Part shown: positions 1 to 64,000 of the stretch, in pieces
Layout of the letters: each line of letters begins with the position of its first letter
Position numbering within the stretch: the first letter of the stretch is position 1
Source of the DNA: Vicinamibacterales bacterium
GTDB lineage: Bacteria; Acidobacteriota; Vicinamibacteria; Vicinamibacterales; UBA8438
Length of the DNA: 64,000 bases
Reading direction: 5' to 3'
Assembly (NCBI GenBank): GCA_965206285.1
Contig: OZ242205.1
Coordinates: 3,330,149-3,394,148 of the forward strand
Translations under genes and position numbers: made by a program
The notes under the pieces: generated by a model
Told to the model about the DNA's origin: nothing
Databases searched by the model: none
Seen by the model: the letters and a program-made list of their open reading frames with translations, nothing else

Positions 1-411
1 TCCTCCGATTGCCGGGCGGGTCGGGCGCCGGAGACCTGTTTCAGGCAGTCCGCACTCTGGCCGCCGGGCTTGCGGGGAGTACCATCGACGGGCAAGCTGT
101 GGATCGTACAGCGAGGCCACATCCGGGAATATCAGGAGCAGGAGAACGGATGATTCAGGTTCCGGTGCGACGCTCGGCGCGCCAACGGGCACGGGCCGGC
201 GGCGAACGCCCCGTTTGCAGGTCTCCGCCGCGGCGCCCTCAGATGTCGTGCGATGTTGACAACCGAGGGCGGCCGACCGACAATCGTCTGGATCGTGCGT
301 GACGTGCAGGCGGCCAGGGCCTTCGTTGACAAGCATCGGCGGCGGCGCCAGAGCAACAAGGTGCTGCACGGCCATCCGTCTCCCGTGCAGTGGGTCGAGC
401 AGGACGTCCCC

Positions 412-1746
412 ATGGACGCGGTGCTGCGGGCTCGGGAGCGCACGAACCGGGAGATACCCAAGCGGGTCAACTTGTACGTCGGCACGCCGTACTGCCTGCC
501 CACCGACCCCGATCGGTGCGGGTTCTGCCTCTTCCCCACCGAGATCTACACCGGCCAGCGGCAGCTCGAAGAGTATCTGGAGCATCTCGAGCGCGAAGGG
601 GACCTCTTCAGGGACCATTTTGCAGGGGCCGAGCTGGCCAGCATCTACTTCGGCGGCGGGACGTCGAACCTCTACAAGCCCCACCAGTATTCGCGGCTGA
701 TGGAGATCGTGGGCGGCGTCTTCGACATCCCCGGCGACATCGAGATCACCCTCGAGGGCATCCCGCAGACCTTCAGCCACGACAAGCTGCTCGCCATGAA
801 GCAGAGCGGCATGAACCGCATCAGCATGGGGGTGCAGCAGCTGGATGAAGAGCTGATCAAGGCGAGCGGCCGCCGCCAGCGGTCCGACCAGGTGTTCCGG
901 ACCCTGGAGTCCTGCGAGCAGCTCGATCTGCCGATCAGCGTCGACCTCATCTTCGGCTGGCCCAACCAGACCCTCAAGCAGATGGTGCGCGACCTGGAGG
1001 CGATCGCGGCGACCGGGGTCGCGCACATCACCCACTACGAGCTCAACCTCGCCGGGCGCACCGACTTCGCCCGGAACCGCCGGGGCGAGCTGCCCTCGAT
1101 AGAAGGCAACCTCGAGATGTACCGCATCGGCAAGTCGGTGCTCGAAGCCTGCGGCTACACCCAGGTCACCCCCTACGACTTCGAGCGCCGGGACGCGGCG
1201 GTGCCGAGCGCGTACCTGTACGAAGAGCTGTTCCGCAAGCCGTTCGCGTCGAACGGGACCGGTCCGATCGGATTCGACGCCTGGGGCTGGGGCTACGCCG
1301 GCATCTCGTTCTTCTTCGGTACCCCCCAGTCGCCGGGGTGGGCGTTCATGAACCAGGTGCGGGTGGACGAGTACTTCCGGTGCATCCGGGAGCAGCGCTA
1401 TCCGGTGATGCGCGGGTTCCACTACACGCCGGAGGACCTGCGGCTGCACCTGCTCTTCCAGGAGATGCAGGGGCTCGCCGTCGACCGGACCGCCTATCGG
1501 GACCTGCTCGGCCGGGACGTCGTCGACGAGCATGCGGTGGTGTGGCGGGCGCTCGAGGACATCGGGTGGGTCACCGTCTCGGACGACGCCGTGCGCGTGC
1601 AGGACGACGGCGTGTTCTATCTGCCGGTGATTCAGAACATGCTGGCCCACGACCGGCTCGAAGAGATGCGCAGGCACCGCCCGGCGGATATCGCCGGCAC
1701 CGCCCCGGTCGCCGCGACGCCGGCAGATGTCCCGGCGCACGCCTGA
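412..1746 (+). CDS. Radical SAM enzyme, HemN/coproporphyrinogen-III-oxidase-like family
   Basis: ORF 253-1746. ATG at 412 (MDAVLRA) precedes the cluster motif YVGTPYCLPTDPDRCGFC, then YFGGGTSNL and a HemN-like C-terminal domain. Start codon choice is uncertain. Confidence 0.75.
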   Translation: MDAVLRARERTNREIPKRVNLYVGTPYCLPTDPDRCGFCLFPTEIYTGQRQLEEYLEHLEREGDLFRDHFAGAELASIYFGGGTSNLYKPHQYSRLMEIVGGVFDIPGDIEITLEGIPQTFSHDKLLAMKQSGMNRISMGVQQLDEELIKASGRRQRSDQVFRTLESCEQLDLPISVDLIFGWPNQTLKQMVRDLEAIAATGVAHITHYELNLAGRTDFARNRRGELPSIEGNLEMYRIGKSVLEACGYTQVTPYDFERRDAAVPSAYLYEELFRKPFASNGTGPIGFDAWGWGYAGISFFFGTPQSPGWAFMNQVRVDEYFRCIREQRYPVMRGFHYTPEDLRLHLLFQEMQGLAVDRTAYRDLLGRDVVDEHAVVWRALEDIGWVTVSDDAVRVQDDGVFYLPVIQNMLAHDRLEEMRRHRPADIAGTAPVAATPADVPAHA

Positions 1747-1980
1747 CACCGCCTCGCGGTCCTCACTTCCTCGTTTGCTTACACGCCGGTTCCGACCAGG
1801 TTGGAGCCGACCCGCGGTCCGACGCTCACGGGGACCGGCCGACATCGACCGACGACGCGGCCCGGCGGTCACCGTTCAACGCCGCGGATCTCGTGGTCGT
1901 GGCGACTCCGGTGTCCTGAGCAGGATGTCCGCGACCCCGAAGGCGATCGCGCGGGCATCGGCATCGTCGAGGTTCATGAG

Positions 1981-4452
1981 ATGGGTACCCTTGTTCAAGA
2001 CATCAGGTTGGCGTTTCGCGTTCTGCTCGCGAACCGTGGGTTCGCCGCGGCGACCCTGCTGACGGTGGCCCTCGGCGTTGGGGGCACGGCCGCCGTTTTC
2101 TCGGTCATCCATGGCGTTCTGCTGCGTCCGCTCCCCTACGATGAATCCGAGCGCCTGGTCCGGGTGTGGGAGGTGCATCCCGGCGCGACCGCGCCGTTCA
2201 GCGAGGCAGTGCTCAGCGTCCCAACGTATCGCGCGTGGTCGACGTCATCCGAGAGCCTGGAAGCGATTGGCAGCTACTACACCGGCGAGTTCGACGTGAC
2301 GAGCGCGGGCCCCGCTCGACGCGTGCGGGGCGTACAGGTCACGCCGTCGTTGTTCCGAGTGCTTCGGGCGACCCCGGCCGTCGGTCGCCTCTTCAATGAA
2401 GCCGACGCGGACCGGGGCGCCGCCCCGGTCGTGGTCTTGGCTTACGCCACGTGGCAGGAGCGCTTTGGCGGCGACCCGAACGTCATCGACAGGAGACTGA
2501 CCATCGAGGGTGTCGACCATCGGATCGTCGGTGCCGTACCCCCCGGGTTCTCGTTTCCGCGACCGATGGCGGGAGCGGAGGGCCAAGGCGAGGTCGGACT
2601 CTATACACCGTTCAAGGTGCCCGAGGTCGATCCGGAAGCCAGGGTAATCGGAGTCGTCCAAGCCATCGCGCGGTTGGCGGATGCCGCGACCGCGGTTCAG
2701 GCCGAGGTGGAGGGGACGGCCCATGCACGGGGCGTCGGCCGTCCTTTCGCCGACGTGGTGTTCGGAGACGGGGCGCCGGTGGAGGTTCGAGTGCGTTCGA
2801 TGGTGGAACAGATGACCGCGAACGTGCGGCCGGCACTCTTGCTCCTTGTCGTCGGCGCGGGCCTGGTGCTGGCGATCGCCTGCGCCAACGTCACCAACTT
2901 GTTGCTCTCTCGCGTGAGCGCTCGAGCCCGCGAATTCGCGACTCGCGCGGCGCTTGGGGCGGACCGCCGCCGTTTGCTGCGGCAGGTCGTGACCGAGAGC
3001 GTCGTGTTCTCGCTGGTTGGTGGAGTCCTGGGCTTGTTCGTGGGGTGGGTGTTCACGACCGCGGTGCGCTCGTTGGCTCCCGAGGACTTCCCGCGTCTTC
3101 AGGACATTCGAGTCGATATGTGGTTTCTTGCCGCGGGTGGCGTCGTGGCGGTCCTCGTCGGTTCGATCGTCGGGGTTCTCCCCGCCCTGCGGCAGACCGG
3201 CGTCGACCTCGCCAGCGCGATCCAGGTCGGCGGTATCCGCAGCATGGGTAACGCTGGTCGACGTTTGCGAGAGACGCTCGTGGTGGCCGAAGTCGCCCTG
3301 GCCATTGTCCTGCTCGTGGGTGGAGCGCTCCTCGCGCGCAGCTTCGTGACGCTTCTGAGTGTCGACGCCGGATTCGACGCCGCCAATGTGCTGGTCGCTG
3401 ACATCCATGTCCCGGAGGGAAGTCACGAGACGCGGGGTGAGGACCTCGCGGTCGCCACGCTGGAGCGTCTTCGCGAGGTGCCGCGAGTGGTGGTAGCCGG
3501 CGCCGGCAACATGACGCCCCATGGCAGTCTCCTCTACAGCTCGGGATTTCGGCTTCCTGGTATGACGACGCGCGATGGAGAGCCACTGGTCGCGACGGCC
3601 CTGCATTCAGTGATCACGGCGGGCTTTGCCGAGGCGCTGAACATGCGGCTGGTGGCCGGACGCTTCTTCACAACTGAAGACACCACCTCGCCGATCATCG
3701 CCATGCTGGTCAATGAGGCGTTCGTCAACGCGTACTTCAACGATGGTCGGCCAGCGGTCGGGCGGCTGTTTTCGGGGATGTTCGCAGGCATGCTCGGGAG
3801 AGACGATGCGGTCGTCGAGGTGGTCGGGGTCGTCCAGGACGTGCTGCTGCGGAGCCTGGACCAGGCACCGCAAACGCAGATCTATGTGCCATATGGCGTG
3901 GGATTCGGCATTCGCCATGCCACTCTCGTCCTCAGGACTGACGGCGAGCCGGCAACGTCGGCGCCGTTGTTGACCGGCATCATCCAGCAGCTTGATCCCG
4001 TCGCCACCCTCGGGCGAATGGGACCCTTGACCGACAAGGTCAGCACTGCCGTCGAAGGACCACGTTTCACGGCGTTCGTCATCGGCGCATTCGCGGTGCT
4101 CGCACTGTCGCTCGCCACCGCCGGCCTTTACGGCGTTCTGTCTTTCGGCGTCACTCAGCGTCGGCGGGAAATCGGCGTACGGGCCGCGCTGGGAGCCACA
4201 CCAGGCGACCTCGTCGTGATGGTCCTCAAACAAGGGATGACCGTAACGGTGATTGGCTTGGCCATCGGCCTGGGAGGCTCGATCGTCGCCTCTCGGGCGA
4301 TGGCCAGCGTCCTGTTTGGGGTCGAAGCGCTCGACGGCCCGGCGTTCATCATACCCTCCGCGGTCGTGCTCGTGGTCGCCGCCGCCTCCTGTTACCTGCC
4401 GGGACGGCGTGCCGCGGCCATCGAGCCGGCGGAGGTCCTGGTCTCGGAATAG
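1981..4452 (+). CDS. ABC transporter permease, duplicated MacB/FtsX (ADOP-type)
   Basis: ORF 1801-4452. ATG at 1981 gives MGTLVQDIRLAFRVLLANRGFAAATLLTVALGVGGTAAVFSVIHGVLLRPLPY, the typical N-terminus of this family. Two periplasmic MacB-like domains and two FtsX 4-TM blocks, ending ...RRAAAIEPAEVLVSE. Confidence 0.85.
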   Translation: MGTLVQDIRLAFRVLLANRGFAAATLLTVALGVGGTAAVFSVIHGVLLRPLPYDESERLVRVWEVHPGATAPFSEAVLSVPTYRAWSTSSESLEAIGSYYTGEFDVTSAGPARRVRGVQVTPSLFRVLRATPAVGRLFNEADADRGAAPVVVLAYATWQERFGGDPNVIDRRLTIEGVDHRIVGAVPPGFSFPRPMAGAEGQGEVGLYTPFKVPEVDPEARVIGVVQAIARLADAATAVQAEVEGTAHARGVGRPFADVVFGDGAPVEVRVRSMVEQMTANVRPALLLLVVGAGLVLAIACANVTNLLLSRVSARAREFATRAALGADRRRLLRQVVTESVVFSLVGGVLGLFVGWVFTTAVRSLAPEDFPRLQDIRVDMWFLAAGGVVAVLVGSIVGVLPALRQTGVDLASAIQVGGIRSMGNAGRRLRETLVVAEVALAIVLLVGGALLARSFVTLLSVDAGFDAANVLVADIHVPEGSHETRGEDLAVATLERLREVPRVVVAGAGNMTPHGSLLYSSGFRLPGMTTRDGEPLVATALHSVITAGFAEALNMRLVAGRFFTTEDTTSPIIAMLVNEAFVNAYFNDGRPAVGRLFSGMFAGMLGRDDAVVEVVGVVQDVLLRSLDQAPQTQIYVPYGVGFGIRHATLVLRTDGEPATSAPLLTGIIQQLDPVATLGRMGPLTDKVSTAVEGPRFTAFVIGAFAVLALSLATAGLYGVLSFGVTQRRREIGVRAALGATPGDLVVMVLKQGMTVTVIGLAIGLGGSIVASRAMASVLFGVEALDGPAFIIPSAVVLVVAAASCYLPGRRAAAIEPAEVLVSE

Positions 4453-4558
4453 TGGTCATGCGATGGGTGACGAGCCGGACGTGCGAACCACGGCCCCGGT
4501 CCCGCATTCGCGGGTCCGCACATGCGGGCGATAGTCCGTATCGGCCCCGCGTTTTCGG

Positions 4559-5416
4559 CTACTGCCAGGTGTTCAGATCTCGCGCGGCGCCCGTCGAGAG
4601 CAGATAGATGTAGAGATCGGTGAACACTACCCAGACGAGGCTGACCCAGGCGATCGGCATGTGCCGCTCGTTCAGCCAGGTCGAGCTCTTCCAGAGACGA
4701 TAGCGCGGCGAGACCGCACCATCGCACGTAAAGCAGTCGAGCCGCCCCCCTATGAGGTGACGCCACGAGTGGCATCCGAATATGTACCCCGTGAGCAGTG
4801 CCGCGTTCACGAGCATGACCACCGTGCCCACCCCGATGCCGAGCTGGCCGTTACGAAAGAACGCTGAAACGCCCTCCCACCAGAGGCACACGATGAGAAA
4901 GAGAGCGCCATACAGGGTGTAACGGTGGAGGTTCTGAATCACGAAGAGCCGGGTCTCGCCACGGTATCGCTGGGAAACACCTCCCACGGCGCAGGACGGC
5001 GGCGTCAAGAAGAAGGCCTTGTAATATGCGCCCCGGTAGTAGTAGCACGTCACGCGGAACGCGAGCGCCATCCAGGGGAGCAGGAACGCCGGCGACTGCG
5101 GGATGAACCCCGGCCACCATGCTGGAAATGCCCCCAACCAGGCAAGCTCCACCGGGACGGATCCCGCATAGCCGGATGCGGCGGTGAACACCGGAGGAGC
5201 CACCGTCGGGCTGATGTATGGATCGTACCAGACGTGGGAGGGGTTGAAGGCGCGAAACGTCAGGTAGCCGAAGAGGAGAAGAAGGCCTGCTGCCGTCGCG
5301 GCCGGCGCTATCCACCATCGATCGACACGCCGGGTACTGCCGATGCCGCCGCTTCGCGCGGCGAGCTTGACGGTTTGCATGGCGGTATTCAAGCATGGGT
5401 CGCACGCCTGATTCAA
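4559..5416 (-). CDS. Polytopic membrane protein of unknown function (conserved His/Cys, possibly cofactor-binding)
   Basis: 285-aa ORF with about 6 hydrophobic segments and motifs CYYYRGAYYKAF, HRYTLYG and CHSWRHLIGGRLDCFTCDG. An alternative start is MQTVKL at 5380. No family name could be assigned from memory. Confidence 0.55.
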   Translation of the reverse strand: MNQACDPCLNTAMQTVKLAARSGGIGSTRRVDRWWIAPAATAAGLLLLFGYLTFRAFNPSHVWYDPYISPTVAPPVFTAASGYAGSVPVELAWLGAFPAWWPGFIPQSPAFLLPWMALAFRVTCYYYRGAYYKAFFLTPPSCAVGGVSQRYRGETRLFVIQNLHRYTLYGALFLIVCLWWEGVSAFFRNGQLGIGVGTVVMLVNAALLTGYIFGCHSWRHLIGGRLDCFTCDGAVSPRYRLWKSSTWLNERHMPIAWVSLVWVVFTDLYIYLLSTGAARDLNTWQ

Positions 5417-5433
5417 GCTGGTGCCGCCGTCCG

Positions 5434-5760
5434 ATCGTCAACGAACGCCTGGCCGCGATGTTCTTCCCCTGATCGGGAACCGATCGGAAAGCGCATCCGC
5501 CTGAGCGGGGGGCCGACCTTCGTCGCAGGACACCGACACCTGGCTCACCGTGGTCGGCGTGGCGCCCTCCGTGCGACAGCAGCCCACGCTGGGGCTCCAG
5601 GACCTCGACCCGGTGGTGTACGTGCCACGCACGCCGGCGTCCGGACCGGTAAGCCTGGCTGCTCGTGCGCGGCGCCGTCGGCGTCCTCGGTCGCCACGGT
5701 CGTCCGTGAACGTATCTGGACGCTCGATCCAGACGTGGCGCTGCCTCCTCACAGCCCCGA
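5434..5760 (+). pseudogene. Remnant of a second MacB/ADOP permease (periplasmic-domain C-terminal part)
   Basis: IVNERLAAMFFP / EPIGKRIRLSGG / WLTVVGVAPSVRQQ / DPVVYVPRT / VRERIWTLDPDVAL are spread over three frames. The FtsX TM block is missing. Confidence 0.45.
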
Positions 5761-5861
5761 GTTCCATCGCAGGCACGTTCCGGATCGAGCAGTGCATCGG
5801 GCTGACATCTCTCACATGAGCACCGACCGTTCGTCTGCGAGGCAGGCCGAAGACGAGCTCG

Positions 5862-7106
5862 TCACCTCTGTCCGGGAGCAACCATTCTGGTGACACGGCC
5901 GACGCTCGTGTCGCCCGCATACAGATTGTCGTGCCTGTCCATGACCCAGTAGCTGGCTTCGATGAACTGGCCGGTCCCTGTCCCCATGCCGTTGCCGATC
6001 GCGCCGAGCACCTTGCCGGCCCGGTCCAGCTTGAGGAACTGGCCATCCTGACCGCTTGCCATCCATGGCTGGCCGTGCGAGTCGAAGTACAGGGCGCAGA
6101 CGAGGTTTCTCGTCGGCAGCGTCCTGAGGAACCTGCCGTCGGCCGAGTAGATCACGATACGGTAGTCCTCGCGGTCGCCGATCCAGACATCGCCGGTCGT
6201 GGGATCGACGGCGAGCCCGTGGGCCGAGTTGAATTTCCCCGGGCCGACCTCGTTGCCGAACCACTGGTTGATGTAGTTGCCGTTGCTGTCGAGGTGCAGG
6301 ATCCGCGACGCGCCGATGTTGTTGGCCGGATCATCGGCATCGGTATCGTTGGGGCTCTCGTTCCCATGTCCCTGGGCGATATAGACGTCACCGTGCGGCG
6401 CGAAGGCGACCATCACCGGCTGCCAGAGCAGCCTCTGTCCCCGGGCTTCGTCCCAGTCCCCCCGGCGGCCCGCCTCGCCGATGGTCAGCAGAAGCTCGCC
6501 CTCGGGACTGAGCTTCATCACCGTGGCGCCGTTCGTGGCGGTGATCCAGACGTTGTCCTCCGCATCCACGGCCATCCCGTGCGCCTTGTCCTGGTAGCCG
6601 ATCACATGCGGGTCGACCTCGAGGACGAGGTTGTAGTCCCGATCGAACTTGAAGAGCTGCGGCTTTCCGGCTGGGGCGCGCTGAAAGACCCAGAGGTTGT
6701 CTTTCGAATCGAAGGCTACCGCCGGGACGCCGCCGAAGCCGGGGGGCAACACATAGGGATACGTGAAGGTGTAGCCCAGCGTCTGTTCCCACTGCACGCG
6801 CCGCAGTGACTGGCGGCGGCGGCCATCCCGCTTGCCGCAGACAGGCGAGTGACTGCATCCCGGTGTTCCGCCAGCGGTCGTGCTGTAGCCCTGGGCCTCG
6901 CTGCGAGGGACTGTCGCGACCTGTCCATCCGCATCGACGATCGTCAGTCCACCCGGATCGGGAAACGACCCCTGCAGAAACCACGCCGGCGACCCGTCGA
7001 CGGCCGGCCCCTCCGTCGGCGGCCGCGTCTGAGCGTGCGCCGGCATCCCGGCAAGGAGCAGGCCGAGAGCGACGATGGCGACACCGGTGAAATCGTGTCT
7101 CTTCAT
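5862..7106 (-). CDS. Secreted NHL-repeat beta-propeller protein (peptidyl-alpha-hydroxyglycine lyase-like fold)
   Basis: ORF 5862-7211. ATG at 7106 gives signal peptide MKRHDFTGVAIVALGLLLAGMPAHAQ. Repeated NHL-type blades (AHGMAVDAEDNVWI, AHGLAVDPTTGDVWIGDREDYRIVIY). Confidence 0.8.
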   Translation of the reverse strand: MKRHDFTGVAIVALGLLLAGMPAHAQTRPPTEGPAVDGSPAWFLQGSFPDPGGLTIVDADGQVATVPRSEAQGYSTTAGGTPGCSHSPVCGKRDGRRRQSLRRVQWEQTLGYTFTYPYVLPPGFGGVPAVAFDSKDNLWVFQRAPAGKPQLFKFDRDYNLVLEVDPHVIGYQDKAHGMAVDAEDNVWITATNGATVMKLSPEGELLLTIGEAGRRGDWDEARGQRLLWQPVMVAFAPHGDVYIAQGHGNESPNDTDADDPANNIGASRILHLDSNGNYINQWFGNEVGPGKFNSAHGLAVDPTTGDVWIGDREDYRIVIYSADGRFLRTLPTRNLVCALYFDSHGQPWMASGQDGQFLKLDRAGKVLGAIGNGMGTGTGQFIEASYWVMDRHDNLYAGDTSVGRVTRMVAPGQR

Positions 7107-7391
7107 TACGCCTCCAGGAATCTGACGAAGACGCAGCGGTGCATGCACCTCAGTCCCGCGGCCATCGAGGGGCCATTCAGCTCCTCGATGCGCCGAGAAC
7201 GCGCACGGCATGTGGCACGATGTTGGCGCCAGGAACGACAGAATCAGATAATATCAAACAGTAGAACACGTTGACCAAAGGAGCGAGCGGGTCCTCGCGG
7301 ACAAGCCCGCGGTTGGCCCCGTCCTCGGCGCCGTCACGGTCCTCGAGCGGCTGCGGCGGACTCTACGAATCCCACGGTACTGACGCGCGGC

Positions 7392-7811
7392 GTGTTCCTC
7401 CGCTCCCAGTATCTCGCCTTCATCGGCCGGACCAATCCGGCGCTCGCCAACCGCTTCGTCCGCCGGTGCCGCAAGCAGGCCGTCGAACAGCCCTGGAACG
7501 GCTCCCGGCTCCGCATCTGCCGGATCGCGGCCCGGCGCATCTACCGGACGCTCGGCGCGGAGCACATCCGGCACCGCCGTCCGGCTGCGCCCGAGGTCGT
7601 GCTGCGCCGGCTGCTGTCGCTCGACTATCTGCTCGAACATCCGCACGCCGCGTGGCTCCCGACCGAGGATGAGAAGGTGAACGCGCTGATCGCAGCGGGG
7701 GTCTCGAAGCAGGTGTTGCCGCACCGGCTCTACCAGGGCGCGGTCGGGGCGCAGTACCGCTACATCCCCCACACCCCGTCGAAAGTGTCTGTCCCTGCGG
7801 GAAGGCATTAA
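7392..7811 (+). CDS. Hypothetical protein, possibly a truncated mobile-element-associated gene
   Basis: 139-aa ORF (…VLRRLLSLDYLLEHPHAAWLPTEDEKVNALIAAGVSKQVLPHRLY…). First gene of the accessory island. No confident family assignment. Confidence 0.3.
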   Translation: MFLRSQYLAFIGRTNPALANRFVRRCRKQAVEQPWNGSRLRICRIAARRIYRTLGAEHIRHRRPAAPEVVLRRLLSLDYLLEHPHAAWLPTEDEKVNALIAAGVSKQVLPHRLYQGAVGAQYRYIPHTPSKVSVPAGRH

Positions 7812-7969
7812 CGGCAGCGAGCGGCGGCCGACGGCCATCACGGTATACTGTTCGCGGTCGCGTAGCGAAGCTCGCAGGCGGTCATTCGGGCCATGCTCGC
7901 GCCCTCCCGGTAGACCGTCACGGGAGCCATTGAGGACGGAGTAGTCGAGAGGTGGCCGGGGTAGATCTG

Positions 7970-8245
7970 ATGTTCGATTCACTCACAATCGCCCGGCAGT
8001 TGACCGACGCCGGGATCGACCGAGGCCACGCTGACGCGCTGGCTGATGCCATCCGCCAAGCCGCCGAGCACGGCGAGCATGTCACGCCGGAGAAGTTCGA
8101 CGCCGGCATCGCCGAGTTGCGGACCGAGATCACCGGGCTGGAATCCAGAATCTACCGCGCAATGCTCGTTCAGGCTGGGGCCATTATCGGCGCGCTGGTC
8201 AGCATCGCGGGAATCGTCGTCGGCGCCCTCCGGCTGCTCGGCTGA
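7970..8245 (+). CDS. DUF1640-like coiled-coil protein with C-terminal TM anchor
   Basis: MFDSLTIARQLTDAGIDRGHADALADAIRQA...ELRTEITGLESRIYRAMLVQAGAIIGALVSIAGIVVGALRLL. ORF track start is 7952 (GTG); ATG at 7970. Confidence 0.55.
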   Translation: MFDSLTIARQLTDAGIDRGHADALADAIRQAAEHGEHVTPEKFDAGIAELRTEITGLESRIYRAMLVQAGAIIGALVSIAGIVVGALRLLG

Positions 8246-8329
8246 CTTCCGGTACCGCACGGGCCGATACGCAATGCTGCTCTCCCGCGAGGTGTCGGCG
8301 GTCAGTTCGTCTGATTCGTGGTCGGGCGC

Positions 8330-8585
8330 ATGAGCCAAACGACGGAAGCCTTCTCCCGCGTCAAGATCGGCGTCCACCCGGTGCCCCGCCAGCGCCGCCT
8401 GCGCGGCGTGGGTCGGGCTCGCGGCCGTCGTCGCGCCCATCTGCGTGATGGTCCCGCCGTCGAGGGCGAGCGCGTTCGCATTCCACGAGCTGCGGCATCC
8501 CGGGGGCGGTGGGGGTGAGCAGGCTCAGACGTAGCGTTATGGTGTCGTCGACGGCCCAGGAGAGGCTGGAAGCAACCCATGAGAA
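8330..8585 (-). pseudogene. Fragment of a fourth surface-protein paralogue
   Basis: Minus-strand SLSWAVDDTITLRLSL and ALALDGGTITQMGATTAASPTHAAQAALAGHRVD. The DNA at 8515-8565 matches 21010-21060 of adhesin B (CAGGCTCAGACG.AGCGTTA.GGTGTCG). Frames are broken. Confidence 0.4.
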
Positions 8586-8663
8586 CCACGTACTGTCACC
8601 ACCAAAGGTCGTTTAAACGACAACCACGGAAATCTGACCGCACCGGCCGACGCACCGGAAGCG

Positions 8664-8711
8664 GCGCCCATCCTGGTCGTCGACGACAACCCCGAGACGC
8701 TGCGCCAGGTC
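8664..8711 (+). pseudogene. Response-regulator receiver-domain N-terminal scrap
   Basis: APILVVDDNPETLRQV only, with no continuation in any frame. Confidence 0.25.
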
Positions 8712-8871
8712 TGGGCCGGCCGCAGAAACCCAACCCCAAGGTCGTGCGCGCCTACGTCAAGCCCAGCGCGGCACGACGCTTCTCCTGACGGACCGCGGGC
8801 ATCGGCTCCGCGCGTCAGACACGCATGACCGCCGCATCGCTGTCCTCAGGGGACCCGCCGGCGATCGGCAC

Positions 8872-11800
8872 TCAGCCTCTCGCGCGGCGGCGCAGCGCGC
8901 GTCCTCCCGTGCCGAGCAGCAGCAGGCCGAGTGCTATCGCGCCGGCCAGAGGCAATGCCGGTACGGGTAACGGCTCCGCGGTCGGCGTCGCCGTCACCTC
9001 CGCCGACGGCGGACCGTCGTTGGCGCCGGTCCGGGTCGCGATCACCCGCACCGTGTATTCCGTGCCGTTGGCGAGGCCGTCGATCGTGTGGGTCGTGGTC
9101 GACCCCGGAGCGACCGTGGCCTGCCGGGCGCCGGTGTCGTAGTCTTCGCCGCCCGACCTCCACTGCACCTTGTAGCCCGTGGCGTTGTCCACCGCCGTCC
9201 ACGCCACCACGAGCTGCGCGTTGCCCGGCGCGACCGTCACGCCCGTCACCCGGGCGGTGTCGTTGTCGTTCACCGTCACCGCCACGCCGGCGATCGTGAT
9301 GCCCTCGTAGTCGCTGTCCGGGCTCGTCGCGCCGTGGGTCAGCGAGACCGAATCGTCCGCCGTGTCCGCATCGTTGCCGGCCGTCACCGTAACCGTCCGG
9401 GCCGTGTCCCAGCTCGTCGCCGTGAAGGTCAGGGCGCCCGGGGTCGGGGTCACGTCCGTGCCCGCGTGCCCGGCGACCGTGACCGTGACATTCGCCGTCG
9501 GCCGGGTATCGAGGACCACCGTGTAGCTGTCCCCGGTCGGGTCCTCCTCCGGCACCGTCAGCGCCGACTTCGACACCGTGACCCCCGCCACGGTCGGCAC
9601 CGCCGGCGTCCCCGTCACCTCCGCCGCCGGCGGGCCGTCGTCGGCGCCGGTCCGGGTCGCGATCACCCGCACCGTGTATTCCGTGCCGTTGGCGAGGCCG
9701 GAAATCGTGTGGCGCGTGGTCGACCCCGAAGTGACCGTGGCCTGCCGGTCGCCGGTGTCGTAGACTTCGCCGCCCGACTTCCACTGCACCTTGTAGCCCG
9801 TGGCGTTGTCCACCACCGTCCATCTCACCACCACTTGCGAGTTACCCGGTGCGACCGTCACTCCCGTCACCTGCTCGAGGGGCTCGCTCGGCGGCGGCGG
9901 TGGCGGCGGGGGGGGCGGCGGGGACACCGTCGGCGTCCCCGTCAGCGGCGCCGACGGCGGGCCGTCGTCGGCGCCGGCCCGGGTCGCGATCACGCGCACC
10001 GTGTATGCCGTGCCGTTGGCGAGGCCGGGAATCGTGTGGCGCGTGGTCGACCCCGAAGTGACCGTGGCCTGCCGGTCGCCGGTGTCGTAGACTTCGCCGC
10101 CCGACTTCCACTGCACCTTGTAGCCCGTGGCGTTGGCCACCGCCGTCCAGGTCACCACCAGTTGCCCGTTGCCCGGTGCGGCCGTCACCCCCGTCACCTG
10201 CTCGAGGGACGGCGGCGGCGGAGCCTGCCCACAGTCGACGGTGATCACATGGTCGGCCGCATCGGAGGTGTGCCAGACGCGACCGGAACCAGAGAGCGTC
10301 TCGCACGAAAACCGATGCAGGTCAGGCTTGGTCCTGCGCTCTACCTCGCCAGTCAATCTCAGCTCAGGGCTGTTCCCAAGGGTTGGTTCATCGTCGTCCT
10401 CGACGGCCTTTTCCACCACCCCCGCGCTTCCCACAGACGTCCAGATCGCTCGGATCTGTCCGTCATCGGACACCGCACACGGCCGCGTGTCGTGCCGACT
10501 CGTTTCAACAAGAGCCAGCACGTTGTCGGCGTTGGGGTCCGAGTCGCACGCGAGTGCCGGGACCGTAACGTTCACCTTGTGGCCGGTCTTGGTGCTCCCC
10601 ACCGGGTGGGTGAGCACGGCGGTGAGCCCGCCCATCGTGCCCACGATCGCGTCCCCCGTGTCGAGCTTGATCGTGCGGTCCCCGAACCAGATGCCGTCGT
10701 CGTCCATGTCGTCTGCCACGACCGAGTAGCTGAACACGAGCGCCGGCGTGCCCGAGCCGCTCGACAGCGCGGCGCGCCGACGGGTCGGGGGAGGCGAGCC
10801 GTCGGTGCAGCTTCCTCCGTCCGAACTGCCCAGGCAGAACTCGAACTCCGGCGTGCCCGTGACCGTCACGGTCTGGTCGAAGGTCACCGTGAACTGGATC
10901 ATCTCGCCGGTCCCGTAAGATGTCGCCCGATCCGGCATCGAGGTGACGTCCACGTTGTTCACCGTCGGGGCGGTGTTGGTGCCGGTGCCCGTCGTCCCGG
11001 CGCCCGGGCCTGAGAATGGCCCGTCGCCGTCGGCGTTCACCGCGAGCACGTGCACCTGGTAGGACGTCGCCACCGTCAGGCTGGCGATGGTCGCCGTCGT
11101 CCCGGTACCTGTATGCGCATGGGTCAGCCAACTGCCGCTCGTGCCCGGCCGGTACTCCACCTTGTAGCCGGTGATCGCCGGGCGCCCCGTGTTGGCCGGC
11201 GCCGCCCAGCTCACGTCCAGGCTCGTCGTGCTCCCCGAGGTCGCCGTCACCGCGGGCATCGCCGGCGCCACCGGCTTCTCCACCGCGTTGTCGACGGTGA
11301 TCGTCACCGCGATCGTGGCCGAGCCGCTGTTGCCGTCGACGGCCTTCACCGCCACCGAATAGCTCGCCTTGGCCTCCCGGTCGTATTTCTCACCCACCTT
11401 CGTCCGGATCTGCCCGCTGCCGGAGACGATGCCGAACTTCGCCGCGTCCGCGCCTTCCAGGCTGTAGGTGAGCGTGTCGCCGGTGTCCGTGTCCGTCGCC
11501 GTCACCACGGCGCCCACGTTGCCCGCCGTCGAGACCGCCGCGTCGCCCACCGTCTCGGTGAAGGCCCGCGTCGTGCTGGCACCGTCCGTAAAGGTCGGAT
11601 TGGCGTTGCCCGCCGTATTGGTCGTCCCGGCGCCCGGGCCTGACCATGCCCCGTCGCCGTCGGCGTTCACCGCGAGCACCTGCACCTGGTAGGACGTCGC
11701 CGCCGTCAGGCCGGCGATGGTCGCCGTCGTCCCGGTGCCCGAATGCGCATGGTTCAGCCAACTGCCGCTCACGCCCGCCCGGTACTCCACCTTGTAGCCG

Positions 11801-12066
11801 GTGATCGCCGGGCGCCCCGTGTTGGCCGGCGCCGCCCAGCTCACGTCCAGGCTCGTCGTGCTCCCCGAGGTCGCCGTCACCGTGGGCATCGCCGGCGCCA
11901 CCGGCTTCTCCACCGCGTTGTCAACGTTGATCGTCACCGCGATCGTGTCCGAGCCGCCGTTGCCGTCGTCGGCCTTCACCGTCACCGAATAGCTCGCCTT
12001 GGCCTCCCGGTCGTATTTCTCACCCACCTTCGTCTGGATCTGCCCGCTCGGCTCTCGGGACGATGC
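8872..12066 (-). pseudogene. Adhesin A: giant cadherin-like/FN3-repeat surface protein with exosortase-type C-terminal sorting signal, 5'-truncated
   Basis: ORF 8872-12027 (1051 aa). Cadherin-like modules (TATDTDTGDTLTYSLEGADAAKFGI...GQIRTKVGEKYDREAKASYSV), FN3 modules (GYKVEYR x2, GYKVQW x3), a poly-Pro linker and a Calx-like module. The tail is AEPLPVPALPLAGAIALGLLLLGTGGRALRRRARG. No signal peptide. Homology stops at about 12066, at a heptamer tract. Confidence 0.75.
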
Positions 12067-12099
12067 TCTCGGCTCTCGGCTCTCGGCTCTCGGCTCTCG
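12065..12099. repeat. Heptanucleotide tandem repeat (GCTCTCG)x5
   Basis: Read directly: gctctcg x5 at 12065-12099, plus an isolated cggctctcgg at 12049-12058. The same unit occurs at 22575 (x1) and 27391 (x3). Confidence 0.9.
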
Positions 12100-12233
12100 G
12101 GCGAATTACACGCGACATTCCAGAATATTGCCGAAATCACCGCCGGCGGGCGGAAGGGGGAGAACCGATGACCGATCGCGACCGGACGGCGGCCGAGAAC
12201 GAGGCGCTGCGCGCCCGCATCTCCGCCCTCAGC
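12100..12233 (+). pseudogene. GAF-sensor gene stub 1 (last ~65 bp of promoter plus first 22 codons)
   Basis: 12100-12167 matches 27740-27809. ATG at 12168 gives MTDRDRTAAENEALRARISALS, identical to the start at 27810, then diverges at 12234. Confidence 0.6.
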
Positions 12234-12289
12234 GTGGATGGCCCCCAACGGCGACGGACCGCGGAACCACCCGCGGCTGAAGGGACCTC

Positions 12290-12620
12290 GACCTGCCGGC
12301 GCTCGGCACGCCGAACCGCCCGGCGCCCCTCGTCACCGGCAGCCTGCTGTTCCTCGGCGAGGGGAGCGACGCCATCATCGGCACCCAGCGCGGCGACGGG
12401 GACCCGTCCGACCCCGAGCAGGACCAGTCCTGGCGGTGGGGCCGGACGTTCCGGGCCTACGACAAGGCCACGGGCGCGGTGGTCTGGGAGCAGGACCTGC
12501 CGGCCGGCACCACCGGCGGCCCCAATGACCTACCTGCACGAGGGCCGGCAGTACATCGTCGTCGCGGTCGGCGCCCGCGGCGAGATTCCGAGTGGGTCGC
12601 CCTGGCCCTGCCTTAGTTAG
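12290..12620 (+). pseudogene. C-terminal remnant of a PQQ-dependent (quinoprotein) dehydrogenase
   Basis: VTGSLLFLGEGSD...FRAYDKATGAVVWEQDLPAGTTGGP in one frame and PMTYLHEGRQYIVVAVGARGEIP in another. Confidence 0.5.
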
Positions 12621-12915
12621 GACACTGACGGAAATTGCCTTGCCGTGTGCCAAGCGCGCGAAACCGCAAAAACCGGCTGTGGGGCCGCGCCGCCGGCCAC
12701 CGCGCCCACACCCCCGAACACCGCATCTGACCAAGTCTCGGTCGTCTCGGATCCGACCCCTGCACCGGCCCCGCCGGTGACGGCACGATTCGCCCCGACG
12801 GTGCTGTCTTCGACCGCCGCGCACTCCGAAGCGCGACGAGCTGAGACGCCGATTCCGGCACCCCCGGACGCGCTATGATGGTCCCGCGACCATCAAGGAA
12901 CGGGAGAACACCGAC

Positions 12916-13473
12916 GTGGCCACCACGCAACCCGTCGTCAAGTTCACGTACGAGGACTACCGCACCACGCCAGCGGACGAGCGCTACGAGCTGCTCGACG
13001 GTGATCTGATCATGGTTCCCGCCCCGAATCTCAAGCACCAGAGGGTGCAAGGAAACCTGTACTACCACCTGCGATTCTTCATCACGGAGCATGACATCGG
13101 GGAGCTGTTGCCCGCCCCCTGCGACGTCGTTCTGTCCGACACCAACGTCGTACAGCCAGACCTTCTGTTCATCTCCCGGCAACGCGAGCATCTACTGAGC
13201 GGCGGCGAGAACGTGCGGGGTGCGCCGGATCTGGCGATCGAGATTCTGTCGCCGTCCACGGCGGACAAGGACCGGGGGGTCAAGCGCGAACTCTACGGCA
13301 GACACGGCGTGACGGAGTACTGGCTGGTCGACCCAATAGCCGAGACCGTCACGATCCACCGCCAGCAAGCGGGCAAGCTGACGGCCACCCAGACCTTCGG
13401 CCGGGAAGAGACGCTCCGCTCCCCGCTCCTCGATGGCCTCAAGCTCCACCTGGACGACATCTTCTCGTCGTAA
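12916..13473 (+). CDS. Uma2-family (DUF820) restriction-endonuclease-fold protein
   Basis: YELLDGDLIMVPAPNLKHQRVQGNL...PDLLFISRQR...APDLAIEILSPSTADKDRGVKRELYGRHGVTEYWLVDP. Confidence 0.85.
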   Translation: MATTQPVVKFTYEDYRTTPADERYELLDGDLIMVPAPNLKHQRVQGNLYYHLRFFITEHDIGELLPAPCDVVLSDTNVVQPDLLFISRQREHLLSGGENVRGAPDLAIEILSPSTADKDRGVKRELYGRHGVTEYWLVDPIAETVTIHRQQAGKLTATQTFGREETLRSPLLDGLKLHLDDIFSS

Positions 13474-13976
13474 GGACGAGGTCCGCGCCAATCCCCAGCA
13501 CGAGTCGACCGGCAGCGCGCCAACGACTCAACCACCGTCGGCTGCCGTCGGACGACACCGAGCCCGCCGGCGTGATCCAGACAATGAGGGCGTCGTCCAG
13601 GCGGGCGCCGCCGGCGCGGAGCGTCTTCTCCGGCATCCGGCCGATCGCCTCCTCGGCGACCCGAACCAGACCTGGTCGCCGTCGGGGTCGAGCTCGGCAC
13701 CGAACCAGAAGGTCCCGTTCGGTTTCCGGGTGGAGTCGTGCGGTCAGGGGTCTTCGCCCCGCCGGGCCAGTCCTCGCGCGTCCGCGATCCCGCTCGACAG
13801 GCTCGCTCGTGCGGCCCCGCGCCGACCACCTCTTCATCACCGCGAACCCGAATCACCGTGGCAGCCGCGCCGTCCGCCCCGCGACAGCCCGGTCCGGGGG
13901 ACGGCGTCCGTACCCGGCTCGCCTGGCTATCCAACCCAGCGGGTGTGCGCCGAGGCAGCCGCCTCGTCCGAGGCCC

Positions 13977-14196
13977 TCACTCGAATTCGGAGCGCGGCAG
14001 GCCGGACCGCCGAATGATCGCTTTCAGCGTGCCCGTCCGTAACTCGCCGTGGTCCGGCACCGGGATGGTCACGGTCCCTACTTTGCCCGTCTTCTGCATC
14101 ACCACATGGCTCCCGCGTCTTCTCACCTCGCCGAAGCCGTGAGCCGCGGAGAATCCGACAGACGTCACGGCCCGAAAGAACACGCAGCCTACCCAA
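13977..14196 (-). pseudogene. hicA: HicA-family mRNA interferase toxin, frameshifted
   Basis: The N-terminus LRVLSGRDVCRIL lies in the frame starting at 14196 and overlaps the hicB stop. The C-terminus HGFGEVRRRGSHVVMQKTGKVGTVTIPVPDHGELRTGTLKAIIRRSGL lies in the frame of ORF 13977-14183. The shift is near 14150. Confidence 0.6.
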
Positions 14197-14410
14197 CCGC
14201 CACCTCGACCTGCGTCACGTAGATTTCGTCGCGCAGTCGGCCTTCGATTTCTTCCGCAGAGGCTGTCTCGAAAAACAGCGTGAGCGCTTCCTCGAGGTTG
14301 TCCCGCGCCTCAGCGACGGTATCTCCCTGGCTGACGACATCCACTTCCGGGCAGAGGGCCACGTAGCCGTCGTCCTCACGCTGGATGATCGCGGTCAGCT
14401 TTCTGTTCAT
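14189..14410 (-). CDS. hicB: HicB-family antitoxin (UPF0150 fold)
   Basis: MNRKLTAIIQREDDGYVALCPEVDVVSQGDTVAEARDNLEEALTLFFE. ATG at 14410 within ORF 14189-14470. Confidence 0.8.
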   Translation of the reverse strand: MNRKLTAIIQREDDGYVALCPEVDVVSQGDTVAEARDNLEEALTLFFETASAEEIEGRLRDEIYVTQVEVAVG

Positions 14411-14900
14411 CGGTGCTCTCCAGCTACGTCGGTCATCTGCCGTAGCCAACGTCACTTTCTCCAAAACCACAGCCTCATTCCGGCGCCATCTTTCCCGTTA
14501 CAAAGCACCAACCCCCACTCCAATACGCCGTGATCCCCCAGCTCGCTCGGAACGTGTGGCAGCAGGTCGATGGCGGGACCCGCCGCCGTGGCCGGCCGCC
14601 GCTTGATCATGGCCAGCAACACCGGCCGCGTCAACGCCAGCAAGATCGCGGCCGGTCGCGGGCGTGAATCAGCCCGGAGCTGCAGCTCGTCAACGAGGCC
14701 GCGGTCGCCGGCGTTCATGCCCGTCCTCTGCCCCACCTGCCATCGGCCCCGCGCCGACGGGCCCAGGCGCTGCTAGCCCCGGCGAGCCCTGGGCGCGGAA
14801 AGAAGGTCCACACGGACACCGGGCGAGCCTCGGCCTTCGGCGACGTAGGCGAGGGCGGGGTGGTGGCCGTCGAGCTCGGGCGTCGGAGTCGTCGGAGGGC

Positions 14901-14985
14901 GGAGGCCTCGACGAGACGCTGGGTCGGGCGGGGCGGCGGTCGGTCCGCTCGAGACGGGTGGGTAGTGGACTCACGGGCTGCCCCC
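14901..14985. repeat. Dispersed ~40-85 bp repeat, copy 1 (GGAGGCCTCGACGAGACG...GGTGG.GGACTCACGGGCTGCCCC)
   Basis: Aligned by eye with 15850-15932 and 17739-17776. Confidence 0.7.
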
Positions 14986-15076
14986 GCCCCGGTAACCGTG
15001 ACCGCCAACACGCACCGCCCTCACACGTCGCGCCACGCCACATCGCCCCCGATCGGCGGTGCCGTCGAGCACGACA

Positions 15077-15206
15077 CTTGAGCGCCATGACAGCAACGCC
15101 GACCTTGGCGAGGGCGTCGAGCATGGCGACGATCTGACCCAGCGACCGACCGAGCCGCGAGAGTCGCTACGACCAGGCGGTCGCCGCGCTGGAGGACGCT
15201 CATCAG
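15077..15206 (-). pseudogene. Serine recombinase (resolvase/invertase) catalytic-domain remnant
   Basis: LMSVLQRGDRLVVATL (frame of ORF 15021-15263) continues as SRLGRSLGQIVAMLDALAKVGVAVMALK (frame of ORF 14690-15124). This matches the GD.LVV..LDRLGRS core. The N-terminal Ser region and the C-terminal HTH are absent. Confidence 0.45.
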
Positions 15207-15849
15207 CTCCTCAGCTTTTGGATCCCAAACCTCTTCACTACCACAGATTGCTGCGCCGTCCATCGGCAGTCACGACTCTGATGTATGGAGTGAGGGCGTT
15301 GAAGTCACGGGCGTTGCCCGTCCCTATCCTGAAGGCGTGGTCGCTGGTCGTCTTGCATGTTTCCGCCTCCCCTGGGTGCGGCCTGTCGTCATCGTCCGTG
15401 CCGTGCGCGTTTCCAGCGTCCGGCCGGCGTCGACGTGGGGGCACGGCGCCGTACGAGTCCGACTGCCTCGCCGAGGCCGCGATCGATCCCGAGCGCCTCG
15501 ACTGGAGCATCCGCCTCAGATCACGATGCGCTCGATCTCGTCGGCCGTGACGGGTGTCCGCCGTCCGGTCGTAGAGTTTCGTCGTCTTGGGCGACGCGCG
15601 TGACCGGCGATCTGCTGGGCGTGCTCGAGGGTGCCTCCGTTCGACAGACGTACCTCACATGGGAGTCGGCCTGCGGCCCGGTGCGAAAACAGCCGGAAGA
15701 GCCACCGACCCCCTACCGGCCACGCGCCTCTCCCCGACTCTACACGAATCTGGTCGGTACCATTTCATGGCACGCCCACCCTGCCCAGCGACCCCCCGCG
15801 CGGGCCCGGCGCAGGCGCGGCTCCGTCAGCCGGCGAGCCGTCGGAGCGC

Positions 15850-15932
15850 GGAGGCCTCGACGAGACGGGGGTGGGTGGTCGGCGCGCGGTCGCTCGAGAC
15901 GGGTTGGTGGTGGAACTCACGAGCTTGCCCCC
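15850..15932. repeat. Dispersed repeat, copy 2
   Basis: GGAGGCCTCGACGAGACGG...GGTGGTGGAACTCACGAGCTTGCCCC. The flank CTGGAACTCGTCGTCCGAGG resembles CGGAATCTCGTCGTCGGGAA next to copy 3. Confidence 0.7.
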
Positions 15933-16091
15933 CAGTCGGCCGCCCCGCAGCAGGTCGGCGGCCTGGAACTCGTCGTCCGAGGGTGCCCGCGTCAGCTCGC
16001 CCGCGCTGCAGGTCGTCGCCCGTCGCTCGCGATGCGCGAACACGGGCGGGCCGGAGCAGCTCGTCCTCGGTCGAGGGGGCAGCGGGAAACG

Positions 16092-16346
16092 CTATTCGCC
16101 AGCAGGTGGCGTAGGCAGGTGGAGCCGTTCCAACGTTTCGAGACGCTGGTCGACCTTACCGAATGCGACTTCAACGGCGCGGAGGCGGGTGTCGAAACCT
16201 TCGAGACGGGCGTTCACGTCCCTCAGATCGGCCCGAACATCTCCGACCATCGTGACCACGACGGCGATCACAGCCCCCGCCGACGCGATGATGGTGGTGA
16301 CGATCGCGACGCCAGTCCCAACGATCCACTTCGCGTCACTGGTCAT
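16092..16346 (-). CDS. Small membrane-anchored coiled-coil protein
   Basis: MTSDAKWIVGTGVAIVTTIIASAGAVIAVVVTMVGDVRADLRDVNARLEGFDTRLRAVEVAFGKVDQRLETLERLHL. This is the tail of the long ORF 16092-17384, whose remainder looks non-coding. Confidence 0.45.
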   Translation of the reverse strand: MTSDAKWIVGTGVAIVTTIIASAGAVIAVVVTMVGDVRADLRDVNARLEGFDTRLRAVEVAFGKVDQRLETLERLHLPTPPAGE

Positions 16347-16987
16347 GCAACCACAGCCTACCATGAGTGGGCGGTCACCCGCCGCGGTGGACGGTGACCA
16401 ACACCCCGGCCGCGACGGCGACTTGTCGGCCCAGCGGGGAACGCTCACCTCGCTGCGCCTCATCCCGGCCATTGAAGAGGAGAATCCCTGGGCGGCGCGG
16501 TCCGCGGCCCCGGGAAAACCGGCCCCCCGGATCATGGCCGGGACCACCCGCGTCGTCAAATAGCGCGATCCACACGCCAGTCGCGACGCGTGCGAATCGC
16601 CGGAGCTGCAGGTCGTCGCCGGCCGGTCGTGCTCCGCGGCAGGAGCGGCTGGATCGACGCGCAGGTCCACTGCGGCGCCGCCGAGCCCGCAGCCGTCGGA
16701 CGCGGTCTTCGTCCCACGCACTCGCCGCGGCCTGGAGGTCGACGGTCGACCGAAGCCTGTCACCTCGTCGCACGGCAGCGACAAGACTTCGTCCAGCAGC
16801 TTGCCGGACGCGGGCGTGGTCAGCCGGGGGGGGGGGCTGCCTGGAGTTCCGCCCCGCCCAATCGGACCGCGCCAGCGGGGGGGCGGCGACGCCCCCCCGA
16901 AACGAGGGCGAGCCAGGTCCAAGAGGTCGCCCCCAGCAGCGGGGTCCGTCCGCCCGCCGGTCGCCTTCTCTGATACGATCTCTGATC

Positions 16988-17280
16988 GTGAAGACCCTCG
17001 CCCTTCGTGATCTGCGTACACATGTTCGCGAGGACACCCATCCGCAGGAGGCGTTCGCGAGGACACCCTGCTGACCGCCAACAACGGTCGGCCGGTCGCC
17101 GTACTGCTGCCTGTCGACGCCGGTACAGTCGACGAGACGCTTGAGGTTGTACGCCGCGCCCGTGGTCTCGAAGCGCTTCGGGCGATACGTCGCGAGAGCC
17201 AATCGAGCGGCGCCGCCCGCATGACGCCGGCCGAGATCGACGCACTCGTCACCCGCACGCGTCGTTCTCGCCCCCGTTGA
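16988..17280 (+). pseudogene. Phd/YefM-like antitoxin, frameshifted
   Basis: GTG at 16988 gives VKTLALRDLRTHV... The rest (DTLLTANNGRPVAVLLPVDAGTVDETLEVVRRARGLEALRAIRRES...) lies in another frame. A local duplication CGCGAGGACACCC...CGCGAGGACACCC sits at 17027-17068. The stop is 9 nt before the PIN start. Confidence 0.5.
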
Positions 17281-17288
17281 GCGCGGGA

Positions 17289-17693
17289 ATGCAGATCGTC
17301 CTCGACACGAATGTCCTCGTTTCCGGTTTGCTCTCCGCTACCGGTCCGCCGGGCAGAATCGTCGAGGCAGCGCTCGCCGGACACCTGCAGCTTGTCTTCG
17401 ACATGGCGATTCGTCGAGAGTACGAGGACGTACTCCGCCGGCCGGAGCTGGCGTTGCCTGCAGGTCGCGTCGACGATCTGTTTGCGACCATCGACGAATT
17501 CGGCCGGCGAGTGGCGGCGGTACCGTCATGGTCGACCGGGCTGCCCGATCCGAACGACGGGATGTTCCTCGCGGTTGCGGCAGCGACCGCGAACGTCCTT
17601 GTGACCGGTAACACCCGTCATTTCCCACAACGTTGCCGTGGTGGGGTCGTCATCCTCACGCCACGGCAGTTCGTCGATCGCCGCCATCCTTGA
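17289..17693 (+). CDS. PIN-domain toxin (putative TA toxin, TIGR00305-like)
   Basis: MQIVLDTNVLVSGLLSATGPPGRIVEAAL...DPNDGMFLAVAAATANVLVTGNTRHF. Confidence 0.8.
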   Translation: MQIVLDTNVLVSGLLSATGPPGRIVEAALAGHLQLVFDMAIRREYEDVLRRPELALPAGRVDDLFATIDEFGRRVAAVPSWSTGLPDPNDGMFLAVAAATANVLVTGNTRHFPQRCRGGVVILTPRQFVDRRHP

Positions 17694-17738
17694 AGTGGAT
17701 CACGTGACCCCGGAGGTCGGTCGCGTCGCGTTTCCCTC

Positions 17739-17776
17739 GGAGACGAGGTGGTGGACTCACGGGCTGCCCCCCCCCC
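17739..17776. repeat. Dispersed repeat, copy 3 (partial)
   Basis: GGAGACGAGGTGGTGGACTCACGGGCTGCCCCCCCC. Confidence 0.65.
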
Positions 17777-18381
17777 AGGCCCGGAATCTCGTCGTCGGGA
17801 ACGCAAGCCTTGAACCAGCGGCGTGACCGCGCGCGGACTGTCGCCGTCCCAGACCCGGCCGTTTCGGGGGCCCCGGCCCGGCCGGCCGGACACCGCCCGC
17901 TCAACATCCGCCCTGGTCGCCGTCATGGATCTCCCCCCGTCAGCCGCTCCCAGGCGGCGCGCGCCGCCACAGGGTCGCTTATGCGGACGTTCCCCGGCAA
18001 GCTCCGAACGGCGCCGGGGCGCTTCTCTGGTGGCGGTGCCGGCGGGGGCGCCGGTTTCCGTAGCTCGCCCCCGGCCACGTCCGAAAGGGACCACAGCACC
18101 CGGTAAACCCGCGCCGTGTGTTTCTCGAGCCTCACCAGATCCGGGGCGCCGCCCATCAACGCGCCGCACCGTTCGGCCGCGGCGCGGTCCGGGTGCAGGT
18201 GGCACACGTCGCCAGCCGTCACCAGCGCGCCCGGCCGTAGCGGGTTACAGGATATCGCCCAGGTCACGATGTGGACTCCCCGAGCCGCGCCATTGCATCG
18301 GAAAACGCGGCCGTCCCGTCCATAATCCCGAGCCGGACATGGCAGGGTTCGCACCACAGCGATCGGTGGTGCATCTCGGTG

Positions 18382-18798
18382 CTACGACTTGGGTCCAAAC
18401 ATCGGCAGGAACATGTCATACATAGCCTTCGCCGCCGGATACTTCTGGATTAGTTCCGCCGTGTTCTTCATGAAGATATTGCCAGACTCCTTCTCAGTCT
18501 CCGCGTGGAAGTGATGAAACTTCGCGTATATCAGGATGCCTTCTCCGTTGGAGTCGAGAAACAGGTCCGCATCGACCGCTCCCCGCAGCACGAGCGAGGC
18601 CGCCATTTCCCAGAAGCTCAGCGCCTGCCTCCACAGCACGTTGTCTGCGGCTGTCATGTCCCGTGAGACCGCCCGCAACTCATCCAGGTTCTTCGGGTTG
18701 AAAGCAAAACCCATGAAGTGTCGAGCCTTGCGGAGTGTTTCTTCGCGTCGGAGGTCATAGAGCCGCATCACGATCTCTGCGTCTGCCGCTGTCGCCAT
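18382..18798 (-). CDS. Conserved hypothetical protein (lower GC than surroundings)
   Basis: ATG at 18798 gives MATAADAEIVMRLYDLRREETLRKARHFMGFAFNPKNLDEL...YAKFHHFHAETEKE... The codon usage looks clean, unlike the upstream part of ORF 18382-19434. Confidence 0.6.
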   Translation of the reverse strand: MATAADAEIVMRLYDLRREETLRKARHFMGFAFNPKNLDELRAVSRDMTAADNVLWRQALSFWEMAASLVLRGAVDADLFLDSNGEGILIYAKFHHFHAETEKESGNIFMKNTAELIQKYPAAKAMYDMFLPMFGPKS

Positions 18799-18963
18799 TG
18801 TGTTCGGTTCTCCTTCTGAGCCGGGATTTCCGTGTTGCCTGCCCCGGATGGCCTCTTTATACACCCGAGAGCCGCCGACTGTACCATGACTTCGCCTCCG
18901 GCGTACGCGACGACCGGCCGGGACTCGACAGCTGCTTGCGCTCCCTGCGGAAAGGGCGACGTG

Positions 18964-19146
18964 CTCGTCGGGTGGAATCCCGAGCAGGCGGCTCACCGTC
19001 GTCGGGTCCGTCACCTGCGCCAGATACGCCGCCAACTCTTCGACCGCCGCCGTGAACACGCTGCTGCCATCCGCCACGGCACCCGCTCGAACCTTCACCC
19101 CGCACCGCGCGCACGACACCCGCCACGGCGTATACTGCAGCCTCAC
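18964..19146 (-). mobile_element. ISL3-family transposase N-terminal remnant
   Basis: VRLQYTPWRVSCARCGVKVRAGAVADGSSVFTAAVEELAAYLAQVTDPTTVSRLLGIPPDEHV has a zf-ISL3/HTH-like layout. There is no DDE domain and no terminal repeats. Confidence 0.5.
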
Positions 19147-19278
19147 CGCATCCGGCCCCACGGCAGATGCCGCCACACCCGCGCGGGTTCGCCCGGTCAT
19201 ACCGCAGCGGGCCACCGACCGAGTGCCGCCGCAGCCCGACGAGACCGGCAGCCGCCAGCGCCCTCTGGACCCCAAACG

Positions 19279-19812
19279 ATGACCGACGACAAGACGGACG
19301 TACCCTGCCCGACCAGGACCCTGGCCGTGCGCTCCGACGGAACGATCGTCCGGGGACTGGCGGCCACCGGGACCGAAGCCCGCCGCTGGCTCGAAGCCGT
19401 GCAGACCCACGGCCGCAGAACCGCCCTGGCGCAAGTCGCGTTAGCCGCGACGACACCGGCGACACCGGGAGAGGGCCACAAGGGGACGACGGTCTCCGCC
19501 CGCAACTGGCGAGTCGTCACCGACTGGACGACCCCGGGCGCGGAGACCTACGACCCCAGAGGACTCGAGGAGACACCGCCGGGGAGCCGCACAGTGATAA
19601 TCGACCAGCAGGGCGAGCTCCACGAGCTGACCGCCCCCGCCGACCCCGCGCCGGACAGCAACCCCAGGACGTTTCTGGAATACCTCGCCGCCCTCGGAAC
19701 GGCCGGGAAACACCCCCTGGCCGTCGTCCACGCGGCCCCCGCGGCACCGCCCTGGATCGGAGTGCAACGCGACCGGACGGGCGTGACGGAACTGACCGGC
19801 GACGATGACTGA
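19279..19812 (+). CDS. Hypothetical protein
   Basis: ATG at 19279 (MTDDKTDVPCPTRTLAVRSDG...). The stop overlaps a following ATG (GATGACTGA). No recognisable domain; may be non-coding. Confidence 0.25.
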   Translation: MTDDKTDVPCPTRTLAVRSDGTIVRGLAATGTEARRWLEAVQTHGRRTALAQVALAATTPATPGEGHKGTTVSARNWRVVTDWTTPGAETYDPRGLEETPPGSRTVIIDQQGELHELTAPADPAPDSNPRTFLEYLAALGTAGKHPLAVVHAAPAAPPWIGVQRDRTGVTELTGDDD

Positions 19813-22562
19813 CAGCAAGCTCCCGACCGTCCCGCTGCCCCGGCACCTTCACCCACGGTCATGTTCCGCGATCCCCTCGCAATCGAAAAGTGCCGGCTCG
19901 AATCCATCCTCTGGGCGCGTCGCATCGCCGGGGGCGGTCGGTCGCAGGACTGATGCTCGCTCGGTCCGACCCGCGCCGCCGCAGGCCACACTGGAGGCCG
20001 GGATCTGGTCGTCGGGAACGGCAGCGTTGGCTGCGCCGGCTCCGTCTGGCCGCCGAACTCTCGTTGGGCTAGAATCGGAACCCATTGGAACACGCTCGGC
20101 CGGAGCCTGGAGCGCGTCGAGCGACGGACGATACAGCCCCTGGGAAAACTCATGAGTGTTATAGCAAAGGCAATCGCCGACCGCCAAAGTGAGATCGAGC
20201 GCCTGCAGGCGGAAATCAAGGCGTTGAACGACGTCGACAAGATGCTCGGGACCTCCGCTCCGGCGAAGCCCGCGGCTCGGCGCTCCTCCTCGCGGCGGCC
20301 GGCGGCTGCGGCCACCCCGGTCGCGGAGACCGCGTCCGACGCCAAGCCGACGAGGAAGCGCCGACCGATGACGGCCGAAGAGAAGAAGGCGGTTTCCGAG
20401 CGGATGACAGCCTCTTGGGCCGAGCGCAGAAAGAAAGCCGCGAAGTAGCCCGCCGGGGCCGCGACGAGTACGTGCCCGTCCGCGGTCGGTGTATCCTTCT
20501 GACCGCAGATCTTCCGAGGTCGTTCCCGCCACGCGGCGCGTCGAGCCAAGCGTCGACCCGCGCGGCCTCGTGGCCCGGCTGGGGGGCGTCGCGCCGTCCG
20601 CCCCCGGCCGGCACAACCAGCCCAGCGCGGGCCGCCCAATCGCCTGGAGCCCGTGCCGAGCAGCAGCAGACCGAGGGCTATCGCGCCGGCCACGGGCAAT
20701 GCCGGCACGGGTATCGGCTCCGCGGTCGGCGTCCCCGTCACCTCCGCCGACGGCGGGCCGTCGTTGGCGCCGGTCCGGGTCGCGATCACCCGCACCGTGT
20801 ATTCCGTGCCGTTGGTGAGACTGTCGATCGTGTGGCGCGTGGTCGACCCCGGAGCGACCGTGGCCTGCCGGTCGCCGGTGTCGTAGTCTTCGCTGCCCGA
20901 CTTCCACTGCACCTTGTAGCCCGTGGCGTTGTCCACCGCCGTCCAGGTCACCGCCAGGTGCGCGTTGCCCGGTGCGACCCCCACCCCCATCACCTGGCCG
21001 GGGGCGGTGGTGGTGGCGGGCAGGCTCAGACGCAGCGTTACGGTGTCGCCGGAGGACCAGGAGAGGCCGGTAACAAAGATGAATGCGAGACTTGAGGTGC
21101 GTCCCAGTGCGGACCAGAAGTCAAGATCCGCAGCGCAGACATGTAGCCGCAGCCCGGCCCTATCCCCGGCCGTGAGTCTGGTATTGGTCGTGGCAAAGGT
21201 CAGCACCGGCCGCCTCAACGAAACCAGCCCGATCGTGTATTCGTTCGCACGGACGGTGAAGGTCTGGTCGTCCAGGCTGCCGAAGCTCCCGCTCTCGTAA
21301 CCGAACGCGCCAGCCTTGTCGGGATCGACGGCCACCGTCATCGAACTGGTCCAGATCACGTTGCGGCCGCTCAGGGCGGGGACGGCGCAGGCGGCCGTCC
21401 CCGCCGCGGCCACCGGCGCCGTCGGCTCGCTGGTGAGCGTCTCGGTATTGGCGCCGTCGTCGGCGAAGGTCACCCTCACCTTGATCGTCTTGCCCAGGTC
21501 GGCGTCGACCAGGGTGTAGGTGTTCGAATTCGCGCCCGAAATGTTGGCATCCGTGCCGTTCACCCGGATCCACTGGTACTCGTACATGGGGCTGGTCAGC
21601 CCGTCCGCATCCGTGATGCCGGTGGTGGCCGCCGTCAGCGTCTGGCCCAACTGCGCCGTGCCCGCGATGGTCGGCGCGCCCATCGCCGCGTTGTTCGCCG
21701 GCGTCACATTGACCGTCATCGTGTAGGCGCTGTCGCTGTCGACCGTGCCGTCGTTCACCTTGAAGGTGAAGGTCGTGTAGGGAGTGCCGCTCCCGCCCGT
21801 CACCGGGGTGAAGACAAGCTTGCTCGCGTCGATGTCGGCCTTCGTGACGGCCAGGTTCGCCGTGACCGCCGTGCCGTCGTACGTCAGCGAGCCCACCCCC
21901 GGCAGCGTCACGATCCTCACGCTCGCCAGCGTGTCGCCGGTGTCCGTGTCGGCGAAGCCGAAGTCGTCCGCCTCGAAGGCGTACGCGCTGTCTTCGCCCG
22001 TCGTCAACGTCTTGTCGGCCGCCGTCGGCGCGGTGTTGGTGGAGGCGGCGGTGAGCTTGACCGTGATGTCGGTGCCGGCGGTCAGGGAGACGCCAGAGCT
22101 GTCCCAGATCCTGCTGCGGGCGGTGATGGTGTCGGCGTCGGCGAGGACGAGGGAGGTGCTGCCGACCACGAGGGTGAGGGCGGCGGTGGCGGTGGTGATG
22201 TCGGCGTCGACCTCGAAATCGAGACTCTCCGTCGGAGCGGACGAAGAGCACGGTGATGTTGTAGTCGGTGGAGTCGTGGTTGAAGCTGTCTTCGGAGAGG
22301 ACGGAGGTGCTGCTGCATCGCGCGGTGTCGACGCCGTTGGTGCAGCCGAGGGCGCCGAAGCGCTGAGGTCGGCGGGGGTGAGGGTGGCGGTCCAGACCTC
22401 GGTCTGGGCCTGCGCGGGCGCGGCCAGGGCCAGCAGCGTGGCGGCGGCCAGCAGGGCCACGCAGGCCCGCGCGCCACGCAGCAGGGTTGCGGCGTTGTCA
22501 CGCGGGCGGAGCCGCCGCCGCAGGGAGGACCGGTGCGGTTCGCTTGCGCTCAGCCGAGACAT
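19548..22562 (-). CDS. Adhesin B: cadherin-like/FN3 surface protein with signal peptide. The ORF lacks a stop after the sorting signal and reads through about 350 extra codons.
   Basis: Starts MSRLSASEPHRSSLRRRLRPRDNAATLLRGARACVALLAAATLLALAAPAQAQTEVWTATLTP. One GYKVQW FN3 module. Sorting module AEPIPVPALPVAGAIALGLLLLGTGSRRLGGPRWAG ends at ~20619. Downstream of that point the ORF is antisense to gene 20152-20448. Confidence 0.7.
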   Translation of the reverse strand: MSRLSASEPHRSSLRRRLRPRDNAATLLRGARACVALLAAATLLALAAPAQAQTEVWTATLTPADLSASAPSAAPTASTPRDAAAPPSSPKTASTTTPPTTTSPCSSSAPTESLDFEVDADITTATAALTLVVGSTSLVLADADTITARSRIWDSSGVSLTAGTDITVKLTAASTNTAPTAADKTLTTGEDSAYAFEADDFGFADTDTGDTLASVRIVTLPGVGSLTYDGTAVTANLAVTKADIDASKLVFTPVTGGSGTPYTTFTFKVNDGTVDSDSAYTMTVNVTPANNAAMGAPTIAGTAQLGQTLTAATTGITDADGLTSPMYEYQWIRVNGTDANISGANSNTYTLVDADLGKTIKVRVTFADDGANTETLTSEPTAPVAAAGTAACAVPALSGRNVIWTSSMTVAVDPDKAGAFGYESGSFGSLDDQTFTVRANEYTIGLVSLRRPVLTFATTNTRLTAGDRAGLRLHVCAADLDFWSALGRTSSLAFIFVTGLSWSSGDTVTLRLSLPATTTAPGQVMGVGVAPGNAHLAVTWTAVDNATGYKVQWKSGSEDYDTGDRQATVAPGSTTRHTIDSLTNGTEYTVRVIATRTGANDGPPSAEVTGTPTAEPIPVPALPVAGAIALGLLLLGTGSRRLGGPRWAGCAGRGRTARRPPAGPRGRAGRRLARRAAWRERPRKICGQKDTPTADGHVLVAAPAGYFAAFFLRSAQEAVIRSETAFFSSAVIGRRFLVGLASDAVSATGVAAAAGRREEERRAAGFAGAEVPSILSTSFNALISACRRSISLWRSAIAFAITLMSFPRGCIVRRSTRSRLRPSVFQWVPILAQREFGGQTEPAQPTLPFPTTRSRPPVWPAAARVGPSEHQSCDRPPPAMRRAQRMDSSRHFSIARGSRNMTVGEGAGAAGRSGACCQSSSPVSSVTPVRSRCTPIQGGAAGAAWTTARGCFPAVPRAARYSRNVLGLLSGAGSAGAVSSWSSPCWSIITVRLPGGVSSSPLGS
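20152..20448 (+). CDS. Small basic coiled-coil protein (possible nucleic-acid binding)
   Basis: MSVIAKAIADRQSEIERLQAEIKALNDVDKML...KRRPMTAEEKKAVSERMTASWAERRKKAAK. Lower GC. A TAGAAT box at ~20069 lies upstream. Confidence 0.55.
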   Translation: MSVIAKAIADRQSEIERLQAEIKALNDVDKMLGTSAPAKPAARRSSSRRPAAAATPVAETASDAKPTRKRRPMTAEEKKAVSERMTASWAERRKKAAK

Positions 22563-22722
22563 GACGCACCCCGTCGGCTCTCGGCGTGACGGCCGGTTCT
22601 TCTGGAGTACGATTCATTTCTGAAGAACAAACTCATTCCGGTGCTCCCACTCCCTGACAGTTCCGGCATGCTCGAAACCGGTCCGCACGATTCAGGCGGC
22701 CGAGGCCCCGGAGCCCTCCACG
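22563..22722 (-). promoter_or_regulatory. Conserved adhesin 5' leader, copy B (no AT-rich promoter attached)
   Basis: 22563-22722 aligns with 27379-27624 apart from the extra heptamers and a ~78-nt insertion in copy C. It contains the stem GTTCTTC(19 nt)GAAGAAC at 22596-22629. Confidence 0.5.
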
Positions 22723-23135
22723 GCGAGCCTGCGCATCAGCGCCAGCCTCGGCCTCGAGACGGTGCTGAACGAGGTCGTCGAGAGCGCCCGGGCCCTCACC
22801 GGCGCGCGCTACGGCGCCCATCGCCACCATCGACGAGGCCGGCGCCCCCCAGGACTTCGTCACCTCGGGCTTCACCGCGGACGAGCACCGGCACATCGTG
22901 GAATGGCCCGACGGGCCGCGGCTCTTCGAGCTCTTCCGCGACCTGCCGGAACCGCTGCGCATCCCCGACGTGCCCGCCCATGTCCGCGCGCTCGGCTTCT
23001 CGCCCGACCGGCGGCTGCCCTCGAAGACCTTCCAGGGCACGCCGATGCGCCACCTCGGCGTCCATGTCGGCAACTTCTACCTGGTCGAGAAGGCGGGCGG
23101 GGAGGCGTTCACGGACGAGCGCGGGGTCGGCTACC
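22723..23135 (+). pseudogene. GAF-sensor gene stub 2 (lacks promoter and first ~25 codons; frameshifted)
   Basis: SLRISASLGLETVLNEVVESARALTGARYG, then an extra C in the run at 22817-22819, then EWPDGPRLFELFRDLPEPLRIPDVPAHVRALGFSPDRRLPSKTFQGTPMRHLGVHVGNFYLVEKAGGEAFTDERGVGY. It ends at the duplication joint 23135/23136. Confidence 0.65.
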
Positions 23136-26100
23136 AGCCCAGCGCGGGCCGCCCAATCGCCTGGAGCCCGTGCCGAGCAGCAGCAGGCCGAGGGCTATCG
23201 CGCCGGCCACGGGCAATGCCGGCACGGGTATCGGCTCCGCGGTCGGCGTCGCCGTCACCTCCGCCGACGGCGGGCCGTCGTTGGCGCCGGTGCGGGTCGC
23301 GATCACCCGCACCGTGTATTCCGTGCCGTTGGCGAGGCCGTCGATCGTGTGGGTCGTGGTCGACCCCGGAGCGACCGTGGCCTGCCGGGCGCCGGTGTCG
23401 TAGTCGTCGCCGCCCGACCTCCACTGCACCTTGTAGCCCGTGGCGTTGTCCACCGCCGTCCAGGCCACCACGAGCTGCGCGTCGCCCGGTTCGACCGTCA
23501 CCCCCGTCACCCGGGCGGTGTCGTTGTCGTTCACCGTCACCGCCACGCCGGCGATCGGGATGCCCTCGTAGCCGCTGTCCGGGCTCGCCGCGCCGTGGGT
23601 CAGCGAGACCGACTCGTCCGCGGTGTCCGCATCGTTGCCGGCCGTCACCGTCACCGTCCGGGCCGTGTCCCAGTCCGTCGTGGTGAAGGTCAGGGCGCCC
23701 GGGGTCGGGGTCACGGCCGTGCCCGCGTGCCCGCCGACCGTGACCGTGACATTCGCCGTCGGCCGGGTATCGAGGACCACCGTGTAGCTGTCCCCGGTCG
23801 GGTCCTCCTCCGGCACCGTCAGCGCCGACTTCGACACCGTGACGCCCGGCGTGGTCGGCACCGCCGGCATCCCCGTCACCTCCGCCGCCGGCGGGCCGTC
23901 GGCGGCCCCGGTCCGGGTCGCGATCACCCGCACCGTGTATGCCGTGCCGTTGGCGAGGCCGGAAATCGTGTGGCTCGTGGTCGACCCCGAAGTGACCGTG
24001 GCCTGCCGGTCGCCGGTGTTGTAGTCCTGGCCGCCCGACTTCCACTGCACCTTGTAGCCCGTGGCGTTGTCCACCGCCGTCCATCTCACCACCACTTGCG
24101 AGTTACCCGGTGCGACCGTCACTCCCGTCACCTGCTCGAGGGGCTCGCTCGGCGGCGGCGGTGGCGGGGGCGGGGGCGGCGGCGGCGGGGACACCGTCGG
24201 CGTCCCCGTCATCTCCGCCGACGGCGGGCCGTCATCGGCGCCGGTCCGGGTCGCGATCACCCGCACCGTGTATTCCGTGCCGTTGGCGAGGCCGGGAATC
24301 GTGTGGCTCGTGGTCGACCCCGAAGTGACCGTGGCCTGCCGGTCGCCGGTGTCGTAGCCCTGGCTTCCCGACCTCCACTGCACCTTGTAGCCCGTGGCAT
24401 TGTCCACCGCCGTCCAGGTCACCACCAACTGCGCGTCGCCCGGCGCGACCGTCACCCCCATCACCCGGGCCGTGGCGTTTACCGCCGGCGTCCCCGTCAT
24501 CTCCGCCGACGGCGGGCCGTCGTCGGCGCCGGTCCGGGTCGCGATCACCTGCACCGTGTATTCCGTGCCGTTGGCGAGGCCGGGAATCGTGTGGCTCGTG
24601 GTCGACCCCGGAGTGACCGTGGCCTGCCGGTCGCCGGTGTTGTAGCCCTGGCTTCCCGACCTCCACTGCACCGTGTAGCCCGTGGCGTAATCCACCGCCG
24701 TCCACGTCACCACCAGCTGCGCGTTGCCCGGTGCGACCCCCACCCCCGTCACCTGCTCGAGGGACACCGTCGGCGTCCCCGTCATCTCCGCCGACGGCGG
24801 GCCGTCGGCGGCGCCGGTCCGGGTCGCGATGACCTGCACCGTGTATTCCGTGCCGTTGACGAGGCTGTCGATCGTGTGGCGCGTGGTCGACCCCGAAGTG
24901 ACCGTGGCCTGCCGGTCGCCGGTGTTGTAGCGCTGGCTCAGGGACCTCCACTGCACCTTGTAGCCCGTGGCGTTGGCCACCGCCGTCCAGGTCACCACCA
25001 GTTGCCCGTTGCCCGGTGCGACCCCCACCCCCGTCACCTGCTCGAGGGGCTCGCTCGGCGGCGGCGGAGCCTGTCCACAGTCGACGGAGATCCGATGGTC
25101 GGCCGCATCGGAGGTGTGCCAGACGCGACCGAAACCAGAGAGCGTCTCGCACGAAAACCGATGCAGGTCAGGCTTGGTCCTGCGCTGTACCTCGCCAGTG
25201 AATCTCAGCTCATCGCTGTTCCCAAGGGTTGGTTCATCGCCGCCCTCGTCGAACTTTTCGACAAACAACGCGCTTCCCTCGGACGTCCAGATCGCTCGGA
25301 TCTGTCCGTCATCGGACACCGCACACGGCAGCGTGTCGTGCCGACTCGTTTCAACAAGAGCCAGCACGTTGTCGGCGTTGGGGTCCGAGTCGCACGCGAG
25401 TGCCGTGACCGCAACGTTGACCTTGTGGCGGGTCCTGGCGCCCACCTCCTGGTGGGTGAGCACGGCGGTGAGCCCGCCCATCGTGCCCACGATCGCGTCC
25501 CCCGTGTCGAGCTTGATCGTGCGGTCCTGATTCCCGGCCCAGATGCCGTTGTCGTCGATGTCGTCTGCCACGACCGTGTAGCTGAACACGAGCGCCGTCG
25601 TGCCCGAGCCGCTCGACAGCACGGCGCGCCGACGGGTCGGGGGAGGCATGCCTTGGGTGCAGCTTCCTGCGCCCGAACTGCCCAGGCAGAACTCGAACTC
25701 CGGCGTGCCCGTGACCGTCACGGCCTGGTCGAAGGTCACCGTGAACTGGATCATCTCGCCGGTCTCGTAGACGGTGCCCGATGCCGGCATCGAGGTGACG
25801 TCCACGTTGTTCACCATCGGGGCGGTGTTGGTGCCGGTGCCCGTCGTCCCGCTGCCCGGGCCTGACCATGCCCCGTCGCCGTCGGAGTTCACCGCGAGCA
25901 CGTGCACCTGGTAGGACGTCGCCGCCGTCAGGCCGGTGATGGTCGCCGTCCTCCCGGTGCCCGTATGCGGATGGTTTATCCAATTGCCGCTCACGCCCGC
26001 CCGGTACTCCACCTTGTAGCCGGTGATCGCCGGGCGCCGGTGATCGCCGGGCCGTGTTGAAGAGCGGCGCCGCCCAGCTCACGTCCAGGCTCGTCGTGCT

Positions 26101-27378
26101 CCCCGAGGTCGCCGTCACCGTGGGCATCCCCGGCGCCAGCGGCTTCTCCACCGCGTTGTCAACGGTGATCGTCACCGCGATCGTGTCCGTGCCGCCGTTG
26201 CCGTCGTCGGCCTTCACCGTCACCGAATAGCTTGCCTTGGTCTCCCGGTCGAAGTTTAAACCACCCTGCGTCCGGATCTGCCCGCTGGAGTCGATGCTGA
26301 ACTTCGCCGCGTCCGTGCCTTCCAGGCTGTAGGTGAGCGTGTCGCCATCCGCGTCCGTCGCCGTCACCACGGCGCCCACGTCGACCGCATCGGGTTGAGC
26401 GGGGCCCACCGACTCGGTGAAGCTCCGGGTCGCCGTGGCGGTCCGCAAACACCGGGGGGGTGTTGGCCGCCGAGACCACGATATCGAAGGTGTCGCTGAC
26501 CGAGTCGGTGCCGTCGTTCGCCGTCACCTTTACCGAGACGGTCCCCAGGTCCGCGGTCGCCGGCGTGCCCGAGAACGTGCGCGTGGCGGCGGTGAAGCTC
26601 AGCCACGAGGGCAGCGCGGAATCGTCGGATTGGGTCGCCGTGTAGGTCAGCGTGTCGCCGGTGTCCGTGTCGGCGAACGTGTTGGCCGGAAACGCATAGT
26701 TGAGCGCCGTGCCCACCGTCGCCGTCTGGTCATCGATCGGGTTCGCCACCGTCGGGGCGGCGTTGGTGGAGGCGGTCAAGGTGAGCTTGACCGCGATGTC
26801 GGTGCCGACGGTCAGGGATGACGCCAGAGCTGTGCCCGACCCTCTTGCGAAAATACTGAATGGTGTCGGCGTCGGCGACCGGATCCGCAGTCCGGAGTCC
26901 GTGCTGCCGACCACGAGGGTGAAGGAGAACGACAAAATACGGTGGCGGTGGTGTCGTCGTGCGTCGTAAACGCTCGCCTGAATTCGAACTGTCGGTCAGG
27001 TCGGCGACCTCTACTCCAGGGAGCTCCAGAAGTGCCCTTGGTGATGTTGTAGTCGGTGGAGTCGTGAGTTGAAGCTTGTCGTTGGGACGAGGACTTCCGG
27101 AGGTGCCGCTGCATCGCGCGGTCGTAAATTGTTGACGCCGGTTAGGCTGATAGCCGCTGGATGCCGTTTGAGTTCTTGAGTTTGTCGCCGGGGGTGAGGG
27201 TGGCGGTCCAGACCTCGGTCTGGGCCTGCGCGGGCGCGGCCAGGGCCAGCAGCGCGGCAGCGGCCAGCAGGGCCACGCAGGCCCGCGCGCCACGCAGCAG
27301 GGTTGCGGCGTTCTCACGCGGGCGGAGCCGCCGCCGCAGGGAGGACCGGTGCGGTCCGCTTGCGCTCAGCCGCGGCAT
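23109..27378 (-). pseudogene. Adhesin C: largest cadherin-like/FN3 surface-protein paralogue. The 3' 2.9 kb is open; the 5' 1.4 kb is broken by several frameshifts and stops.
   Basis: Start at 27378 (MPRLSASGPHRSS...AQAQTEVWTATLTPGD) hits a stop at 27142. The remainder is spread over ORFs 26812-27114, 26730-27317, 26159-26935, 25351-26448 and 23109-26012. An indel/duplication lies at 26030-26060 (GGTGATCGCCGGGC twice). Five GYKVQW FN3 modules. The tail matches adhesin B. Confidence 0.75.
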
Positions 27379-27390
27379 GACGCACCCCGT

Positions 27391-27414
27391 CGGCTCTCGG
27401 CTCTCGGCTCTCGG
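27391..27414. repeat. Heptanucleotide tandem repeat (CGGCTCT)x3, 13 nt upstream of the adhesin C start codon
   Basis: Read directly: cggctct cggctct cggctct cgg. On the coding strand this is (GAGAGCC)3. Confidence 0.9.
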
Positions 27415-27460
27415 CGTTTCCCTCCGCTGCTGGCCGCAGCGCCGGGAAACGCCGAGAGCC
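27406..27460 (-). promoter_or_regulatory. Perfect 17-bp inverted repeat (hairpin) in the adhesin C leader
   Basis: GGCTCTCGGCGTTTCCC (27406-27422) pairs with GGGAAACGCCGAGAGCC (27444-27460). The 21-nt loop contains GCTGC/GCAGC. It is absent from the copy B leader. Confidence 0.6.
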
Positions 27461-27677
27461 GGCACAGCAAGTCCGGCCGGGCCGCCCGGCGGCGTGACGG
27501 CCGGTTCTTCTGGAGTACGATTCATTTCTGAAGAACAACCCATTCCAGTGCTCCCACTCGCTGACCGGCATGCCCGAAACCGGTCCGCACGATTCCGGCG
27601 GCCGAGGCCCCGGAGCCCTCCACGCGGCCCTGCCAGGCCCTCCCGCAAACCCGTCCCCACAAGATTTTGCTCCTGGT

Positions 27678-27809
27678 GATTATAGACGATAAGTTCGTTA
27701 AAATAACGTCTTTTATGACGTCGTCTACGCGAATAACTAGCGAATTATACGCGACATTACCGAATATCTCCAAAATCATCACCGCCGGCGGGCGGAAGGG
27801 GGAGAACCG
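27678..27809. promoter_or_regulatory. AT-rich divergent promoter island (adhesin C on the minus strand, GAF gene on the plus strand)
   Basis: The only strongly AT-rich stretch in the region. Perfect TATAAT on the minus strand at 27679-27684. Palindrome ACGTCTTTTATGACGT at 27706-27721. Phased 11-nt direct repeats GCGAATAACTA/GCGAATTATAC/GCGACATTACC/GAATATCTCCA at 27729-27772. GGAAGGGGGAG SD-like box before the ATG at 27810. Confidence 0.5.
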
Positions 27810-28323
27810 ATGACCGATCGCGACCGGACGGCGGCCGAGAACGAGGCGCTGCGCGCCCGCATCTCCGCCCTCAGCGCGGCCAGCCTGCGCATCAGCGCCA
27901 ACCTCGGCCTCGAGACGGTGCTGAACGAGGTCGTCGAGAGCGCCCGGGCCCTCACCGGCGCGCGCTACGGCGCCATCGCCACCATCGACGAGGCCAGCGT
28001 CCCCCAGGACTTCGTCACCTCGGGCTTCACCGCGGACGAGCACCGGCACATCGTGGAATGGCCCGACGGGCCGCGGCTCTTCGAGCTCTTCCGCGACCTG
28101 CCGGAACCGCTGCGCATCCCCGACGTGCCCGCCCATGTCCGCGCTCGGCTTCTCGCCCGACCGGCGGCGGCCCTCGAAGACCTTCCAGGGCACGCCGATG
28201 CGCCACCTCGGCGTCCATGTCGGCAACTTCTACCTGGTCGAGAAGGCGGGCGGGGAGGCGTTCACGGACGAGCGCGGGGTCGGCTACCGCATGGCCCGGC
28301 CCGGCGAGGCGGACGAGCCCTGA
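27810..28323 (+). pseudogene. GAF-sensor gene stub 3 (has promoter and start; 2-nt deletion; truncated)
   Basis: MTDRDRTAAENEALRARISALSAASLRISANLGLETVLNEVVESARALTGARYGAIATIDEASVPQDFVTSGFTADEHRHIVEWPDGPRLF...HVRA. A CG deletion near 28152 (relative to 22985) shifts the frame. The rest (LGFSPDRR...GGEAFTDERGVGY) lies in ORF 28135-28323. No kinase domain follows. Confidence 0.7.
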
Positions 28324-28501
28324 CCGGCGGCGGCCGGGCCCGCCCGTGCACCGCCGGCCTCAGCCGCGGAACACCCGGCACGCGGCTGCGCCGGCAGGGT
28401 CAGCTGCCTGGTCCCCGCAAGTGACTCATGAAAGGTGGGAGAGCCTGTTACCGCCTTCGCGACGGGCGCAACAAAGCGGAGCCGCAAGGCGATTTCCGGG
28501 C

Positions 28502-31051
28502 TTACGGCGTCAGCCGCTCCAGGCGCAGCAACCGGACGACCGGCTCGGCGGCGGCGCGCGAGGCGGCCAGGTCCACCTCGAGCTCGGCCACCCAGTCGTT
28601 GTGCCCCTTCGCGTCCACCAGCATCTGCTCCACCCGCCACGACGCGCCGTCGTCCGACGGCTCGGTATGCGTGTGCCGCCGGTTGCGGCCCTCGGGGTCC
28701 AGGCGCAGGCCGCCGTTCTCCGCCGCGAACGTCTCCCGCGCCCGCGCCAGCCGCTCGGCCGTCCAGGCCCCGCCGCCCCCGTCGAGTGCGGTGTCGAGGA
28801 GCTCGAGCGCGGCCTCGTCGTCGCCGGTCGACCAGGCGCGCAGCAGGGCGAACACGCGCGTGCGGATGGCGGCGGTGAAGGCGCGCGCATCGCGCGTCAC
28901 GTCGACCGGCTCGTCGCGGCCGGGCACGGCCGGTTCGGGCGCGCCCGCGGGCGCGGGCTGGAAGTCGGGGTCGCGCATCCGCTCCCATTCCTCGAGCAGA
29001 CTCGAATCCACCCGGCGCACGAGGTCCCGGAGATAGAGCTCCATCTCCACCACCTCGTCGGTCTTCATGCCGTCGGGCACCGTCTGCCGGAGCACCTTGT
29101 AGACGCTCGAGAGATGCCGCAGCAGCAGCCCCTCCATGCGTTCGAGGCCGTACTCCCGGACGTAGTCGGCGAACGAGAGGTAGGTCTCGAACATCTCCCG
29201 CGCGATCGACTTGGGCCGCACGTTCTCCTCGCCGACCCACGGGTGCCGGCCGGCGAAGTCGTTGAAGGTCCCGTAGACGAAGTCGGCGAGCGGCTTGGGG
29301 TGCTCCAGCTTCTCGAGCTCCGCCATGCGATCCTCGTAGTCGAGGCCGGCCGCCTTCATCTCGGCCACCGCCGCGCCCTTCAGCTTGTCGAGCTGACGGC
29401 GCAGGATGGCGGTCGGGTTCTCCAGGATGCTCTCCACGAGCGTGAGCAGATCGAGGGCGTGGTTCTCGGCGTCGGGGTCGAGCACCGGGATCGCCTCGAT
29501 GAGGTAGAGCGACAGCGCCTGGTCCATCGAGAAGTCGTCCTGGAGCTCGACGTTCACCCGCACCCGCGAGCCGTCGGGGGTGCGGGGCACGATCTCGACG
29601 ACCTTGCGCGCCACCAGGGCCCGGAAGAGCTGCCAGCCGCGGCGCCGGTGCGCCCGCTTCGCGGCGTCCGATTCGTGGCTGTCGCGCACGAGCTGGCGCA
29701 TCGCCCCGCAGCCGTCGCCGCGGCGCGACAGCACGTTGAGCAGCATGCCGTGCGAGACCGCGAAGCGCGACTTGAGCCGCTCCGGGCGGGCGCCGACGAG
29801 CCGTTCGAACGTTCCCCGGTCCCAGGGCGCGAAGTTGCCGCGCGGCGGCTGGCGCCGGACCACCTTCTTGCCGGCCTTCGCCTTCTCGGCGAGCCGCCGG
29901 TTCTCGATGACGTGCTCGGGGGCCTGGGCCACGACGTAGCCGCGGTCGTCGAAGCCCTTGCGCCCGGCGCGGCCGGCGATCTGGTGGAAGTCGCGGGCCG
30001 AGAGCACCGCCGTCTTCTCCCCGTCGTACTTCGAGAGGCGGCTGAAGAGCACGGTGCGAATCGGCACGTTGACGCCGACCCCCAGCGTGTCGGTGCCGCA
30101 GATGACCTTGAGCAGGCCCCGCTGGGCGAGCTGCTCGGCGAGCACGCGGTACCGGGGCAGCAGGCCCGCGTGGTGGATGCCGATGCCGTGCTTCAGCCAG
30201 GTGCGGACGCGGGGGCCGTACGGCGTCGAGAAGCGCACGTCCGCGATGGCCGCGGCCAGGGCCTGCTTCTCGGGGCGGGTCGCGATCTGCAGGCTCGTGA
30301 AGCTCTGGGCGCTCGTACCGGCGTCCTTCTGGGTGAAGTGGACCACGTAGACCGGGACCCGGTCCGCCTCGACCAGCCGTTCCACCGCCCGCGCAAGCGG
30401 CTCCTCGGAATAGGCGTACTCCAGCGGGACCGGCCGCTCGCTCGAGGTGACGGTCACCGTCGCCCGGCCCGTCCGCCGCGTGAGCTCCTGCTCGAAGAAC
30501 GACACGTCGCCGAGCGTCGCCGACATCAGCAGGAAGCGCGTCTGCGGCAGGGTCAGCAGCGGCGCCTGCCAGGCCCCGCCGCGGTCCCGGTCGGCGTACC
30601 AGTGGAACTCGTCCATCACCACGTCGTCCACCGCCGCCTGCTCCCCCTCGCGGAGCGCCATGTTGGCCAGGATCTCGGCCGTGCAGCACAGCAGCGGAGC
30701 GTCGCGGTTGACGGTGGCGTCGCCGGTGGCCAGCCCCACGTTCTCGGGTCCGAACTCGCGGCACAGGGCCATCCACTTCTCGTTGACGAGCGCCTTGATG
30801 GGACAGGTGTAGACCGAGCGCCGCCCGCGGGCGAGCGACGCGAAGTGCAGCGCGAACGCGGCCAGCGACTTGCCCGAGCCGGTCGGCGTGCTCAGGATGA
30901 CGTGCTGGTCCTCGAGCAGGGCCAGAATCGCCTCCTCCTGGGCGGGATAGAGAGTCAGGCCCAAGCGGTCGACGTAGTCGAGAAAGCGGTCCAGCAGATC
31001 GTCGCTGGACACCTCGCCGGACGGCAACAGGTCGAACAGGGGCGCGGTCAT
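28502..31051 (-). CDS. DEAD/DEAH-box helicase with DUF3516-type C-terminal region
   Basis: ATG at 31051 gives [10 protein letters not shown]... Walker [16 protein letters not shown] box, SAT-like MSATLG, then a long helical C-terminal region. ORF 28502-31201. Confidence 0.9.
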
Positions 31052-31170
31052 GCCGGAGATTGTCGCCCCACTGCGTCCGTTGGCGCCAATCCGCGGGACC
31101 GCGGACCGGCGGCGGGGCCCGCCCGCAGCGTCCCGGCGGCGTCTTGCCGCTGCCCGCCCGCGGCGATACG

Positions 31171-31815
31171 ATGGGCAACATGACGGTCGCCGACGCGGCA
31201 CCGGCCGCGACGCCCACGTCGCCGGAAGCGCTGCATGCCCTCCTGCGCGAGATCCTGCCGCCCCAGGGCGCCTGGAGCGACGAGGAGTACCTGTGGCTCA
31301 CGGACAGGTGCAAGCGTCTGGTCGAGTTCACCGACGGCCACGTTCAAGAGCTGCCGATGCCGACCTTCACCCACCAGGCGATCCTCGCGCTGCTCTATCG
31401 CCTGTTCCACGCGCATCTCGAGCCGCGCGGGGGCGTCGTGCTGTTCGCGGCGTTGCGGCTGCGCATCCGGGAGGGCAAGTTCCGCGAACCCGACCTGCTG
31501 CTGCTCCGCGACCGCTCGGATGCCCGCTGCCGGGACCGCTACTGGCTGGGTGCGGACCTGGTGGCCGAGGTCGTCAGCCCGGACGACCCGGACCGCGACT
31601 TGGTCGTCAAGCGCGCCGACTACGCCGAGGCGGGCATTCCGGAGTACTGGATCGTCGACCCCCGCAACGAGACGATCACCGTGCTCGCGCTCGAAGGGAC
31701 CGGATACGTCGAGCACGGCGTATTCGCGCCCGGCGACACGACGACCTCGCCGCTGCTCGCCGGATTCGCCGTCGACGTGACAGCCGTGTTCGACGCTCCG
31801 CGGTCCGGCGCCTGA
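31171..31815 (+). CDS. Uma2-family (DUF820) endonuclease-fold protein, second copy
   Basis: ATG at 31171. [20 protein letters not shown]...REPDLLLL...[38 protein letters not shown]. Confidence 0.85.
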
Positions 31816-31900
31816 CCTGGCGGGCCAAGATGGAGATGCACGAAGCCATCCGTGAACGGCCTCGCGCCGCAGGCGCGGCCGGGCGGCGGAGACGTCCCGC

Positions 31901-32586
31901 ATGCCGCTGAGCGCCGGCGACCGCTACGCCGGGCACTTCGACGTCGCCGCCCCCCTCGGGGCGGGCGGCATGGGCGAGGCATCCTCGCCGAGGTCATCAA
32001 GTCCGAGCCCGCCTGGGCATCGTTGTCGGACGACGTGCCGCGGGCGGTGTCCGGCGTGCTGCGCCGCTGTCTGGCGAAGGACCCCGGGGACCGCCTGCAG
32101 GACATCGCCGACGTCCGGCTCGGCCTGCTCGGCGCGTTCGAGGATCCGACCCGGCTCCTCGCGACCGGGCTTCAACTTCTGGGCGTCGTTCTCGGTGTCG
32201 CGCACCGGGACCGTCGCGTGGCGCGAGGCCGACACCGCCGGTTCCGTGCGGTGGATCGAACCGACCGGCGACGAGTGGACGCCCGGCGCGATTGGCGACC
32301 TCGATGCGCCGAGAAACCCTCGCCTGTCTCCGGACGGACGCCGGCTCGCCCTGGTGGTGGACGGAGACCTCTGGGTGTGGCGGTGACCGTCGACACCTCG
32401 ACGGGATTCGAGTTCGACGCGCCGGTTCGCCTGTTCGAGGACGATTCCCGCCAGTTCCAGCAGCCGCCCTCGTATGACGTCGCGGCGGACGGCCGGTTCG
32501 TCACCATCCGGTCCGACGCCACCCCGCCGATCTCCGTGCTCCTCAACTGGCCGGGACTGTTCCGGCCCGCCGGCGGCGGGAACTAG
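31901..32586 (+). pseudogene. Ser/Thr protein kinase fused to TolB/WD40-like domain, remnant with internal deletions and frameshifts
   Basis: RYAGHFDVAAPLGAGGMGE (Gly loop) jumps to ILAEVIKSEPAWASLSDDVPRAVSGVLRRCLAKDPGDRLQDIADV (kinase C-lobe). Propeller scraps follow (RLSPDGRRLALVVDGDLWVW; FEFDAPVRLFEDD...YDVAADGRFVTI...ISVLLNW), alternating between two frames. Confidence 0.6.
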
Positions 32587-32703
32587 CTAGGAGTCTGCGC
32601 CGCAGAACGATTTTGGGCGCGATCAGGCCCTATATGTGGTAGTCGTAGAGTTCCCACCCCGCTATATATGGGGGCGGTAATTTCCTGCGGCGCAGACTCC
32701 TAG
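32587..32703. mobile_element. MITE-like palindromic element 1 (117 bp, 19-bp terminal inverted repeats, CTAG ends)
   Basis: CTAGGAGTCTGCGCCGCAG...CTGCGGCGCAGACTCCTAG. Low-GC core. Confidence 0.7.
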
Positions 32704-32806
32704 TGCTGCGTCATGACTGAATGTTCGGGTGCGTGGGCTGTGATTCGTCAACGATTGCGGATCCTACACCCATGTCCATGTCCGAAGATTATGGCGTGAC
32801 ATACCA

Positions 32807-32921
32807 CTAGGAGTCTGCGCCGTGGGACGATTTTCGGCACGATCGGCTACTGCATGTAGTGGTCATGCACGTCTGTGTCCACTTCATATTGGGGCCTATT
32901 TTCTGCGGCGCAGACTCCTAG
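32807..32921. mobile_element. MITE-like palindromic element 2 (115 bp)
   Basis: CTAGGAGTCTGCGCCG...CGGCGCAGACTCCTAG. The core differs from element 1 except for ACGATTTT.GGC.CGATC and ATT..GGGG/ATTT.CTGCGG. Confidence 0.7.
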
Positions 32922-32984
32922 CCATGAGCTGCCTGCCCTGTGCCCGCCCGATTGCGGAGGCATGTCCGAAGAAACATCTTGCCC

Positions 32985-33090
32985 GCCGTGGGACGATTTT
33001 CGGCACGATCGGCTACTGCATGTAGTGGTCGTCCACGTCTGTGTCCACTTCATATTGGGGCCTATTTTCTGCGGCGCAGAGCCATCCTAG
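32985..33090. mobile_element. MITE-like element 3 (left end missing)
   Basis: 32985-33080 is nearly identical to 32818-32913 (differences at GTCATGCACG vs GTCGTCCACG). The right end is degenerate (GCAGAGCCATCCTAG). Confidence 0.65.
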
Positions 33091-33263
33091 CCTAGCCCTG
33101 TCCCGCCCCGGAGGCAGCAAACATCTTGCCCGCCAGCAGAACCGACCACGTCCACGGTCCGCCATGACCTCGAGAGCCAAAGTCAAGATGCGTGTTGCGC
33201 AAGTGATTGATTGCATGCAATCATCGAAGGTGCAGCGAGTGTGGCGTGGCTGGCGAGTACCCC

Positions 33264-33506
33264 ATGGCGAGCATCACGATCCGCAACCTGTCGCCGGAGT
33301 CGAAGGCGAAGCTCAGGCGGCGTGCCAAACAACGAGGGTGCAGCCTCGAGGCCTTGGCCCGGTCGATTCTCGACGAAGCCGCCGAGGACACCCCCGTCGC
33401 GACCGGATTCCCGCATGACCTGATAGCGCTCGTCGAGCCCGGCGAGGACATCGAGCCGTTCATCCGAGACCACAGACAGCCGCAGGAACCCATCGACCTG
33501 CCGTGA
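33264..33506 (+). CDS. vapB: VapB/FitA-like antitoxin (Arc/RHH-type N-terminus)
   Basis: MASITIRNLSPESKAKLRRRAKQRGCSLEALARSILDEAA. The stop overlaps the vapC GTG (GTGA). Confidence 0.8.
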   Translation: MASITIRNLSPESKAKLRRRAKQRGCSLEALARSILDEAAEDTPVATGFPHDLIALVEPGEDIEPFIRDHRQPQEPIDLP

Positions 33507-33913
33507 TCCTGCTCGACACCAACGTCCTGTCGGAGCTGACCAAGCCGGCGCCGTCCACCCGGGTAGTCACGTGGCTCGCAGTCAACGAGCTTTCGCTCGC
33601 GGTGCCGACGATAGCGCTGGCGGAGCTGCGGTACGGCATATCGCGGCTGCCCGAAGGCCGGCGGCGATCGAGCCTGCTGGACTTCTGGCTCGCGACTTGC
33701 GACCGCTTCCGCGGCCGGATCCTATCGTTCGATCGACGCGCCGCCGAAGTGTACGGAGACGTAGCGGCCACAGCGGAGCGCACCGGTCGACGGCTCAACG
33801 TCCAGGACGGTCAGGTCGCCGCAATCGCGCTCGTGCATCGAATGCAGGTCGCGACACGGAACGTCAGCGATTTCGAGGCGTCGGGCGTAGCGCTCGTGAA
33901 CCCGTGGGACTGA
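33503..33913 (+). CDS. vapC: VapC/FitB-like PIN-domain toxin
   Basis: ILLDTNVLSELTKPAPSTRVVTWL...DRRAAEVYGDVAATAERTGRRLNVQDGQVAAIALVHRMQVATRNVSDF. Confidence 0.85.
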   Translation: MILLDTNVLSELTKPAPSTRVVTWLAVNELSLAVPTIALAELRYGISRLPEGRRRSSLLDFWLATCDRFRGRILSFDRRAAEVYGDVAATAERTGRRLNVQDGQVAAIALVHRMQVATRNVSDFEASGVALVNPWD

Positions 33914-33998
33914 CGGTGTGCCACCAGCGGGCGAAGCCGAGCGATCGCTGCACGAATTGGAAGTTGTGCTTCAATTCTACTCTGGCCCATCCAGGATC

Positions 33999-35040
33999 AT
34001 GTCCGTGGTCCAACGAACGATTGCACCGCTGCTCGGGGAGCTCTTCCGCCGGTACCCGCTTCGTCACCGTCACCGCACCGCAGCTGTCGGGCAAGAGGAC
34101 GCCGTGCCCGCCCCCCCGCCTCACCTCGCCTACGTCAACCTGGAATCGCCGCACCACGGCAGTTCGCCGAGGAGGATCCGAAGCGGTTCATCGCGACGTG
34201 GCCGCGCGGGGTCATCCCGGACGAGATCCACCGCGTGCCGTCGCTGCTCTGCTGGCTGCAGGTGTTCGCGGACGACCACGGCGGGACGGCCTCTTCGTGC
34301 TGACGAGCAGCGGACAGTCCCTGCCGTCGGATCGGACCGACCAATCCCTGGCCGGACGCACCGCCTGCTGCGGCTGCCCTTCTCGCTGGACGAGCTTCCG
34401 AGCGCGCGCGGCGGCGACCGACGTCGACGACCCCTCTCACGGGTCCATCCGCCCGTCCACGACCAGGGGACCGACCCCGGTCAGGCCCTCGGCGATCAGG
34501 TCGAGACGGTACGTCGAGCGCGATGTCAGCCCGATGCTGGGAGGTCAGGACCTCGACGTGTTCCGCCGGTTCGTGCGCCCGTGCGCCGCGCCGGATCCGC
34601 CTGTTCTCAACCTCGCCCCGCTCGCCGCCGACGCCACCGTGACCCACACCCCCGCGCGGCACTGGCTCTCGCCGCTCGAAACCAGCTACATCGTTCCGCC
34701 TGCCGCCGTACTTCCACGACGTCGGGCGCGCGAGCTGGCCCCTCGACACCCAGAGCGTCCCGCAGATTCGGACGCATCCCCTGCGCGCCGCCCTCTTCGA
34801 GAACGCCGTCCTCCCGAAGGCCCTCAAGCACGGCTACAGCCGCGGGCGCCGGCCCGACCTCAGCTTCTTCCGCGACTGCCGCGGCCTGGAGTGCGACTTG
34901 CTCTACTTTGCCGAGGGACCGCTCCTTGACCATCGAGGCCAAGTCCGGCGCCACCATCGCCTCGGACTATGCTGCCCAGCTGCGACGCGGCCGCCGTCAT
35001 CCACGACCGCGACGAGCACCAGACGCGCAGCGCTGGTGAC
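33999..35040 (+). pseudogene. AAA-family ATPase with DUF4143 domain, multiply frameshifted
   Basis: Family landmarks are spread over at least 3 frames: FVTVTAPQLSGKRT (P-loop region), LAYVNLESP, LFVLTSSGQ, QSLAGRTA, RYVERDV, DLDVFRRFVR, WLSPLETSYIV, CRGLECDLLYF. Confidence 0.65.
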
Positions 35041-35074
35041 GCGACTTCCCTAGGCTAGAGATCAGATCCGGGAC

Positions 35075-35380
35075 GTGCTGCCCGAAGCAGAGAATGTCCT
35101 ATACCAATTCATTGACAGTCCTGCCAAGCTGACGGCATCCGAGCTCAATGCGCTATTGGATCAGGTGAGCGACTCGGAGGCAGAGAGAAACGCCTTCGTC
35201 GAGTTGCTGCTTTGGTACGGTGCGTTGGGTGTGATTCGCTTGAACGGCGACATTGCGTTCATATACTCGGTGAATTACGACATGAAAATACTGAGAGGCA
35301 TCATTCGCAAACTCGGCGACACCACCGTTACCTACGCCATCAATCCAGCATTTGGGGCCGCTCTCGACGTGCAGCTTTAG
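35075..35380 (+). CDS. Low-GC orphan ORF, probably the C-terminal fragment of a larger foreign gene
   Basis: VLPEAENVLYQFIDSPAKLTASELNALLDQVSDSEAERNAFVELLLWYGALGVIRLNGDIAFIYSVNYDMKIL... Stops in the CTAG-rich joint at ~35050 lie just upstream. Confidence 0.4.
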   Translation: MLPEAENVLYQFIDSPAKLTASELNALLDQVSDSEAERNAFVELLLWYGALGVIRLNGDIAFIYSVNYDMKILRGIIRKLGDTTVTYAINPAFGAALDVQL

Positions 35381-35406
35381 TCAGCTAGTAGTTACCTAGT
35401 AGTTAC

Positions 35407-35571
35407 CTAGTGCACCCTCCGCAAGCCGCGGTGCTCCCCCTTCAAGGCGCTTCCCGCCAGCGGTTGCTCTGCGAGTCCGTCGATCGCGCGGACGATGCGT
35501 TGCCGGTCAGGCTCCGGAACCCGATCCAGGTCCCTGGCCGCGCTCCGCTTGATCCGGATCGAGTAGTGCAT
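35407..35571 (-). pseudogene. RelE/ParE-family toxin, truncated to its N-terminal ~54 codons
   Basis: MHYSIRIKRSAARDLDRVPEPDRQRIVRAIDGLAEQPLAGSALKGEHRGLRRV, then a stop inside the CTAG-rich joint. The beta-sheet/catalytic half is missing. Confidence 0.6.
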
Positions 35572-35770
35572 GCCTGACCTCATCCCAATCCAGCACCGGA
35601 TCGGTTGGATCACGCAGCCGTTGGAGGGCTACCGTGAGATCGTCGAAGTCCTCCAGATAGCTTTCCACCGCCTGCCTGACGATCTCGGCTCGGCTGCGGT
35701 CCAACGCCTTCGCCGCAGCGTCCAGGGCCTCGACGGTTGCATCGGGCAGACGTGCCGTTATCTGACTCAT
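35507..35770 (-). CDS. Ribbon-helix-helix (CopG/RelB-ParD-like) antitoxin
   Basis: MSQITARLPDATVEALDAAAKALDRSRAEIVRQAVESYLEDFDDLTVALQRLRDPTDPVLDWDEV. The 3' end overlaps the toxin start in another frame. Confidence 0.7.
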   Translation of the reverse strand: MSQITARLPDATVEALDAAAKALDRSRAEIVRQAVESYLEDFDDLTVALQRLRDPTDPVLDWDEVRHALLDPDQAERGQGPGSGSGA

Positions 35771-35931
35771 GGCGGATCCGTTGAGATGTCTATGACATCA
35801 CGATACTCCCACGTGCTTCGGCGGGCAAGAGAAGTGCCTGCCGCGGAGACTCGCGCGAGTCGTAGTTCGTGAGATCGCGACGGTTCCACCGACCGCGGGG
35901 CAGCCGGCAGCATGGCGTCGCAGTCGAACCG

Positions 35932-36816
35932 TCAGGCGTCGCCGGCGGCGCGGTCGACCGCCCCAGCGGCGTCGAGAATGCGTTGGGCCGAGGCGATGAC
36001 GGGACGCTCGATGAGCTTGCCGTCGACCAGGAGCACGCCGCCCTCGTTGGCCTGGTAGGCGGCGACGATGCGCCGGGCCCAGGCCACCGCGTCGGGCGGG
36101 GGCGAGAACGCGCCCTGGATGATCGGCACCTGGGTGGGATGGATGGCGGCCTTGCCGGTGAAGCCCAGGCGCCGGGTGGCGCGGGCCTCCTCCTCCAGTT
36201 GCGACGGCGCCCCGACGTCCATGAACGGGGTATCCATCGCGTCGACTTCCGCGAGCGCCGCCGCCGCCACCACCCGGGACCGGGCGTAGAGCAGGGCGTC
36301 CCACTCGATGGCGCAGCCCAGCTCGGCCGACAGGTCGACGGCCCCGAAGAAGAGGACGGCGATGTCGGGCGACGCGACGGCGATGGCGTCGACTGCGCCG
36401 AGCCCGCGCGCGGTCTCGATCTGCACCACCAGGGGCAGGCGGGGAAGGGACGGGGCGAGCCGGCGCTCGAGGGCGCGCAGGGTGTCGGGGCCGCCCACCT
36501 TGGGCACCATCAGGGCGTCGGGCCGGACCCCCGACGCGAGCAGGGCGTCGAGGTCGCGTTCGCCGAGATCGGACTCCGGCTCGTTGATGCGCAGGACGAC
36601 CTCGGCGCGCACCGGGGGGCGGTCCGCGAGCAGGGCCAGCGCCTTGTCGCGCGCCTCGTCCTTCTGCGCGAACGAGACCCCGTCCTCGAGGTCGAGGCAG
36701 ACGGCGTCGGCCCCGGTGGCGACGGCCTTCGCGAAGCGGTCCGGCCGCACCGCGGGCACGAAGAGGACGGAGCGGCGGACCCGCCGCCCCGGGGTCGGAT
36801 CACTGGTGGTCGGCAT
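35932..36816 (-). CDS. HpcH/HpaI aldolase-citrate lyase beta (CitE)-like acyl-CoA lyase
   Basis: ATG at 36816. RRSVLFVPAVRPDRFAKAVATGADAVCLDLEDGV...PDALMVPKV...VQIETARGL...GKAAIHPTQV. Confidence 0.85.
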   Translation of the reverse strand: MPTTSDPTPGRRVRRSVLFVPAVRPDRFAKAVATGADAVCLDLEDGVSFAQKDEARDKALALLADRPPVRAEVVLRINEPESDLGERDLDALLASGVRPDALMVPKVGGPDTLRALERRLAPSLPRLPLVVQIETARGLGAVDAIAVASPDIAVLFFGAVDLSAELGCAIEWDALLYARSRVVAAAALAEVDAMDTPFMDVGAPSQLEEEARATRRLGFTGKAAIHPTQVPIIQGAFSPPPDAVAWARRIVAAYQANEGGVLLVDGKLIERPVIASAQRILDAAGAVDRAAGDA

Positions 36817-37021
36817 GGGTTCGGGCGTTCCTCTCGACGAGCGCGAGCCGGCGCAATCCGGAACCGGCGTCGGGAGAGCACGGGGCCGGCGTCGGGCCGC
36901 CACGGATCCGGCGCCGACCGGCGTTCAGGCCGGCGCGGACTCGCGGACGAGCTCTTGCCAGCGCGGAAACCGCAGGCCGCGTCGCGATGTCCATCCGCCT
37001 GCGTACGCGACTCCGGCGCGG

Positions 37022-38398
37022 TCAGGCCGGCACGGACTCGCGGACGAGCTCGGGCAACGCGGAGACCGCCGGCTGCCGCTCGAGGTCGCGCAGCCACGCC
37101 AGCGCCGCGCCCGCGGCCGGCGGGGTTACCGCGCGCGCCGCGCACGCCAGGAACTTCGCATCGAGCTCCTCGGGCAAGGGCGGGCGGCTCGGGTAGCCCC
37201 GCGCGCCGCGGACCCGCCGCGCGAAGCGGCGTCCATCCTTGAGCCGCACCGCCACCGCCGCTTCCGTCAACGGCGGCTGATCGACGCCGACCGCGGGGTC
37301 GACGTCCATCGTCACCCGGGGGAGCATCTCGCGCGTGACGGGGTCGGACAGGCCCGCCGACTCGAACGTCGGGAGGTCGACGCGGCCGTGGGCGACGGCC
37401 GAGGCGGCGCAGAAGTGCATGCTGAACTTGCCCTCGAGACCGGTCCGCGGCCGGTCGTGGATGAGCACCGTGGGGGTGACCGCGTCCACGCCGATCTCCA
37501 CCGCCTCGACGTCGTCGGCCGTGAACCGGTGCTCGGCCCGGAGGTCGAGCAGGGTGTCGATGGTGGGGTGGGTGGCGGCGCACGACGGATAGAGCTTCAC
37601 GGTGATGCCGCCGTCGACGATCTCCCAGTCGCGCCCGAGGGCGTCCGCGGCATCCCCGAGGGCGCGGGCGCGTCCCTGCATGGCGACGAGAAGGCCCTGC
37701 GCGCCGTCGACCGCGCGGTCGGGGGCGGTGAACCCGGCGCGGGCGAGCATCGCCGCGAGCACCCCGTTCCGCCCCGCCAGCCCCGCCTGGAGCGGCTTGA
37801 CCATGGTGCCGAAGCTCTCCTTGAGCCCGGACGCCTCGGAGGCGGCGATGGCGAGGGAGCGAACGGTGGTGGCGGCGTCCTGCCCGAGCAGCCGGGCCGC
37901 GGCGGCGGCCGCGCCGAGGGTGCCCAGCGTCGAGGTGGCGTGCCACCCCTGCTCGTAGTGGGTGGGGTTCATCACGCGCCCCAGCACCGCCTCGATCTCG
38001 AAGCCGACACAGTAGGCGTCGAGCAGGGCGGCCCCGCCGGCGTCGGCGAGCTCGGCCGCGGCCAGCCCCGCCGCCACCAGGGGCGCGCTGGGATGCGCCA
38101 TCGACACGAAGCACATGTCGTCGAAGTCCAGCGCGTGCGCGGCCGTCCCGTTGGCCAGGGCCGCCCACCCGGCGCCGGTGCGCGCGGACGCGCCGAGGAT
38201 GCCGCACCGGGGGGCGCCGCCCTCCTCCTCGGCGAGGCTGCGCACCATCCGGGCCGCGGGCTCGACGGACCCCGCCAAGGCGACTCCAACCGTGTCCAGG
38301 ATCGCGTCGCGGGCGCCGCGGCGCGCCGCCCGCGGCACCGTGCTGTTGGCCACGAACTCGCCGAACCGGGTCAACGCCGGCAGGGTCTCGTCAGTCAT
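37022..38398 (-). CDS. MmgE/PrpD-family protein (2-methylcitrate-dehydratase-like)
   Basis: MTDETLPALTRFGEFVANS...DTVGVALAG...GTAAHALDFDD...GWHATSTLGTLGAAAAAARLL... An alternative upstream ATG lies at 38527. Confidence 0.85.
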   Translation of the reverse strand: MTDETLPALTRFGEFVANSTVPRAARRGARDAILDTVGVALAGSVEPAARMVRSLAEEEGGAPRCGILGASARTGAGWAALANGTAAHALDFDDMCFVSMAHPSAPLVAAGLAAAELADAGGAALLDAYCVGFEIEAVLGRVMNPTHYEQGWHATSTLGTLGAAAAAARLLGQDAATTVRSLAIAASEASGLKESFGTMVKPLQAGLAGRNGVLAAMLARAGFTAPDRAVDGAQGLLVAMQGRARALGDAADALGRDWEIVDGGITVKLYPSCAATHPTIDTLLDLRAEHRFTADDVEAVEIGVDAVTPTVLIHDRPRTGLEGKFSMHFCAASAVAHGRVDLPTFESAGLSDPVTREMLPRVTMDVDPAVGVDQPPLTEAAVAVRLKDGRRFARRVRGARGYPSRPPLPEELDAKFLACAARAVTPPAAGAALAWLRDLERQPAVSALPELVRESVPA

Positions 38399-38569
38399 GC
38401 CATCTCCCGTTGGTCGGCGGCGCCGACGCTGCTCCAGCTCCTCGCGCGTGAACGGAGCACCCGCCTCTTGACCGGGCCCCACTGCCCGAACAGAACCATC
38501 GCCGGCGCGGGTTGGGTTGCTGGCCATCTCTCACCCTCCCCACGACACGCGGCCCGCCGCCGCGATCCG

Positions 38570-39973
38570 TCAGTTCCCGTAGAACTGGGCGATGCCCGCC
38601 AGCCGGTCCTGAATCCTCGCCTCGGACCACCAGTTGCCGTTCACCATGACCCCCCCACGCCGGGCGGCGTTGGCGATGTCGTCGACGGGGTTGGCGGTCA
38701 GCAGCAGCAGATCGGCGCGCCGGCCGATCTCGATCGTCCCGAAGTCGTCGGCCGCGCCGAAGTGCTCGGCGACGCGCCGGGTTCCGGCTTCCAGCACCTC
38801 GTAGGGGGTCATGCCGACCTCGACCCACAACGCCATCTCGTGGTGCACCGAGAACCCCGGCACGCTGAATATCTGCGGAGAATCGGTCCCCAGCAGGACA
38901 GGAACGCCGCCCTCGTGCAGGGCCTGCAGAATACGCCGGCGCAGCGCCGCGACCCGCCGATTCGTCTCCGGATCGCCGGCCGCGGCCCGCTCGTCCACCG
39001 CCCGCTCCCATTGCTCGACCGTCTCCGGCGGCATGTAGCGCGCCTCGGGACGGGCCGCCCGCAGCTCGGCGGCGGATCGGTCGCCGAAGAAGACCGTCTC
39101 CCAGAGCACCATCGTCGGCACCACCGACGCCCCGGCCGCGCGGGTGGCGTCGACGAGCTCCGGAAGCAGAGCCATGTCGACCTGGTCGAGCAGGGCGCCG
39201 ACCCCGAAGAGCCCGTCCGCCGCCGCCGGAGAGTCCTCGGCCGGCACGAGCGCCTCGACGTAGTTGTCGAGATGATCGATCGAGACCTGCCCCGACCCGA
39301 GGGCGTGCCGCAGCCCGACCGCATCCGGCACGTGGCCCCCGAACGGCAGGCCGGCCTCGCGGGCGGTCGCCGCCACCGCGTCGAATACGTCGGGCGCCAG
39401 CCCCTCGTGCATCTTCACGAGGTCGTAGCCGGCCTCGTTGAACTCCCTCACGAGCTGCGCGCCCTGCGCCGGCGTGGCGACGCGCCCGCCGGTCATCGAC
39501 GGACTGCCGACGAACAGCCGCGGGCCGAGGGACTGGCCGCGGGCGATGCGGGCGCGCAGCCCGAGCTGCGACCGCTCACCCTGCATGCCCCGAACCGTGG
39601 TCACGCCGTTGGCAATGTAGAGAAAGAGCAGGTTCCGGGCGTCGGACTGCACCGTGCGGGGACCCGGCAGATGCCCGTGCATCTCGGCCAGCCCGGGCAT
39701 CAGGTACATCCCCTCGGCCTCGACCACCTCGGTGCCGTCGGCGACCTCCACCTCGTCCGCGGGGTGCATCGAGGCGATCCGCCGGTCGGTCACCACCACC
39801 GTCCGGTTCTCGATGACCCGGGGAACCCCCGGCTCGGTCATCGGCAGGACGTTCACCCCGACGAACGCCAGGTCTCCCTGCACCTGGGGCAGCGGATCGC
39901 CGCACCCGGCAACGACGCCGAGGCCGGCGAGGACCCACCCGGCAACGCCAACCCGCATCCTGCGCGATTTCAT
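38570..39973 (-). CDS. Amidohydrolase-family metallo-hydrolase with lipoprotein-type signal peptide
   Basis: ATG at 39973: MKSRRMRVGVAGWVLAGLGVVAGCGD... LMPGLAEMHGHL metal motif, ...GTDSP..., ...ADLLLLTANP. The long ORF 38570-40819 upstream of this ATG is read-through. Confidence 0.85.
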   Translation of the reverse strand: MKSRRMRVGVAGWVLAGLGVVAGCGDPLPQVQGDLAFVGVNVLPMTEPGVPRVIENRTVVVTDRRIASMHPADEVEVADGTEVVEAEGMYLMPGLAEMHGHLPGPRTVQSDARNLLFLYIANGVTTVRGMQGERSQLGLRARIARGQSLGPRLFVGSPSMTGGRVATPAQGAQLVREFNEAGYDLVKMHEGLAPDVFDAVAATAREAGLPFGGHVPDAVGLRHALGSGQVSIDHLDNYVEALVPAEDSPAAADGLFGVGALLDQVDMALLPELVDATRAAGASVVPTMVLWETVFFGDRSAAELRAARPEARYMPPETVEQWERAVDERAAAGDPETNRRVAALRRRILQALHEGGVPVLLGTDSPQIFSVPGFSVHHEMALWVEVGMTPYEVLEAGTRRVAEHFGAADDFGTIEIGRRADLLLLTANPVDDIANAARRGGVMVNGNWWSEARIQDRLAGIAQFYGN

Positions 39974-39999
39974 GCGGCGGTCCTGTCCCGGAAATCCGC

Positions 40000-40503
40000 T
40001 CACGCGGCGGGCGCGGCCGGCCGGAACCGCTGCGGCACATGCCCGCGCTTGTAGACCATGAACGTCCGCTTGAACGCGATCACGATCTTGCCGTCCTGGT
40101 TGAAGCCGGTCGACTTCACGGTCACGATGCCGACGTTGGGACGCGACTTCGACTCCCGCTTCGCGAGCACCTCGCTGTGCGAGTAGATGGTGTCGCCGTC
40201 GAAGACCGGGTTCGGCAGACGCACCTCGTCCCACCCCAGGTTCGCCATGACGTTCTGCGACAGGTCGATGACGGACTGCCCGGTCACGACCGCGAGGGTG
40301 AACGTGGAGTCGACCAGGGTCCGGCCGTACGGGGTGTTCGCGGCATAGGCGTGGTCGAAGTGAATGGGGTTGGTGTTCATGGACAGCAGCGTCGCCCACG
40401 TGTTGTCGGCGGCGAGCACCGTCCGCCCCAGGGGGTGCTCGTAGATGTCGCCGACCTCGAAGTCCTCGTAGACGCGGCCGGTCCATCCTTCCTTCACTGG
40501 CAT
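40000..40503 (-). CDS. MaoC-like (R)-specific enoyl-CoA hydratase/dehydratase (hot-dog fold)
   Basis: MPVKEGWTGRVYEDFEVGDIYEHPLGRTVLAADNTWATLLSMNTNPIHFDHAYA... Confidence 0.9.
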   Translation of the reverse strand: MPVKEGWTGRVYEDFEVGDIYEHPLGRTVLAADNTWATLLSMNTNPIHFDHAYAANTPYGRTLVDSTFTLAVVTGQSVIDLSQNVMANLGWDEVRLPNPVFDGDTIYSHSEVLAKRESKSRPNVGIVTVKSTGFNQDGKIVIAFKRTFMVYKRGHVPQRFRPAAPAA

Positions 40504-40748
40504 TGGTGACTCCCTTCAGGCTCCATGATAGTCCGTGGTCGCCGCCGCCGTTCCGACAAGAAAAGCGCACTGCTCCGGCGATGACATCCGGGCGGCGGTC
40601 GGAAGTGGTGGCCGTCTCCGCCGTTCCGACAAGAAGCGCGCCCCGGCGGGAACGTGCAGACCGCGAGCCCGCCAAATCGTCGCCTGCCGGCTCCGCTTGG
40701 CGCCCAACCAACCCTCCAGGCCTCCGCGCCGTTCTCCGGCGCAGACTC
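40504..40748. repeat. Repeat-rich 245-bp spacer inside the operon
   Basis: Direct repeats CCGCCGTTCCGACAAGAA(AA)GCGC at ~40543 and ~40617. CCAACCAACCCTCCAGG unit at ~40702. Solo CGGCGCAGACTCCTA (MITE-type end) at ~40727-40745. Confidence 0.6.
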
Positions 40749-41924
40749 CTACACCATCCCGGCTGCCCGCCATCCCGCAACGGTGGCGCGGTCGAACCCC
40801 AGTTCGCCGAGAATCGCATCGGTGTGCGCCCCGAGCTCGGGAATCGGCCCCATGACCGGCTCGACGTCCCCGATGGTCGCCGGCGGCAGCGTCGCCGGCA
40901 GCGGTCCGACGGACGTCTCCACGCTGCGCCAGCGGCCGCGCGCCGCCAACTGCGGATGCTCGGCGAACTGCTGCACCGTCCGCATCCGCGCGTTCGCGAT
41001 CCGCGCCGTCTCGAGGCGCTCCACGATCTCGGGGGTGTCGAGCTCCCCGAAGACCGCCTCGATCTCCACGTCGAGCTCCGGGCGATTCGCCAGCCGCAAC
41101 GCGTTGGCCGCGAATCGCGGGTCGCCGGCCAGCTCCGGCCGCCGCAGCACCTGCTCGCAGAACGCGCGCCACTCGCGTTCGTTCTGGATGCCGAGATACA
41201 CCACGTCTCCGTCCCCGCCCGCGAACGGCCCGTAGGGGGCGATGACCGCGTGCCGGGCGCCCGAGCGGCGGGGCGCGGTCCCGCTCGAGGCGTAGTACAG
41301 CGGATAACCCATCCACTCGCCCAGCGCCTCGAGCATCGAGACCTCGACCACCGTGCCCGCGCCGGTCCGCGCCCGCATGAGGAGCGCGGTCAGGATGCCC
41401 GAGTAGGCGTACATGCCGGCCGCGATGTCCGCGACGGAGATGCCCACCTTGACCGGCTCGTCCGGGGTGCCGGTGATCGACAGCACCCCGGCCTCGGCCT
41501 GGACGAGCAGATCGTAGGCCTTGCGGTCGCGATAGGGGCCGGTCGAGCCGTACCCGGAAATCTCGCACACGACGAGCCGCGGGTGCGCGGCCCGCAGCTC
41601 GGCCGCCGACAGCCCCAGGCGCCCGGTGGCGCCGGGGGCGAGGTTCTCGACGAAGACGTCGGCCTCGCCGAGCAGCCGCCGCAACACCGCCCCGGCCTCG
41701 GGGTGCTTGACGTCGAGGGTCAGCGACTCCTTCGACCGGTTCAGCCAGACGAAGTGCGACGAGAGCCCGCCCGCCGCGGCGTCGTAGCTTCTCGCGAAGT
41801 CCCCGACCCCGGGGCGTTCGATCTTGATGACCCGAGCCCCGAGATCGGCCAACTGACGGGTGGCGAACGGCGCCGCCACCGCCTGTTCGAGCGACAGGAC
41901 CGTGACCCCGTCGAGCGGTCGCAT
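40749..41924 (-). CDS. Family III (CaiB/BaiF) CoA-transferase
   Basis: MRPLDGVTVLSLEQAVAAPFATRQLADLGARVIKIERP...FVWLNRSKESLTLD...DLLVQAEAG. The ATG overlaps the upstream stop (ATGA). Confidence 0.9.
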   Translation of the reverse strand: MRPLDGVTVLSLEQAVAAPFATRQLADLGARVIKIERPGVGDFARSYDAAAGGLSSHFVWLNRSKESLTLDVKHPEAGAVLRRLLGEADVFVENLAPGATGRLGLSAAELRAAHPRLVVCEISGYGSTGPYRDRKAYDLLVQAEAGVLSITGTPDEPVKVGISVADIAAGMYAYSGILTALLMRARTGAGTVVEVSMLEALGEWMGYPLYYASSGTAPRRSGARHAVIAPYGPFAGGDGDVVYLGIQNEREWRAFCEQVLRRPELAGDPRFAANALRLANRPELDVEIEAVFGELDTPEIVERLETARIANARMRTVQQFAEHPQLAARGRWRSVETSVGPLPATLPPATIGDVEPVMGPIPELGAHTDAILGELGFDRATVAGWRAAGMV

Positions 41925-43216
41925 CAGAAGGACCGCGGCAGATCCAGCACGTGCTGCCCGATGTACGACAGGATCAGGTTGGTCGAGATCGGCGCCGTCT
42001 GGTAGAGCCGCGTCTCGCGGAACTTTCGTTCGATGTCGTACTCCTGGGCGAACCCGAAACCGCCGTAGGTCTGCATGGTGACGTTCGCCGCCTCCCACGA
42101 GGCGTCGGCCGCGAGCAGCTTGGCCATGTTCGCCTCGGCCCCGCACGGCCGGCCGGCGTCGAACAGCTCGGCCGCCCGCACGCGCATCAGATCGGCCGCC
42201 TCGACGTTGACGTGGGCGCGGGCGATCGGGAACTGTATGCCCTGGTTCTGGCCGATGGGGCGGCCGAACACCACGCGGTCGCACGCGTAGCGGCAGGCCC
42301 GCTCGACGAACCAGCGCCCGTCGCCGACGCATTCGGCGGCAATCAGGATCCGCTCGGCGTTGAGCCCGTCGAGCAGATAGCGGAACCCCTTGCCCTCTTC
42401 GCCCACCCGGTTCTCGACCGGCACCTCCAGGTTGTCGAAGAAGACCTCGGTCGTCGCGTGGTTGATCATGGCGCGGATCGGACGCACGGTCATGCCGTGG
42501 CCGAGCGCCGACTTCAGGTCCACCAGCAGCACCGAGAGCCCCTCGGTGCGCTTCTTCACCTCTTCGAGGGGGGTGGTGCGGGCCACCAGCAGCATCAGGT
42601 CGGAGTAATCCACCCGCGAGATCCACACCTTCTGCCCGTTCACCACGTAGCGGTCGCCGTGGCGGACGGCCATCGTCTTCATCTGCGTGGTGTCGGTGCC
42701 GGTCGTCGGCTCGGTCACCCCGAACGCCTGCAGCCGCAGCTCGCCGCTGGCGATCTTGGGGAGATAGTGGCGGCGCTGCGCCTCGGACCCGTGCCGGAGC
42801 AGCGTGCCCATGATGTACATCTGGGCATGGCAGGCGGCAGAGTTGCCCCCCGACCGGTTGACCTCCTCGAGGATGATCGACGCCTCGGCGATGCCGAGCC
42901 CCGACCCGCCCAGCTCCTCCGGGATCAGGGCGGCGAGATAGCCGGCCTCGGTCAGGGTCCGGACGAACTCCTCGGGGTACGCCTCGCGGGCGTCGAGCTC
43001 GCGCCAGTAGGTGTCGGGAAACCGCGCGCAGAGCTCGCGCACCGCGGTTCGGAGATCGGCATGCAGCTCGGCGTTCGCCACGGCGGCTCTATCCTCCTGG
43101 CTGGCAGCCCGCGGCAAAGGCCCCGCTGCGTTCAGCCAGCGATGCATCCTGCCTGAGCTGCGTTGTGCCGCGGAGCTGCGTTGCTCCGCGGTCGCATCAA
43201 TATGCTCCCTCGTCAC
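41924..43216 (-). CDS. Acyl-CoA dehydrogenase
   Basis: GVTEPTTGTDTTQMKTMAV...GQKVWISR...IAAECVGDGRW...QNQGIQFPIARA...YGGFGFAQEYDIERKFRETRLYQTAPISTN. The true start is probably internal (e.g. near 43090). Confidence 0.85.
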   Translation of the reverse strand: MTREHIDATAEQRSSAAQRSSGRMHRWLNAAGPLPRAASQEDRAAVANAELHADLRTAVRELCARFPDTYWRELDAREAYPEEFVRTLTEAGYLAALIPEELGGSGLGIAEASIILEEVNRSGGNSAACHAQMYIMGTLLRHGSEAQRRHYLPKIASGELRLQAFGVTEPTTGTDTTQMKTMAVRHGDRYVVNGQKVWISRVDYSDLMLLVARTTPLEEVKKRTEGLSVLLVDLKSALGHGMTVRPIRAMINHATTEVFFDNLEVPVENRVGEEGKGFRYLLDGLNAERILIAAECVGDGRWFVERACRYACDRVVFGRPIGQNQGIQFPIARAHVNVEAADLMRVRAAELFDAGRPCGAEANMAKLLAADASWEAANVTMQTYGGFGFAQEYDIERKFRETRLYQTAPISTNLILSYIGQHVLDLPRSF

Positions 43217-43508
43217 GCCACCCGTCCGGGCGCCTTGCCTTGCGGCCTTCCGGCGCCCTCGGCGGTCCCGGTGCGACGCGGGGGCAGGGAGTCTGGCGGC
43301 GGAAACCGGTCCCCCAACTCATCGGGGGGATCCCGACTCGGACCGGCGCCGCGTACCGTCGGACCGGCGTCCTGGCCATGAGATCGGCACCCGGTGGGAG
43401 CCACCGGGCACTCGGAGCCCGAAAACGGGACCCCGCGGGGCCCTCGCACGGGCTCCCGAACGGCGGATGATAGCACGGCGGCCGGATCGCCCCCGTATAA
43501 TCGATGAC

Positions 43509-44666
43509 ATGCCGGTAACCACCGGGTCGGCGCATCTGGGTGCACGGGCGGCGGGACGGCGCATCGGCCTCGTCGCGAATCCCGCCTCGCTCGACGGCCA
43601 ACGCCGCCATGTCGTCGAGATCGCGGCGTCGGCGCCCGAGATCCGGCTGACCGCCCTCTTCGGCCCGCAGCACGGGTTCCGCTCGGACGTGCAGGACAAC
43701 ATGATCGAGACGGACCACGCGCGGCATCCGCGGCTCGAGGTGCCGGTGTACTCCCTGTACGGCGAGACCCGCACCCCTACGGCGGCCATGCTGTCCGACG
43801 TCGACCTGCTCGTCATCGACCTGCAGGACGTCGGCACCCGCGTCTACACCTACGTCCACACGGTGACCAACTGCCTGCAGGCCTGCGCGGCCGGCGGGAT
43901 CCCGGTGGTCGTCTGCGACCGGCCCAACCCCATCGGCGGCGACGCCGTCGAAGGCCCGATGCTGCGGCCCGGCTACGAGTCGTTCGTGGGACAGTTTCCG
44001 ATACCCCTGCGCCACGGCCTGACCATCGGCGAGCTCGCCCGCCTGTGCAACGAGCGCTTCGATCTGGGGGCCGCGGTCGAGGTGCTGCCCCTCGCGGGCT
44101 GGCGCCGGAACCAGTACCACGACGAGACGGGGCTGCCGTGGGTGCTGCCGTCGCCCAACCTGCCGACGCTGGAGAGCGCCATCGTCTATCCCGGCATGGT
44201 GCTGCTCGAAGGCACCAACCTGTCCGAGGGCCGCGGCACGACCCGGCCGTTCGAGATCGCGGGCGCGCCCTGGCTCGATGCGCACCGGTTGGCCGCGGCC
44301 ATGAACGACCTCGCCCTGCCGGGAATCTGGTTCCGCCCGGCCGAGTTCCAGCCCACGTTTCAGAAGCACGCGGGGCAGAGCTGCGGCGGCTGCCAGCTCC
44401 ACGTCACCGACCGCTCCGCGTTCCGGCCGGTCCTGACCGCGGTGGCCTTCCTGCAGGTCTGCCGCCGGCTCGCCCCGGACCGGTTCGCCTGGCGCGAGCC
44501 GCCGTACGAGTACGAGACGGTCATTCCGCCCATAGACATCCTGTCCGGTTCGGACGCGCTGCGGCGATCCCTGGACGACGACGTGCCCTATACCGCGATC
44601 GCCGAGGAATGGACGGCGGACCTCGACGCGTTTCGACGGGTGCGCGAGCACTATCTCTCGTACTGA
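43509..44666 (+). CDS. DUF1343-family protein (NamZ/YbbC-like exo-muramidase family)
   Basis: ATG at 43509. RIGLVANPASLD...LFGPQHGF...VPVYSLYGETRTP...LVIDLQDVGTRVYTY...DRPNPIGG...LPSPNLPT. Confidence 0.85.
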   Translation: MPVTTGSAHLGARAAGRRIGLVANPASLDGQRRHVVEIAASAPEIRLTALFGPQHGFRSDVQDNMIETDHARHPRLEVPVYSLYGETRTPTAAMLSDVDLLVIDLQDVGTRVYTYVHTVTNCLQACAAGGIPVVVCDRPNPIGGDAVEGPMLRPGYESFVGQFPIPLRHGLTIGELARLCNERFDLGAAVEVLPLAGWRRNQYHDETGLPWVLPSPNLPTLESAIVYPGMVLLEGTNLSEGRGTTRPFEIAGAPWLDAHRLAAAMNDLALPGIWFRPAEFQPTFQKHAGQSCGGCQLHVTDRSAFRPVLTAVAFLQVCRRLAPDRFAWREPPYEYETVIPPIDILSGSDALRRSLDDDVPYTAIAEEWTADLDAFRRVREHYLSY

Positions 44667-44727
44667 CATGCCTGCCGATCTGTCGATCGCCGGCCGGGCG
44701 TGGGGTACCTTCTGACCCGGCTCCATC

Positions 44728-45250
44728 ATGCCCCCCCCGCCGCTGGCTTTCGAGCACAGGATCGTCATCACCGCGCGTCCCGACGCAATCCTGTCGGCGT
44801 TCTTCGACCCGACGGCGCTGCCGGTGTGGTGGGATACCGTCCGTTCGGTGACCACGCCCCGCCCCCTCGGGGTGTACGCCGTCGAATGGCGCGCCACCCC
44901 GTTCCGCGACGAGCTGCTCGGCACCCTGGGAGGCGTGTTCTATGGCACGGTGATGGACTTTCGTCCGGGGCGGGCGTTCTCGCTCGCCGACGCCTACTGG
45001 CTGCCGCCGGACTCCCTCGCCTTCGGTCCGATGGCCCTCGACGTGCGCTGCAAGGTGGTGGGACCGGCCACCCGCCTGCAGGTCCGGCAGAGCGGCTCGT
45101 ACGACGGACCGCGGTGGGAACGCTACTATCGGATCATCACCACCGGCTGGGAGACCTCGCTCCTCGCCCTCAAGGCCTATCTGGAGCAGCGGCAGCCGGC
45201 GCGGGCGGCGCCGCCGGCGCCGGAACAGCCGCCAACCGGCCGGCTCCGCG
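44728..45250 (+). CDS. SRPBCC (START/AHSA1-like) superfamily protein; 3' end undefined
   Basis: FEHRIVITARPDAILSAFFDPTALPVWW...GTVMDFRPGRAF...LQVRQSGSYDGPRWERYYRIITTGWETSLLALKAYLE. There is no in-frame stop until 46059. Confidence 0.6.
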
Positions 45251-45277
45251 CAGCGCCGGCCTCTCGGGGAGACGACG

Positions 45278-46468
45278 GTGACGGCGGCGGCAGGCTCGAT
45301 CGTGATCGTGGGCGGCGGGGTGGTCGGATCGAGCATCGCCTACCACCTCGTCCGCGACGGCTGTCCGGGTCGCGTGGTGGTGGTCGAACGGGACCCGACC
45401 TACGCCCGCGCCTCGACGTTCCTCGCCATGGGGGGCATCCGCCAGCAGTTCAGCTCTGCCGTCAACATCCAGCTCGCGCAGTACGGCACGCGGTTCTACG
45501 CCGCGTTCGATCGCCGCATGCGCGTGCCCGACCACACGCCCCGGGCCGACTTCCGGCAGCGCGGCTACCTCTTCCTCGTCGACGAGGCGGCGTCGGACCG
45601 CTTCGCGGCGCGGCTCGAGCGGCAACGCCGGCTCGGGGCGCGGGTGCGGCGGCTCGAGGTCGACGACATTCGGGCCCTCGCCCCGGATCTGCGGCTGGAC
45701 GACATCCGCTTCGGCGTCTTCGGCCCCGACGACGGCTACGGCGAGCCGCGCGAGGTGCTCGCGGGGTTCCGGGCCGCGGCCGCCGCCGCCGGCGTCTGCT
45801 ACCGCACCGCGGAAGTCGTCGATCTGACCCGGCGGGCGGGCCGCGTCGCCGGGGTCGTCCTGAACGACGGCGAACGGATGGCGGCGGATGCCGTCGTCAA
45901 CGCGGCGGGACCGTTCGCGCGCCGGCTCGCGGCGCTGGCCGGCCTCGATCTCCCCGTCCAGCCGGTGCGCCAGCACCTGTTCCGGTGCGCCCTGCCGGTG
46001 CGCCTGCCCTACCGGCTTCCGATGGTCGTCGACCCCACCGGTGTGCACTGGCGGCATGACGATACCGGGGACCGACCGGGACCCGACCGGCTGGTCGTCG
46101 CCTGCACGAAGCTCGACGAGCCCCCCGGCGAGAACTTCGCCTGCGACCACGACCGCTGGGAGTCGGACTTCCGGCCGCCGCTCCTGGCGCGGATGCCCCG
46201 CCTGGCCCCGATAGAGCTGGTCGAAGGATGGGCGGGGCTCTACGCCATGACCCCCGACCACAACCCGCTGCTCGGCGAGCACCCGGACGCCCCGGGCCTC
46301 TTCCTCGCCAACGGGTTCAGCGGCCATGGCCTGATGATCGCCCCGGCGATCGGCAAGGTCCTGTCGGAGCTGATTCGTCTGGGCCGCGCCGAGACCGTCG
46401 ACGTGAGCTGCTTCGCTCCGGACCGGTTCGACCGCGGCGAAGCGGTGCACGACGAGGCGATGATCTGA
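45278..46468 (+). CDS. FAD-dependent oxidoreductase (DAO/sarcosine-oxidase-beta-like)
   Basis: GTG start. SIVIVGGGVVGSSIAYHL (GxGxxG)...ANGFSGHGLMIAPAIG. Confidence 0.85.
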   Translation: MTAAAGSIVIVGGGVVGSSIAYHLVRDGCPGRVVVVERDPTYARASTFLAMGGIRQQFSSAVNIQLAQYGTRFYAAFDRRMRVPDHTPRADFRQRGYLFLVDEAASDRFAARLERQRRLGARVRRLEVDDIRALAPDLRLDDIRFGVFGPDDGYGEPREVLAGFRAAAAAAGVCYRTAEVVDLTRRAGRVAGVVLNDGERMAADAVVNAAGPFARRLAALAGLDLPVQPVRQHLFRCALPVRLPYRLPMVVDPTGVHWRHDDTGDRPGPDRLVVACTKLDEPPGENFACDHDRWESDFRPPLLARMPRLAPIELVEGWAGLYAMTPDHNPLLGEHPDAPGLFLANGFSGHGLMIAPAIGKVLSELIRLGRAETVDVSCFAPDRFDRGEAVHDEAMI

Positions 46469-46472
46469 CCGC

Positions 46473-46535
46473 GCGCGACCTGACGGTCGCGTTGGAAGTT
46501 TCGCCAACGCGAAACTTCTACGGCGCAAGCACCTG
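46473..46535. repeat. Double-hairpin REP-like element, copy 1, immediately after a stop codon
   Basis: GCGCGACCTGACGGTCGCG TTG GAAGTTTCGCCAACGCGAAACTTC TACGGCGCAAGCACCTG. Confidence 0.8.
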
Positions 46536-46564
46536 GCGGGGCGTCGCCTCCCGGCGACGGTCCG

Positions 46565-46570
46565 TATAAT
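46565..46570 (+). promoter_or_regulatory. Candidate -10 box (TATAAT) 12 nt before the ATG at 46582; suggests a near-leaderless mRNA
   Basis: Perfect TATAAT in a GC-rich context. No convincing -35 box or SD. Confidence 0.35.
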
Positions 46571-46581
46571 GGCGTGATTCC

Positions 46582-47223
46582 ATGATCGTCGCGCCGGAGA
46601 TCGAAGACTACCTGGCGTCGCTGACGCCGGAAGATCCGTTGCTGGCCCGCGCCGCGGCGGAGGGGCATGCGGAACGCCTGCCGATCGTCGAGCGAACCGT
46701 CGGGCGCTTCCTTGAAGCGGTGGTCCTGGCCAACCGCGCCCGCCGGGTGCTCGAGATCGGCGCCGCCAACGGCTACGCGGCCCTGTGGCTCGCCCGATCC
46801 CTGCCCGAGGACGGCGGACTCATCTCGATGGAGATCGATCCGCGCCGCGCCGCGATGGCGCGCATCCATCTGGAGGCGGCGGGGCTCGGCGACCGGGCGC
46901 ACGTCATCGTCGGCGACGCCGCCCGCATGGTGCACAAGGTTGCCGGTCCCTTCGACGTCATCTTCAACGCCGGCGACCAACGACAGTACGGACCGCTGCT
47001 CGACCGGCTGGTGGCCCTGCTCCGCCCGGGCGGCGTTCTGATTACGGGCAACGTGCTCGGGGCGGGCGCGGTCGTTCCGGGGCTCGCGGAATCGCCGAGC
47101 CGGCCAGCGGACGAGGGGGACGCGCTCGCCGCCTACAACCGGCGGCTCGCGGCGGATCCCCGTCTCGTGACCAGCTTTCTCCCGGTGGGGAACGGCATCG
47201 CGGTGTCGGTGAGGTCACGATGA
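46582..47223 (+). CDS. Class I SAM-dependent O-methyltransferase (family 3, caffeoyl-CoA OMT/YrrM-like)
   Basis: VLEIGAANGYAALWLA...LISMEIDPRRAAMAR...FDVIFNAGDQRQY...LRPGGVLITGNVL. Confidence 0.85.
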   Translation: MIVAPEIEDYLASLTPEDPLLARAAAEGHAERLPIVERTVGRFLEAVVLANRARRVLEIGAANGYAALWLARSLPEDGGLISMEIDPRRAAMARIHLEAAGLGDRAHVIVGDAARMVHKVAGPFDVIFNAGDQRQYGPLLDRLVALLRPGGVLITGNVLGAGAVVPGLAESPSRPADEGDALAAYNRRLAADPRLVTSFLPVGNGIAVSVRSR

Positions 47224-47278
47224 CGCACCGCGGAGGGAGGGCCGCCCGCACGCCGCGCCGGCAGGACGGGTCCCGGAC

Positions 47279-47455
47279 ATGACCATCGATCGGTGGCTGC
47301 GCGGCGCCACGGAGGACGCCGAGCGGCGGCAGCAGCCCGGCCTGATACCGCGCCTCGCGGCGTTGGCCGCGGCCACCCGCGACCTGCGCGGCGCGGCCTG
47401 GAACCGGGAAGCGGTCCCGCCGGGCCCTCCCCCGCGCGCCCCGGAAGAGCCGTGA
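47279..47455 (+). CDS. Small ORF (58 aa) translationally coupled to the amidase gene
   Basis: ATG at 47279 (MTIDRWLRGATEDAERRQQPGLIPRLAALAAATRDLRGAAWNRE...). Its TGA overlaps the amidase GTG (GTGA at 47452-47455). Not in the ORF track (under 60 aa). Confidence 0.3.
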   Translation: MTIDRWLRGATEDAERRQQPGLIPRLAALAAATRDLRGAAWNREAVPPGPPPRAPEEP

Positions 47456-48816
47456 CCACCTCCTGGTGCGATCAGCCTTTGCACCGGCTCGCGGCCGCGA
47501 TCAGGACCGGCGCGGTCCCGGTGCGCGCGGTCGTCGACGCCGCCCTCGAGCGCATCCGGGCCCGCGACGGGACCCTCAACGCCTTCACCGCCGTGCTCGA
47601 CGCCACCGCCGCGGCCCAGGCCGACGCGGCGGGGCGGGAGATCGCGTCGGGCCGGTACCGGGGTCCGCTGCACGGCGTGCCCGTCTCCGTCAAGGACCTC
47701 ATCGATGTCGCGGGCGTTCCGACCACCGCCGCCTCGCGGGTGCCGGGCGGCCCGCCGCCGGCCGCGGACGCGGCGGCGGTGGGGCGGCTGCGGGAGGCCG
47801 GCGCCATCCTCATCGGCAAGTGCAACCTGCACGAGTTCGCGTTCGGCACCACCGGGGAAGACTCGGCCTTCGGCCCCGCCCGCCACCCCCTCGACCCGGG
47901 CCGGTCGCCGGGCGGGTCGAGCAGCGGGTCGGCGGTCTCGGTGGCCGCCGGCATGGCCTGGGCCTCGATCGGCACCGATACCGGCGGGTCCATCCGCATT
48001 CCCGCCGCCGCCTGCGGTCTGGTGGGGTTGAAACCGACCTTCGGCGAGGTGTCGTGCGACGGCGTCGTCCCCCTCGCGCCGAGCCTCGATCACGTGGGAC
48101 CGCTAGCGCGCTGCGTAGCCGACGCCCGGCTGGTCCTGCGCGCCCTGCGGCCGGCCGCCCCGGTCCGCCCCGTCGCGTGCGACCCGGTGACGCGGCGGCT
48201 CGGCTGCCCGCGCCGGTTCTTCCTCGACCAGCTCGATCCGGCGGTGCGCGAAGCCTTCGAAGGGGCCCTCGGGCGCCTGCGCGACGCCGGGTGGGACCTG
48301 CGCGACACCCCCATCCGCCACGCCGAGGACACCCCCGCCGTCTGTCTGCATCTGGTGCTGGCGGAGGCCGCCGCCACCCACGCGTACGGCCTCGACCATC
48401 ATGCGGACCGCTACTCCGCCGACGTGCGGCTGCGGCTGGAGCTCGGCCGGTACGTGCTGGGCGAAGACTACGTGCGCGCCCAACGCGGGCGCGAAGTGCT
48501 CGCCGCCTCCGTCGACGCCGCGTTGACCGGCTGCGACGCCCTCGTGCTGCCGGCCCTGGCGGTGCCGGCCCCGCGGCTGGGCGCGGACGGCGTCGACATC
48601 GATGGCCGGTCGGAGCCCCTGCGACCGCTCATGCTCCGGCTGACCCAGCTCTTCAACGCCACCGGGCACCCGGCCATCTCGATACCCTGCGGGCCGACCT
48701 CCGGCGGACTGCCGTGCGGCCTGCAGCTCGTCGGATTGCGGAACCGCACCGACCACCTCCTGGACGTGGCGGAGGCGTGCGAGGCGGCGCTGGCGCGACC
48801 TCACGGTCGCGTCTGA
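47452..48816 (+). CDS. Amidase-signature enzyme (GatA-like amidase)
   Basis: LHGVPVSVKDLIDVAGVPTTAAS...GGSSSGSAVSVAAGMAWASIGTDTGGSIRIPAAACG. GTG at 47452 within ORF 47293-48816. Confidence 0.85.
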   Translation: MTTSWCDQPLHRLAAAIRTGAVPVRAVVDAALERIRARDGTLNAFTAVLDATAAAQADAAGREIASGRYRGPLHGVPVSVKDLIDVAGVPTTAASRVPGGPPPAADAAAVGRLREAGAILIGKCNLHEFAFGTTGEDSAFGPARHPLDPGRSPGGSSSGSAVSVAAGMAWASIGTDTGGSIRIPAAACGLVGLKPTFGEVSCDGVVPLAPSLDHVGPLARCVADARLVLRALRPAAPVRPVACDPVTRRLGCPRRFFLDQLDPAVREAFEGALGRLRDAGWDLRDTPIRHAEDTPAVCLHLVLAEAAATHAYGLDHHADRYSADVRLRLELGRYVLGEDYVRAQRGREVLAASVDAALTGCDALVLPALAVPAPRLGADGVDIDGRSEPLRPLMLRLTQLFNATGHPAISIPCGPTSGGLPCGLQLVGLRNRTDHLLDVAEACEAALARPHGRV

Positions 48817-48855
48817 AGTTTCGCTGGCGCGAAACTTCTGCGGCGCAAGCCCCTG
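48793..48855. repeat. Double-hairpin REP-like element, copy 2 (the first hairpin overlaps the last amidase codons)
   Basis: GCGCGACCTCACGGTCGCG TCT GAAGTTTCGCTGGCGCGAAACTTC TGCGGCGCAAGCCCCTG. Confidence 0.8.
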
Positions 48856-48870
48856 TCCGACCGAGCGTCA

Positions 48871-49335
48871 CTACTGCGCGGGCCCGCCCCCCTCGACGGC
48901 CTGCCGGCGGAGAGCCTCGTAACCCCGGTCGTCCGCGCCGCCGGTCTCCACCGGCAGCCCCGCCGGAGCCCAGCCCTCGGCGATCACCTGGCCGGTGGCG
49001 GGGTCGCGGCGCCCGCCGAACCCGCCGTCGACGTTGACCGCCGCCTCGTAGCCGGCGCCGGCCAGCAGTTGCGCCGCGCGGGCAGAGCGGCCGCCCATCT
49101 GACAGCCGATCAGCAGCTTGGCGCCGGGGGGGAAATGCGCCTGCATGACGGCGAGGAAATCGGGGTTCGGCTGCATCTGCCGGGTCTGCTCGTCCAGATG
49201 CAGCAGCGGCACGCTCGAGGCCCCCTCGGGATGCCCGTTCTGGAACTCGGGCACCGACCGGACGTCGATATAGGAGTACCCTTCCTCGGTCTGGAGGCGC
49301 CGGGCCTCGTGCACGCCGACGTTCGTTACGCTCAT
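48871..49335 (-). CDS. Rhodanese-domain sulfurtransferase
   Basis: ATG at 49335: MSVTNVGVHEARRLQTEEGYSYIDVRSVPEFQNGHPEGA...LLIGCQMGGRSARAAQLL (active-site Cys loop). Confidence 0.85.
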   Translation of the reverse strand: MSVTNVGVHEARRLQTEEGYSYIDVRSVPEFQNGHPEGASSVPLLHLDEQTRQMQPNPDFLAVMQAHFPPGAKLLIGCQMGGRSARAAQLLAGAGYEAAVNVDGGFGGRRDPATGQVIAEGWAPAGLPVETGGADDRGYEALRRQAVEGGGPAQ

Positions 49336-49377
49336 CGCCACTCCTTGGTTCAACGGTTCGCAGGTCATACTACCCGG

Positions 49378-50382
49378 GTGATCGGGAGATTCTTTCACGC
49401 CTGGGAACGCCGGCTGGCCGCCGCCACCACGAATCGCGTCGTTCGTCCCTTCGAGTGGGGACTCGACTGGATCGATCACCGGGGCAATTCGTCCGCCGAC
49501 CCGGCGCAGCGCATGGAGGAAGCGGCGGCGGCCGCGCTGTCCGACCCGGGCTGGTTCGCATCGGCGCCCTGTCCGGACTACGTCCTGAGAGACGGCCGGC
49601 TGACCTTTCCGAGCCAGATCGAGACGCCGCACACGGCCAACAACACCGTGCATGCCCGGTACTTCCCGGCCGAATCGGGGGACCGGCGCCGGGCGGTGCT
49701 GGTCCTGCCGCAGTGGAACGCGGATGCGGAAGCGCACGCCGGCCTGTGCCGGTTCCTCGCGCGGGTGGGGATCAGCGCCCTCCGCCTGAGCCTGCCGTAT
49801 CACGATGCCCGCATGCCGCCGGAGCTCGAACGGGCCGACTATATCGTCAGCGCCAACATCGGCCGCACGCTGCAGGTGAATCGGCAGGCGGTCCTCGACT
49901 CCCGCCGGGCGATCGCGTGGCTGGACGCGCAGGGCCACGACCGCATCGGCATTCTGGGCACCAGCCTCGGGTCGTGCCTGGCCTCGCTCACCGCCGCGCA
50001 CGAGCCGCGGGTCAGGGCCGCGGCCCTCAACCACGTCTCGCCGTACTTCGCCGACGTCGTCTGGGACGGCCTGTCCACCGCGCACGTGCGCGCCGGCCTC
50101 GACGGGGCCATCGACATCGACCGGCTTCGCCGGCTGTGGCTCCCGATCAGTCCGTACCCCTACATCGAGCGGATGCGCGGCACCCGGGTGCTCCTCGTGT
50201 ACGCGCTGTACGATCTGTCGTTCCCGGTCCACCTGTCCCGCCGGTTCGTCGCGGAATGCGGGCGCCGCGGCCTCCACCCGCGGGTGTTCGCCCTGCCGTG
50301 CGGACACTACTCGACCGGCGAGACGCCGTTCAAGTGGCTGGACGGCTATGTCCTGATCCAGTTCCTGCGGCGCAACCTGTAG
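49378..50382 (+). CDS. Alpha/beta-hydrolase-fold protein
   Basis: AVLVLPQWNAD...IGILGTSLGSCLA (GxSxG nucleophile elbow)...LPCGHYS. GTG at 49378 chosen to avoid overlapping the rhodanese gene. Confidence 0.7.
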   Translation: MIGRFFHAWERRLAAATTNRVVRPFEWGLDWIDHRGNSSADPAQRMEEAAAAALSDPGWFASAPCPDYVLRDGRLTFPSQIETPHTANNTVHARYFPAESGDRRRAVLVLPQWNADAEAHAGLCRFLARVGISALRLSLPYHDARMPPELERADYIVSANIGRTLQVNRQAVLDSRRAIAWLDAQGHDRIGILGTSLGSCLASLTAAHEPRVRAAALNHVSPYFADVVWDGLSTAHVRAGLDGAIDIDRLRRLWLPISPYPYIERMRGTRVLLVYALYDLSFPVHLSRRFVAECGRRGLHPRVFALPCGHYSTGETPFKWLDGYVLIQFLRRNL

Positions 50383-50468
50383 ATCGGCGGCGGCGCGGCG
50401 GGCGGAACACCGCCAGGGGCTTCCCCGGGAACTCGTGGCGAAACCGCCCGGGGCCCTCTTCCCATGGG

Positions 50469-50693
50469 TCAGAGATACTGGATGAGGCGCTGGATGGCCT
50501 CGTAGATCACCGTGGCGAGCTCGCGGACCAGGGGCGTGACGTCCTGCTCGTTGACGGCATCGGCCACCGTCACCGGATCGGTCAGCAACAGCCAGATCGT
50601 GGCGGCGGCCACCGTGACCGCGAGCACCCCCACGACGCCGACGATGCTGACGCTGATCCGGGCGAGACTCCGCATGGCCGAACTCCCGGACAT
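50469..50693 (-). CDS. Small membrane protein
   Basis: MSGSSAMRSLARISVSIVGVVGVLAVTVAAATIWLLLTDPVTVADAVNEQDVTPLVRELATVIYEAIQRLIQYL. Confidence 0.45.
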   Translation of the reverse strand: MSGSSAMRSLARISVSIVGVVGVLAVTVAAATIWLLLTDPVTVADAVNEQDVTPLVRELATVIYEAIQRLIQYL

Positions 50694-50743
50694 CCGATTT
50701 CCTTGGACGAGAAACCGGGGCGATTGGTTTGCCGGACACCCGT

Positions 50744-51760
50744 TCAGGGCAGCAGGACGACCTTTCCGAACTGCGCCCGGTCCTCCACCCGGCGCTGGGC
50801 CTCGGCGGCCTCCTCCAGCGGGTAGGTCCGGTCGACGACCGGCTCGAACCGGCCCTCGAAGAAAAGCTCGGCCGCCCGGAGCAGCTCCCCCTTCGATCCG
50901 GCGTAGCATCCCATCAGCGAGATCTGCCGCGTGAACAGATGCCGGATGTCGATCGACCCGACGGGGCCGGTGGTGGCGCCGCAGGTGACCAGCCGCCCCC
51001 CCCGCCGCAGACTCTTGGTCGACTGCTCCCAGGTCGCCTGTCCGACGTGCTCGAACACCACGTCCACGCCGCGGCGGTCGGTGAACCGCCGCACCTCCCG
51101 GGCGACGTCCTCCTGGTAGTGGTCGATGCCTTCGTGCGCCCCGAGCGCCTTGGCCCGCTCGAGCTTCTCGGCCGACCCGGCGGTCACGATGATGCGGGCG
51201 CCCTGGGCGCGCGCCACCTGGATCGCCGCCTGCCCGACGCCGCTGCCGGCGGCGAGAATGAGGACCGTCTCTCCCGGCCGCAACTGGGCGCGGGTGACCA
51301 GCATGTGCCACGCCGACAGAAAGGTCAGCGGAAACGCCGCCGCCTCCACGAAGCCGATCCCGTCCGGGATCGGAACCACGTTCTCGACCGGGACCGTGAC
51401 GAGCTCGGCATAGCCGCCCTCCGACTGGTGCCCGATCAGGCCGAAGCTCCGGCACAGATTGTCCTGGCCGTTGAGGCAGGCGATGCACCTGCCGCAGCTG
51501 ATGCCCGGCTGCAGGAGAACCCGCACCCCCTCGCCGACCCCGTGGGCCTCGCCGCGCACGACCTCGCCGGCGATGTCGGTGCCGGGAGAGTGCGGCAAGG
51601 GCACGCCGGGAATGCCGCGGCGCTGCCACAGATCGAGATGGTTGAGCGCGCAGGCGCGCACGCGGACCAGCACCTCGCCGGGCGCCGGCTCCGGATCCGG
51701 AACCTCCTCGCACCGCAGCACGTCGAGCCCGCCGTGTTCGTGGAAGCGGACAGCCTTCAT
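50744..51760 (-). CDS. Zn-dependent alcohol dehydrogenase / MDR-family oxidoreductase
   Basis: MKAVRFHEHGG...CALNHLD...structural Zn CGRCIACLNGQDNLC...LILAAGSGVGQAAIQVA. Confidence 0.9.
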   Translation of the reverse strand: MKAVRFHEHGGLDVLRCEEVPDPEPAPGEVLVRVRACALNHLDLWQRRGIPGVPLPHSPGTDIAGEVVRGEAHGVGEGVRVLLQPGISCGRCIACLNGQDNLCRSFGLIGHQSEGGYAELVTVPVENVVPIPDGIGFVEAAAFPLTFLSAWHMLVTRAQLRPGETVLILAAGSGVGQAAIQVARAQGARIIVTAGSAEKLERAKALGAHEGIDHYQEDVAREVRRFTDRRGVDVVFEHVGQATWEQSTKSLRRGGRLVTCGATTGPVGSIDIRHLFTRQISLMGCYAGSKGELLRAAELFFEGRFEPVVDRTYPLEEAAEAQRRVEDRAQFGKVVLLP

Positions 51761-51787
51761 CCTGGCATTCTCCCGGCAGACAGCCAG

Positions 51788-51924
51788 CCGCGACATCGCC
51801 GCCCGGCGGCGCCGCTGCCCGCCCCAACCAACCCTACAGGAATCCCCACCGTTCTCCGCCGCGGGCTCCCGGCCCGCGCATCGCCGCCCCGCGGCGCCGC
51901 TTCCCGCGCAACCGACCCTCCAGG
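51788..51924. repeat. Two tandem ~50-bp units of the CCAACC.ACCCT.CAGG intergenic repeat
   Basis: CCGCGACATCGCCGCCCGGCGGCGCCGCTGCCCGCCCCAACCAACCCTACAGG and CCGCGCATCGCCGCCCCGCGGCGCCGCTTCCCGCGCAACCGACCCTCCAGG. Related to the unit at ~40672-40718. Confidence 0.6.
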
Positions 51925-51931
51925 AGTGGAC

Positions 51932-53320
51932 CTACGGCGCGGATTCCTGTCCGTCCACGCGTTGCGCGTCCCCCAGCGGCAGAGCATCGAGCCCCGGCGC
52001 GATCTGCGCCGCGGGCCCGACGACCACGACGACGGCGCGGTCGGCCTGAAGGTGCCGCGCGGCGGCGGCGGTCACCGCCGGTGCGTCGACCGCCTCCACC
52101 GCGGGCACGAAGCGATCGTGCTCGTCGGCCGGCAGATCGTACTGCACGAGCTGGGCCACCCCCCGCGCCACCTGCCCCGCGGTCTCGAATCCCCGGGCGA
52201 ACCCGCGAGTCAGGGCCGACCGCGCCAGGTCGAGCTCCGGCCGCGTCACCGGCCGGTCCCCGCCGATCGCCGCCATCTCCTCGAGCACCTCCCGGATCGT
52301 CTCGACGGTGGCATCCGCCTGCACGCTGCCCTGCATCACGAACGGACCCGGCTCCCGCCGAAATCGGAACGCCGTCCGCACCCCGTAGGTGTACCCCTTC
52401 TCCTCGCGCAGGCTCCGGTTGAGACGACTGACGAACTGGCCGCCCAGCACCATGTTGAGCACCTGAAGCGCATGATACCCGGAGGTCCGTCGGGCCGCCG
52501 CCACGTGGCCGATCCGCAGCTCCGACTGCACCGCGCCGGGGCGGTCGACGAGCACCAGCCGGGCCGGGGGCGGTCCCGGCACGCCGGCCTCGGGCCGAAC
52601 ATCCCCTTCCGGCGCGTCCGCCTCCAGCGCCGGCAGATCGCCCAGCGCCCGCTCCGCCATGTCCGCGAAAGCGGCATCGGAGAACGGCCCGGTGGCAATC
52701 AACGTGGCGGCGCCGAGCCGATACCGCGCGCGGTGGAAGCGCCGGGCATCGTCGGCGGTCATGCGCGAGAGCGCCGCGTCGGTGCCGATGCCGAGATGTC
52801 CGTAGGGGTGCCCGGGATAGAGGGTCTCCAGATAGACGCGCTCCGCGACGGCCGCGGGGACCATGCGCATCTGGCGCACCCGGCTGCGCCGGAGCTGCCG
52901 CACGCGATCGAAGTCGGCGTCGGCGAAGCGCGGCTCCGTCACGATCTCGAGCAGCAGCGCCAGCCCCGCGGCGGCATGACGCTCGAGGGTGGTGAGGGAC
53001 ACCATCGTCGCGTCCGCCCCCACCTGCACCCCGAGCCGTGCGCCGATGCGGTCGAGGGCGGCATGCAGCTCCAGGGAGGATCGTGACCGCGTGCCTTCGT
53101 CGAGGAGGTCCGCGGTGAGAGCGGCGAGGCCCGGTCGGGCCGCCGGATCCCACGCCGTCCCGGTGGGCCAGAGCAGCAGCCAGTGGACCACCGGCGGCCC
53201 CGGATGCCGGCCGGTGCGCAGGACCATGCCGGAGGTCAGGCGATGCACGCCCACGGCGGGAAACCGTACCGCCGGGGCCGGACCGGGCGCGGGCAGGCGG
53301 CTTCGGTCCACCGGCGCCAT
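51932..53320 (-). CDS. M16-family peptidase, non-catalytic (beta-type) subunit
   Basis: ATG at 53320 (ATGA overlap with the upstream gene). MAPVDRSRLP... M16 fold without an HxxEH motif. Confidence 0.85.
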   Translation of the reverse strand: MAPVDRSRLPAPGPAPAVRFPAVGVHRLTSGMVLRTGRHPGPPVVHWLLLWPTGTAWDPAARPGLAALTADLLDEGTRSRSSLELHAALDRIGARLGVQVGADATMVSLTTLERHAAAGLALLLEIVTEPRFADADFDRVRQLRRSRVRQMRMVPAAVAERVYLETLYPGHPYGHLGIGTDAALSRMTADDARRFHRARYRLGAATLIATGPFSDAAFADMAERALGDLPALEADAPEGDVRPEAGVPGPPPARLVLVDRPGAVQSELRIGHVAAARRTSGYHALQVLNMVLGGQFVSRLNRSLREEKGYTYGVRTAFRFRREPGPFVMQGSVQADATVETIREVLEEMAAIGGDRPVTRPELDLARSALTRGFARGFETAGQVARGVAQLVQYDLPADEHDRFVPAVEAVDAPAVTAAAARHLQADRAVVVVVGPAAQIAPGLDALPLGDAQRVDGQESAP

Positions 53321-54642
53321 CAGGACACCCCCGCGGGCGCCGACCCCGCCAGGGCGCGGCCGGGGTCGCCCGCCGGTACGATGCTCAACGCCACGCGGCG
53401 GCCCGGCGTGAGCCGCCGCGCGAGGTCCCGCACCTGATCCACACGCGTCTCGCGATAGCGGGCGCGGTCCCGGTTCAGGAACCCGGGGTCTCCGGTGAAG
53501 ACGTTGTAGGCGTTGAGCTGGTCGGACCGGCCGTTGAATCCGCCCACCGTCTGGAGACCGTACACGAACTGCGCCTCCACCTGGGCCAGGCCGCGCTCGA
53601 GCTCGTCCGCCTCGGGTCCGTCGCCGGCGAGCGCCGCGAGCTGGGCGCCGATCGCGTCGTCGAGCTCGGCCAGCCCGTGACCGGGAGCCGCGGTCGCGGT
53701 GATGCAGAACCAGCCGGCCCGCTCCCGCGAGCTCTGGGCGGCGCTGACGTCGGTGGCGATCCGGCGGTCGTGCACCAGCGCCCGATACAGCCGCGAGGTC
53801 TTCCCGCCGGCCAGGACATGGGCCAGCAGGTCCATCCCGGCATCGCCTTCGTCGAACATCGCCGGCGTCCGCCACGCCAGATACAGCCGCGGCAGCTCCA
53901 CGCGGTCCTCGAGCAGCAGGCGCCGTTCCTCCCGCGGCGCATCGGGCAGAGTCGATGCTCCCTCGCGCCTTTCCGCGGGGGGGACGGCCCGCCCGGCGGG
54001 AATCTCCTCGAAATGGCGCCGCACCGCGTCCATCGCCCGCTCCGTCTCCACGTCGCCGGCCACCGTCAGCGAGGCGTTGCCCGGGCGGTACCAGGTGCGA
54101 AAGAACGCGTGGGCGTCGTCGAGGGTGGCTGCCCGGATATCCGCGGTCTCCCCGATGGTGGTCCAGTGATACGGGTGGTCCGGGGGAAAGAGGGCGGACA
54201 TCAGGGCCATCGACGCCAGTCCGTAGGGCCGGTTCTCGTACTGCTGCCGGCGCTCGTTCAGGACGACGTCCCGCTGGTTCTCGAACTTCGCCGCGGTCAG
54301 CGCCGGCAGCAGGTAGCCCATGCGGTCGGACTCCAGCCACAGGGCGAGGTCGAGGGCGTTGGCGGGCAGGACCTCCCAGTAGTTGGTGCGGTCGCAGTTG
54401 GTCGACCCGTTGACGGCCGCGCCGGCCTGCTGCAGGGGCGTGAAGTAGTTGCGGTCGTGGTGAAGCGATCCCTCGAACATCAGATGCTCGAACAGGTGGG
54501 CGAGGCCGGTCCGCCCCGGAGACTCGTTCCGGGAACCGACGTGATACCAGAGGCTCACGGCCGCGATCGGACACCGGTGGTCTTCGTGCACGATGACGTC
54601 GAGGCCGTTGTCGAGCGTCTGCCGGGTCCAGTCGAGCATCAT
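53320..54642 (-). CDS. M16-family zinc peptidase (pitrilysin family), catalytic subunit
   Basis: MMLDWTRQTLDNGLDVIVHED...GLAHLFEHLMFEG (HxxEH). Confidence 0.9.
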   Translation of the reverse strand: MMLDWTRQTLDNGLDVIVHEDHRCPIAAVSLWYHVGSRNESPGRTGLAHLFEHLMFEGSLHHDRNYFTPLQQAGAAVNGSTNCDRTNYWEVLPANALDLALWLESDRMGYLLPALTAAKFENQRDVVLNERRQQYENRPYGLASMALMSALFPPDHPYHWTTIGETADIRAATLDDAHAFFRTWYRPGNASLTVAGDVETERAMDAVRRHFEEIPAGRAVPPAERREGASTLPDAPREERRLLLEDRVELPRLYLAWRTPAMFDEGDAGMDLLAHVLAGGKTSRLYRALVHDRRIATDVSAAQSSRERAGWFCITATAAPGHGLAELDDAIGAQLAALAGDGPEADELERGLAQVEAQFVYGLQTVGGFNGRSDQLNAYNVFTGDPGFLNRDRARYRETRVDQVRDLARRLTPGRRVALSIVPAGDPGRALAGSAPAGVS

Positions 54643-54685
54643 GATGACTTCGGGTGCGGGCGCCGCGTGGCCGCGTGCCCCGTGC

Positions 54686-55114
54686 CTACTCGCCCATGAG
54701 CTGGACGACGAAAGGACGCCGCCGCGGGCGGGTATCGCATTCGAGCAGCACGATCTGTTGCCAGGTCCCCAGGATCAGCTCGCGGCGCTCGAACGGAACC
54801 GTGAGGGAGGGTCCCATCAGCGCCGCCCGGACGTGACTGGAGCCGTTGTCGTCTCCCCAACGCGCGTGGTGCGCGTAGTGGCCGTCCCGCGGCGCGAGCC
54901 GGTCGAGGAGCTGGTTCAGGTCGGCGACCGCCCCCGGTTCGAACTCGATGGTGGTCACCACCGCCGTCGACCCGATGACGCTGGTCGTCGCCAGGCCGCT
55001 CGACAGGTCGGACTCGGACACCACGCGGGCCACGAGAGGGGTGATGTCGCGTACGTCCCCCTGGCCGGTGGTCTGGACATGATGGCGGGTGGTCGCGATC
55101 ATCGAACGGATCAT
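54686..55114 (-). CDS. yjbQ: YjbQ/UPF0047-family protein (secondary thiamine-phosphate synthase-like)
   Basis: ...TTGQGDVRDITPLV...STAVVTTIEFEPGAVADL...DDNGSSHVRAALMGPSLTVPF..GTWQQIVLLE. Start at 55114 or 55102. Confidence 0.85.
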   Translation of the reverse strand: MIRSMIATTRHHVQTTGQGDVRDITPLVARVVSESDLSSGLATTSVIGSTAVVTTIEFEPGAVADLNQLLDRLAPRDGHYAHHARWGDDNGSSHVRAALMGPSLTVPFERRELILGTWQQIVLLECDTRPRRRPFVVQLMGE

Positions 55115-55145
55115 ACTGCGGTCCGCCCATGGTACGATCGCGCCC

Positions 55146-55709
55146 ATGCTGCGCACTCTGACGGCCCGCGTCGTGATGGTTCTCGTCGTCACCGGGGCCC
55201 TCGCCGGATCGGCGGCGGGCCAGCCGGCGTTGCACTACGACCCGCCGGGAGACTGGATCGAAGAACCCGCCCCCTCGCCGATGCGGGCCGCGCAGTTCCG
55301 GCTGCCGAAGGTCCCCGGCGACCCGGAGGATGGCGAGCTGGTGGTGTTCTACTTCGGCGGAAGCGGCGGCACGGTCGACGCCAACCTGCAACGGTGGATC
55401 GGACAGATGGAGCAGCCGGACGGCCGCTCCTCGTTCGCGGTCGCGTCGACGACCGCGTTCGACGCCAACGGACTCGACGTCACCGTGTTGGACGTACCGG
55501 GCACGTATGTTGCGGCGGTCCGCCCGGGTGCGGCCGAACGCCTCGACAAACCGGATTTCCGGCTGCTGGCCGCGGTCGTGGAGACCCCCCTCGGTCCCTA
55601 TTTCTTCAAGCTGACGGGGCCGGTTCGCACCATCGCCCGCTGGGATGCGTCGTTCAGCACGTTCCTGCGCACGGTGCGGGTGGAAGCGCCGGCCCTCCCC
55701 GGCCGCTGA
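55146..55709 (+). CDS. Secreted hypothetical protein
   Basis: ATG at 55146. Signal peptide MLRTLTARVVMVLVVTGALAGSAAGQ. No recognised domain. Confidence 0.55.
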   Translation: MLRTLTARVVMVLVVTGALAGSAAGQPALHYDPPGDWIEEPAPSPMRAAQFRLPKVPGDPEDGELVVFYFGGSGGTVDANLQRWIGQMEQPDGRSSFAVASTTAFDANGLDVTVLDVPGTYVAAVRPGAAERLDKPDFRLLAAVVETPLGPYFFKLTGPVRTIARWDASFSTFLRTVRVEAPALPGR

Positions 55710-55769
55710 GGGGCCCGGGGGCGTCCGCAAAGGTCGGGGTCGTCCGGCCCGCGGCTGGCGGCGGGGGGG

Positions 55770-56726
55770 TCAGTCCGGCTCCCCGGCCGGGGGCAGCGAC
55801 GCCGACGGCGCCTGAGGCCGAACCGGAGGCGGGACGGGCGGCGGCAGCGACCCGCCTCCGGCGGGAGCCGCCACGCCGCCGAACCAGTTCAGAATGACGG
55901 CGCCGGAGCCGGTGGTCCAGGCCAGGTACTCGACGACGAACCCGGTCACTCCCAGAATCACCGCGAACAGGCGAAACGGCCCCCCAATCACGTCCAGCGC
56001 GTCGCCGAACAGCGCAGGGGTCATCAGCAGCACCAGGCCGGCCCAGAACAGCACGAAATCGGACCGCTGGCCCCGGGCCAGCACCCGGCTGACCAACTGG
56101 ACGACGCCGGTGAATCCGAGCACGAGGACCACCAGGGCCGCCACGCAGACCACCGGCACCAGCGCCAGCAGCGGAATCCCGATGATGGTGACGACGAGAA
56201 CCACCATGCCGATGATCAGCAGGGGCAGAAAAAGGAGCTGGGCGAGCAGGCCGACCACGCCGGCCTTGACCGGCTCGCGGGTCACGCGTTCCGCCACGCG
56301 GCGCGTGCTGCCGGACGCGACCAGCAACACCACCGACCCCAGCAGGCCGAGAAACGCGAACCGGATGAACGTCCCCATCAGGTCGCTCGAGCGGTACAGC
56401 ATCGGCGCCGGAGGGCGCGGCCACCGGAACCCCGGGCCGCTTCCCAGACCGCTCAGGTCGAAATCGAGGCCGTTGAAGCTCACTTCGTTCAGGCCCTGAT
56501 CGAAACGGGCGCCGGGATGCCTCGTCACCCCGCCGCCGACAATCGTGACCTCGCGTCTGGCCACCGCCTCGGGTCCGAACTCCGCCGACCCGCCGATCAC
56601 GGTCACCTCCCGGGTGACCTCTCCGTCCACGCGCAGGCGGCCGCCGATCAGGACGACCTCGCCGACCAGCCGTTCATCGACGGGGACGTGCACGTCGCCG
56701 CCGAACCGCACGATGCTGCGGCGCAC
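55770..56726 (-). CDS. Membrane protein with bactofilin/polymer-forming-like repeat N-domain and multi-TM C-domain; probably the 3' part of a split gene
   Basis: VRFGGDVHVPVDERLVGEVVLIGGRLRVDGEVTREVTVIGGSAEFG..., then 5-6 TM segments. Confidence 0.6.
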   Translation of the reverse strand: MRRSIVRFGGDVHVPVDERLVGEVVLIGGRLRVDGEVTREVTVIGGSAEFGPEAVARREVTIVGGGVTRHPGARFDQGLNEVSFNGLDFDLSGLGSGPGFRWPRPPAPMLYRSSDLMGTFIRFAFLGLLGSVVLLVASGSTRRVAERVTREPVKAGVVGLLAQLLFLPLLIIGMVVLVVTIIGIPLLALVPVVCVAALVVLVLGFTGVVQLVSRVLARGQRSDFVLFWAGLVLLMTPALFGDALDVIGGPFRLFAVILGVTGFVVEYLAWTTGSGAVILNWFGGVAAPAGGGSLPPPVPPPVRPQAPSASLPPAGEPD

Positions 56727-57508
56727 GGTGCGGCGCTGCCGCTCCGCTCCCGGTGCCGCCGGGGGGGCGGGCGCCCCGGCGGCGGGCGGCGGAGCGGGGG
56801 GGGCGGCGGAGCGGCGGCGGGCGGCGGAGCGGGGGGAGGCGGCGGAGCGGGGGGGGGCGGCGGAGCGCTGGCAGCTACCGCAGCCACGGCCGCGTCAGCC
56901 GCGGCCGCGTCAGCCGCGGCGACCGCAGCATCGGCAGTTGCAACTTCGTCTTCGGCCTCGGCGACCGCAGCGCCGGTAACCGCGGCGGCGTCCGCCACGG
57001 CGTCCCCAGCCGCCTCGGAACGCGCGCCAGCGGCAATCGCGGCATCGGCGTCGGCGTCGGCAGTGCGCGGCGGCAGCCCCAGAACGGATCGCTGCACCGG
57101 AATGTCGAGAAGCCGCAACCGGAGCAGGGGGGCGGCATCGGCGCCGAGCTCGTCGGTCAGTCGCTGCACGCTCAACGGGCCGGCGCCATCGATGTAGACC
57201 GCCTCGCCCCGGAGCTCGATCAGCGCGATGCCCCGGTCATCGCCGCGCGGCAGCAGCCCGATTCCGCCGCTGGTCTCGGTCACCCGATACTGGGCATCGA
57301 CCTCCTCCCGCAGCCCCTCCGGCCCTGGAGGCTGTGCGAACAGGGGCGCGCCCACTGTCAGCACGCCCAGGAGCCCGTGGAAAAAGCCCCGCTGCATTCG
57401 ACCGGCGATGCCGGTCTCGGTGCAGCGCGCGGTTTCACCACGAGCTCCCGGGGTCGGAACCCGTGAGGCGAGCGGCAATGCGCCCCGTCCGGCGGTACCC
57501 GTAGTCAT
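56648..57508 (-). CDS. Signal-peptide/Ala-Asp-rich/Pro-rich N-terminal part of the same gene (frame differs from 55770-56726)
   Basis: MQRGFFHGLLGVLTVGAPLFAQPPGPEG (ATG at 57397; an upstream ATG at 57508 overlaps the previous stop), then an A/D-rich low-complexity stretch, then PPPPPAPPPPPAPPP encoded by G7-G9 runs. Confidence 0.5.
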   Translation of the reverse strand: MTTGTAGRGALPLASRVPTPGARGETARCTETGIAGRMQRGFFHGLLGVLTVGAPLFAQPPGPEGLREEVDAQYRVTETSGGIGLLPRGDDRGIALIELRGEAVYIDGAGPLSVQRLTDELGADAAPLLRLRLLDIPVQRSVLGLPPRTADADADAAIAAGARSEAAGDAVADAAAVTGAAVAEAEDEVATADAAVAAADAAAADAAVAAVAASAPPPPPAPPPPPAPPPAAAPPPPPLRRPPPGRPPPRRHRERSGSAAPCAAASCGSAATCTSPSMNGWSARSS

Positions 57509-57882
57509 CGCCCCGTCCCTTTGTCGTTCGACAGCAACCGATGCAACGCGTAGAGCGCCGCGACCCCGACGATCTCGATGAAGACGATTCCCCCCCCGAA
57601 CTCCGGGGTGGTCAGGCTCGCGCCGATCGCGCGCGCGATCTCGGCCACCAGGCTCCCGGCATCGAGACCCTGCTCAAGCCCGCCAACGATCCAGACGAAT
57701 CCCTGTACCGAGAAGTTCAACAGCCGGACGACCTGCCTGACCAGGACGGGCCCGAGCAGCACCACCGCCGCCGCCAACCCGAGTATCGCGGCGACGATCA
57801 GGAGGAACAGTCGCACGATGCGGACCGCCCCGGCGGTCCACCGTGGGAACGGCCGAGCCCCTGCCGCCTCCTCGTGTGGCAT
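57505..57882 (-). CDS. Small membrane protein
   Basis: ATG at 57882: MPHEEAAGARPFPRWTAGAVRIVRLFLLIVAAILGLAAAVVLLGPVLV... Confidence 0.45.
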   Translation of the reverse strand: MPHEEAAGARPFPRWTAGAVRIVRLFLLIVAAILGLAAAVVLLGPVLVRQVVRLLNFSVQGFVWIVGGLEQGLDAGSLVAEIARAIGASLTTPEFGGGIVFIEIVGVAALYALHRLLSNDKGTGR

Positions 57883-57986
57883 TGTCGATGACCCATACGC
57901 ATCCCGGGGGCCGAATATTCGCGGGACACCCGATCGGCCTCGAGGAAGCGCGGCGGCCCACCCGCGGCCGGCCACCGGCCCGAACG

Positions 57987-59162
57987 TCAGCGCAATCCCA
58001 GGCTGAGCTCGGCAATCAGCTTGCGGTGAAGCTCGCTGGTCCCCTCGCCCACCTCGAGGGTCTTCGCCTCGAGCAGCAACCGGCCGACCTCGTACTCCGC
58101 GGAGAATCCGTAGCCCCCGAAGATCTGGATGGCGTCGAGGGCGTTCTGCGTGGCCGCCTCGCTCGCGGTGAGCTTGGCCATCGACGCTTCCAACGAGCAC
58201 CGCTCCAGCCCGGCGTCCTTCATCCGGCCGAGCCGGTAGACCAGCCCGCGCGCCGCCTCGGTCCGGCAGATCATGTCGGCGATCTTCTGCTGCACCATCT
58301 GGAACTCGCCGATCGCCTGTCCGAAGGCCCGCCGCTCGCGGGCATAGGGCAACGTGAGATCGATGGCGCGCTGCGCCTGACCGACGCACCGGGCCGCCAC
58401 CGAGAACCGCCCGGTGTCGAGAGCGGCGCCGAGAATCGGGAACCCGCGGCCCAGCTCGCCCAGGAGCGCGTCGCCGCCCACCCGGACCTCCGAGAAGTGG
58501 ACCTCCGCGATGTTGTCGCGCTGCAGCGTCCGCATCGGCAACGGGGAGATCTCGATGCCCGGCGCCGACGGCTCGACAAGAAACATGGTGACCCCGCGAT
58601 GCCCCTGCTCGGGATCGACGGTCGCGGGCACCAGGAACACCCCCGCCTCGGCCGCGTGCGAGATGAAGACCTTGCTGCCGCTCAGCATCCAGCCGCCGTC
58701 GACGGCGCGGGCCCGGGTGCGCAGGGATGCCAGATCCGTGCCGCCGCCGGGCTCGGTGAGGCAGGCCGACGCCAGGATCTCGCCGCTGGCCAGCGGCGGG
58801 AGCCACCGCTGCCGCTGCGCCGGGGTCCCGAACCGCAGAATCGAGCTGCCGACCAGCGAGTTGGCGACCGAGACCGCCGAGGCGATCACCCAGTCGACGC
58901 GGGCCAGCTCTTCGCAGACGATGCCGTAGGTCACCACGTCGCTGAACGAGCCGCCGTACTCTTCGGGAATGAGCGGCGCGAGGTAGCCCAACGGGGCCAA
59001 CCGGGCGATCAGCTCGCGCGGATAGCGCCCGTCCCGCTCGTTCTGCTCGACGGTGGGCAGGATCTCGCGTTCTGCGAACTCGCGCACCGCCGCCCGCACC
59101 TGCCGCTGGGTGTCGGTCAGGTCGAAGTCGGCCATGCGCCGGAGGAGGCTGGTCGGGGTCAT
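57987..59162 (-). CDS. Acyl-CoA dehydrogenase
   Basis: MADFDLTDTQRQVRAAVREFAEREI...CLTEPGGGTDLASL...GSKVFISHA...FGGYGFSAEYEVGRLLLEAKTLEVGEGTSE. Start at 59162 or 59135. Confidence 0.9.
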   Translation of the reverse strand: MTPTSLLRRMADFDLTDTQRQVRAAVREFAEREILPTVEQNERDGRYPRELIARLAPLGYLAPLIPEEYGGSFSDVVTYGIVCEELARVDWVIASAVSVANSLVGSSILRFGTPAQRQRWLPPLASGEILASACLTEPGGGTDLASLRTRARAVDGGWMLSGSKVFISHAAEAGVFLVPATVDPEQGHRGVTMFLVEPSAPGIEISPLPMRTLQRDNIAEVHFSEVRVGGDALLGELGRGFPILGAALDTGRFSVAARCVGQAQRAIDLTLPYARERRAFGQAIGEFQMVQQKIADMICRTEAARGLVYRLGRMKDAGLERCSLEASMAKLTASEAATQNALDAIQIFGGYGFSAEYEVGRLLLEAKTLEVGEGTSELHRKLIAELSLGLR

Positions 59163-59436
59163 GGTACGCACACGCCGGCGGGATGCATCGGGAGGTCGCG
59201 GCGCTCGCGCTCGTCGGACCGCCCGGAACCCGATCAGGCGGCGCCGGGAAGATGCGGGAGGGCGGTCCGCGGTGTCATCATCGATCCGGGGCCCGCGGCA
59301 GGAGGCCCGCTGCATTCGGCCGGCGGTGCATACTGCCCCTCGCCGGCCTCGGTGCAACGCGGGGTCTTGCCGCGGGCCTCCGAGTCTCACATTCTATCTT
59401 GGGACACGGGACGCACCGGACGGAGGGGGACCCACG

Positions 59437-60405
59437 ATGACGGATGCGCAGCGGACCGGCGGACCGGCGGTCGAGGTGCGGGCCCTGCGCGAGCCGGACC
59501 TGCCGGTCGCCACCCGCATCATGCAGCAGGCGTTCGGCGCGTTTCTCGGGGCCGCCGACCCCGCCCGCTTCATGGCGGACCGCAACTACGTGCAGTCGCG
59601 ATGGCGCGCGGATCCGTCGGCGGCGCTGGCCGCGGTCATCGACGGCGAGGTCGTCGGCTCGAACCTCGCGACCCGATGGGGCAGCGTGGGATACTTCGGT
59701 CCGCTGACGGTCGCCCCGGACCGTTGGGACCGCGGCGTGGCCTCGCGCCTGCTCGAACCGACCCTCGGCCTGTTCACCGCGTGGAACGTCACCCACGCGG
59801 GGCTGTTCACCTTTCCCCACAGCCCGAAGCACGTGGCCCTGTACCAGAAGTTCGGGTTCTGGCCCCGCTATCTCACCGCGGTCATGTCCAGGCCGGTATC
59901 CGGGTCCCCGGCCCCCGCGGCCGGCCGGCGATACTCCGAGATCGCGCCGGCTGACCGGCCGGCCGTGCTCGACGCCTGCCGGGGCCTGTCCGCCCTGCTC
60001 TACGACGGACTGGATCTCGAGCGCGAGGTGCAGGCCGCGGCCGCCCAATCGCTGGGCGACACGGTGTTGCTGGGGGACCCCGGCCGGCCGGACGGCTTCG
60101 CGATCTGTCACTGCGGCGCCGGCTCCGAGGCCGGCGCCGGACGCTGCTACGTGAAGTTCGGCGCGGCCCGCCCCGGCCCCGGGTCGGCCGACCGCTTCGA
60201 CCGGCTGCTCGCCGCCTGCCTGTCGCTGGCCGCGTCCCGGCGTCTCGCGCACCTCGATGCCGGGGTCAGCCTGGCCCGCGTCGAGGCGTACCGCGCCCTG
60301 CGGGCGGCCGGCTTCCGCACCGTCATCCAGGGAGTCTGCATGCATCGCCCGCACGAGCCGGGCTACCACCGCGCCGGCCTCTTCGTCATCGACGACTGGC
60401 GGTAG
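59437..60405 (+). CDS. GNAT-family N-acetyltransferase with extra C-terminal domain
   Basis: ATG at 59437. VEVRALREPDL...VVGSNLATRWGSVGYFGPLTVAPDRWDRGVASRLLE. Confidence 0.75.
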   Translation: MTDAQRTGGPAVEVRALREPDLPVATRIMQQAFGAFLGAADPARFMADRNYVQSRWRADPSAALAAVIDGEVVGSNLATRWGSVGYFGPLTVAPDRWDRGVASRLLEPTLGLFTAWNVTHAGLFTFPHSPKHVALYQKFGFWPRYLTAVMSRPVSGSPAPAAGRRYSEIAPADRPAVLDACRGLSALLYDGLDLEREVQAAAAQSLGDTVLLGDPGRPDGFAICHCGAGSEAGAGRCYVKFGAARPGPGSADRFDRLLAACLSLAASRRLAHLDAGVSLARVEAYRALRAAGFRTVIQGVCMHRPHEPGYHRAGLFVIDDWR

Positions 60406-60467
60406 CGCGACCTTGCGGTCGCGTTTGAAGTTTCGCTGGAGCGAAACTTCTACGGCGCAAGCGCCTG
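60405..60467. repeat. Double-hairpin REP-like element, copy 3, starting at the stop codon
   Basis: GCGCGACCTTGCGGTCGCG TTT GAAGTTTCGCTGGAGCGAAACTTC TACGGCGCAAGCGCCTG. Confidence 0.8.
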
Positions 60468-60537
60468 GAGTTCGGCCGGAGCGCGGAAGGCGAGCCTGCC
60501 TTGCGTTCCACTACAATGTAGTTATACGCTGCTCGGG

Positions 60538-60834
60538 TTGGCCGACATCCGTTTCGAGTGGGACGAACGAAAGAACACGCAGAATCAGCGCAAGCACCGT
60601 GTTTCCTTCGACGAGGCCCGGTCGGTGTTCTTCGATGAGTTCGCGATCCTCATCCCCGATCCCGACACGTCGCGCTCGGAAGAGCGGTTCATCCTGTTGG
60701 GGCTCAGCGACGTCGCCCGAACCCTGGTCGTGTGTCACTGCGCTCGAGCGGAGGGCGACGTCATCCGAATCATCTCGGCGCGCAAGGCCAATCAGGCCGA
60801 ACGGCGGGCGTACCGGCACAGGCTGAAGCGATGA
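60538..60834 (+). CDS. brnT: BrnT-family (DUF497) toxin
   Basis: FEWDERKNTQNQRKHRVSFDEARSVFFDEFAILIPDPD...RIISARKANQAERRAY. TTG start. Palindrome CTACAATGTAG at 60511-60521 upstream. Confidence 0.85.
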   Translation: MADIRFEWDERKNTQNQRKHRVSFDEARSVFFDEFAILIPDPDTSRSEERFILLGLSDVARTLVVCHCARAEGDVIRIISARKANQAERRAYRHRLKR

Positions 60835-61064
60835 GAGAACACTACGACTTCTCGACGGCGCGACGAAATCCGTATGTGAAGCGTCTGAAGCGGCAAGTGA
60901 CGATCCGGCTCGATCAGGACACCATCGACTACTTCAAGCACCTGTCCACCGACACCGGCATCCCATACCAGACACTCATCAACCTGTACTTGCGGGACTG
61001 CGCCACGAACGGCAAGAAGCTCGCCGTGCTGTGGGAGGCGCCGGCCGGCGCCGGCGCAACCTGA
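60831..61064 (+). CDS. brnA: BrnA-family antitoxin
   Basis: MREHYDFSTARRNPYVKRLKRQVTIRLDQDTIDYFKHLSTDTGIPYQTLINLYLRDCA. The ATG overlaps the brnT stop (ATGA). Confidence 0.8.
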   Translation: MREHYDFSTARRNPYVKRLKRQVTIRLDQDTIDYFKHLSTDTGIPYQTLINLYLRDCATNGKKLAVLWEAPAGAGAT

Positions 61065-61110
61065 CAGGAACCACCGGCGGGGCGGCCCCGCATTCCCGGG
61101 ACCCGCTCGT

Positions 61111-62481
<1,371 letters not shown>

Positions 62482-62570
62482 GCTGCGGTTCCGGTGTCGG
62501 TCTGCGCAACCGCCGGGCGCACCGACTGATATAGGATCGGACCTCGGTTCACGGCCAGGGCCCATACATC

Positions 62571-63917
62571 ATGATTACCGAAAGCGCGTTCATCGCCATC
62601 GCCGGTCTCGTCGCCGTGGTCGCGCTGCTCTTCCTGCTGATCACCCGCTTCAACTGGCACGTCTTCATCGCGCTGCTCGTGCCGATCGTGCTGTTCGCGC
62701 TGATTCCCGGCCTCGACCGCCAGGCGTTCATCGACGCCTTCGAGCAGGGGTTCGGGCGGACCATCCAGGGGATCGCGGTGGTGATCGTGCTCGGGTCGAT
62801 TCTCGCCGAGGCCCTCAAGCATACCGGGGGCATCGAACGGATCACGGTCTCGATGATCCGGTGGGTCGGCGAGACCCGGATGCCGCTGGCCCTCACGCTG
62901 AGCGGATTCGTCATCGGCCTCGCCATCTTCTCCGACGTCGGGTATCTCATTCTCAACCCGCTGGTCCACTCGGCCGCCCTCAACAGCGGCCTGAACATGA
63001 GCGTGATGGCGACCGGCCTCGTGGGAGCGATGCAGCTCACCCACGCCATGGTCCCCCCGACCCCCGGACCGCTGGCCGCCGTCGCCCTCGTCGGCGCCGA
63101 CATCGGCCAGGTCATCCTGTACGGCGGCATCGTCACCCTGATCGCGTCGCTGGCGGGCTGGGTCTACGCGCGCCTCGCGGGACCGCACATCGAGTCGCCG
63201 CCGTCCCGGGAGTTCGTGGGGCAGTCGTTCATCGAGCAGGGACGCGAGTCCGAGCTGCCGACGACGTGGCGCGCCTACGCCCCGATCCTGATTCCCCTCG
63301 GCCTCATCGCCGGGCAGAGCGTGACCGCCTTCGCGCTGCCCGAAGACCATCTCGTCAACGTGGCGATGCGCTATCTGGGCTGGCCGGTCGTCGCCCTCGG
63401 CATCGGCATCCTGCTCGCCTACCGGAACACCAGGGCCGATCAGGCCGCGGCGCGCACCGGGCAGTGGATCGAGGACGCCCTGCGGGCGTCGGCGATGATC
63501 ATCATGGTGACCGGCCTCGGCGGCGCCCTGAGCCAGATTCTGCGGGAGACGCCCGCCGTCGACGCCATCGCCGGCGCCGTCGCCTCCACCGGCCTGCCCG
63601 CGATCTTCCTGCCGTTCGTGCTCGGGGTGGCCGGCAACATGATCACCGGGTCGACGACGGTCGGGGTCATCACCGCCGCCTCGGTCGCCGCCCCGATGAT
63701 GGACACGCTGGGCCTGAGCCCGGAGGCGACGATGCTCGCGGGGGCGGCCGGGTCCATGATCATCAAGTACGTGAACTCGAGCTATTTCTGGGTCTGCGCG
63801 TCGCTGTCCCGCATGCCCCTCAAGTCGGCCATGCTGTCCTACGGCGGCGTCACCCTGGTCAACGGCGTCACCGCGATGGCGGTTGTGTACGTGCTGTGGA
63901 CCGTGGGGCTGATCTAG
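62571..63917 (+). CDS. GntP-family (gluconate:H+ symporter family) permease
   Basis: 448 aa, about 12 TM. ...GSILAEALKHTGGIERI...FSDVGYLILNPL...ITGSTTVGVITAA... Confidence 0.9.
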   Translation: MITESAFIAIAGLVAVVALLFLLITRFNWHVFIALLVPIVLFALIPGLDRQAFIDAFEQGFGRTIQGIAVVIVLGSILAEALKHTGGIERITVSMIRWVGETRMPLALTLSGFVIGLAIFSDVGYLILNPLVHSAALNSGLNMSVMATGLVGAMQLTHAMVPPTPGPLAAVALVGADIGQVILYGGIVTLIASLAGWVYARLAGPHIESPPSREFVGQSFIEQGRESELPTTWRAYAPILIPLGLIAGQSVTAFALPEDHLVNVAMRYLGWPVVALGIGILLAYRNTRADQAAARTGQWIEDALRASAMIIMVTGLGGALSQILRETPAVDAIAGAVASTGLPAIFLPFVLGVAGNMITGSTTVGVITAASVAAPMMDTLGLSPEATMLAGAAGSMIIKYVNSSYFWVCASLSRMPLKSAMLSYGGVTLVNGVTAMAVVYVLWTVGLI

Positions 63918-64000
63918 AGGCCCGCGGTGAACCGCGCGCTGCACCGGGACGGGTGAGGGCGCCGGCGGGCCGGGAAAGCGCCGGGGCGTTGCAGGCCTCG

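Follow-up and report, generated by a model that had tools for sequence, protein, structure and literature searches.

Sequence evidence that a surface-adhesin gene and the front part of the adjoining sensor-regulator gene are duplicated head to tail in a strain-specific island of a Vicinamibacterales bacterium

The window analysed here, a 64,000-nucleotide stretch of a Vicinamibacterales genome, contains a strain-specific, pseudogene-rich island of 22,753 bp (5744–28496) that holds all of its adhesin and GAF copies. The island lies between the stop codon of a conserved helicase gene and the remaining conserved neighbourhood. This anchor gene, which stands outside the cassette described below, encodes a DEAD/DEAH + DUF3516 helicase on the minus strand (28502–31201; Pfam, 80 orthologous loci); a long plus-strand ORF at 28058–31183 was rejected as spurious, the helicase being the true gene there by Pfam. 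A comparison of the locus across relatives, which the initial annotation had proposed, reveals the whole repeat region to be an insertion that is missing from the closest relative. In that relative (L001; helicase 96.7% identical in nucleotides), the counterpart of window position 28497 is followed 3 nt later by that of 5743. More than 10 other species have the helicase directly followed by a homologue of window 1760–254, and none of the 80 helicase loci contains a GAF or adhesin homologue.

The cassette adhesin is a modular surface protein with a signal peptide, a Cys-containing N-domain, He_PIG, cadherin and FN3 modules and a C-terminal hydrophobic anchor, and it presumably functions in adhesion. 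All adhesins lie on the minus strand and all GAF pieces on the plus strand, which corrects the strands given in the initial annotation. Copy B (20590–22562) comprises a signal peptide, the N-domain, cadherin-like and Ig-like modules, one FN3 module and the anchor. Its N-domain is scrambled by two putative compensating frameshifts, near 22350 and 22215 and neither in a homopolymer, and the ORF stays open. The frame extends to 19548 because its own stop codon has been displaced by a 6709-bp insertion (13881–20589), which lies three codons before that stop and has a 15-bp direct repeat on either side (13866–13880 and 20590–20604). Within the insertion are genes for PIN_3 and DUF4760 proteins, the remains of an ISL3 element and a small ORF of basic composition. 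Cut off from copy B by this insertion is the orphaned native 3' end and flank of a B-type adhesin (13567–13880, minus strand; last codons ...LPR, TGA at 13853–13855); it is 99% identical to positions 13348–13660 of locus L085 from another genome, where the segment adjoins the tail of adhesin P0125 without a break. Copy C (23109–27378, minus strand, ATG at 27378) is a pseudogene with an in-frame stop at 27142–27144 and at least three frameshifts; 989 codons remain open, from 26078 to 23112, and the stop lies 9 codons beyond the joint with the neighbouring unit.

The third, 5'-truncated copy of the initial annotation is confirmed as copy A (8872–12105, minus strand). Copy A lacks a start codon and a signal peptide, retains cadherin/FN3 modules and a family-typical tail (...LLLLGTGGRALRRRARG and stop), and is joined to its neighbours through junctions unlike those of the B and C units. 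It is colinear with the full-length adhesin of locus L084 at 95–97% identity, and self-BLASTN aligns it with copy C at 94.7% over 1.3 kb and at 87% over 2 kb more. A fourth scrap, earlier placed at 8330–8585, does exist but is smaller than claimed, with just ~79 nt or 25 aa of a B-type adhesin (...LSWAVDDTITLRLSL...) at 8499–8575 on the minus strand (BLASTN 82% to 20998–21076; tblastn to B residues 498–522). All adhesin copies and all regulator stubs in the window are defective; the paralogue family is large, and an intact member, P0169, lies elsewhere in the same genome.

Several details of the protein modules hold up as first described. The signal peptides of B and C are near-identical, and one GYKVQW-type FN3 module in B compares with five in C, where we count five GY[KT]VQW and one GYKVEY; copy A has three GYKVQW and two GYKVEY. 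B and C share a tail, but the cutoff of the IPTL-CTERM sorting-domain model TIGR04174, 20.5 bits, is not reached. The A tail scores 14.4 bits (E 0.036) and the B/C tail gives no match, so the anchor is IPTL-like in shape only.

The GAF sensor recognised in the initial annotation is real, and is the front, with the first ~155 codons kept, of a 785-aa GAF-PAS-HisKA-HATPase-REC-wHTH regulator. This cytoplasmic protein is of the one-protein two-component type (GAF, PAS, HisKA, HATPase_c, Response_reg, Trans_reg_C); L085 contains two intact 785-aa genes with every domain, and in relatives, from P0001 onwards, the GAF domain matches PF13185/PF01590. The regulator is divergent from an adhesin in L085 and L084, and in L082 it stands opposite a >4092-aa Cadherin/FN3 protein; judged solely by this gene position, it may control the adhesin. 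Hybrid two-component systems that combine a sensor kinase, a receiver and a DNA-binding domain lie beside their target loci in Bacteroides polysaccharide utilisation loci. The regulator resembles these in having sensor, kinase, receiver and DNA-binding output on one polypeptide divergent from the presumed target, but its sensor is a cytoplasmic GAF-PAS rather than periplasmic, and its output domain is an OmpR-type Trans_reg_C rather than AraC-type.

Within the window, tblastn finds regulator fragments only. The unit 1 stub (22713–23135, plus strand) spans regulator codons ~20–155 and continues through a deletion junction into 16 nt from the regulator tail; the start codon is missing and 1 nt has been inserted. 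The unit 2 remnant (27810–28323, plus strand) joins GAF codons 1–155 to the last 16 codons (RGVGYRMARPGEADEP and stop) at 28272/28273, with ACGAG microhomology, and has lost one CG near 28143, which shifts the frame. An end of this GAF copy at 28288 was rejected, since native sequence runs on to a stop at 28321–28323. Both stubs have the identical internal deletion, with FTDE joined to the last 16 codons and the common junction ACGGACGAGCGCGGGG at 23111 and 28264, and they have in common derived substitutions that set them apart from L082, L084 and L085. The two stubs are therefore sisters. Farther away, a remnant of the start of the receiver domain (APILVVDDNPETLR; 8628–8711, plus strand; tblastn, L081/L082 HK-RR proteins) is followed in frame translations by a more degraded wHTH tail as far as ~8840.

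The divergent leader/promoter region of unit 2 (27379–27809) contains (TCGGCTC)x3.7 at 27390–27415, 12–37 nt upstream of the C ATG, a 17-bp perfect hairpin (27406–27422/27444–27460), 11-bp-periodic CGCGAAT-type repeats (27725–27760) and a sigma-70-like promoter on the minus strand (27772 to 27744). The leader remnant of B (22563–22712) is without a counterpart of C 27634–27866, the promoter-like AT-rich part plus the GAF start, which was deleted at a GCGGCC microhomology; over the part present in both units, the proximal leader is 96.5% identical. At the 5' deletion junction of copy A lies a heptamer array, (CTCGGCT)x7.7 (12047–12100; TRF), next to a piece of distal leader with the first 22 codons of the GAF regulator (12101–12237, plus strand, ATG at 12168; BLASTN 93% to 27740–27879; tblastn), which is then fused to a PQQ-dehydrogenase C-terminal fragment (~12240–12620). 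Heptamer copies number 1 in B, 3.7 in C, 7.7 in A and ~4 in L084, and these are differences between paralogues only.

Copies B and C, each with its leader and regulator stub, form two direct units, and sequence comparison confirms 20619–28288 as a genuine head-to-tail duplication of the surface-adhesin gene and the front of the adjoining sensor-regulator gene. The units measure 2517 bp (unit 1, 20619–23135) and 5153 bp (unit 2, 23136–28288), in line with the ~2.5 and ~5.2 kb originally suggested, and have both ends in common. An exact-string search bears out the joint string claimed at 23123–23161. Its left half, GGGGTCGGCTACC, occurs exactly twice, at 23123–23135 and 28276–28288, as does its right half, AGCCCAGCGCGGGCCGCCCAATCGCC, at 20619–20644 and 23136–23161; 100 shuffles yielded neither half. 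The novel joint 23135|23136 (23133–23138) has 3 nt of microhomology, ACC, which also occurs at 20616–20618. Self-BLASTN, a self-comparison that the initial annotation had called for, and global alignment show both shared unit ends: 22713–23135 and 27867–28288 are 98.6% identical over ~423 nt (6 mismatches and 3 small indels), and 20619–21009 and 23136–23526 are 93.4% identical over 391 nt (26 mismatches, 0 gaps). The adhesin 5' ends (21927–22585 and 26648–27401) agree at ~77%, and, as had been noted, the units differ strongly inside, where self-BLASTN finds them unrelated.

That 23135|23136 is a true novel join follows from outgroup loci, in which both outer flanks continue as native sequence. 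On the left, the B tail ...GGPRWAG|CAGRGRTAR runs on as in P0125 (...CAGRGRTARLPR and stop), and L085 DNA matches window 20997–20590 at 94.9%, spanning the boundary at 20619. On the right, full-length regulators of L081, L082 and L085 end natively in ...ERGVGY|RMARPGEADEP and stop. The join is absent from the single-copy state, in which the L085/P0125 adhesin tail and the L081, L082 and L085 regulator tails reach their own stops. As a point on the other side, the joint was not found in JGI metagenomes. The same flanks bear on whether the assembly is a chimera of similar cassettes from separate loci or strains. The genome is metagenome-derived, and the region is full of 285–330-bp FN3 repeats at ~90% identity. 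Against such an artefact, which we regard as very unlikely, the sequence at the joint is unique and shares just 3 nt, which is not a place where assemblers mis-join, the flanking repeats differ by 1.4–6.6% and have private indels, the outer flanks equal the outgroup loci base for base, and the source contig is 6.89 Mb long.

Could the unit instead have been moved by a transposase or site-specific recombinase and landed beside itself? Relatives do have cassettes at unrelated IS-rich loci with GAF fragments cut at varied points, and the ISL3 remnant is close by. However, unit-end alignments reveal neither terminal inverted repeats nor flanking target duplications, Pfam/NCBIfam matches within the units are to adhesin and GAF domains only, with no recombinase or transposase, and both unit ends fall within the coding sequence of the two genes. 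The varied cut points in relatives also speak against a defined element end, and we give such a mobile cassette next to no credence. The initial annotation had described a locus that amplifies its cassette; we saw no built-in amplifying property, given the 3-nt microhomology, the lack of a recombinase or transposase in the units and the defects of the copies.

At the sequence level, unit 2 reads as a mosaic with B-like ends and an A/L084-like interior, which supports the reshuffling of copies suggested earlier. Copy C is B-like from 23136 to ~23300 and A/L084-like past there: among the informative sites in 23167–23526 (22 with C=A, 9 with C=B, 4 with A=B), the pattern changes from C=B to C=A at ~23300. 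The leader of C is L084-like. Identity varies widely from one part of the units to another (98.6%, 93%, 77%, none), so a simple duplication model needs a later recombination step.

These features also invite comparison with programmed surface variation, in which conserved handles (5', GAF stub, leader and signal peptide; 3', last FN3 and anchor) would let defective copies act as donors for segmental gene conversion, with the heptamer repeats ahead of the start codon as a phase switch. Anaplasma msp2, Borrelia vls, Neisseria pilE/pilS and Treponema tprK are surface-protein families with segmental gene conversion, and the locus shares with them conserved ends around variable modular interiors, defective copies near fuller ones and a mosaic copy. 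The unequal heptamer numbers, the large paralogue family and the intact P0169 would fit as well. Yet in contrast to those systems there is no identifiable single expression site, and the copies look decayed, not maintained. Antigenic variation pairs one expressed locus with promoterless donors; here leader sequence persists in each of A, B and C, start codons and signal peptides are still present in B and C, and the damage to all three is chiefly 5', in the parts required for expression. With no dedicated recombinase found, and mosaicism being common in any multigene family, we judge programmed variation at this locus to be decidedly improbable. A broader version, to which we assign a small chance, is that the cassette family serves host-associated Vicinamibacterales as a system that diversifies the cell surface by active recombination, with A, B and C as a reservoir and heptamer phase variation. 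If so, the family would consist of a modular adhesin, a structured ~350-nt leader (hairpin, heptamer tract) and a GAF regulator front, its conserved 5' and 3' ends would serve as recombination handles, and A, B and C would feed intact paralogues elsewhere in the genome.

A model of duplication, recombination and decay fits the data better than an active variation system. We consider it fairly likely that an ordinary duplication mediated by microhomology gave rise to the region, and that paralogues then recombined and the copies decayed. The ancestral unit would have been a two-gene cassette, the modular surface adhesin and the divergent 785-aa cytoplasmic sensor-regulator, present once at the helicase-proximal end of the island. 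Regulator codons 156 to ~769 may first have been deleted at the 5-nt microhomology ACGAG, leaving the GAF domain plus the last 16 codons. Slippage between two ACC triplets during replication or repair, by template switching or illegitimate recombination, could then have duplicated a segment whose ends lie 16 codons ahead of the adhesin stop and 11 codons ahead of the regulator stop, creating the joint 23135|23136. The interior of one unit would next have been overwritten as it recombined homologously (gene conversion) with a paralogue of the A/L084 type, giving units of 2.5 and 5.2 kb with common ends. Decay would account for the rest: 233 nt lost from the B leader, CG lost from the C stub, the adhesin frameshifts and stop, and the displacement of the B stop by the insertion. 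The order of these steps is our proposed one.

A different history, in which two complete paralogous cassettes, arranged head to tail as the scrap unit and A still are, later suffered a microhomology deletion that removed the regulator end, the spacer and the next adhesin's end, would also yield the present joint. At the 3' end of copy A, an adhesin that has kept its native stop borders directly on a regulator remnant, which implies that adjacent complete cassettes once existed here; in L085, 1.2 kb of spacer separates an adhesin from the regulator that follows, and the interiors of B and C are unrelated. This history is nonetheless unlikely: it requires one event more than tandem duplication and sits poorly with the rare B-type tail that C carries for ~150 nt beside the joint. 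Given the identical deletion junction and derived substitutions of the stubs, an already-deleted cassette was duplicated under either model.

Robbins et al. 2021 (PMC8163846) report that FN3/cadherin 'eukaryote-like' attachment genes are enriched and laterally transferred in MAGs of sponge-associated bacteria. The adhesins resemble those proteins in their modular FN3 and cadherin repeats, many copies and occurrence in Acidobacteriota-type MAGs, whereas that paper describes neither the N-domain (TEVWTATLTP...GC...C...LSDDDFTYDSTDY) nor a dedicated regulator paired with the adhesin. Gene amplification in bacteria starts with tandem segmental duplications, and those mediated by microhomology, independently of RecA, are well described (for example, PMC11721125, PMC11111574, bioRxiv 10.64898/2026.02.28.708716). 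As in the duplications covered there, we see two direct units, a single unit-end/unit-start join with 3 nt shared, native outer flanks and later homologous recombination between copies. In contrast to the unstable selected amplifications of those accounts, the duplication is old, fixed and diverged (1.4–6.6%), and paralogous sequence has taken the place of one unit's interior. Since the copies are defective, nothing points to a selective driver. The same cassette has been repeated independently in tandem in another genome, where L085 7349–9741 and 14608–17000 are 99.2% identical. Two points count against the duplication model: both breakpoints fall in the last 11–16 codons of the two genes, a placement suggestive of some local structural bias, and the right breakpoint, 28288, is only 16 nt from the older deletion junction (28272/3), a coincidence we estimate at ~5% under random breakpoints.

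The tandem-duplication reading of this locus is right, and the structure on which it rests is real. A string search of the window found GGGGTCGGCTACC at 23123 and 28276 and AGCCCAGCGCGGGCCGCCCAATCGCC at 20619 and 23136, exactly where the initial annotation had placed the recurring halves of a joint, and neither half-string occurred in any of 100 shuffles. The self-comparison that it had proposed, carried out by self-BLASTN of the window together with global alignments, shows that 20619–23135 (unit 1; 2517 bp) and 23136–28288 (unit 2; 5153 bp) have both ends in common, which bears out their description as two tandem units of one ancestral segment. The adhesin 3′ ends of the two units are 93.4% identical (26 mismatches over 391 nt, no gaps), and their GAF-stub ends, which belong to regulator fragments, are 98.6% identical over ~423 nt (six mismatches and three small indels). 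The proximal leaders match at 96.5% where present in both units, and the 5′ ends of the adhesin copies B (unit 1) and C (unit 2) match at ~77%; the interiors of the two units are unrelated to each other. The further copies reported nearby also exist, as a third adhesin copy, A (8872–12105), and a small B-type scrap (8499–8575).

To the left of unit 1, the tail of B (GGPRWAG, then CAGRGRTAR) runs on as in P0125, the adhesin of the related-genome locus L085 (which ends in CAGRGRTARLPR and a stop), and window 20997–20590 is 94.9% identical to L085 DNA across the boundary at 20619. To the right of unit 2, the regulator tail continues natively up to its stop codon at 28321–28323. Because both outer flanks are native, the middle junction, 23135/23136, is the sole new one and a true novel join. 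The left flank of B ends in CACAACC and the unit in GGCTACC, with 3 nt (ACC) in common. The ends of the units fall within the coding sequence of two genes and are not inverted repeats; alignment of the ends revealed no target duplication, and a Pfam/NCBIfam scan found no recombinase gene inside the units. These features are the marks of a tandem duplication that arose illegitimately through microhomology, as is well documented for bacteria. The right breakpoint of the duplication is 16 nt from an older deletion junction in the regulator gene, a proximity that we can ascribe only to chance, at an estimated probability of roughly 5%. An origin of the joint as a deletion scar is less likely than microhomology-mediated duplication. 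The joint 23-mer was absent from the JGI metagenomes searched.

The older deletion is itself visible in the regulator fragments. The unit 2 stub is not simply cut at 28288 but reads GEAFTDE followed by RGVGYRMARPGEADEP and a stop, and full regulators end in NERGVGYRM(A/P)RPGE and a short remainder; regulator codons 1–155 thus join the final 16 codons in frame, with a 5-nt microhomology (ACGAG) at the deletion junction, 28272/28273. Unit 1 contains the identical 16-mer across this junction. Because this 16-mer and derived substitutions relative to the loci L082, L084 and L085 are common to both stubs, the two are sister copies of an already deleted regulator gene. Each has since gained lesions of its own: unit 1 is missing 233 nt that span the AT-rich promoter region and the GAF start, through a deletion at a GCGGCC microhomology, and its stub carries a 1-nt insertion as well, while the unit 2 stub has one CG gone from a (CG)3 run and is frame-shifted.

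Every adhesin copy in the window is encoded on the minus strand, and the GAF pieces, which are plus-strand, diverge from them. Loci from related genomes reveal the native partner gene of the adhesin. L085 carries two intact 785-aa regulators with GAF, HisKA, HATPase_c, Response_reg and Trans_reg_C domains, one of them directly divergent from P0125; in L082, a frameshifted regulator is divergent from a Cadherin/FN3 protein of >4092 aa; and L083 and L084 have regulator stubs beside adhesin-like genes. The native cassette therefore consists of an adhesin and a dedicated one-protein two-component regulator. The label “GAF sensor” was correct but incomplete: the native gene, in L085 at 7357–9714 and 14616–16973, encodes GAF, PAS, HisKA, HATPase, receiver and OmpR-type winged-helix domains within 785 aa. 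We largely dropped the idea that the regulator is always truncated, which had come from a homology search whose hits appear limited to ~1.75 times the query length and which missed the intact L085 genes; in an index-free search, 32 of the best 150 matches were full-length proteins of ~770–825 aa, and many others were shorter. The many shorter ORFs of this family in public data have end points spread from residue ~111 to ~260, and the L081 and L082 regulators have independent disruptions in the PAS region. A long plus-strand ORF at 28058–31183 was also considered as a GAF sensor and rejected, as it has no Pfam match; the real gene there, at 28502–31201, is a minus-strand DEAD/DEAH and DUF3516 helicase (Pfam; GC3 0.94). 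Independently of the window, the regulator is directly repeated in L085 on either side of the adhesin (2.4 kb, 99.2%), and tandem repetition of the cassette is thus recurrent. The locus also defines the native cassette as a modular FN3/cadherin adhesin with a dedicated one-protein GAF-PAS-kinase-receiver-wHTH regulator; the pairing recurs in L082 and L085, and in stub form in L083 and L084, and could help in annotating MAGs of this kind.

The adhesin copies have been reshuffled since. Among informative sites in 23167–23526, 22 group C with A, nine group C with B and four group A with B; the C=B sites are clustered beside the joint, and C switches from B to A identity at ~23300. Over 1.3 kb, the C body matches A at 94.7%; further 5′, it is 85–91% identical to the L084 adhesin. 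The C leader is L084-like, including a 92-nt insertion containing a hairpin, and the stub of this unit is B-like. Together, these affinities show that unit 2 is a mosaic, with an A/L084-type interior between B-type ends, which we read as the product of gene conversion or double crossover after duplication. The history would then begin with microhomology duplication that carried along part of the adjacent regulator, followed by an interior swap through recombination between paralogues and a final erosion of the copies by insertions and frameshifts.

All three copies show such damage. A no longer has a start codon or a signal peptide, and its 5′ junction is inside a (CTCGGCT)×7.7 array, and C has an in-frame stop at 27142–27144 plus at least three frameshifts. 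In B, two compensating frameshifts, neither of them in a homopolymer, put ~50 codons of the conserved Cys-containing N-domain out of frame. The B stop codon has been displaced by a 6709-bp insertion (13881–20589), so that the ORF runs 356 codons into foreign DNA; its final codons and 3′ flank, left stranded at 13567–13880, are 99% identical to L085. A perfect direct repeat of 15 bp (13866–13880 and 20590–20604; minus strand GGGGCGGACGGCGCG) brackets the insertion, which interrupts sequence contiguous in L085 and has no other convincing terminal repeats. The insertion contains a PIN_3 toxin gene (17277–17693), a DUF4760 gene within ORF 18382–19434, an ISL3 transposase remnant (18976–19140) and a small basic coiled-coil ORF (20152–20448); a scan of 20 of its ORFs of ≥120 aa matched only PIN_3, DUF4760 and the ISL3 remnant, with no integrase or intact transposase. 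The 314-nt intergenic stretch 13567–13880 matches L085 13348–13660 at 99%, compared with only 93–95% for neighboring coding DNA, and may be recently exchanged or constrained. No Rfam family was found in the window, nor in 13300–14100 at E≤1, and the window has no tRNA genes. Between A and this stretch lie a plus-strand C-terminal fragment of a PQQ-dependent dehydrogenase-like gene (12240–12620; RAYDKATG...WEQDLPAG / PMTYLHEGRQYIVVAVG), frameshifted and fused behind 22 GAF codons, and an intact-looking Uma2 endonuclease gene (~12790–13473).

The genome is a member of the Vicinamibacterales. In L001, the closest species representative (helicase 96.7% identical in nucleotides), window position 28497 is followed, 3 nt on, by window position 5743, and in more than 10 other species the helicase is directly followed by the radical-SAM gene (window 253–1746). 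These gene orders place the whole repeat region within a 22.75-kb insertion, 5744–28496. None of 80 related loci has a GAF or adhesin homologue beside the helicase, and codon periodicity is weak over 13.5–20.6 kb. The claim of an amplifying locus was overstated: the history is one of ordinary duplication, recombination and decay in a variable island, and the locus reveals no new mechanism. It is a clean natural example of the growth and reshuffling of a surface-protein family in an uncultured Acidobacteriota lineage. Species differ at the site that directly follows the helicase stop codon (window 1760–5743 compared with L001–L016): a 4-kb block with a MacB/FtsX-type permease (1801–4452) is common to L001 and the window and missing from most relatives, and L012 has a different 3.2 kb there. 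An ISL3-family transposase interrupts an otherwise full-length A-type adhesin in L084 (5595–6830), and IS elements likewise abound in L081, L083 and L085 (IS91, IS21, IS66, DDE_Tnp_1, rve).

The window is 70% G+C and so has many long spurious ORFs; third-position G+C separated real from false frames. Pfam identified six FN3 stretches in C, five in A and one in B, along with Cadherin, Cadherin_3, Cadherin_4 and He_PIG domains. NCBIfam gave only sub-threshold or domain-level matches, and a recognized sorting signal was rejected because the C-terminal tail (PVPALP, a hydrophobic stretch, then RR) scored 14.4 bits against IPTL-CTERM, below the cutoff of 20.5. An intact paralogue, P0169, is encoded elsewhere in the same 6.89-Mb contig. 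Proteins with FN3 and cadherin domains are reported to be enriched in sponge-associated MAGs (PMC8163846); we claim no sponge origin for this genome. Tracts of (CGG)11–13 at 9889–9921 and 24150–24188 encode poly-proline linkers between FN3 modules, and at this tract the L084 orthologue has been called as two genes.

The adhesin leader at 27379–27809 (also L084 9571–10000) folds far better than shuffles (z = −4.6) and has a 17-bp perfect hairpin, with a heptamer tract immediately preceding the ATG. Three 11-bp-periodic CGCGAAT-type repeats ~50–85 nt upstream of the regulator ATG, conserved in L081–L085, look like putative OmpR-type binding sites. Elsewhere in the window, an intergenic repeat of ~60 nt with a double hairpin, GCGCGACCT.ACGGTCGCG...GAAGTTTCGC....GCGAAACTTC...GGCGCAAGC, occurs in three copies (46473–46536, 48786–48855 and 60398–60468) and looks REP-like.

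What the first reader, a model, noticed from the sequence alone, without database searches (positions are those of the whole stretch)
27379..27414. Variable-number heptanucleotide repeat (GAGAGCC)n 13 nt upstream of the adhesin start codon
Seen: on the coding strand the start codons are preceded by CGCCGAGAGCCGACGGGGTGCGTC ATG. The GAGAGCC unit is present once before adhesin B (22575-22581), three times before adhesin C (27391-27411) and five times at the copy-A joint (12065-12099). A 7-nt unit shifts the frame by 1 per unit. In copy C the leader is open and in frame from an upstream ATG (27525, MNRTPEEPAVTP...) through the repeat (PRAESREP) into the annotated ATG. In copy B the same upstream ATG (22617) is out of frame. 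Length-variable 7-bp repeats in front of adhesin genes are an established expression rheostat or phase-variation device in Haemophilus influenzae hmw1A/hmw2A. Nothing comparable is familiar to me in a high-GC soil-type lineage.
Basis: partly seen in the sequence, partly recalled or inferred. Interest (0 to 1): 0.7.

Follow-up and report, generated by a model that had tools for sequence, protein, structure and literature searches.

The report
Variable heptamer repeat before adhesin-like genes
A short 7-base repeat (GAGAGCC) sits just upstream of the start codon of a family of surface-adhesin-like genes and differs in copy number (0 to 5) between gene copies and related bacteria, but the tracts are short and the three genes in this window look broken, so it is an ordinary slippage-prone repeat, not a shown on/off switch.

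Summary
On the minus strand, (GAGAGCC)n lies 13 nt upstream of the ATG, with n=3 in copy C, n=1 in copy B and n=5 at the copy-A joint. Coordinates are off by one at most. Unit dimers occur 6 times against 0.08 expected.

Nine homologous leaders from four independent metagenome assemblies share the same 13-nt spacer and signal peptide. They carry 0, 0, 0, 0, 0, 2, 3, 4 and about 5 units. Two of them are 91% identical and differ by one 14-nt indel, exactly two units. So copy number does vary.

The proposed mechanism is weakly supported:
- The upstream reading frame is not coding.
- Tracts are much shorter than the 11-63 units of Haemophilus hmw.
- Five of the seven leaders sharing copy B and C's upstream sequence have no unit.
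- All three adhesin copies here, and their divergent regulator gene, are truncated or frameshifted.

My best reading is a slippage-prone repeat in a long 5' leader. One unit pairs with codons 2-4 to form a hairpin across the start codon. In silico, the first unit doubles the cost of opening the start region and further units add nothing.

Tandem GAGAGCC arrays are also common in other high-GC environmental genomes. I rate this a new member of a known kind, of modest interest.

The parts
27392..27412 (-). (GAGAGCC)3 tandem heptamer tract of copy C
   Evidence: Exact matches. TRF 3.7 copies at 100%. Sequence read.
27379..27391 (-). 13-nt spacer GACGGGGTGCGTC between tract and ATG. It holds a G-run (27385-27388) at Shine-Dalgarno distance.
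   Evidence: Identical or nearly identical in 11 of the 12 leaders (copy A has no spacer; L180 reads GCCGTGGTGCGTC). The ribosome-binding role is inferred.
27142..27378 (-). Start codon, signal peptide and first 78 codons of adhesin copy C, ending in a premature stop at 27144-27142
   Evidence: Translation. Open-frame map.
23112..27378 (-). Adhesin-like copy C (fn3 and cadherin repeats, C-terminal anchor). It is split over three frames and has a stop, so it is a likely pseudogene.
27405..27461 (-). Near-perfect 57-bp palindrome (26-nt arms, 92% complementary, 5-nt loop). Its 3' arm ends in the first GAGAGCC unit.
   Evidence: RNA fold of 27360-27540 gives -104.2 kcal/mol, z = -5.1.
27413..27490 (-). 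78-nt segment found only in copy C. With two extra units this makes 92 nt more than copy B. No copy found elsewhere in the DNA held.
   Evidence: Alignment A2. BLAST of the segment.
27491..27528 (-). Conserved 'class i' leader block GAAATGAATCGTACTCCAGAAGAACCGGCCGTCACGCC, containing the upstream ATG at 27525
   Evidence: Conserved in copies B and C and in L120 (two copies), L124, L125 and L180.
27744..27772 (-). Sigma-70-like promoter match (TGGAGA, 17-nt spacer, TATAAT) inside an AT-rich island at about 27640-27790
   Evidence: 10 of 12 positions match, 0.0 expected. Function is inferred. AT-rich islands lie 180-390 nt upstream of the ATG in L120, L122 and L180 too.
22576..22582 (-). Single GAGAGCC unit of copy B, 13 nt before ATG 22562
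22553..22585 (-). Start-codon hairpin of copy B. GCCGAGA pairs with codons 2-4 (UCUCGGC) and GACG pairs with CGUC. The AUG sits in an internal loop and the G-run in the terminal loop.
   Evidence: Inverted repeat found. It is the minimum-energy structure in alleles with at least one unit.
20616..22562 (-). Adhesin-like copy B, the part homologous to the other copies. The open frame runs on to 19548 as unrelated sequence. A conserved Cys-rich segment at 22350-22216 is encoded out of frame.
12047..12100 (-). Heptamer array at the copy-A joint: (GAGAGCC)4, then GAGAGCA TCGTCCC, then one more GAGAGCC
8872..12048 (-). Adhesin-like copy A. It is 5'-truncated, begins at the equivalent of copy C position 26286, and has no ATG or signal peptide.
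12101..12234 (-). Copy of copy C's promoter-proximal region (93% identical to 27740-27876; -10 hexamer reads TGTAAT) plus the first 22 codons of the divergent GAF gene. It abuts the array directly.
27810..28272 (+). Divergent partner gene. Only residues 1-154 of a 788-aa GAF-PAS-HisKA-HATPase-REC-OmpR-type protein remain, with a frameshift near 28140.
   Evidence: Intact versions lie next to the adhesin in L121, L124 and L125.
22717..23119 (+). Second fragment of the same GAF regulator gene (residues 22-154, frameshifted), upstream of copy B

Best explanation
The tract is a slippage-prone simple sequence repeat. It lies near the 3' end of a long 5' leader of a paralogous family of secreted, membrane-anchored fn3/cadherin surface proteins, and it always ends 13 nt before the start codon.

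Shown:
- The tract is real.
- Its unit number differs between paralogs and between homologous leaders, from 0 to 5, by whole units.
- One unit is complementary to codons 2-4 of the gene.

Inferred:
- Transcription starts in the AT-rich island roughly 180-390 nt upstream, so the tract is transcribed.
- In the RNA, the unit next to the spacer pairs with UCUCGGCU just after the AUG, and GACG pairs with CGUC. This forms a hairpin across the ribosome-binding region.
- The likely effect is therefore on translation initiation or mRNA stability, not on reading frame.
- The effect is close to binary. The first unit matters and further units hardly do.

In this window the three downstream genes and the divergent regulator gene are truncated, frameshifted or carry a stop. 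The tracts here are most likely relics in a duplicated, decaying adhesin cluster, not a working switch.
For: - Tract and counts.
- Twelve leaders are in hand. The unit count is 5 (+1) for copy A, 1 for B, 3 for C, 0 for both L120 copies, 4 for L121, 3 for L122, 2 for L123, 0 for L124, 0 for L125, about 5 (interrupted) for L179, and 0 for L180.
- L121 and L123 are 91% identical over 330 nt and differ by a single 14-nt indel, exactly two units.
- In 122 kb of DNA from this lineage, period-7 arrays of 3 or more copies occur only at these leaders.
- The hairpin is the minimum-energy structure in the alleles with at least one unit that keep the consensus start of the gene (B, L121, L122, L123; not copy C). 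The AUG has a paired probability of 0.00-0.04.
- The modelled cost of opening positions -11 to +6 is 6.7 kcal/mol at n=0, 14.1 at n=1, and 11.8-13.3 at n=2-6.
- The leader shows no coding-type GC bias.
- Pseudogene status.
Against: - No transcription start is mapped. If transcription starts downstream of the tract, the RNA model fails.
- The hairpin is predicted, not supported by covariation. Copy C has two uncompensated changes in the 3' arm (ATGCCGCGG).
- The frameshifts could be long-read consensus errors in a repeated region. Related assemblies show many short, broken reading frames in the same gene family. The genes could therefore be intact.
- Upstream sequences fall into at least four unrelated classes that meet at the tract. 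Simple slippage alone does not explain that.
Confidence: 0.5

Rival explanations
1. The tract is a working contingency locus of the Haemophilus hmw1A/hmw2A type. Frequent gain and loss of units within a population tunes or switches adhesin expression.
For: - The 7-nt unit lies in the leader of surface-adhesin-like genes.
- Unit number is polymorphic between homologous loci.
- Copy C's tract is part of a strong 5' hairpin, as in the hmw 5'-UTR (PMC12721329).
Against: - Only 0-5 units are seen, against a natural minimum of 11 in hmw. Slippage rates for such short tracts are expected to be low.
- Seven of the 12 leaders have 0 or 1 unit.
- In silico, units beyond the first have no graded effect.
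- The genes in this window look defective.
- No read-level data are available.
Confidence: 0.12
2. The tract is mainly a fragile or recombination-prone site. Hairpin-forming heptamer arrays attract deletions and illegitimate or ectopic recombination. They therefore mark the joints where different upstream regions, or truncated gene bodies, have been fused to the conserved start region.
For: - Upstream sequences of classes i, ii, iii and copy A share no detectable similarity (z about 0), yet all meet the common spacer and gene at the tract.
- In copy A the array is flanked on both sides by deletion endpoints: the promoter -10 region on one side and mid-gene on the other.
- Copy C carries a 57-bp palindrome next to the tract.
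- The whole 8.8-28.3 kb region is a patchwork of duplications and fragments.
Against: - The sample is small (12 leaders).
- An ancestral tract with later divergence of the upstream sequence could give the same picture.
- No second array that could serve as a recombination partner is seen in the 122 kb examined.
- The mechanism is inferred.
Confidence: 0.2
3. The repeats are binding sites for a protein. Candidates are the divergently encoded OmpR-type hybrid regulator or a single-strand-binding cold-shock-type protein.
For: - The adhesin gene is paired with a divergent GAF-PAS-kinase-receiver-OmpR-type gene in L121, L124, L125 and, as remnants, in this window.
- Cold-shock proteins can bind heptamer repeats (discussion in PMC4679880).
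Against: - L124 and L125 have the intact regulator but no unit at all.
- A 7-bp period does not fit OmpR-type tandem sites. This rests on established knowledge, not on a test here.
- The tract lies next to the start codon, far from the AT-rich promoter island.
Confidence: 0.05
4. The tract counts are assembly or sequencing artefacts.
For: - The related contigs are long-read metagenome assemblies.
- The gene family is highly repeated and full of broken reading frames.
Against: - All differences are whole perfect units.
- The same tract, at the same position, appears in five independent assemblies (the window and four ENA samples).
- The rest of the window has clean reading frames.
Confidence: 0.03

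Closest known systems
Haemophilus influenzae hmw1A/hmw2A (ATCTTTC)n 5'-UTR repeat (PMC12721329)
   Same: Both have a 7-nt unit, tandem, upstream of an adhesin start codon and in a leader that forms a hairpin. Both differ in number between paralogs within one genome and between strains.
   Different: - The hmw repeat has 11-63 units, ten of which form one arm of the hairpin. Expression falls gradually with number, and RNase III processing is needed.
- Here there are 0-5 units. The unit sequence and the adhesin type are different (fn3/cadherin with a membrane anchor, not a two-partner-secretion adhesin).
- A single unit pairs with the gene's own codons 2-4.
- There is no experimental or population evidence here.
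Long simple sequence repeats with 5-11 nt units in non-pathogen genomes (Mrazek et al. 2007, as summarised in PMC4679880)
   Same: Heptamers are the commonest unit, are mostly intergenic, are attributed to polymerase slippage, and occur in free-living high-GC bacteria. The genome scan here fits: (GAGAGCC)3 or longer occurs in at least 119 stretches.
   Different: In the 122 kb of this lineage examined, the array is not dispersed. It is tied to one position in one gene family's leader.
TAACTGA heptamer direct repeats upstream of start codons in marine Beggiatoaceae and cyanobacteria (PMC4679880)
   Same: Short sets of 2-6 heptamer direct repeats lie just upstream of translational starts. A role in translation was proposed but not shown.
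   Different: The unit and lineage are different. There are hundreds of sets per genome across many gene classes, whereas here the tract is tied to one adhesin family.
Quasi-palindrome and REP-like hairpin elements
   Same: Copy C's 57-bp palindrome has arms that end in the heptamer. Palindromic elements with heptamer arms are seen in a Gemmatimonadaceae genome.
   Different: The 78-nt copy-C segment has no other copy in the DNA held, so it is not shown to be a dispersed element.

Membership tests
Simple-sequence-repeat contingency (phase-variable) locus | Tandem short repeat inside or just upstream of a surface-structure gene | tested here: met
   The tract ends 13 nt before the ATG of fn3/cadherin surface-protein genes.
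Simple-sequence-repeat contingency (phase-variable) locus | Unit number differs between strains or homologous loci by whole units | tested here: met
   0-5 units across 12 leaders. L121 and L123 differ by exactly two units in an otherwise 91% identical leader.
Simple-sequence-repeat contingency (phase-variable) locus | Tract long enough for high-frequency slippage | tested here: not met
   The maximum is 5 units (35 nt), and most leaders have 0-3. The hmw heptamer tracts have 11-63 units. No slippage rate was measured.
Simple-sequence-repeat contingency (phase-variable) locus | Length heterogeneity within a clonal population | not testable with these tools
   No reads are available, and the source genome is hidden from look-ups.
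Simple-sequence-repeat contingency (phase-variable) locus | Expression depends on unit number | tested here: inconclusive
   Only in silico evidence exists. The cost of opening the start region is 6.7 kcal/mol at n=0 and 11.8-14.1 at n=1-6, with no gradient beyond the first unit.
Haemophilus HMW1/HMW2 adhesin system | Two-partner-secretion adhesin with hmwB and hmwC partners and an ATCTTTC repeat | tested here: not met
   Pfam finds fn3 and cadherin domains only. The neighbouring gene is a GAF-kinase-OmpR hybrid regulator. The unit is GAGAGCC.
Long intergenic simple repeats with 5-11 nt units (Mrazek class) | Unit of 5-11 nt, non-coding position, tandem run longer than chance | tested here: met
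   Unit dimers occur 6 times against 0.08 expected. The leader is non-coding by third-position GC.
Known RNA families (Rfam) | Match to a curated covariance model | tested here: not met
   No match at gathering score anywhere in the window.

The most novel reading that the evidence does not exclude
In this uncultured high-GC lineage the heptamer tract could be a true contingency device for a very large adhesin paralog family, acting in two ways. First, gain or loss of the first unit would make or break a hairpin across the start codon, giving a binary translational switch. Second, the arrays would be preferred breakpoints at which whole upstream regulatory regions are exchanged between paralogs. 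That would extend repeat-based phase variation from host-adapted pathogens to free-living environmental bacteria.
Probability: 0.12. Interest if true: 0.6.

Novelty: new member of a known kind. Interest (0 to 1): 0.35.

Why it matters
Repeat-driven switching of surface proteins is well documented in host-adapted pathogens. It is hardly studied in free-living, high-GC environmental bacteria.

This family offers a simple test case. The tract sits at a fixed position, natural alleles with 0 to 5 units exist, and one unit is complementary to the first codons of the gene. The predicted effect on translation can therefore be tested with a few reporter constructs.

If nothing comes of it, the tract is one more example of the common heptamer repeats of non-pathogen genomes. 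In that case the window mainly documents a decaying, duplicated adhesin cluster.

Tried and rejected
- **Source genome look-ups.** Exact-protein look-ups for window proteins and same-genome paralogs found nothing on record. Cluster look-up gave no names. The organism therefore stays unidentified. TonB-dependent receptors in a related contig suggest a Gram-negative envelope.
- **JGI metagenome scans.** The leader plus one unit gave 0 hits. A degenerate leader pattern gave 53 hits, all chance matches without the gene.
- **Rfam.** No family matched at gathering score.
- **NCBIfam.** No named sorting signal was found for the C-terminal anchor.
- **Coding test for arrays in other genomes.** I tested whether arrays in other genomes lie in coding sequence by looking for spanning stop-free frames. 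This is uninformative in high-GC DNA, because the median spanning frame is 386 codons.
- **Dispersed-element test.** A BLAST of copy C's 78-nt insert matched only the repeat part elsewhere, so a dispersed mobile element is not supported.
- **Signal-peptide protein search.** It returned mostly short broken reading frames and only two further alleles consistent with n=0.
- **Transposase search.** A Pfam scan of reading frames between the copies found no transposase.
- **Upstream-ATG extension.** I rejected this as a coding N-terminal extension because of composition and lack of conservation across leader classes.

Full report
**Observation**

On the minus strand both annotated start codons are preceded by ...CGCC(GAGAGCC)n GACGGGGTGCGTC ATG. 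Exact units lie as follows:
- Copy C: 27392-27412, three units.
- Copy B: 22576-22582, one unit.
- Copy A: 12071-12098, four units, followed by GAGAGCa. In the register CGAGAGC this is five perfect units at 12065-12099. One more unit lies at 12050-12056.

The single heptamer is not enriched in the window (21 seen, 15.5 expected). Tandem dimers are enriched (6 seen, 0.08 expected, 0 of 100 shuffles reach 6).

**The genes**

All three copies encode fn3 and cadherin-domain proteins. They have a long signal peptide and a C-terminal hydrophobic anchor with a basic tail.

They sit in a patchwork of segmental duplications between about 8.8 and 28.3 kb. None looks intact:
- Copy C has a stop after 78 codons (27144-27142) and continues in two other frames.
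- Copy B encodes a conserved Cys-rich segment out of frame (22350-22216). It loses homology at 20616, just before the normal stop.
- Copy A starts in mid-gene, at the equivalent of copy C position 26286, and has no ATG or signal peptide.

The divergent neighbour of copy C is the first 154 residues, with a frameshift, of a 788-residue GAF-PAS-HisKA-HATPase-REC-OmpR-type protein. A second fragment lies upstream of copy B, and 22 codons lie upstream of copy A.

The rest of the window (1-8.8 kb and 36-64 kb) has clean reading frames for ordinary metabolic genes. General sequencing error is therefore not the explanation. Local consensus errors in this repeated region cannot be excluded.

**Anatomy of the three leaders**

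Copies B and C share a conserved block, GAAATGAATCGTACTCCAGAAGAACCGGCCGTCACGCC. Copy C then carries 92 nt more than copy B: a 78-nt unique segment (27413-27490) plus two extra units.

Within that segment is a near-perfect 57-bp palindrome (27405-27461, 26-nt arms, 92% complementary). Its 3' arm ends in the first unit. The leader RNA folds far better than shuffled sequence (z = -5.1).

A sigma-70-like promoter match lies at 27772-27744, in an AT-rich island about 270-390 nt upstream of the ATG.

In copy A, a copy of that promoter region (with TGTAAT as the -10 hexamer) abuts the array directly. The array in turn abuts mid-gene sequence.

**Relatives**

The source genome is a 6.89-Mb contig that is hidden from the look-ups. 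A protein search found hundreds of paralogs and orthologs in ENA long-read metagenome assemblies. I fetched nine homologous leaders from four samples.

All carry the same spacer and start region, GACGGGG[T/C]GCGTCAT[G/A] TCTCGGCTGAGCGC..., apart from L180, whose spacer is a variant (see below). The number of heptamers immediately upstream is:

| Leader | Units | Notes |
|---|---|---|
| L120, first copy | 0 | class i upstream |
| L120, second copy | 0 | class i upstream |
| L124 | 0 | class i upstream |
| L125 | 0 | class i upstream |
| L180 | 0 | class i upstream; spacer variant GCCGTGGTGCGTC |
| L123 | 2 | CAGAGCC GAGAGCC |
| L122 | 3 | unrelated upstream sequence |
| L121 | 4 | two perfect and two variant units; start codon is ATA |
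| L179 | about 5 | interrupted, and set 16 nt further from the spacer |

L121 and L123 are 91% identical over 330 nt and differ by a single 14-nt indel, exactly two units. Two further reading-frame translations are consistent with n=0.

In 122 kb of DNA from this lineage, period-7 arrays of three or more copies occur only at these leaders. Unit number is therefore truly variable at a fixed position in one gene family. It is low everywhere.

**Upstream sequence classes**

The sequences upstream of the tract fall into at least four classes with no detectable similarity to each other (z about 0):
- Class i: copies B and C, both L120 copies, L124, L125 and L180.
- Class ii: L121 and L123.
- Class iii: L122.
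- The copy-A joint. L179 is different again.

Every non-class-i leader has an array. Most class-i leaders have none. L120, L122 and L180, like copy C, have an AT-rich island 180-390 nt upstream of the ATG. I take these islands as the likely promoter regions, which is an inference. That would place the tract near the 3' end of a long 5' leader.

**How it may work**

The upstream-ATG and frame idea does not hold, for three reasons:
- The leader has no coding-type third-position GC bias.
- The upstream ATG exists in class i only.
- The n=0 alleles are in frame as well.

A different feature stands out. The unit is complementary to codons 2-4 of the gene. AGCCGAGA pairs with UCUCGGCU just after the AUG, and GACG pairs with CGUC in the spacer.

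In four of the five natural alleles with at least one unit (B, L121, L122, L123) this two-part hairpin is the minimum-energy structure. Copy C, whose 3' arm carries two changes, folds differently. The AUG sits in a 3-by-3 internal loop and the G-run in the terminal loop.

I modelled the class-i leader with 0 to 6 units. The cost of opening positions -11 to +6 is 6.7 kcal/mol at n=0, 14.1 at n=1, and 11.8-13.3 at n=2-6. If the tract affects expression, the predicted effect is a step at the first unit, not a rheostat. This is a thermodynamic prediction only. Covariation support is lacking, and copy C has two uncompensated changes in the 3' arm.

**A second reading**

Unrelated upstream classes meet at the tract. 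Deletion endpoints flank the array on both sides in copy A. Copy C has a palindrome next to its tract. Together these suggest that the arrays are fragile or recombination-prone sites. I keep this as the main rival. It is compatible with the slippage reading.

**Comparison with what is known**

The closest functional analogue is the Haemophilus hmw1A/hmw2A (ATCTTTC)n repeat. That repeat is transcribed and forms one arm of a long 5'-UTR hairpin that RNase III processes. Its number sets adhesin level (PMC12721329). Natural hmw tracts have 11-63 units, against 0-5 here, and the adhesin type and partner genes are unrelated. This is a resemblance in layout, not family membership.

Heptamer repeats as such are not unusual. 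They are reported as the commonest long simple-repeat unit in non-pathogen genomes. Short heptamer sets upstream of start codons are described in Beggiatoaceae and cyanobacteria (PMC4679880).

I estimate that at most about two would be expected by chance, even at 70% GC. Many hits are in Gemmatimonadota, Methylomirabilota, Acidobacteriota, Poribacteria and Actinomycetota. Several genomes have multiple hits, and the arrays often form inverted pairs or sit next to stop or start codons. None of these stretches belongs to the window's genome.

**Verdict**

The interpretation as an hmw-like switch is only partly supported. The tracts are short, the frame argument fails, many homologous leaders lack the tract, and the genes in this window appear defective.

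I rate it a new member of a known kind (a variable heptamer repeat in the leader of surface-protein genes), of modest interest. A concrete, testable hypothesis goes with it: the hairpin across the start codon.

Noticed in passing
L012, L022, L066, L076, L096, L109, L111, L113 (Gemmatimonadaceae MAG SMAG_U1859); also L078, L106, L119: This one genome carries many copies of a palindromic element. Inverted heptamer arrays, (GGCTCTC)n and (GAGAGCC)n, often mixed with GGCCATC or GATGGCC units, flank a conserved core of the form GGCACACSCCGAGAGCTCTC...GTGTGCC. It looks like a dispersed REP- or MITE-like family built from the same heptamer.
   Followed up: partly
L121 2975-5338, L124 259-2625, L125 402-2768; window 27810-28272, 22717-23119, 12168-12234: The adhesin gene is repeatedly paired, head to head, with a gene of about 788 aa for a GAF-PAS-HisKA-HATPase-REC-OmpR-type hybrid regulator. 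The regulator is intact in three related contigs. In this window it is reduced to frameshifted N-terminal fragments.
   Followed up: partly
window 12235-12620: Immediately after the 22 codons of the GAF gene on the copy-A side, the sequence reads as the C-terminal part of a PQQ-dependent-dehydrogenase-like protein (AYDKATGAVVWEQDLPAGTTGGPMTY...), split over two frames. This is another gene fragment in the rearranged region.
   Followed up: no
window 22216-22350 and 27040-27180; P0132 and other short ORFs from ENA contigs: The conserved Cys-rich N-terminal segment of these adhesins (GCSN..ARCSST..LSEDSF..DSTDY) is out of frame or scrambled in copies B and C. It is also broken in several independent metagenome contigs. 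This is either a recurrent real frameshift site or a systematic long-read consensus error.
   Followed up: partly
window 9889-9921 and 24150-24188: (CGG)n triplet runs encoding poly-proline linkers between fn3 domains differ between copy A (11 units) and copy C (13 units). The fn3 modules themselves form 285-327-bp tandem repeats (9598-10208; 24188-25048) with different copy numbers.
   Followed up: no
window 27503-27537; L124 and L125 just upstream of the leader: The conserved class-i block contains an inverted repeat: GTTCTTC, 19 nt, GAAGAAC in the window, and GTTCTTCGGAAGAAC in L124 and L125. It is a possible operator or RNA hairpin.
   Followed up: no
L121 6058-6060: In this otherwise conserved leader, which has 4 heptamer units, the start codon is ATA instead of ATG.
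   Followed up: no
window 35385-35411 and 56761-56867: Two other tandem repeats. The first is a perfect 11-mer, CTAGTAGTTAC, in 2.5 copies, in the lowest-GC part of the window (35-36 kb, 61% GC). The second is an 18/36-nt G-rich repeat (GGCGGAG...) with 3-5 copies.
   Followed up: no
window 12781-13473 and 28502-31201: Between and beside the adhesin copies lie an Uma2-family putative endonuclease gene and a DEAD-box helicase gene with DUF3516. No transposase was detected in the window. Related contigs carry DDE and rve transposase genes next to their adhesin genes (L123, L124, L125, L180).
   Followed up: partly
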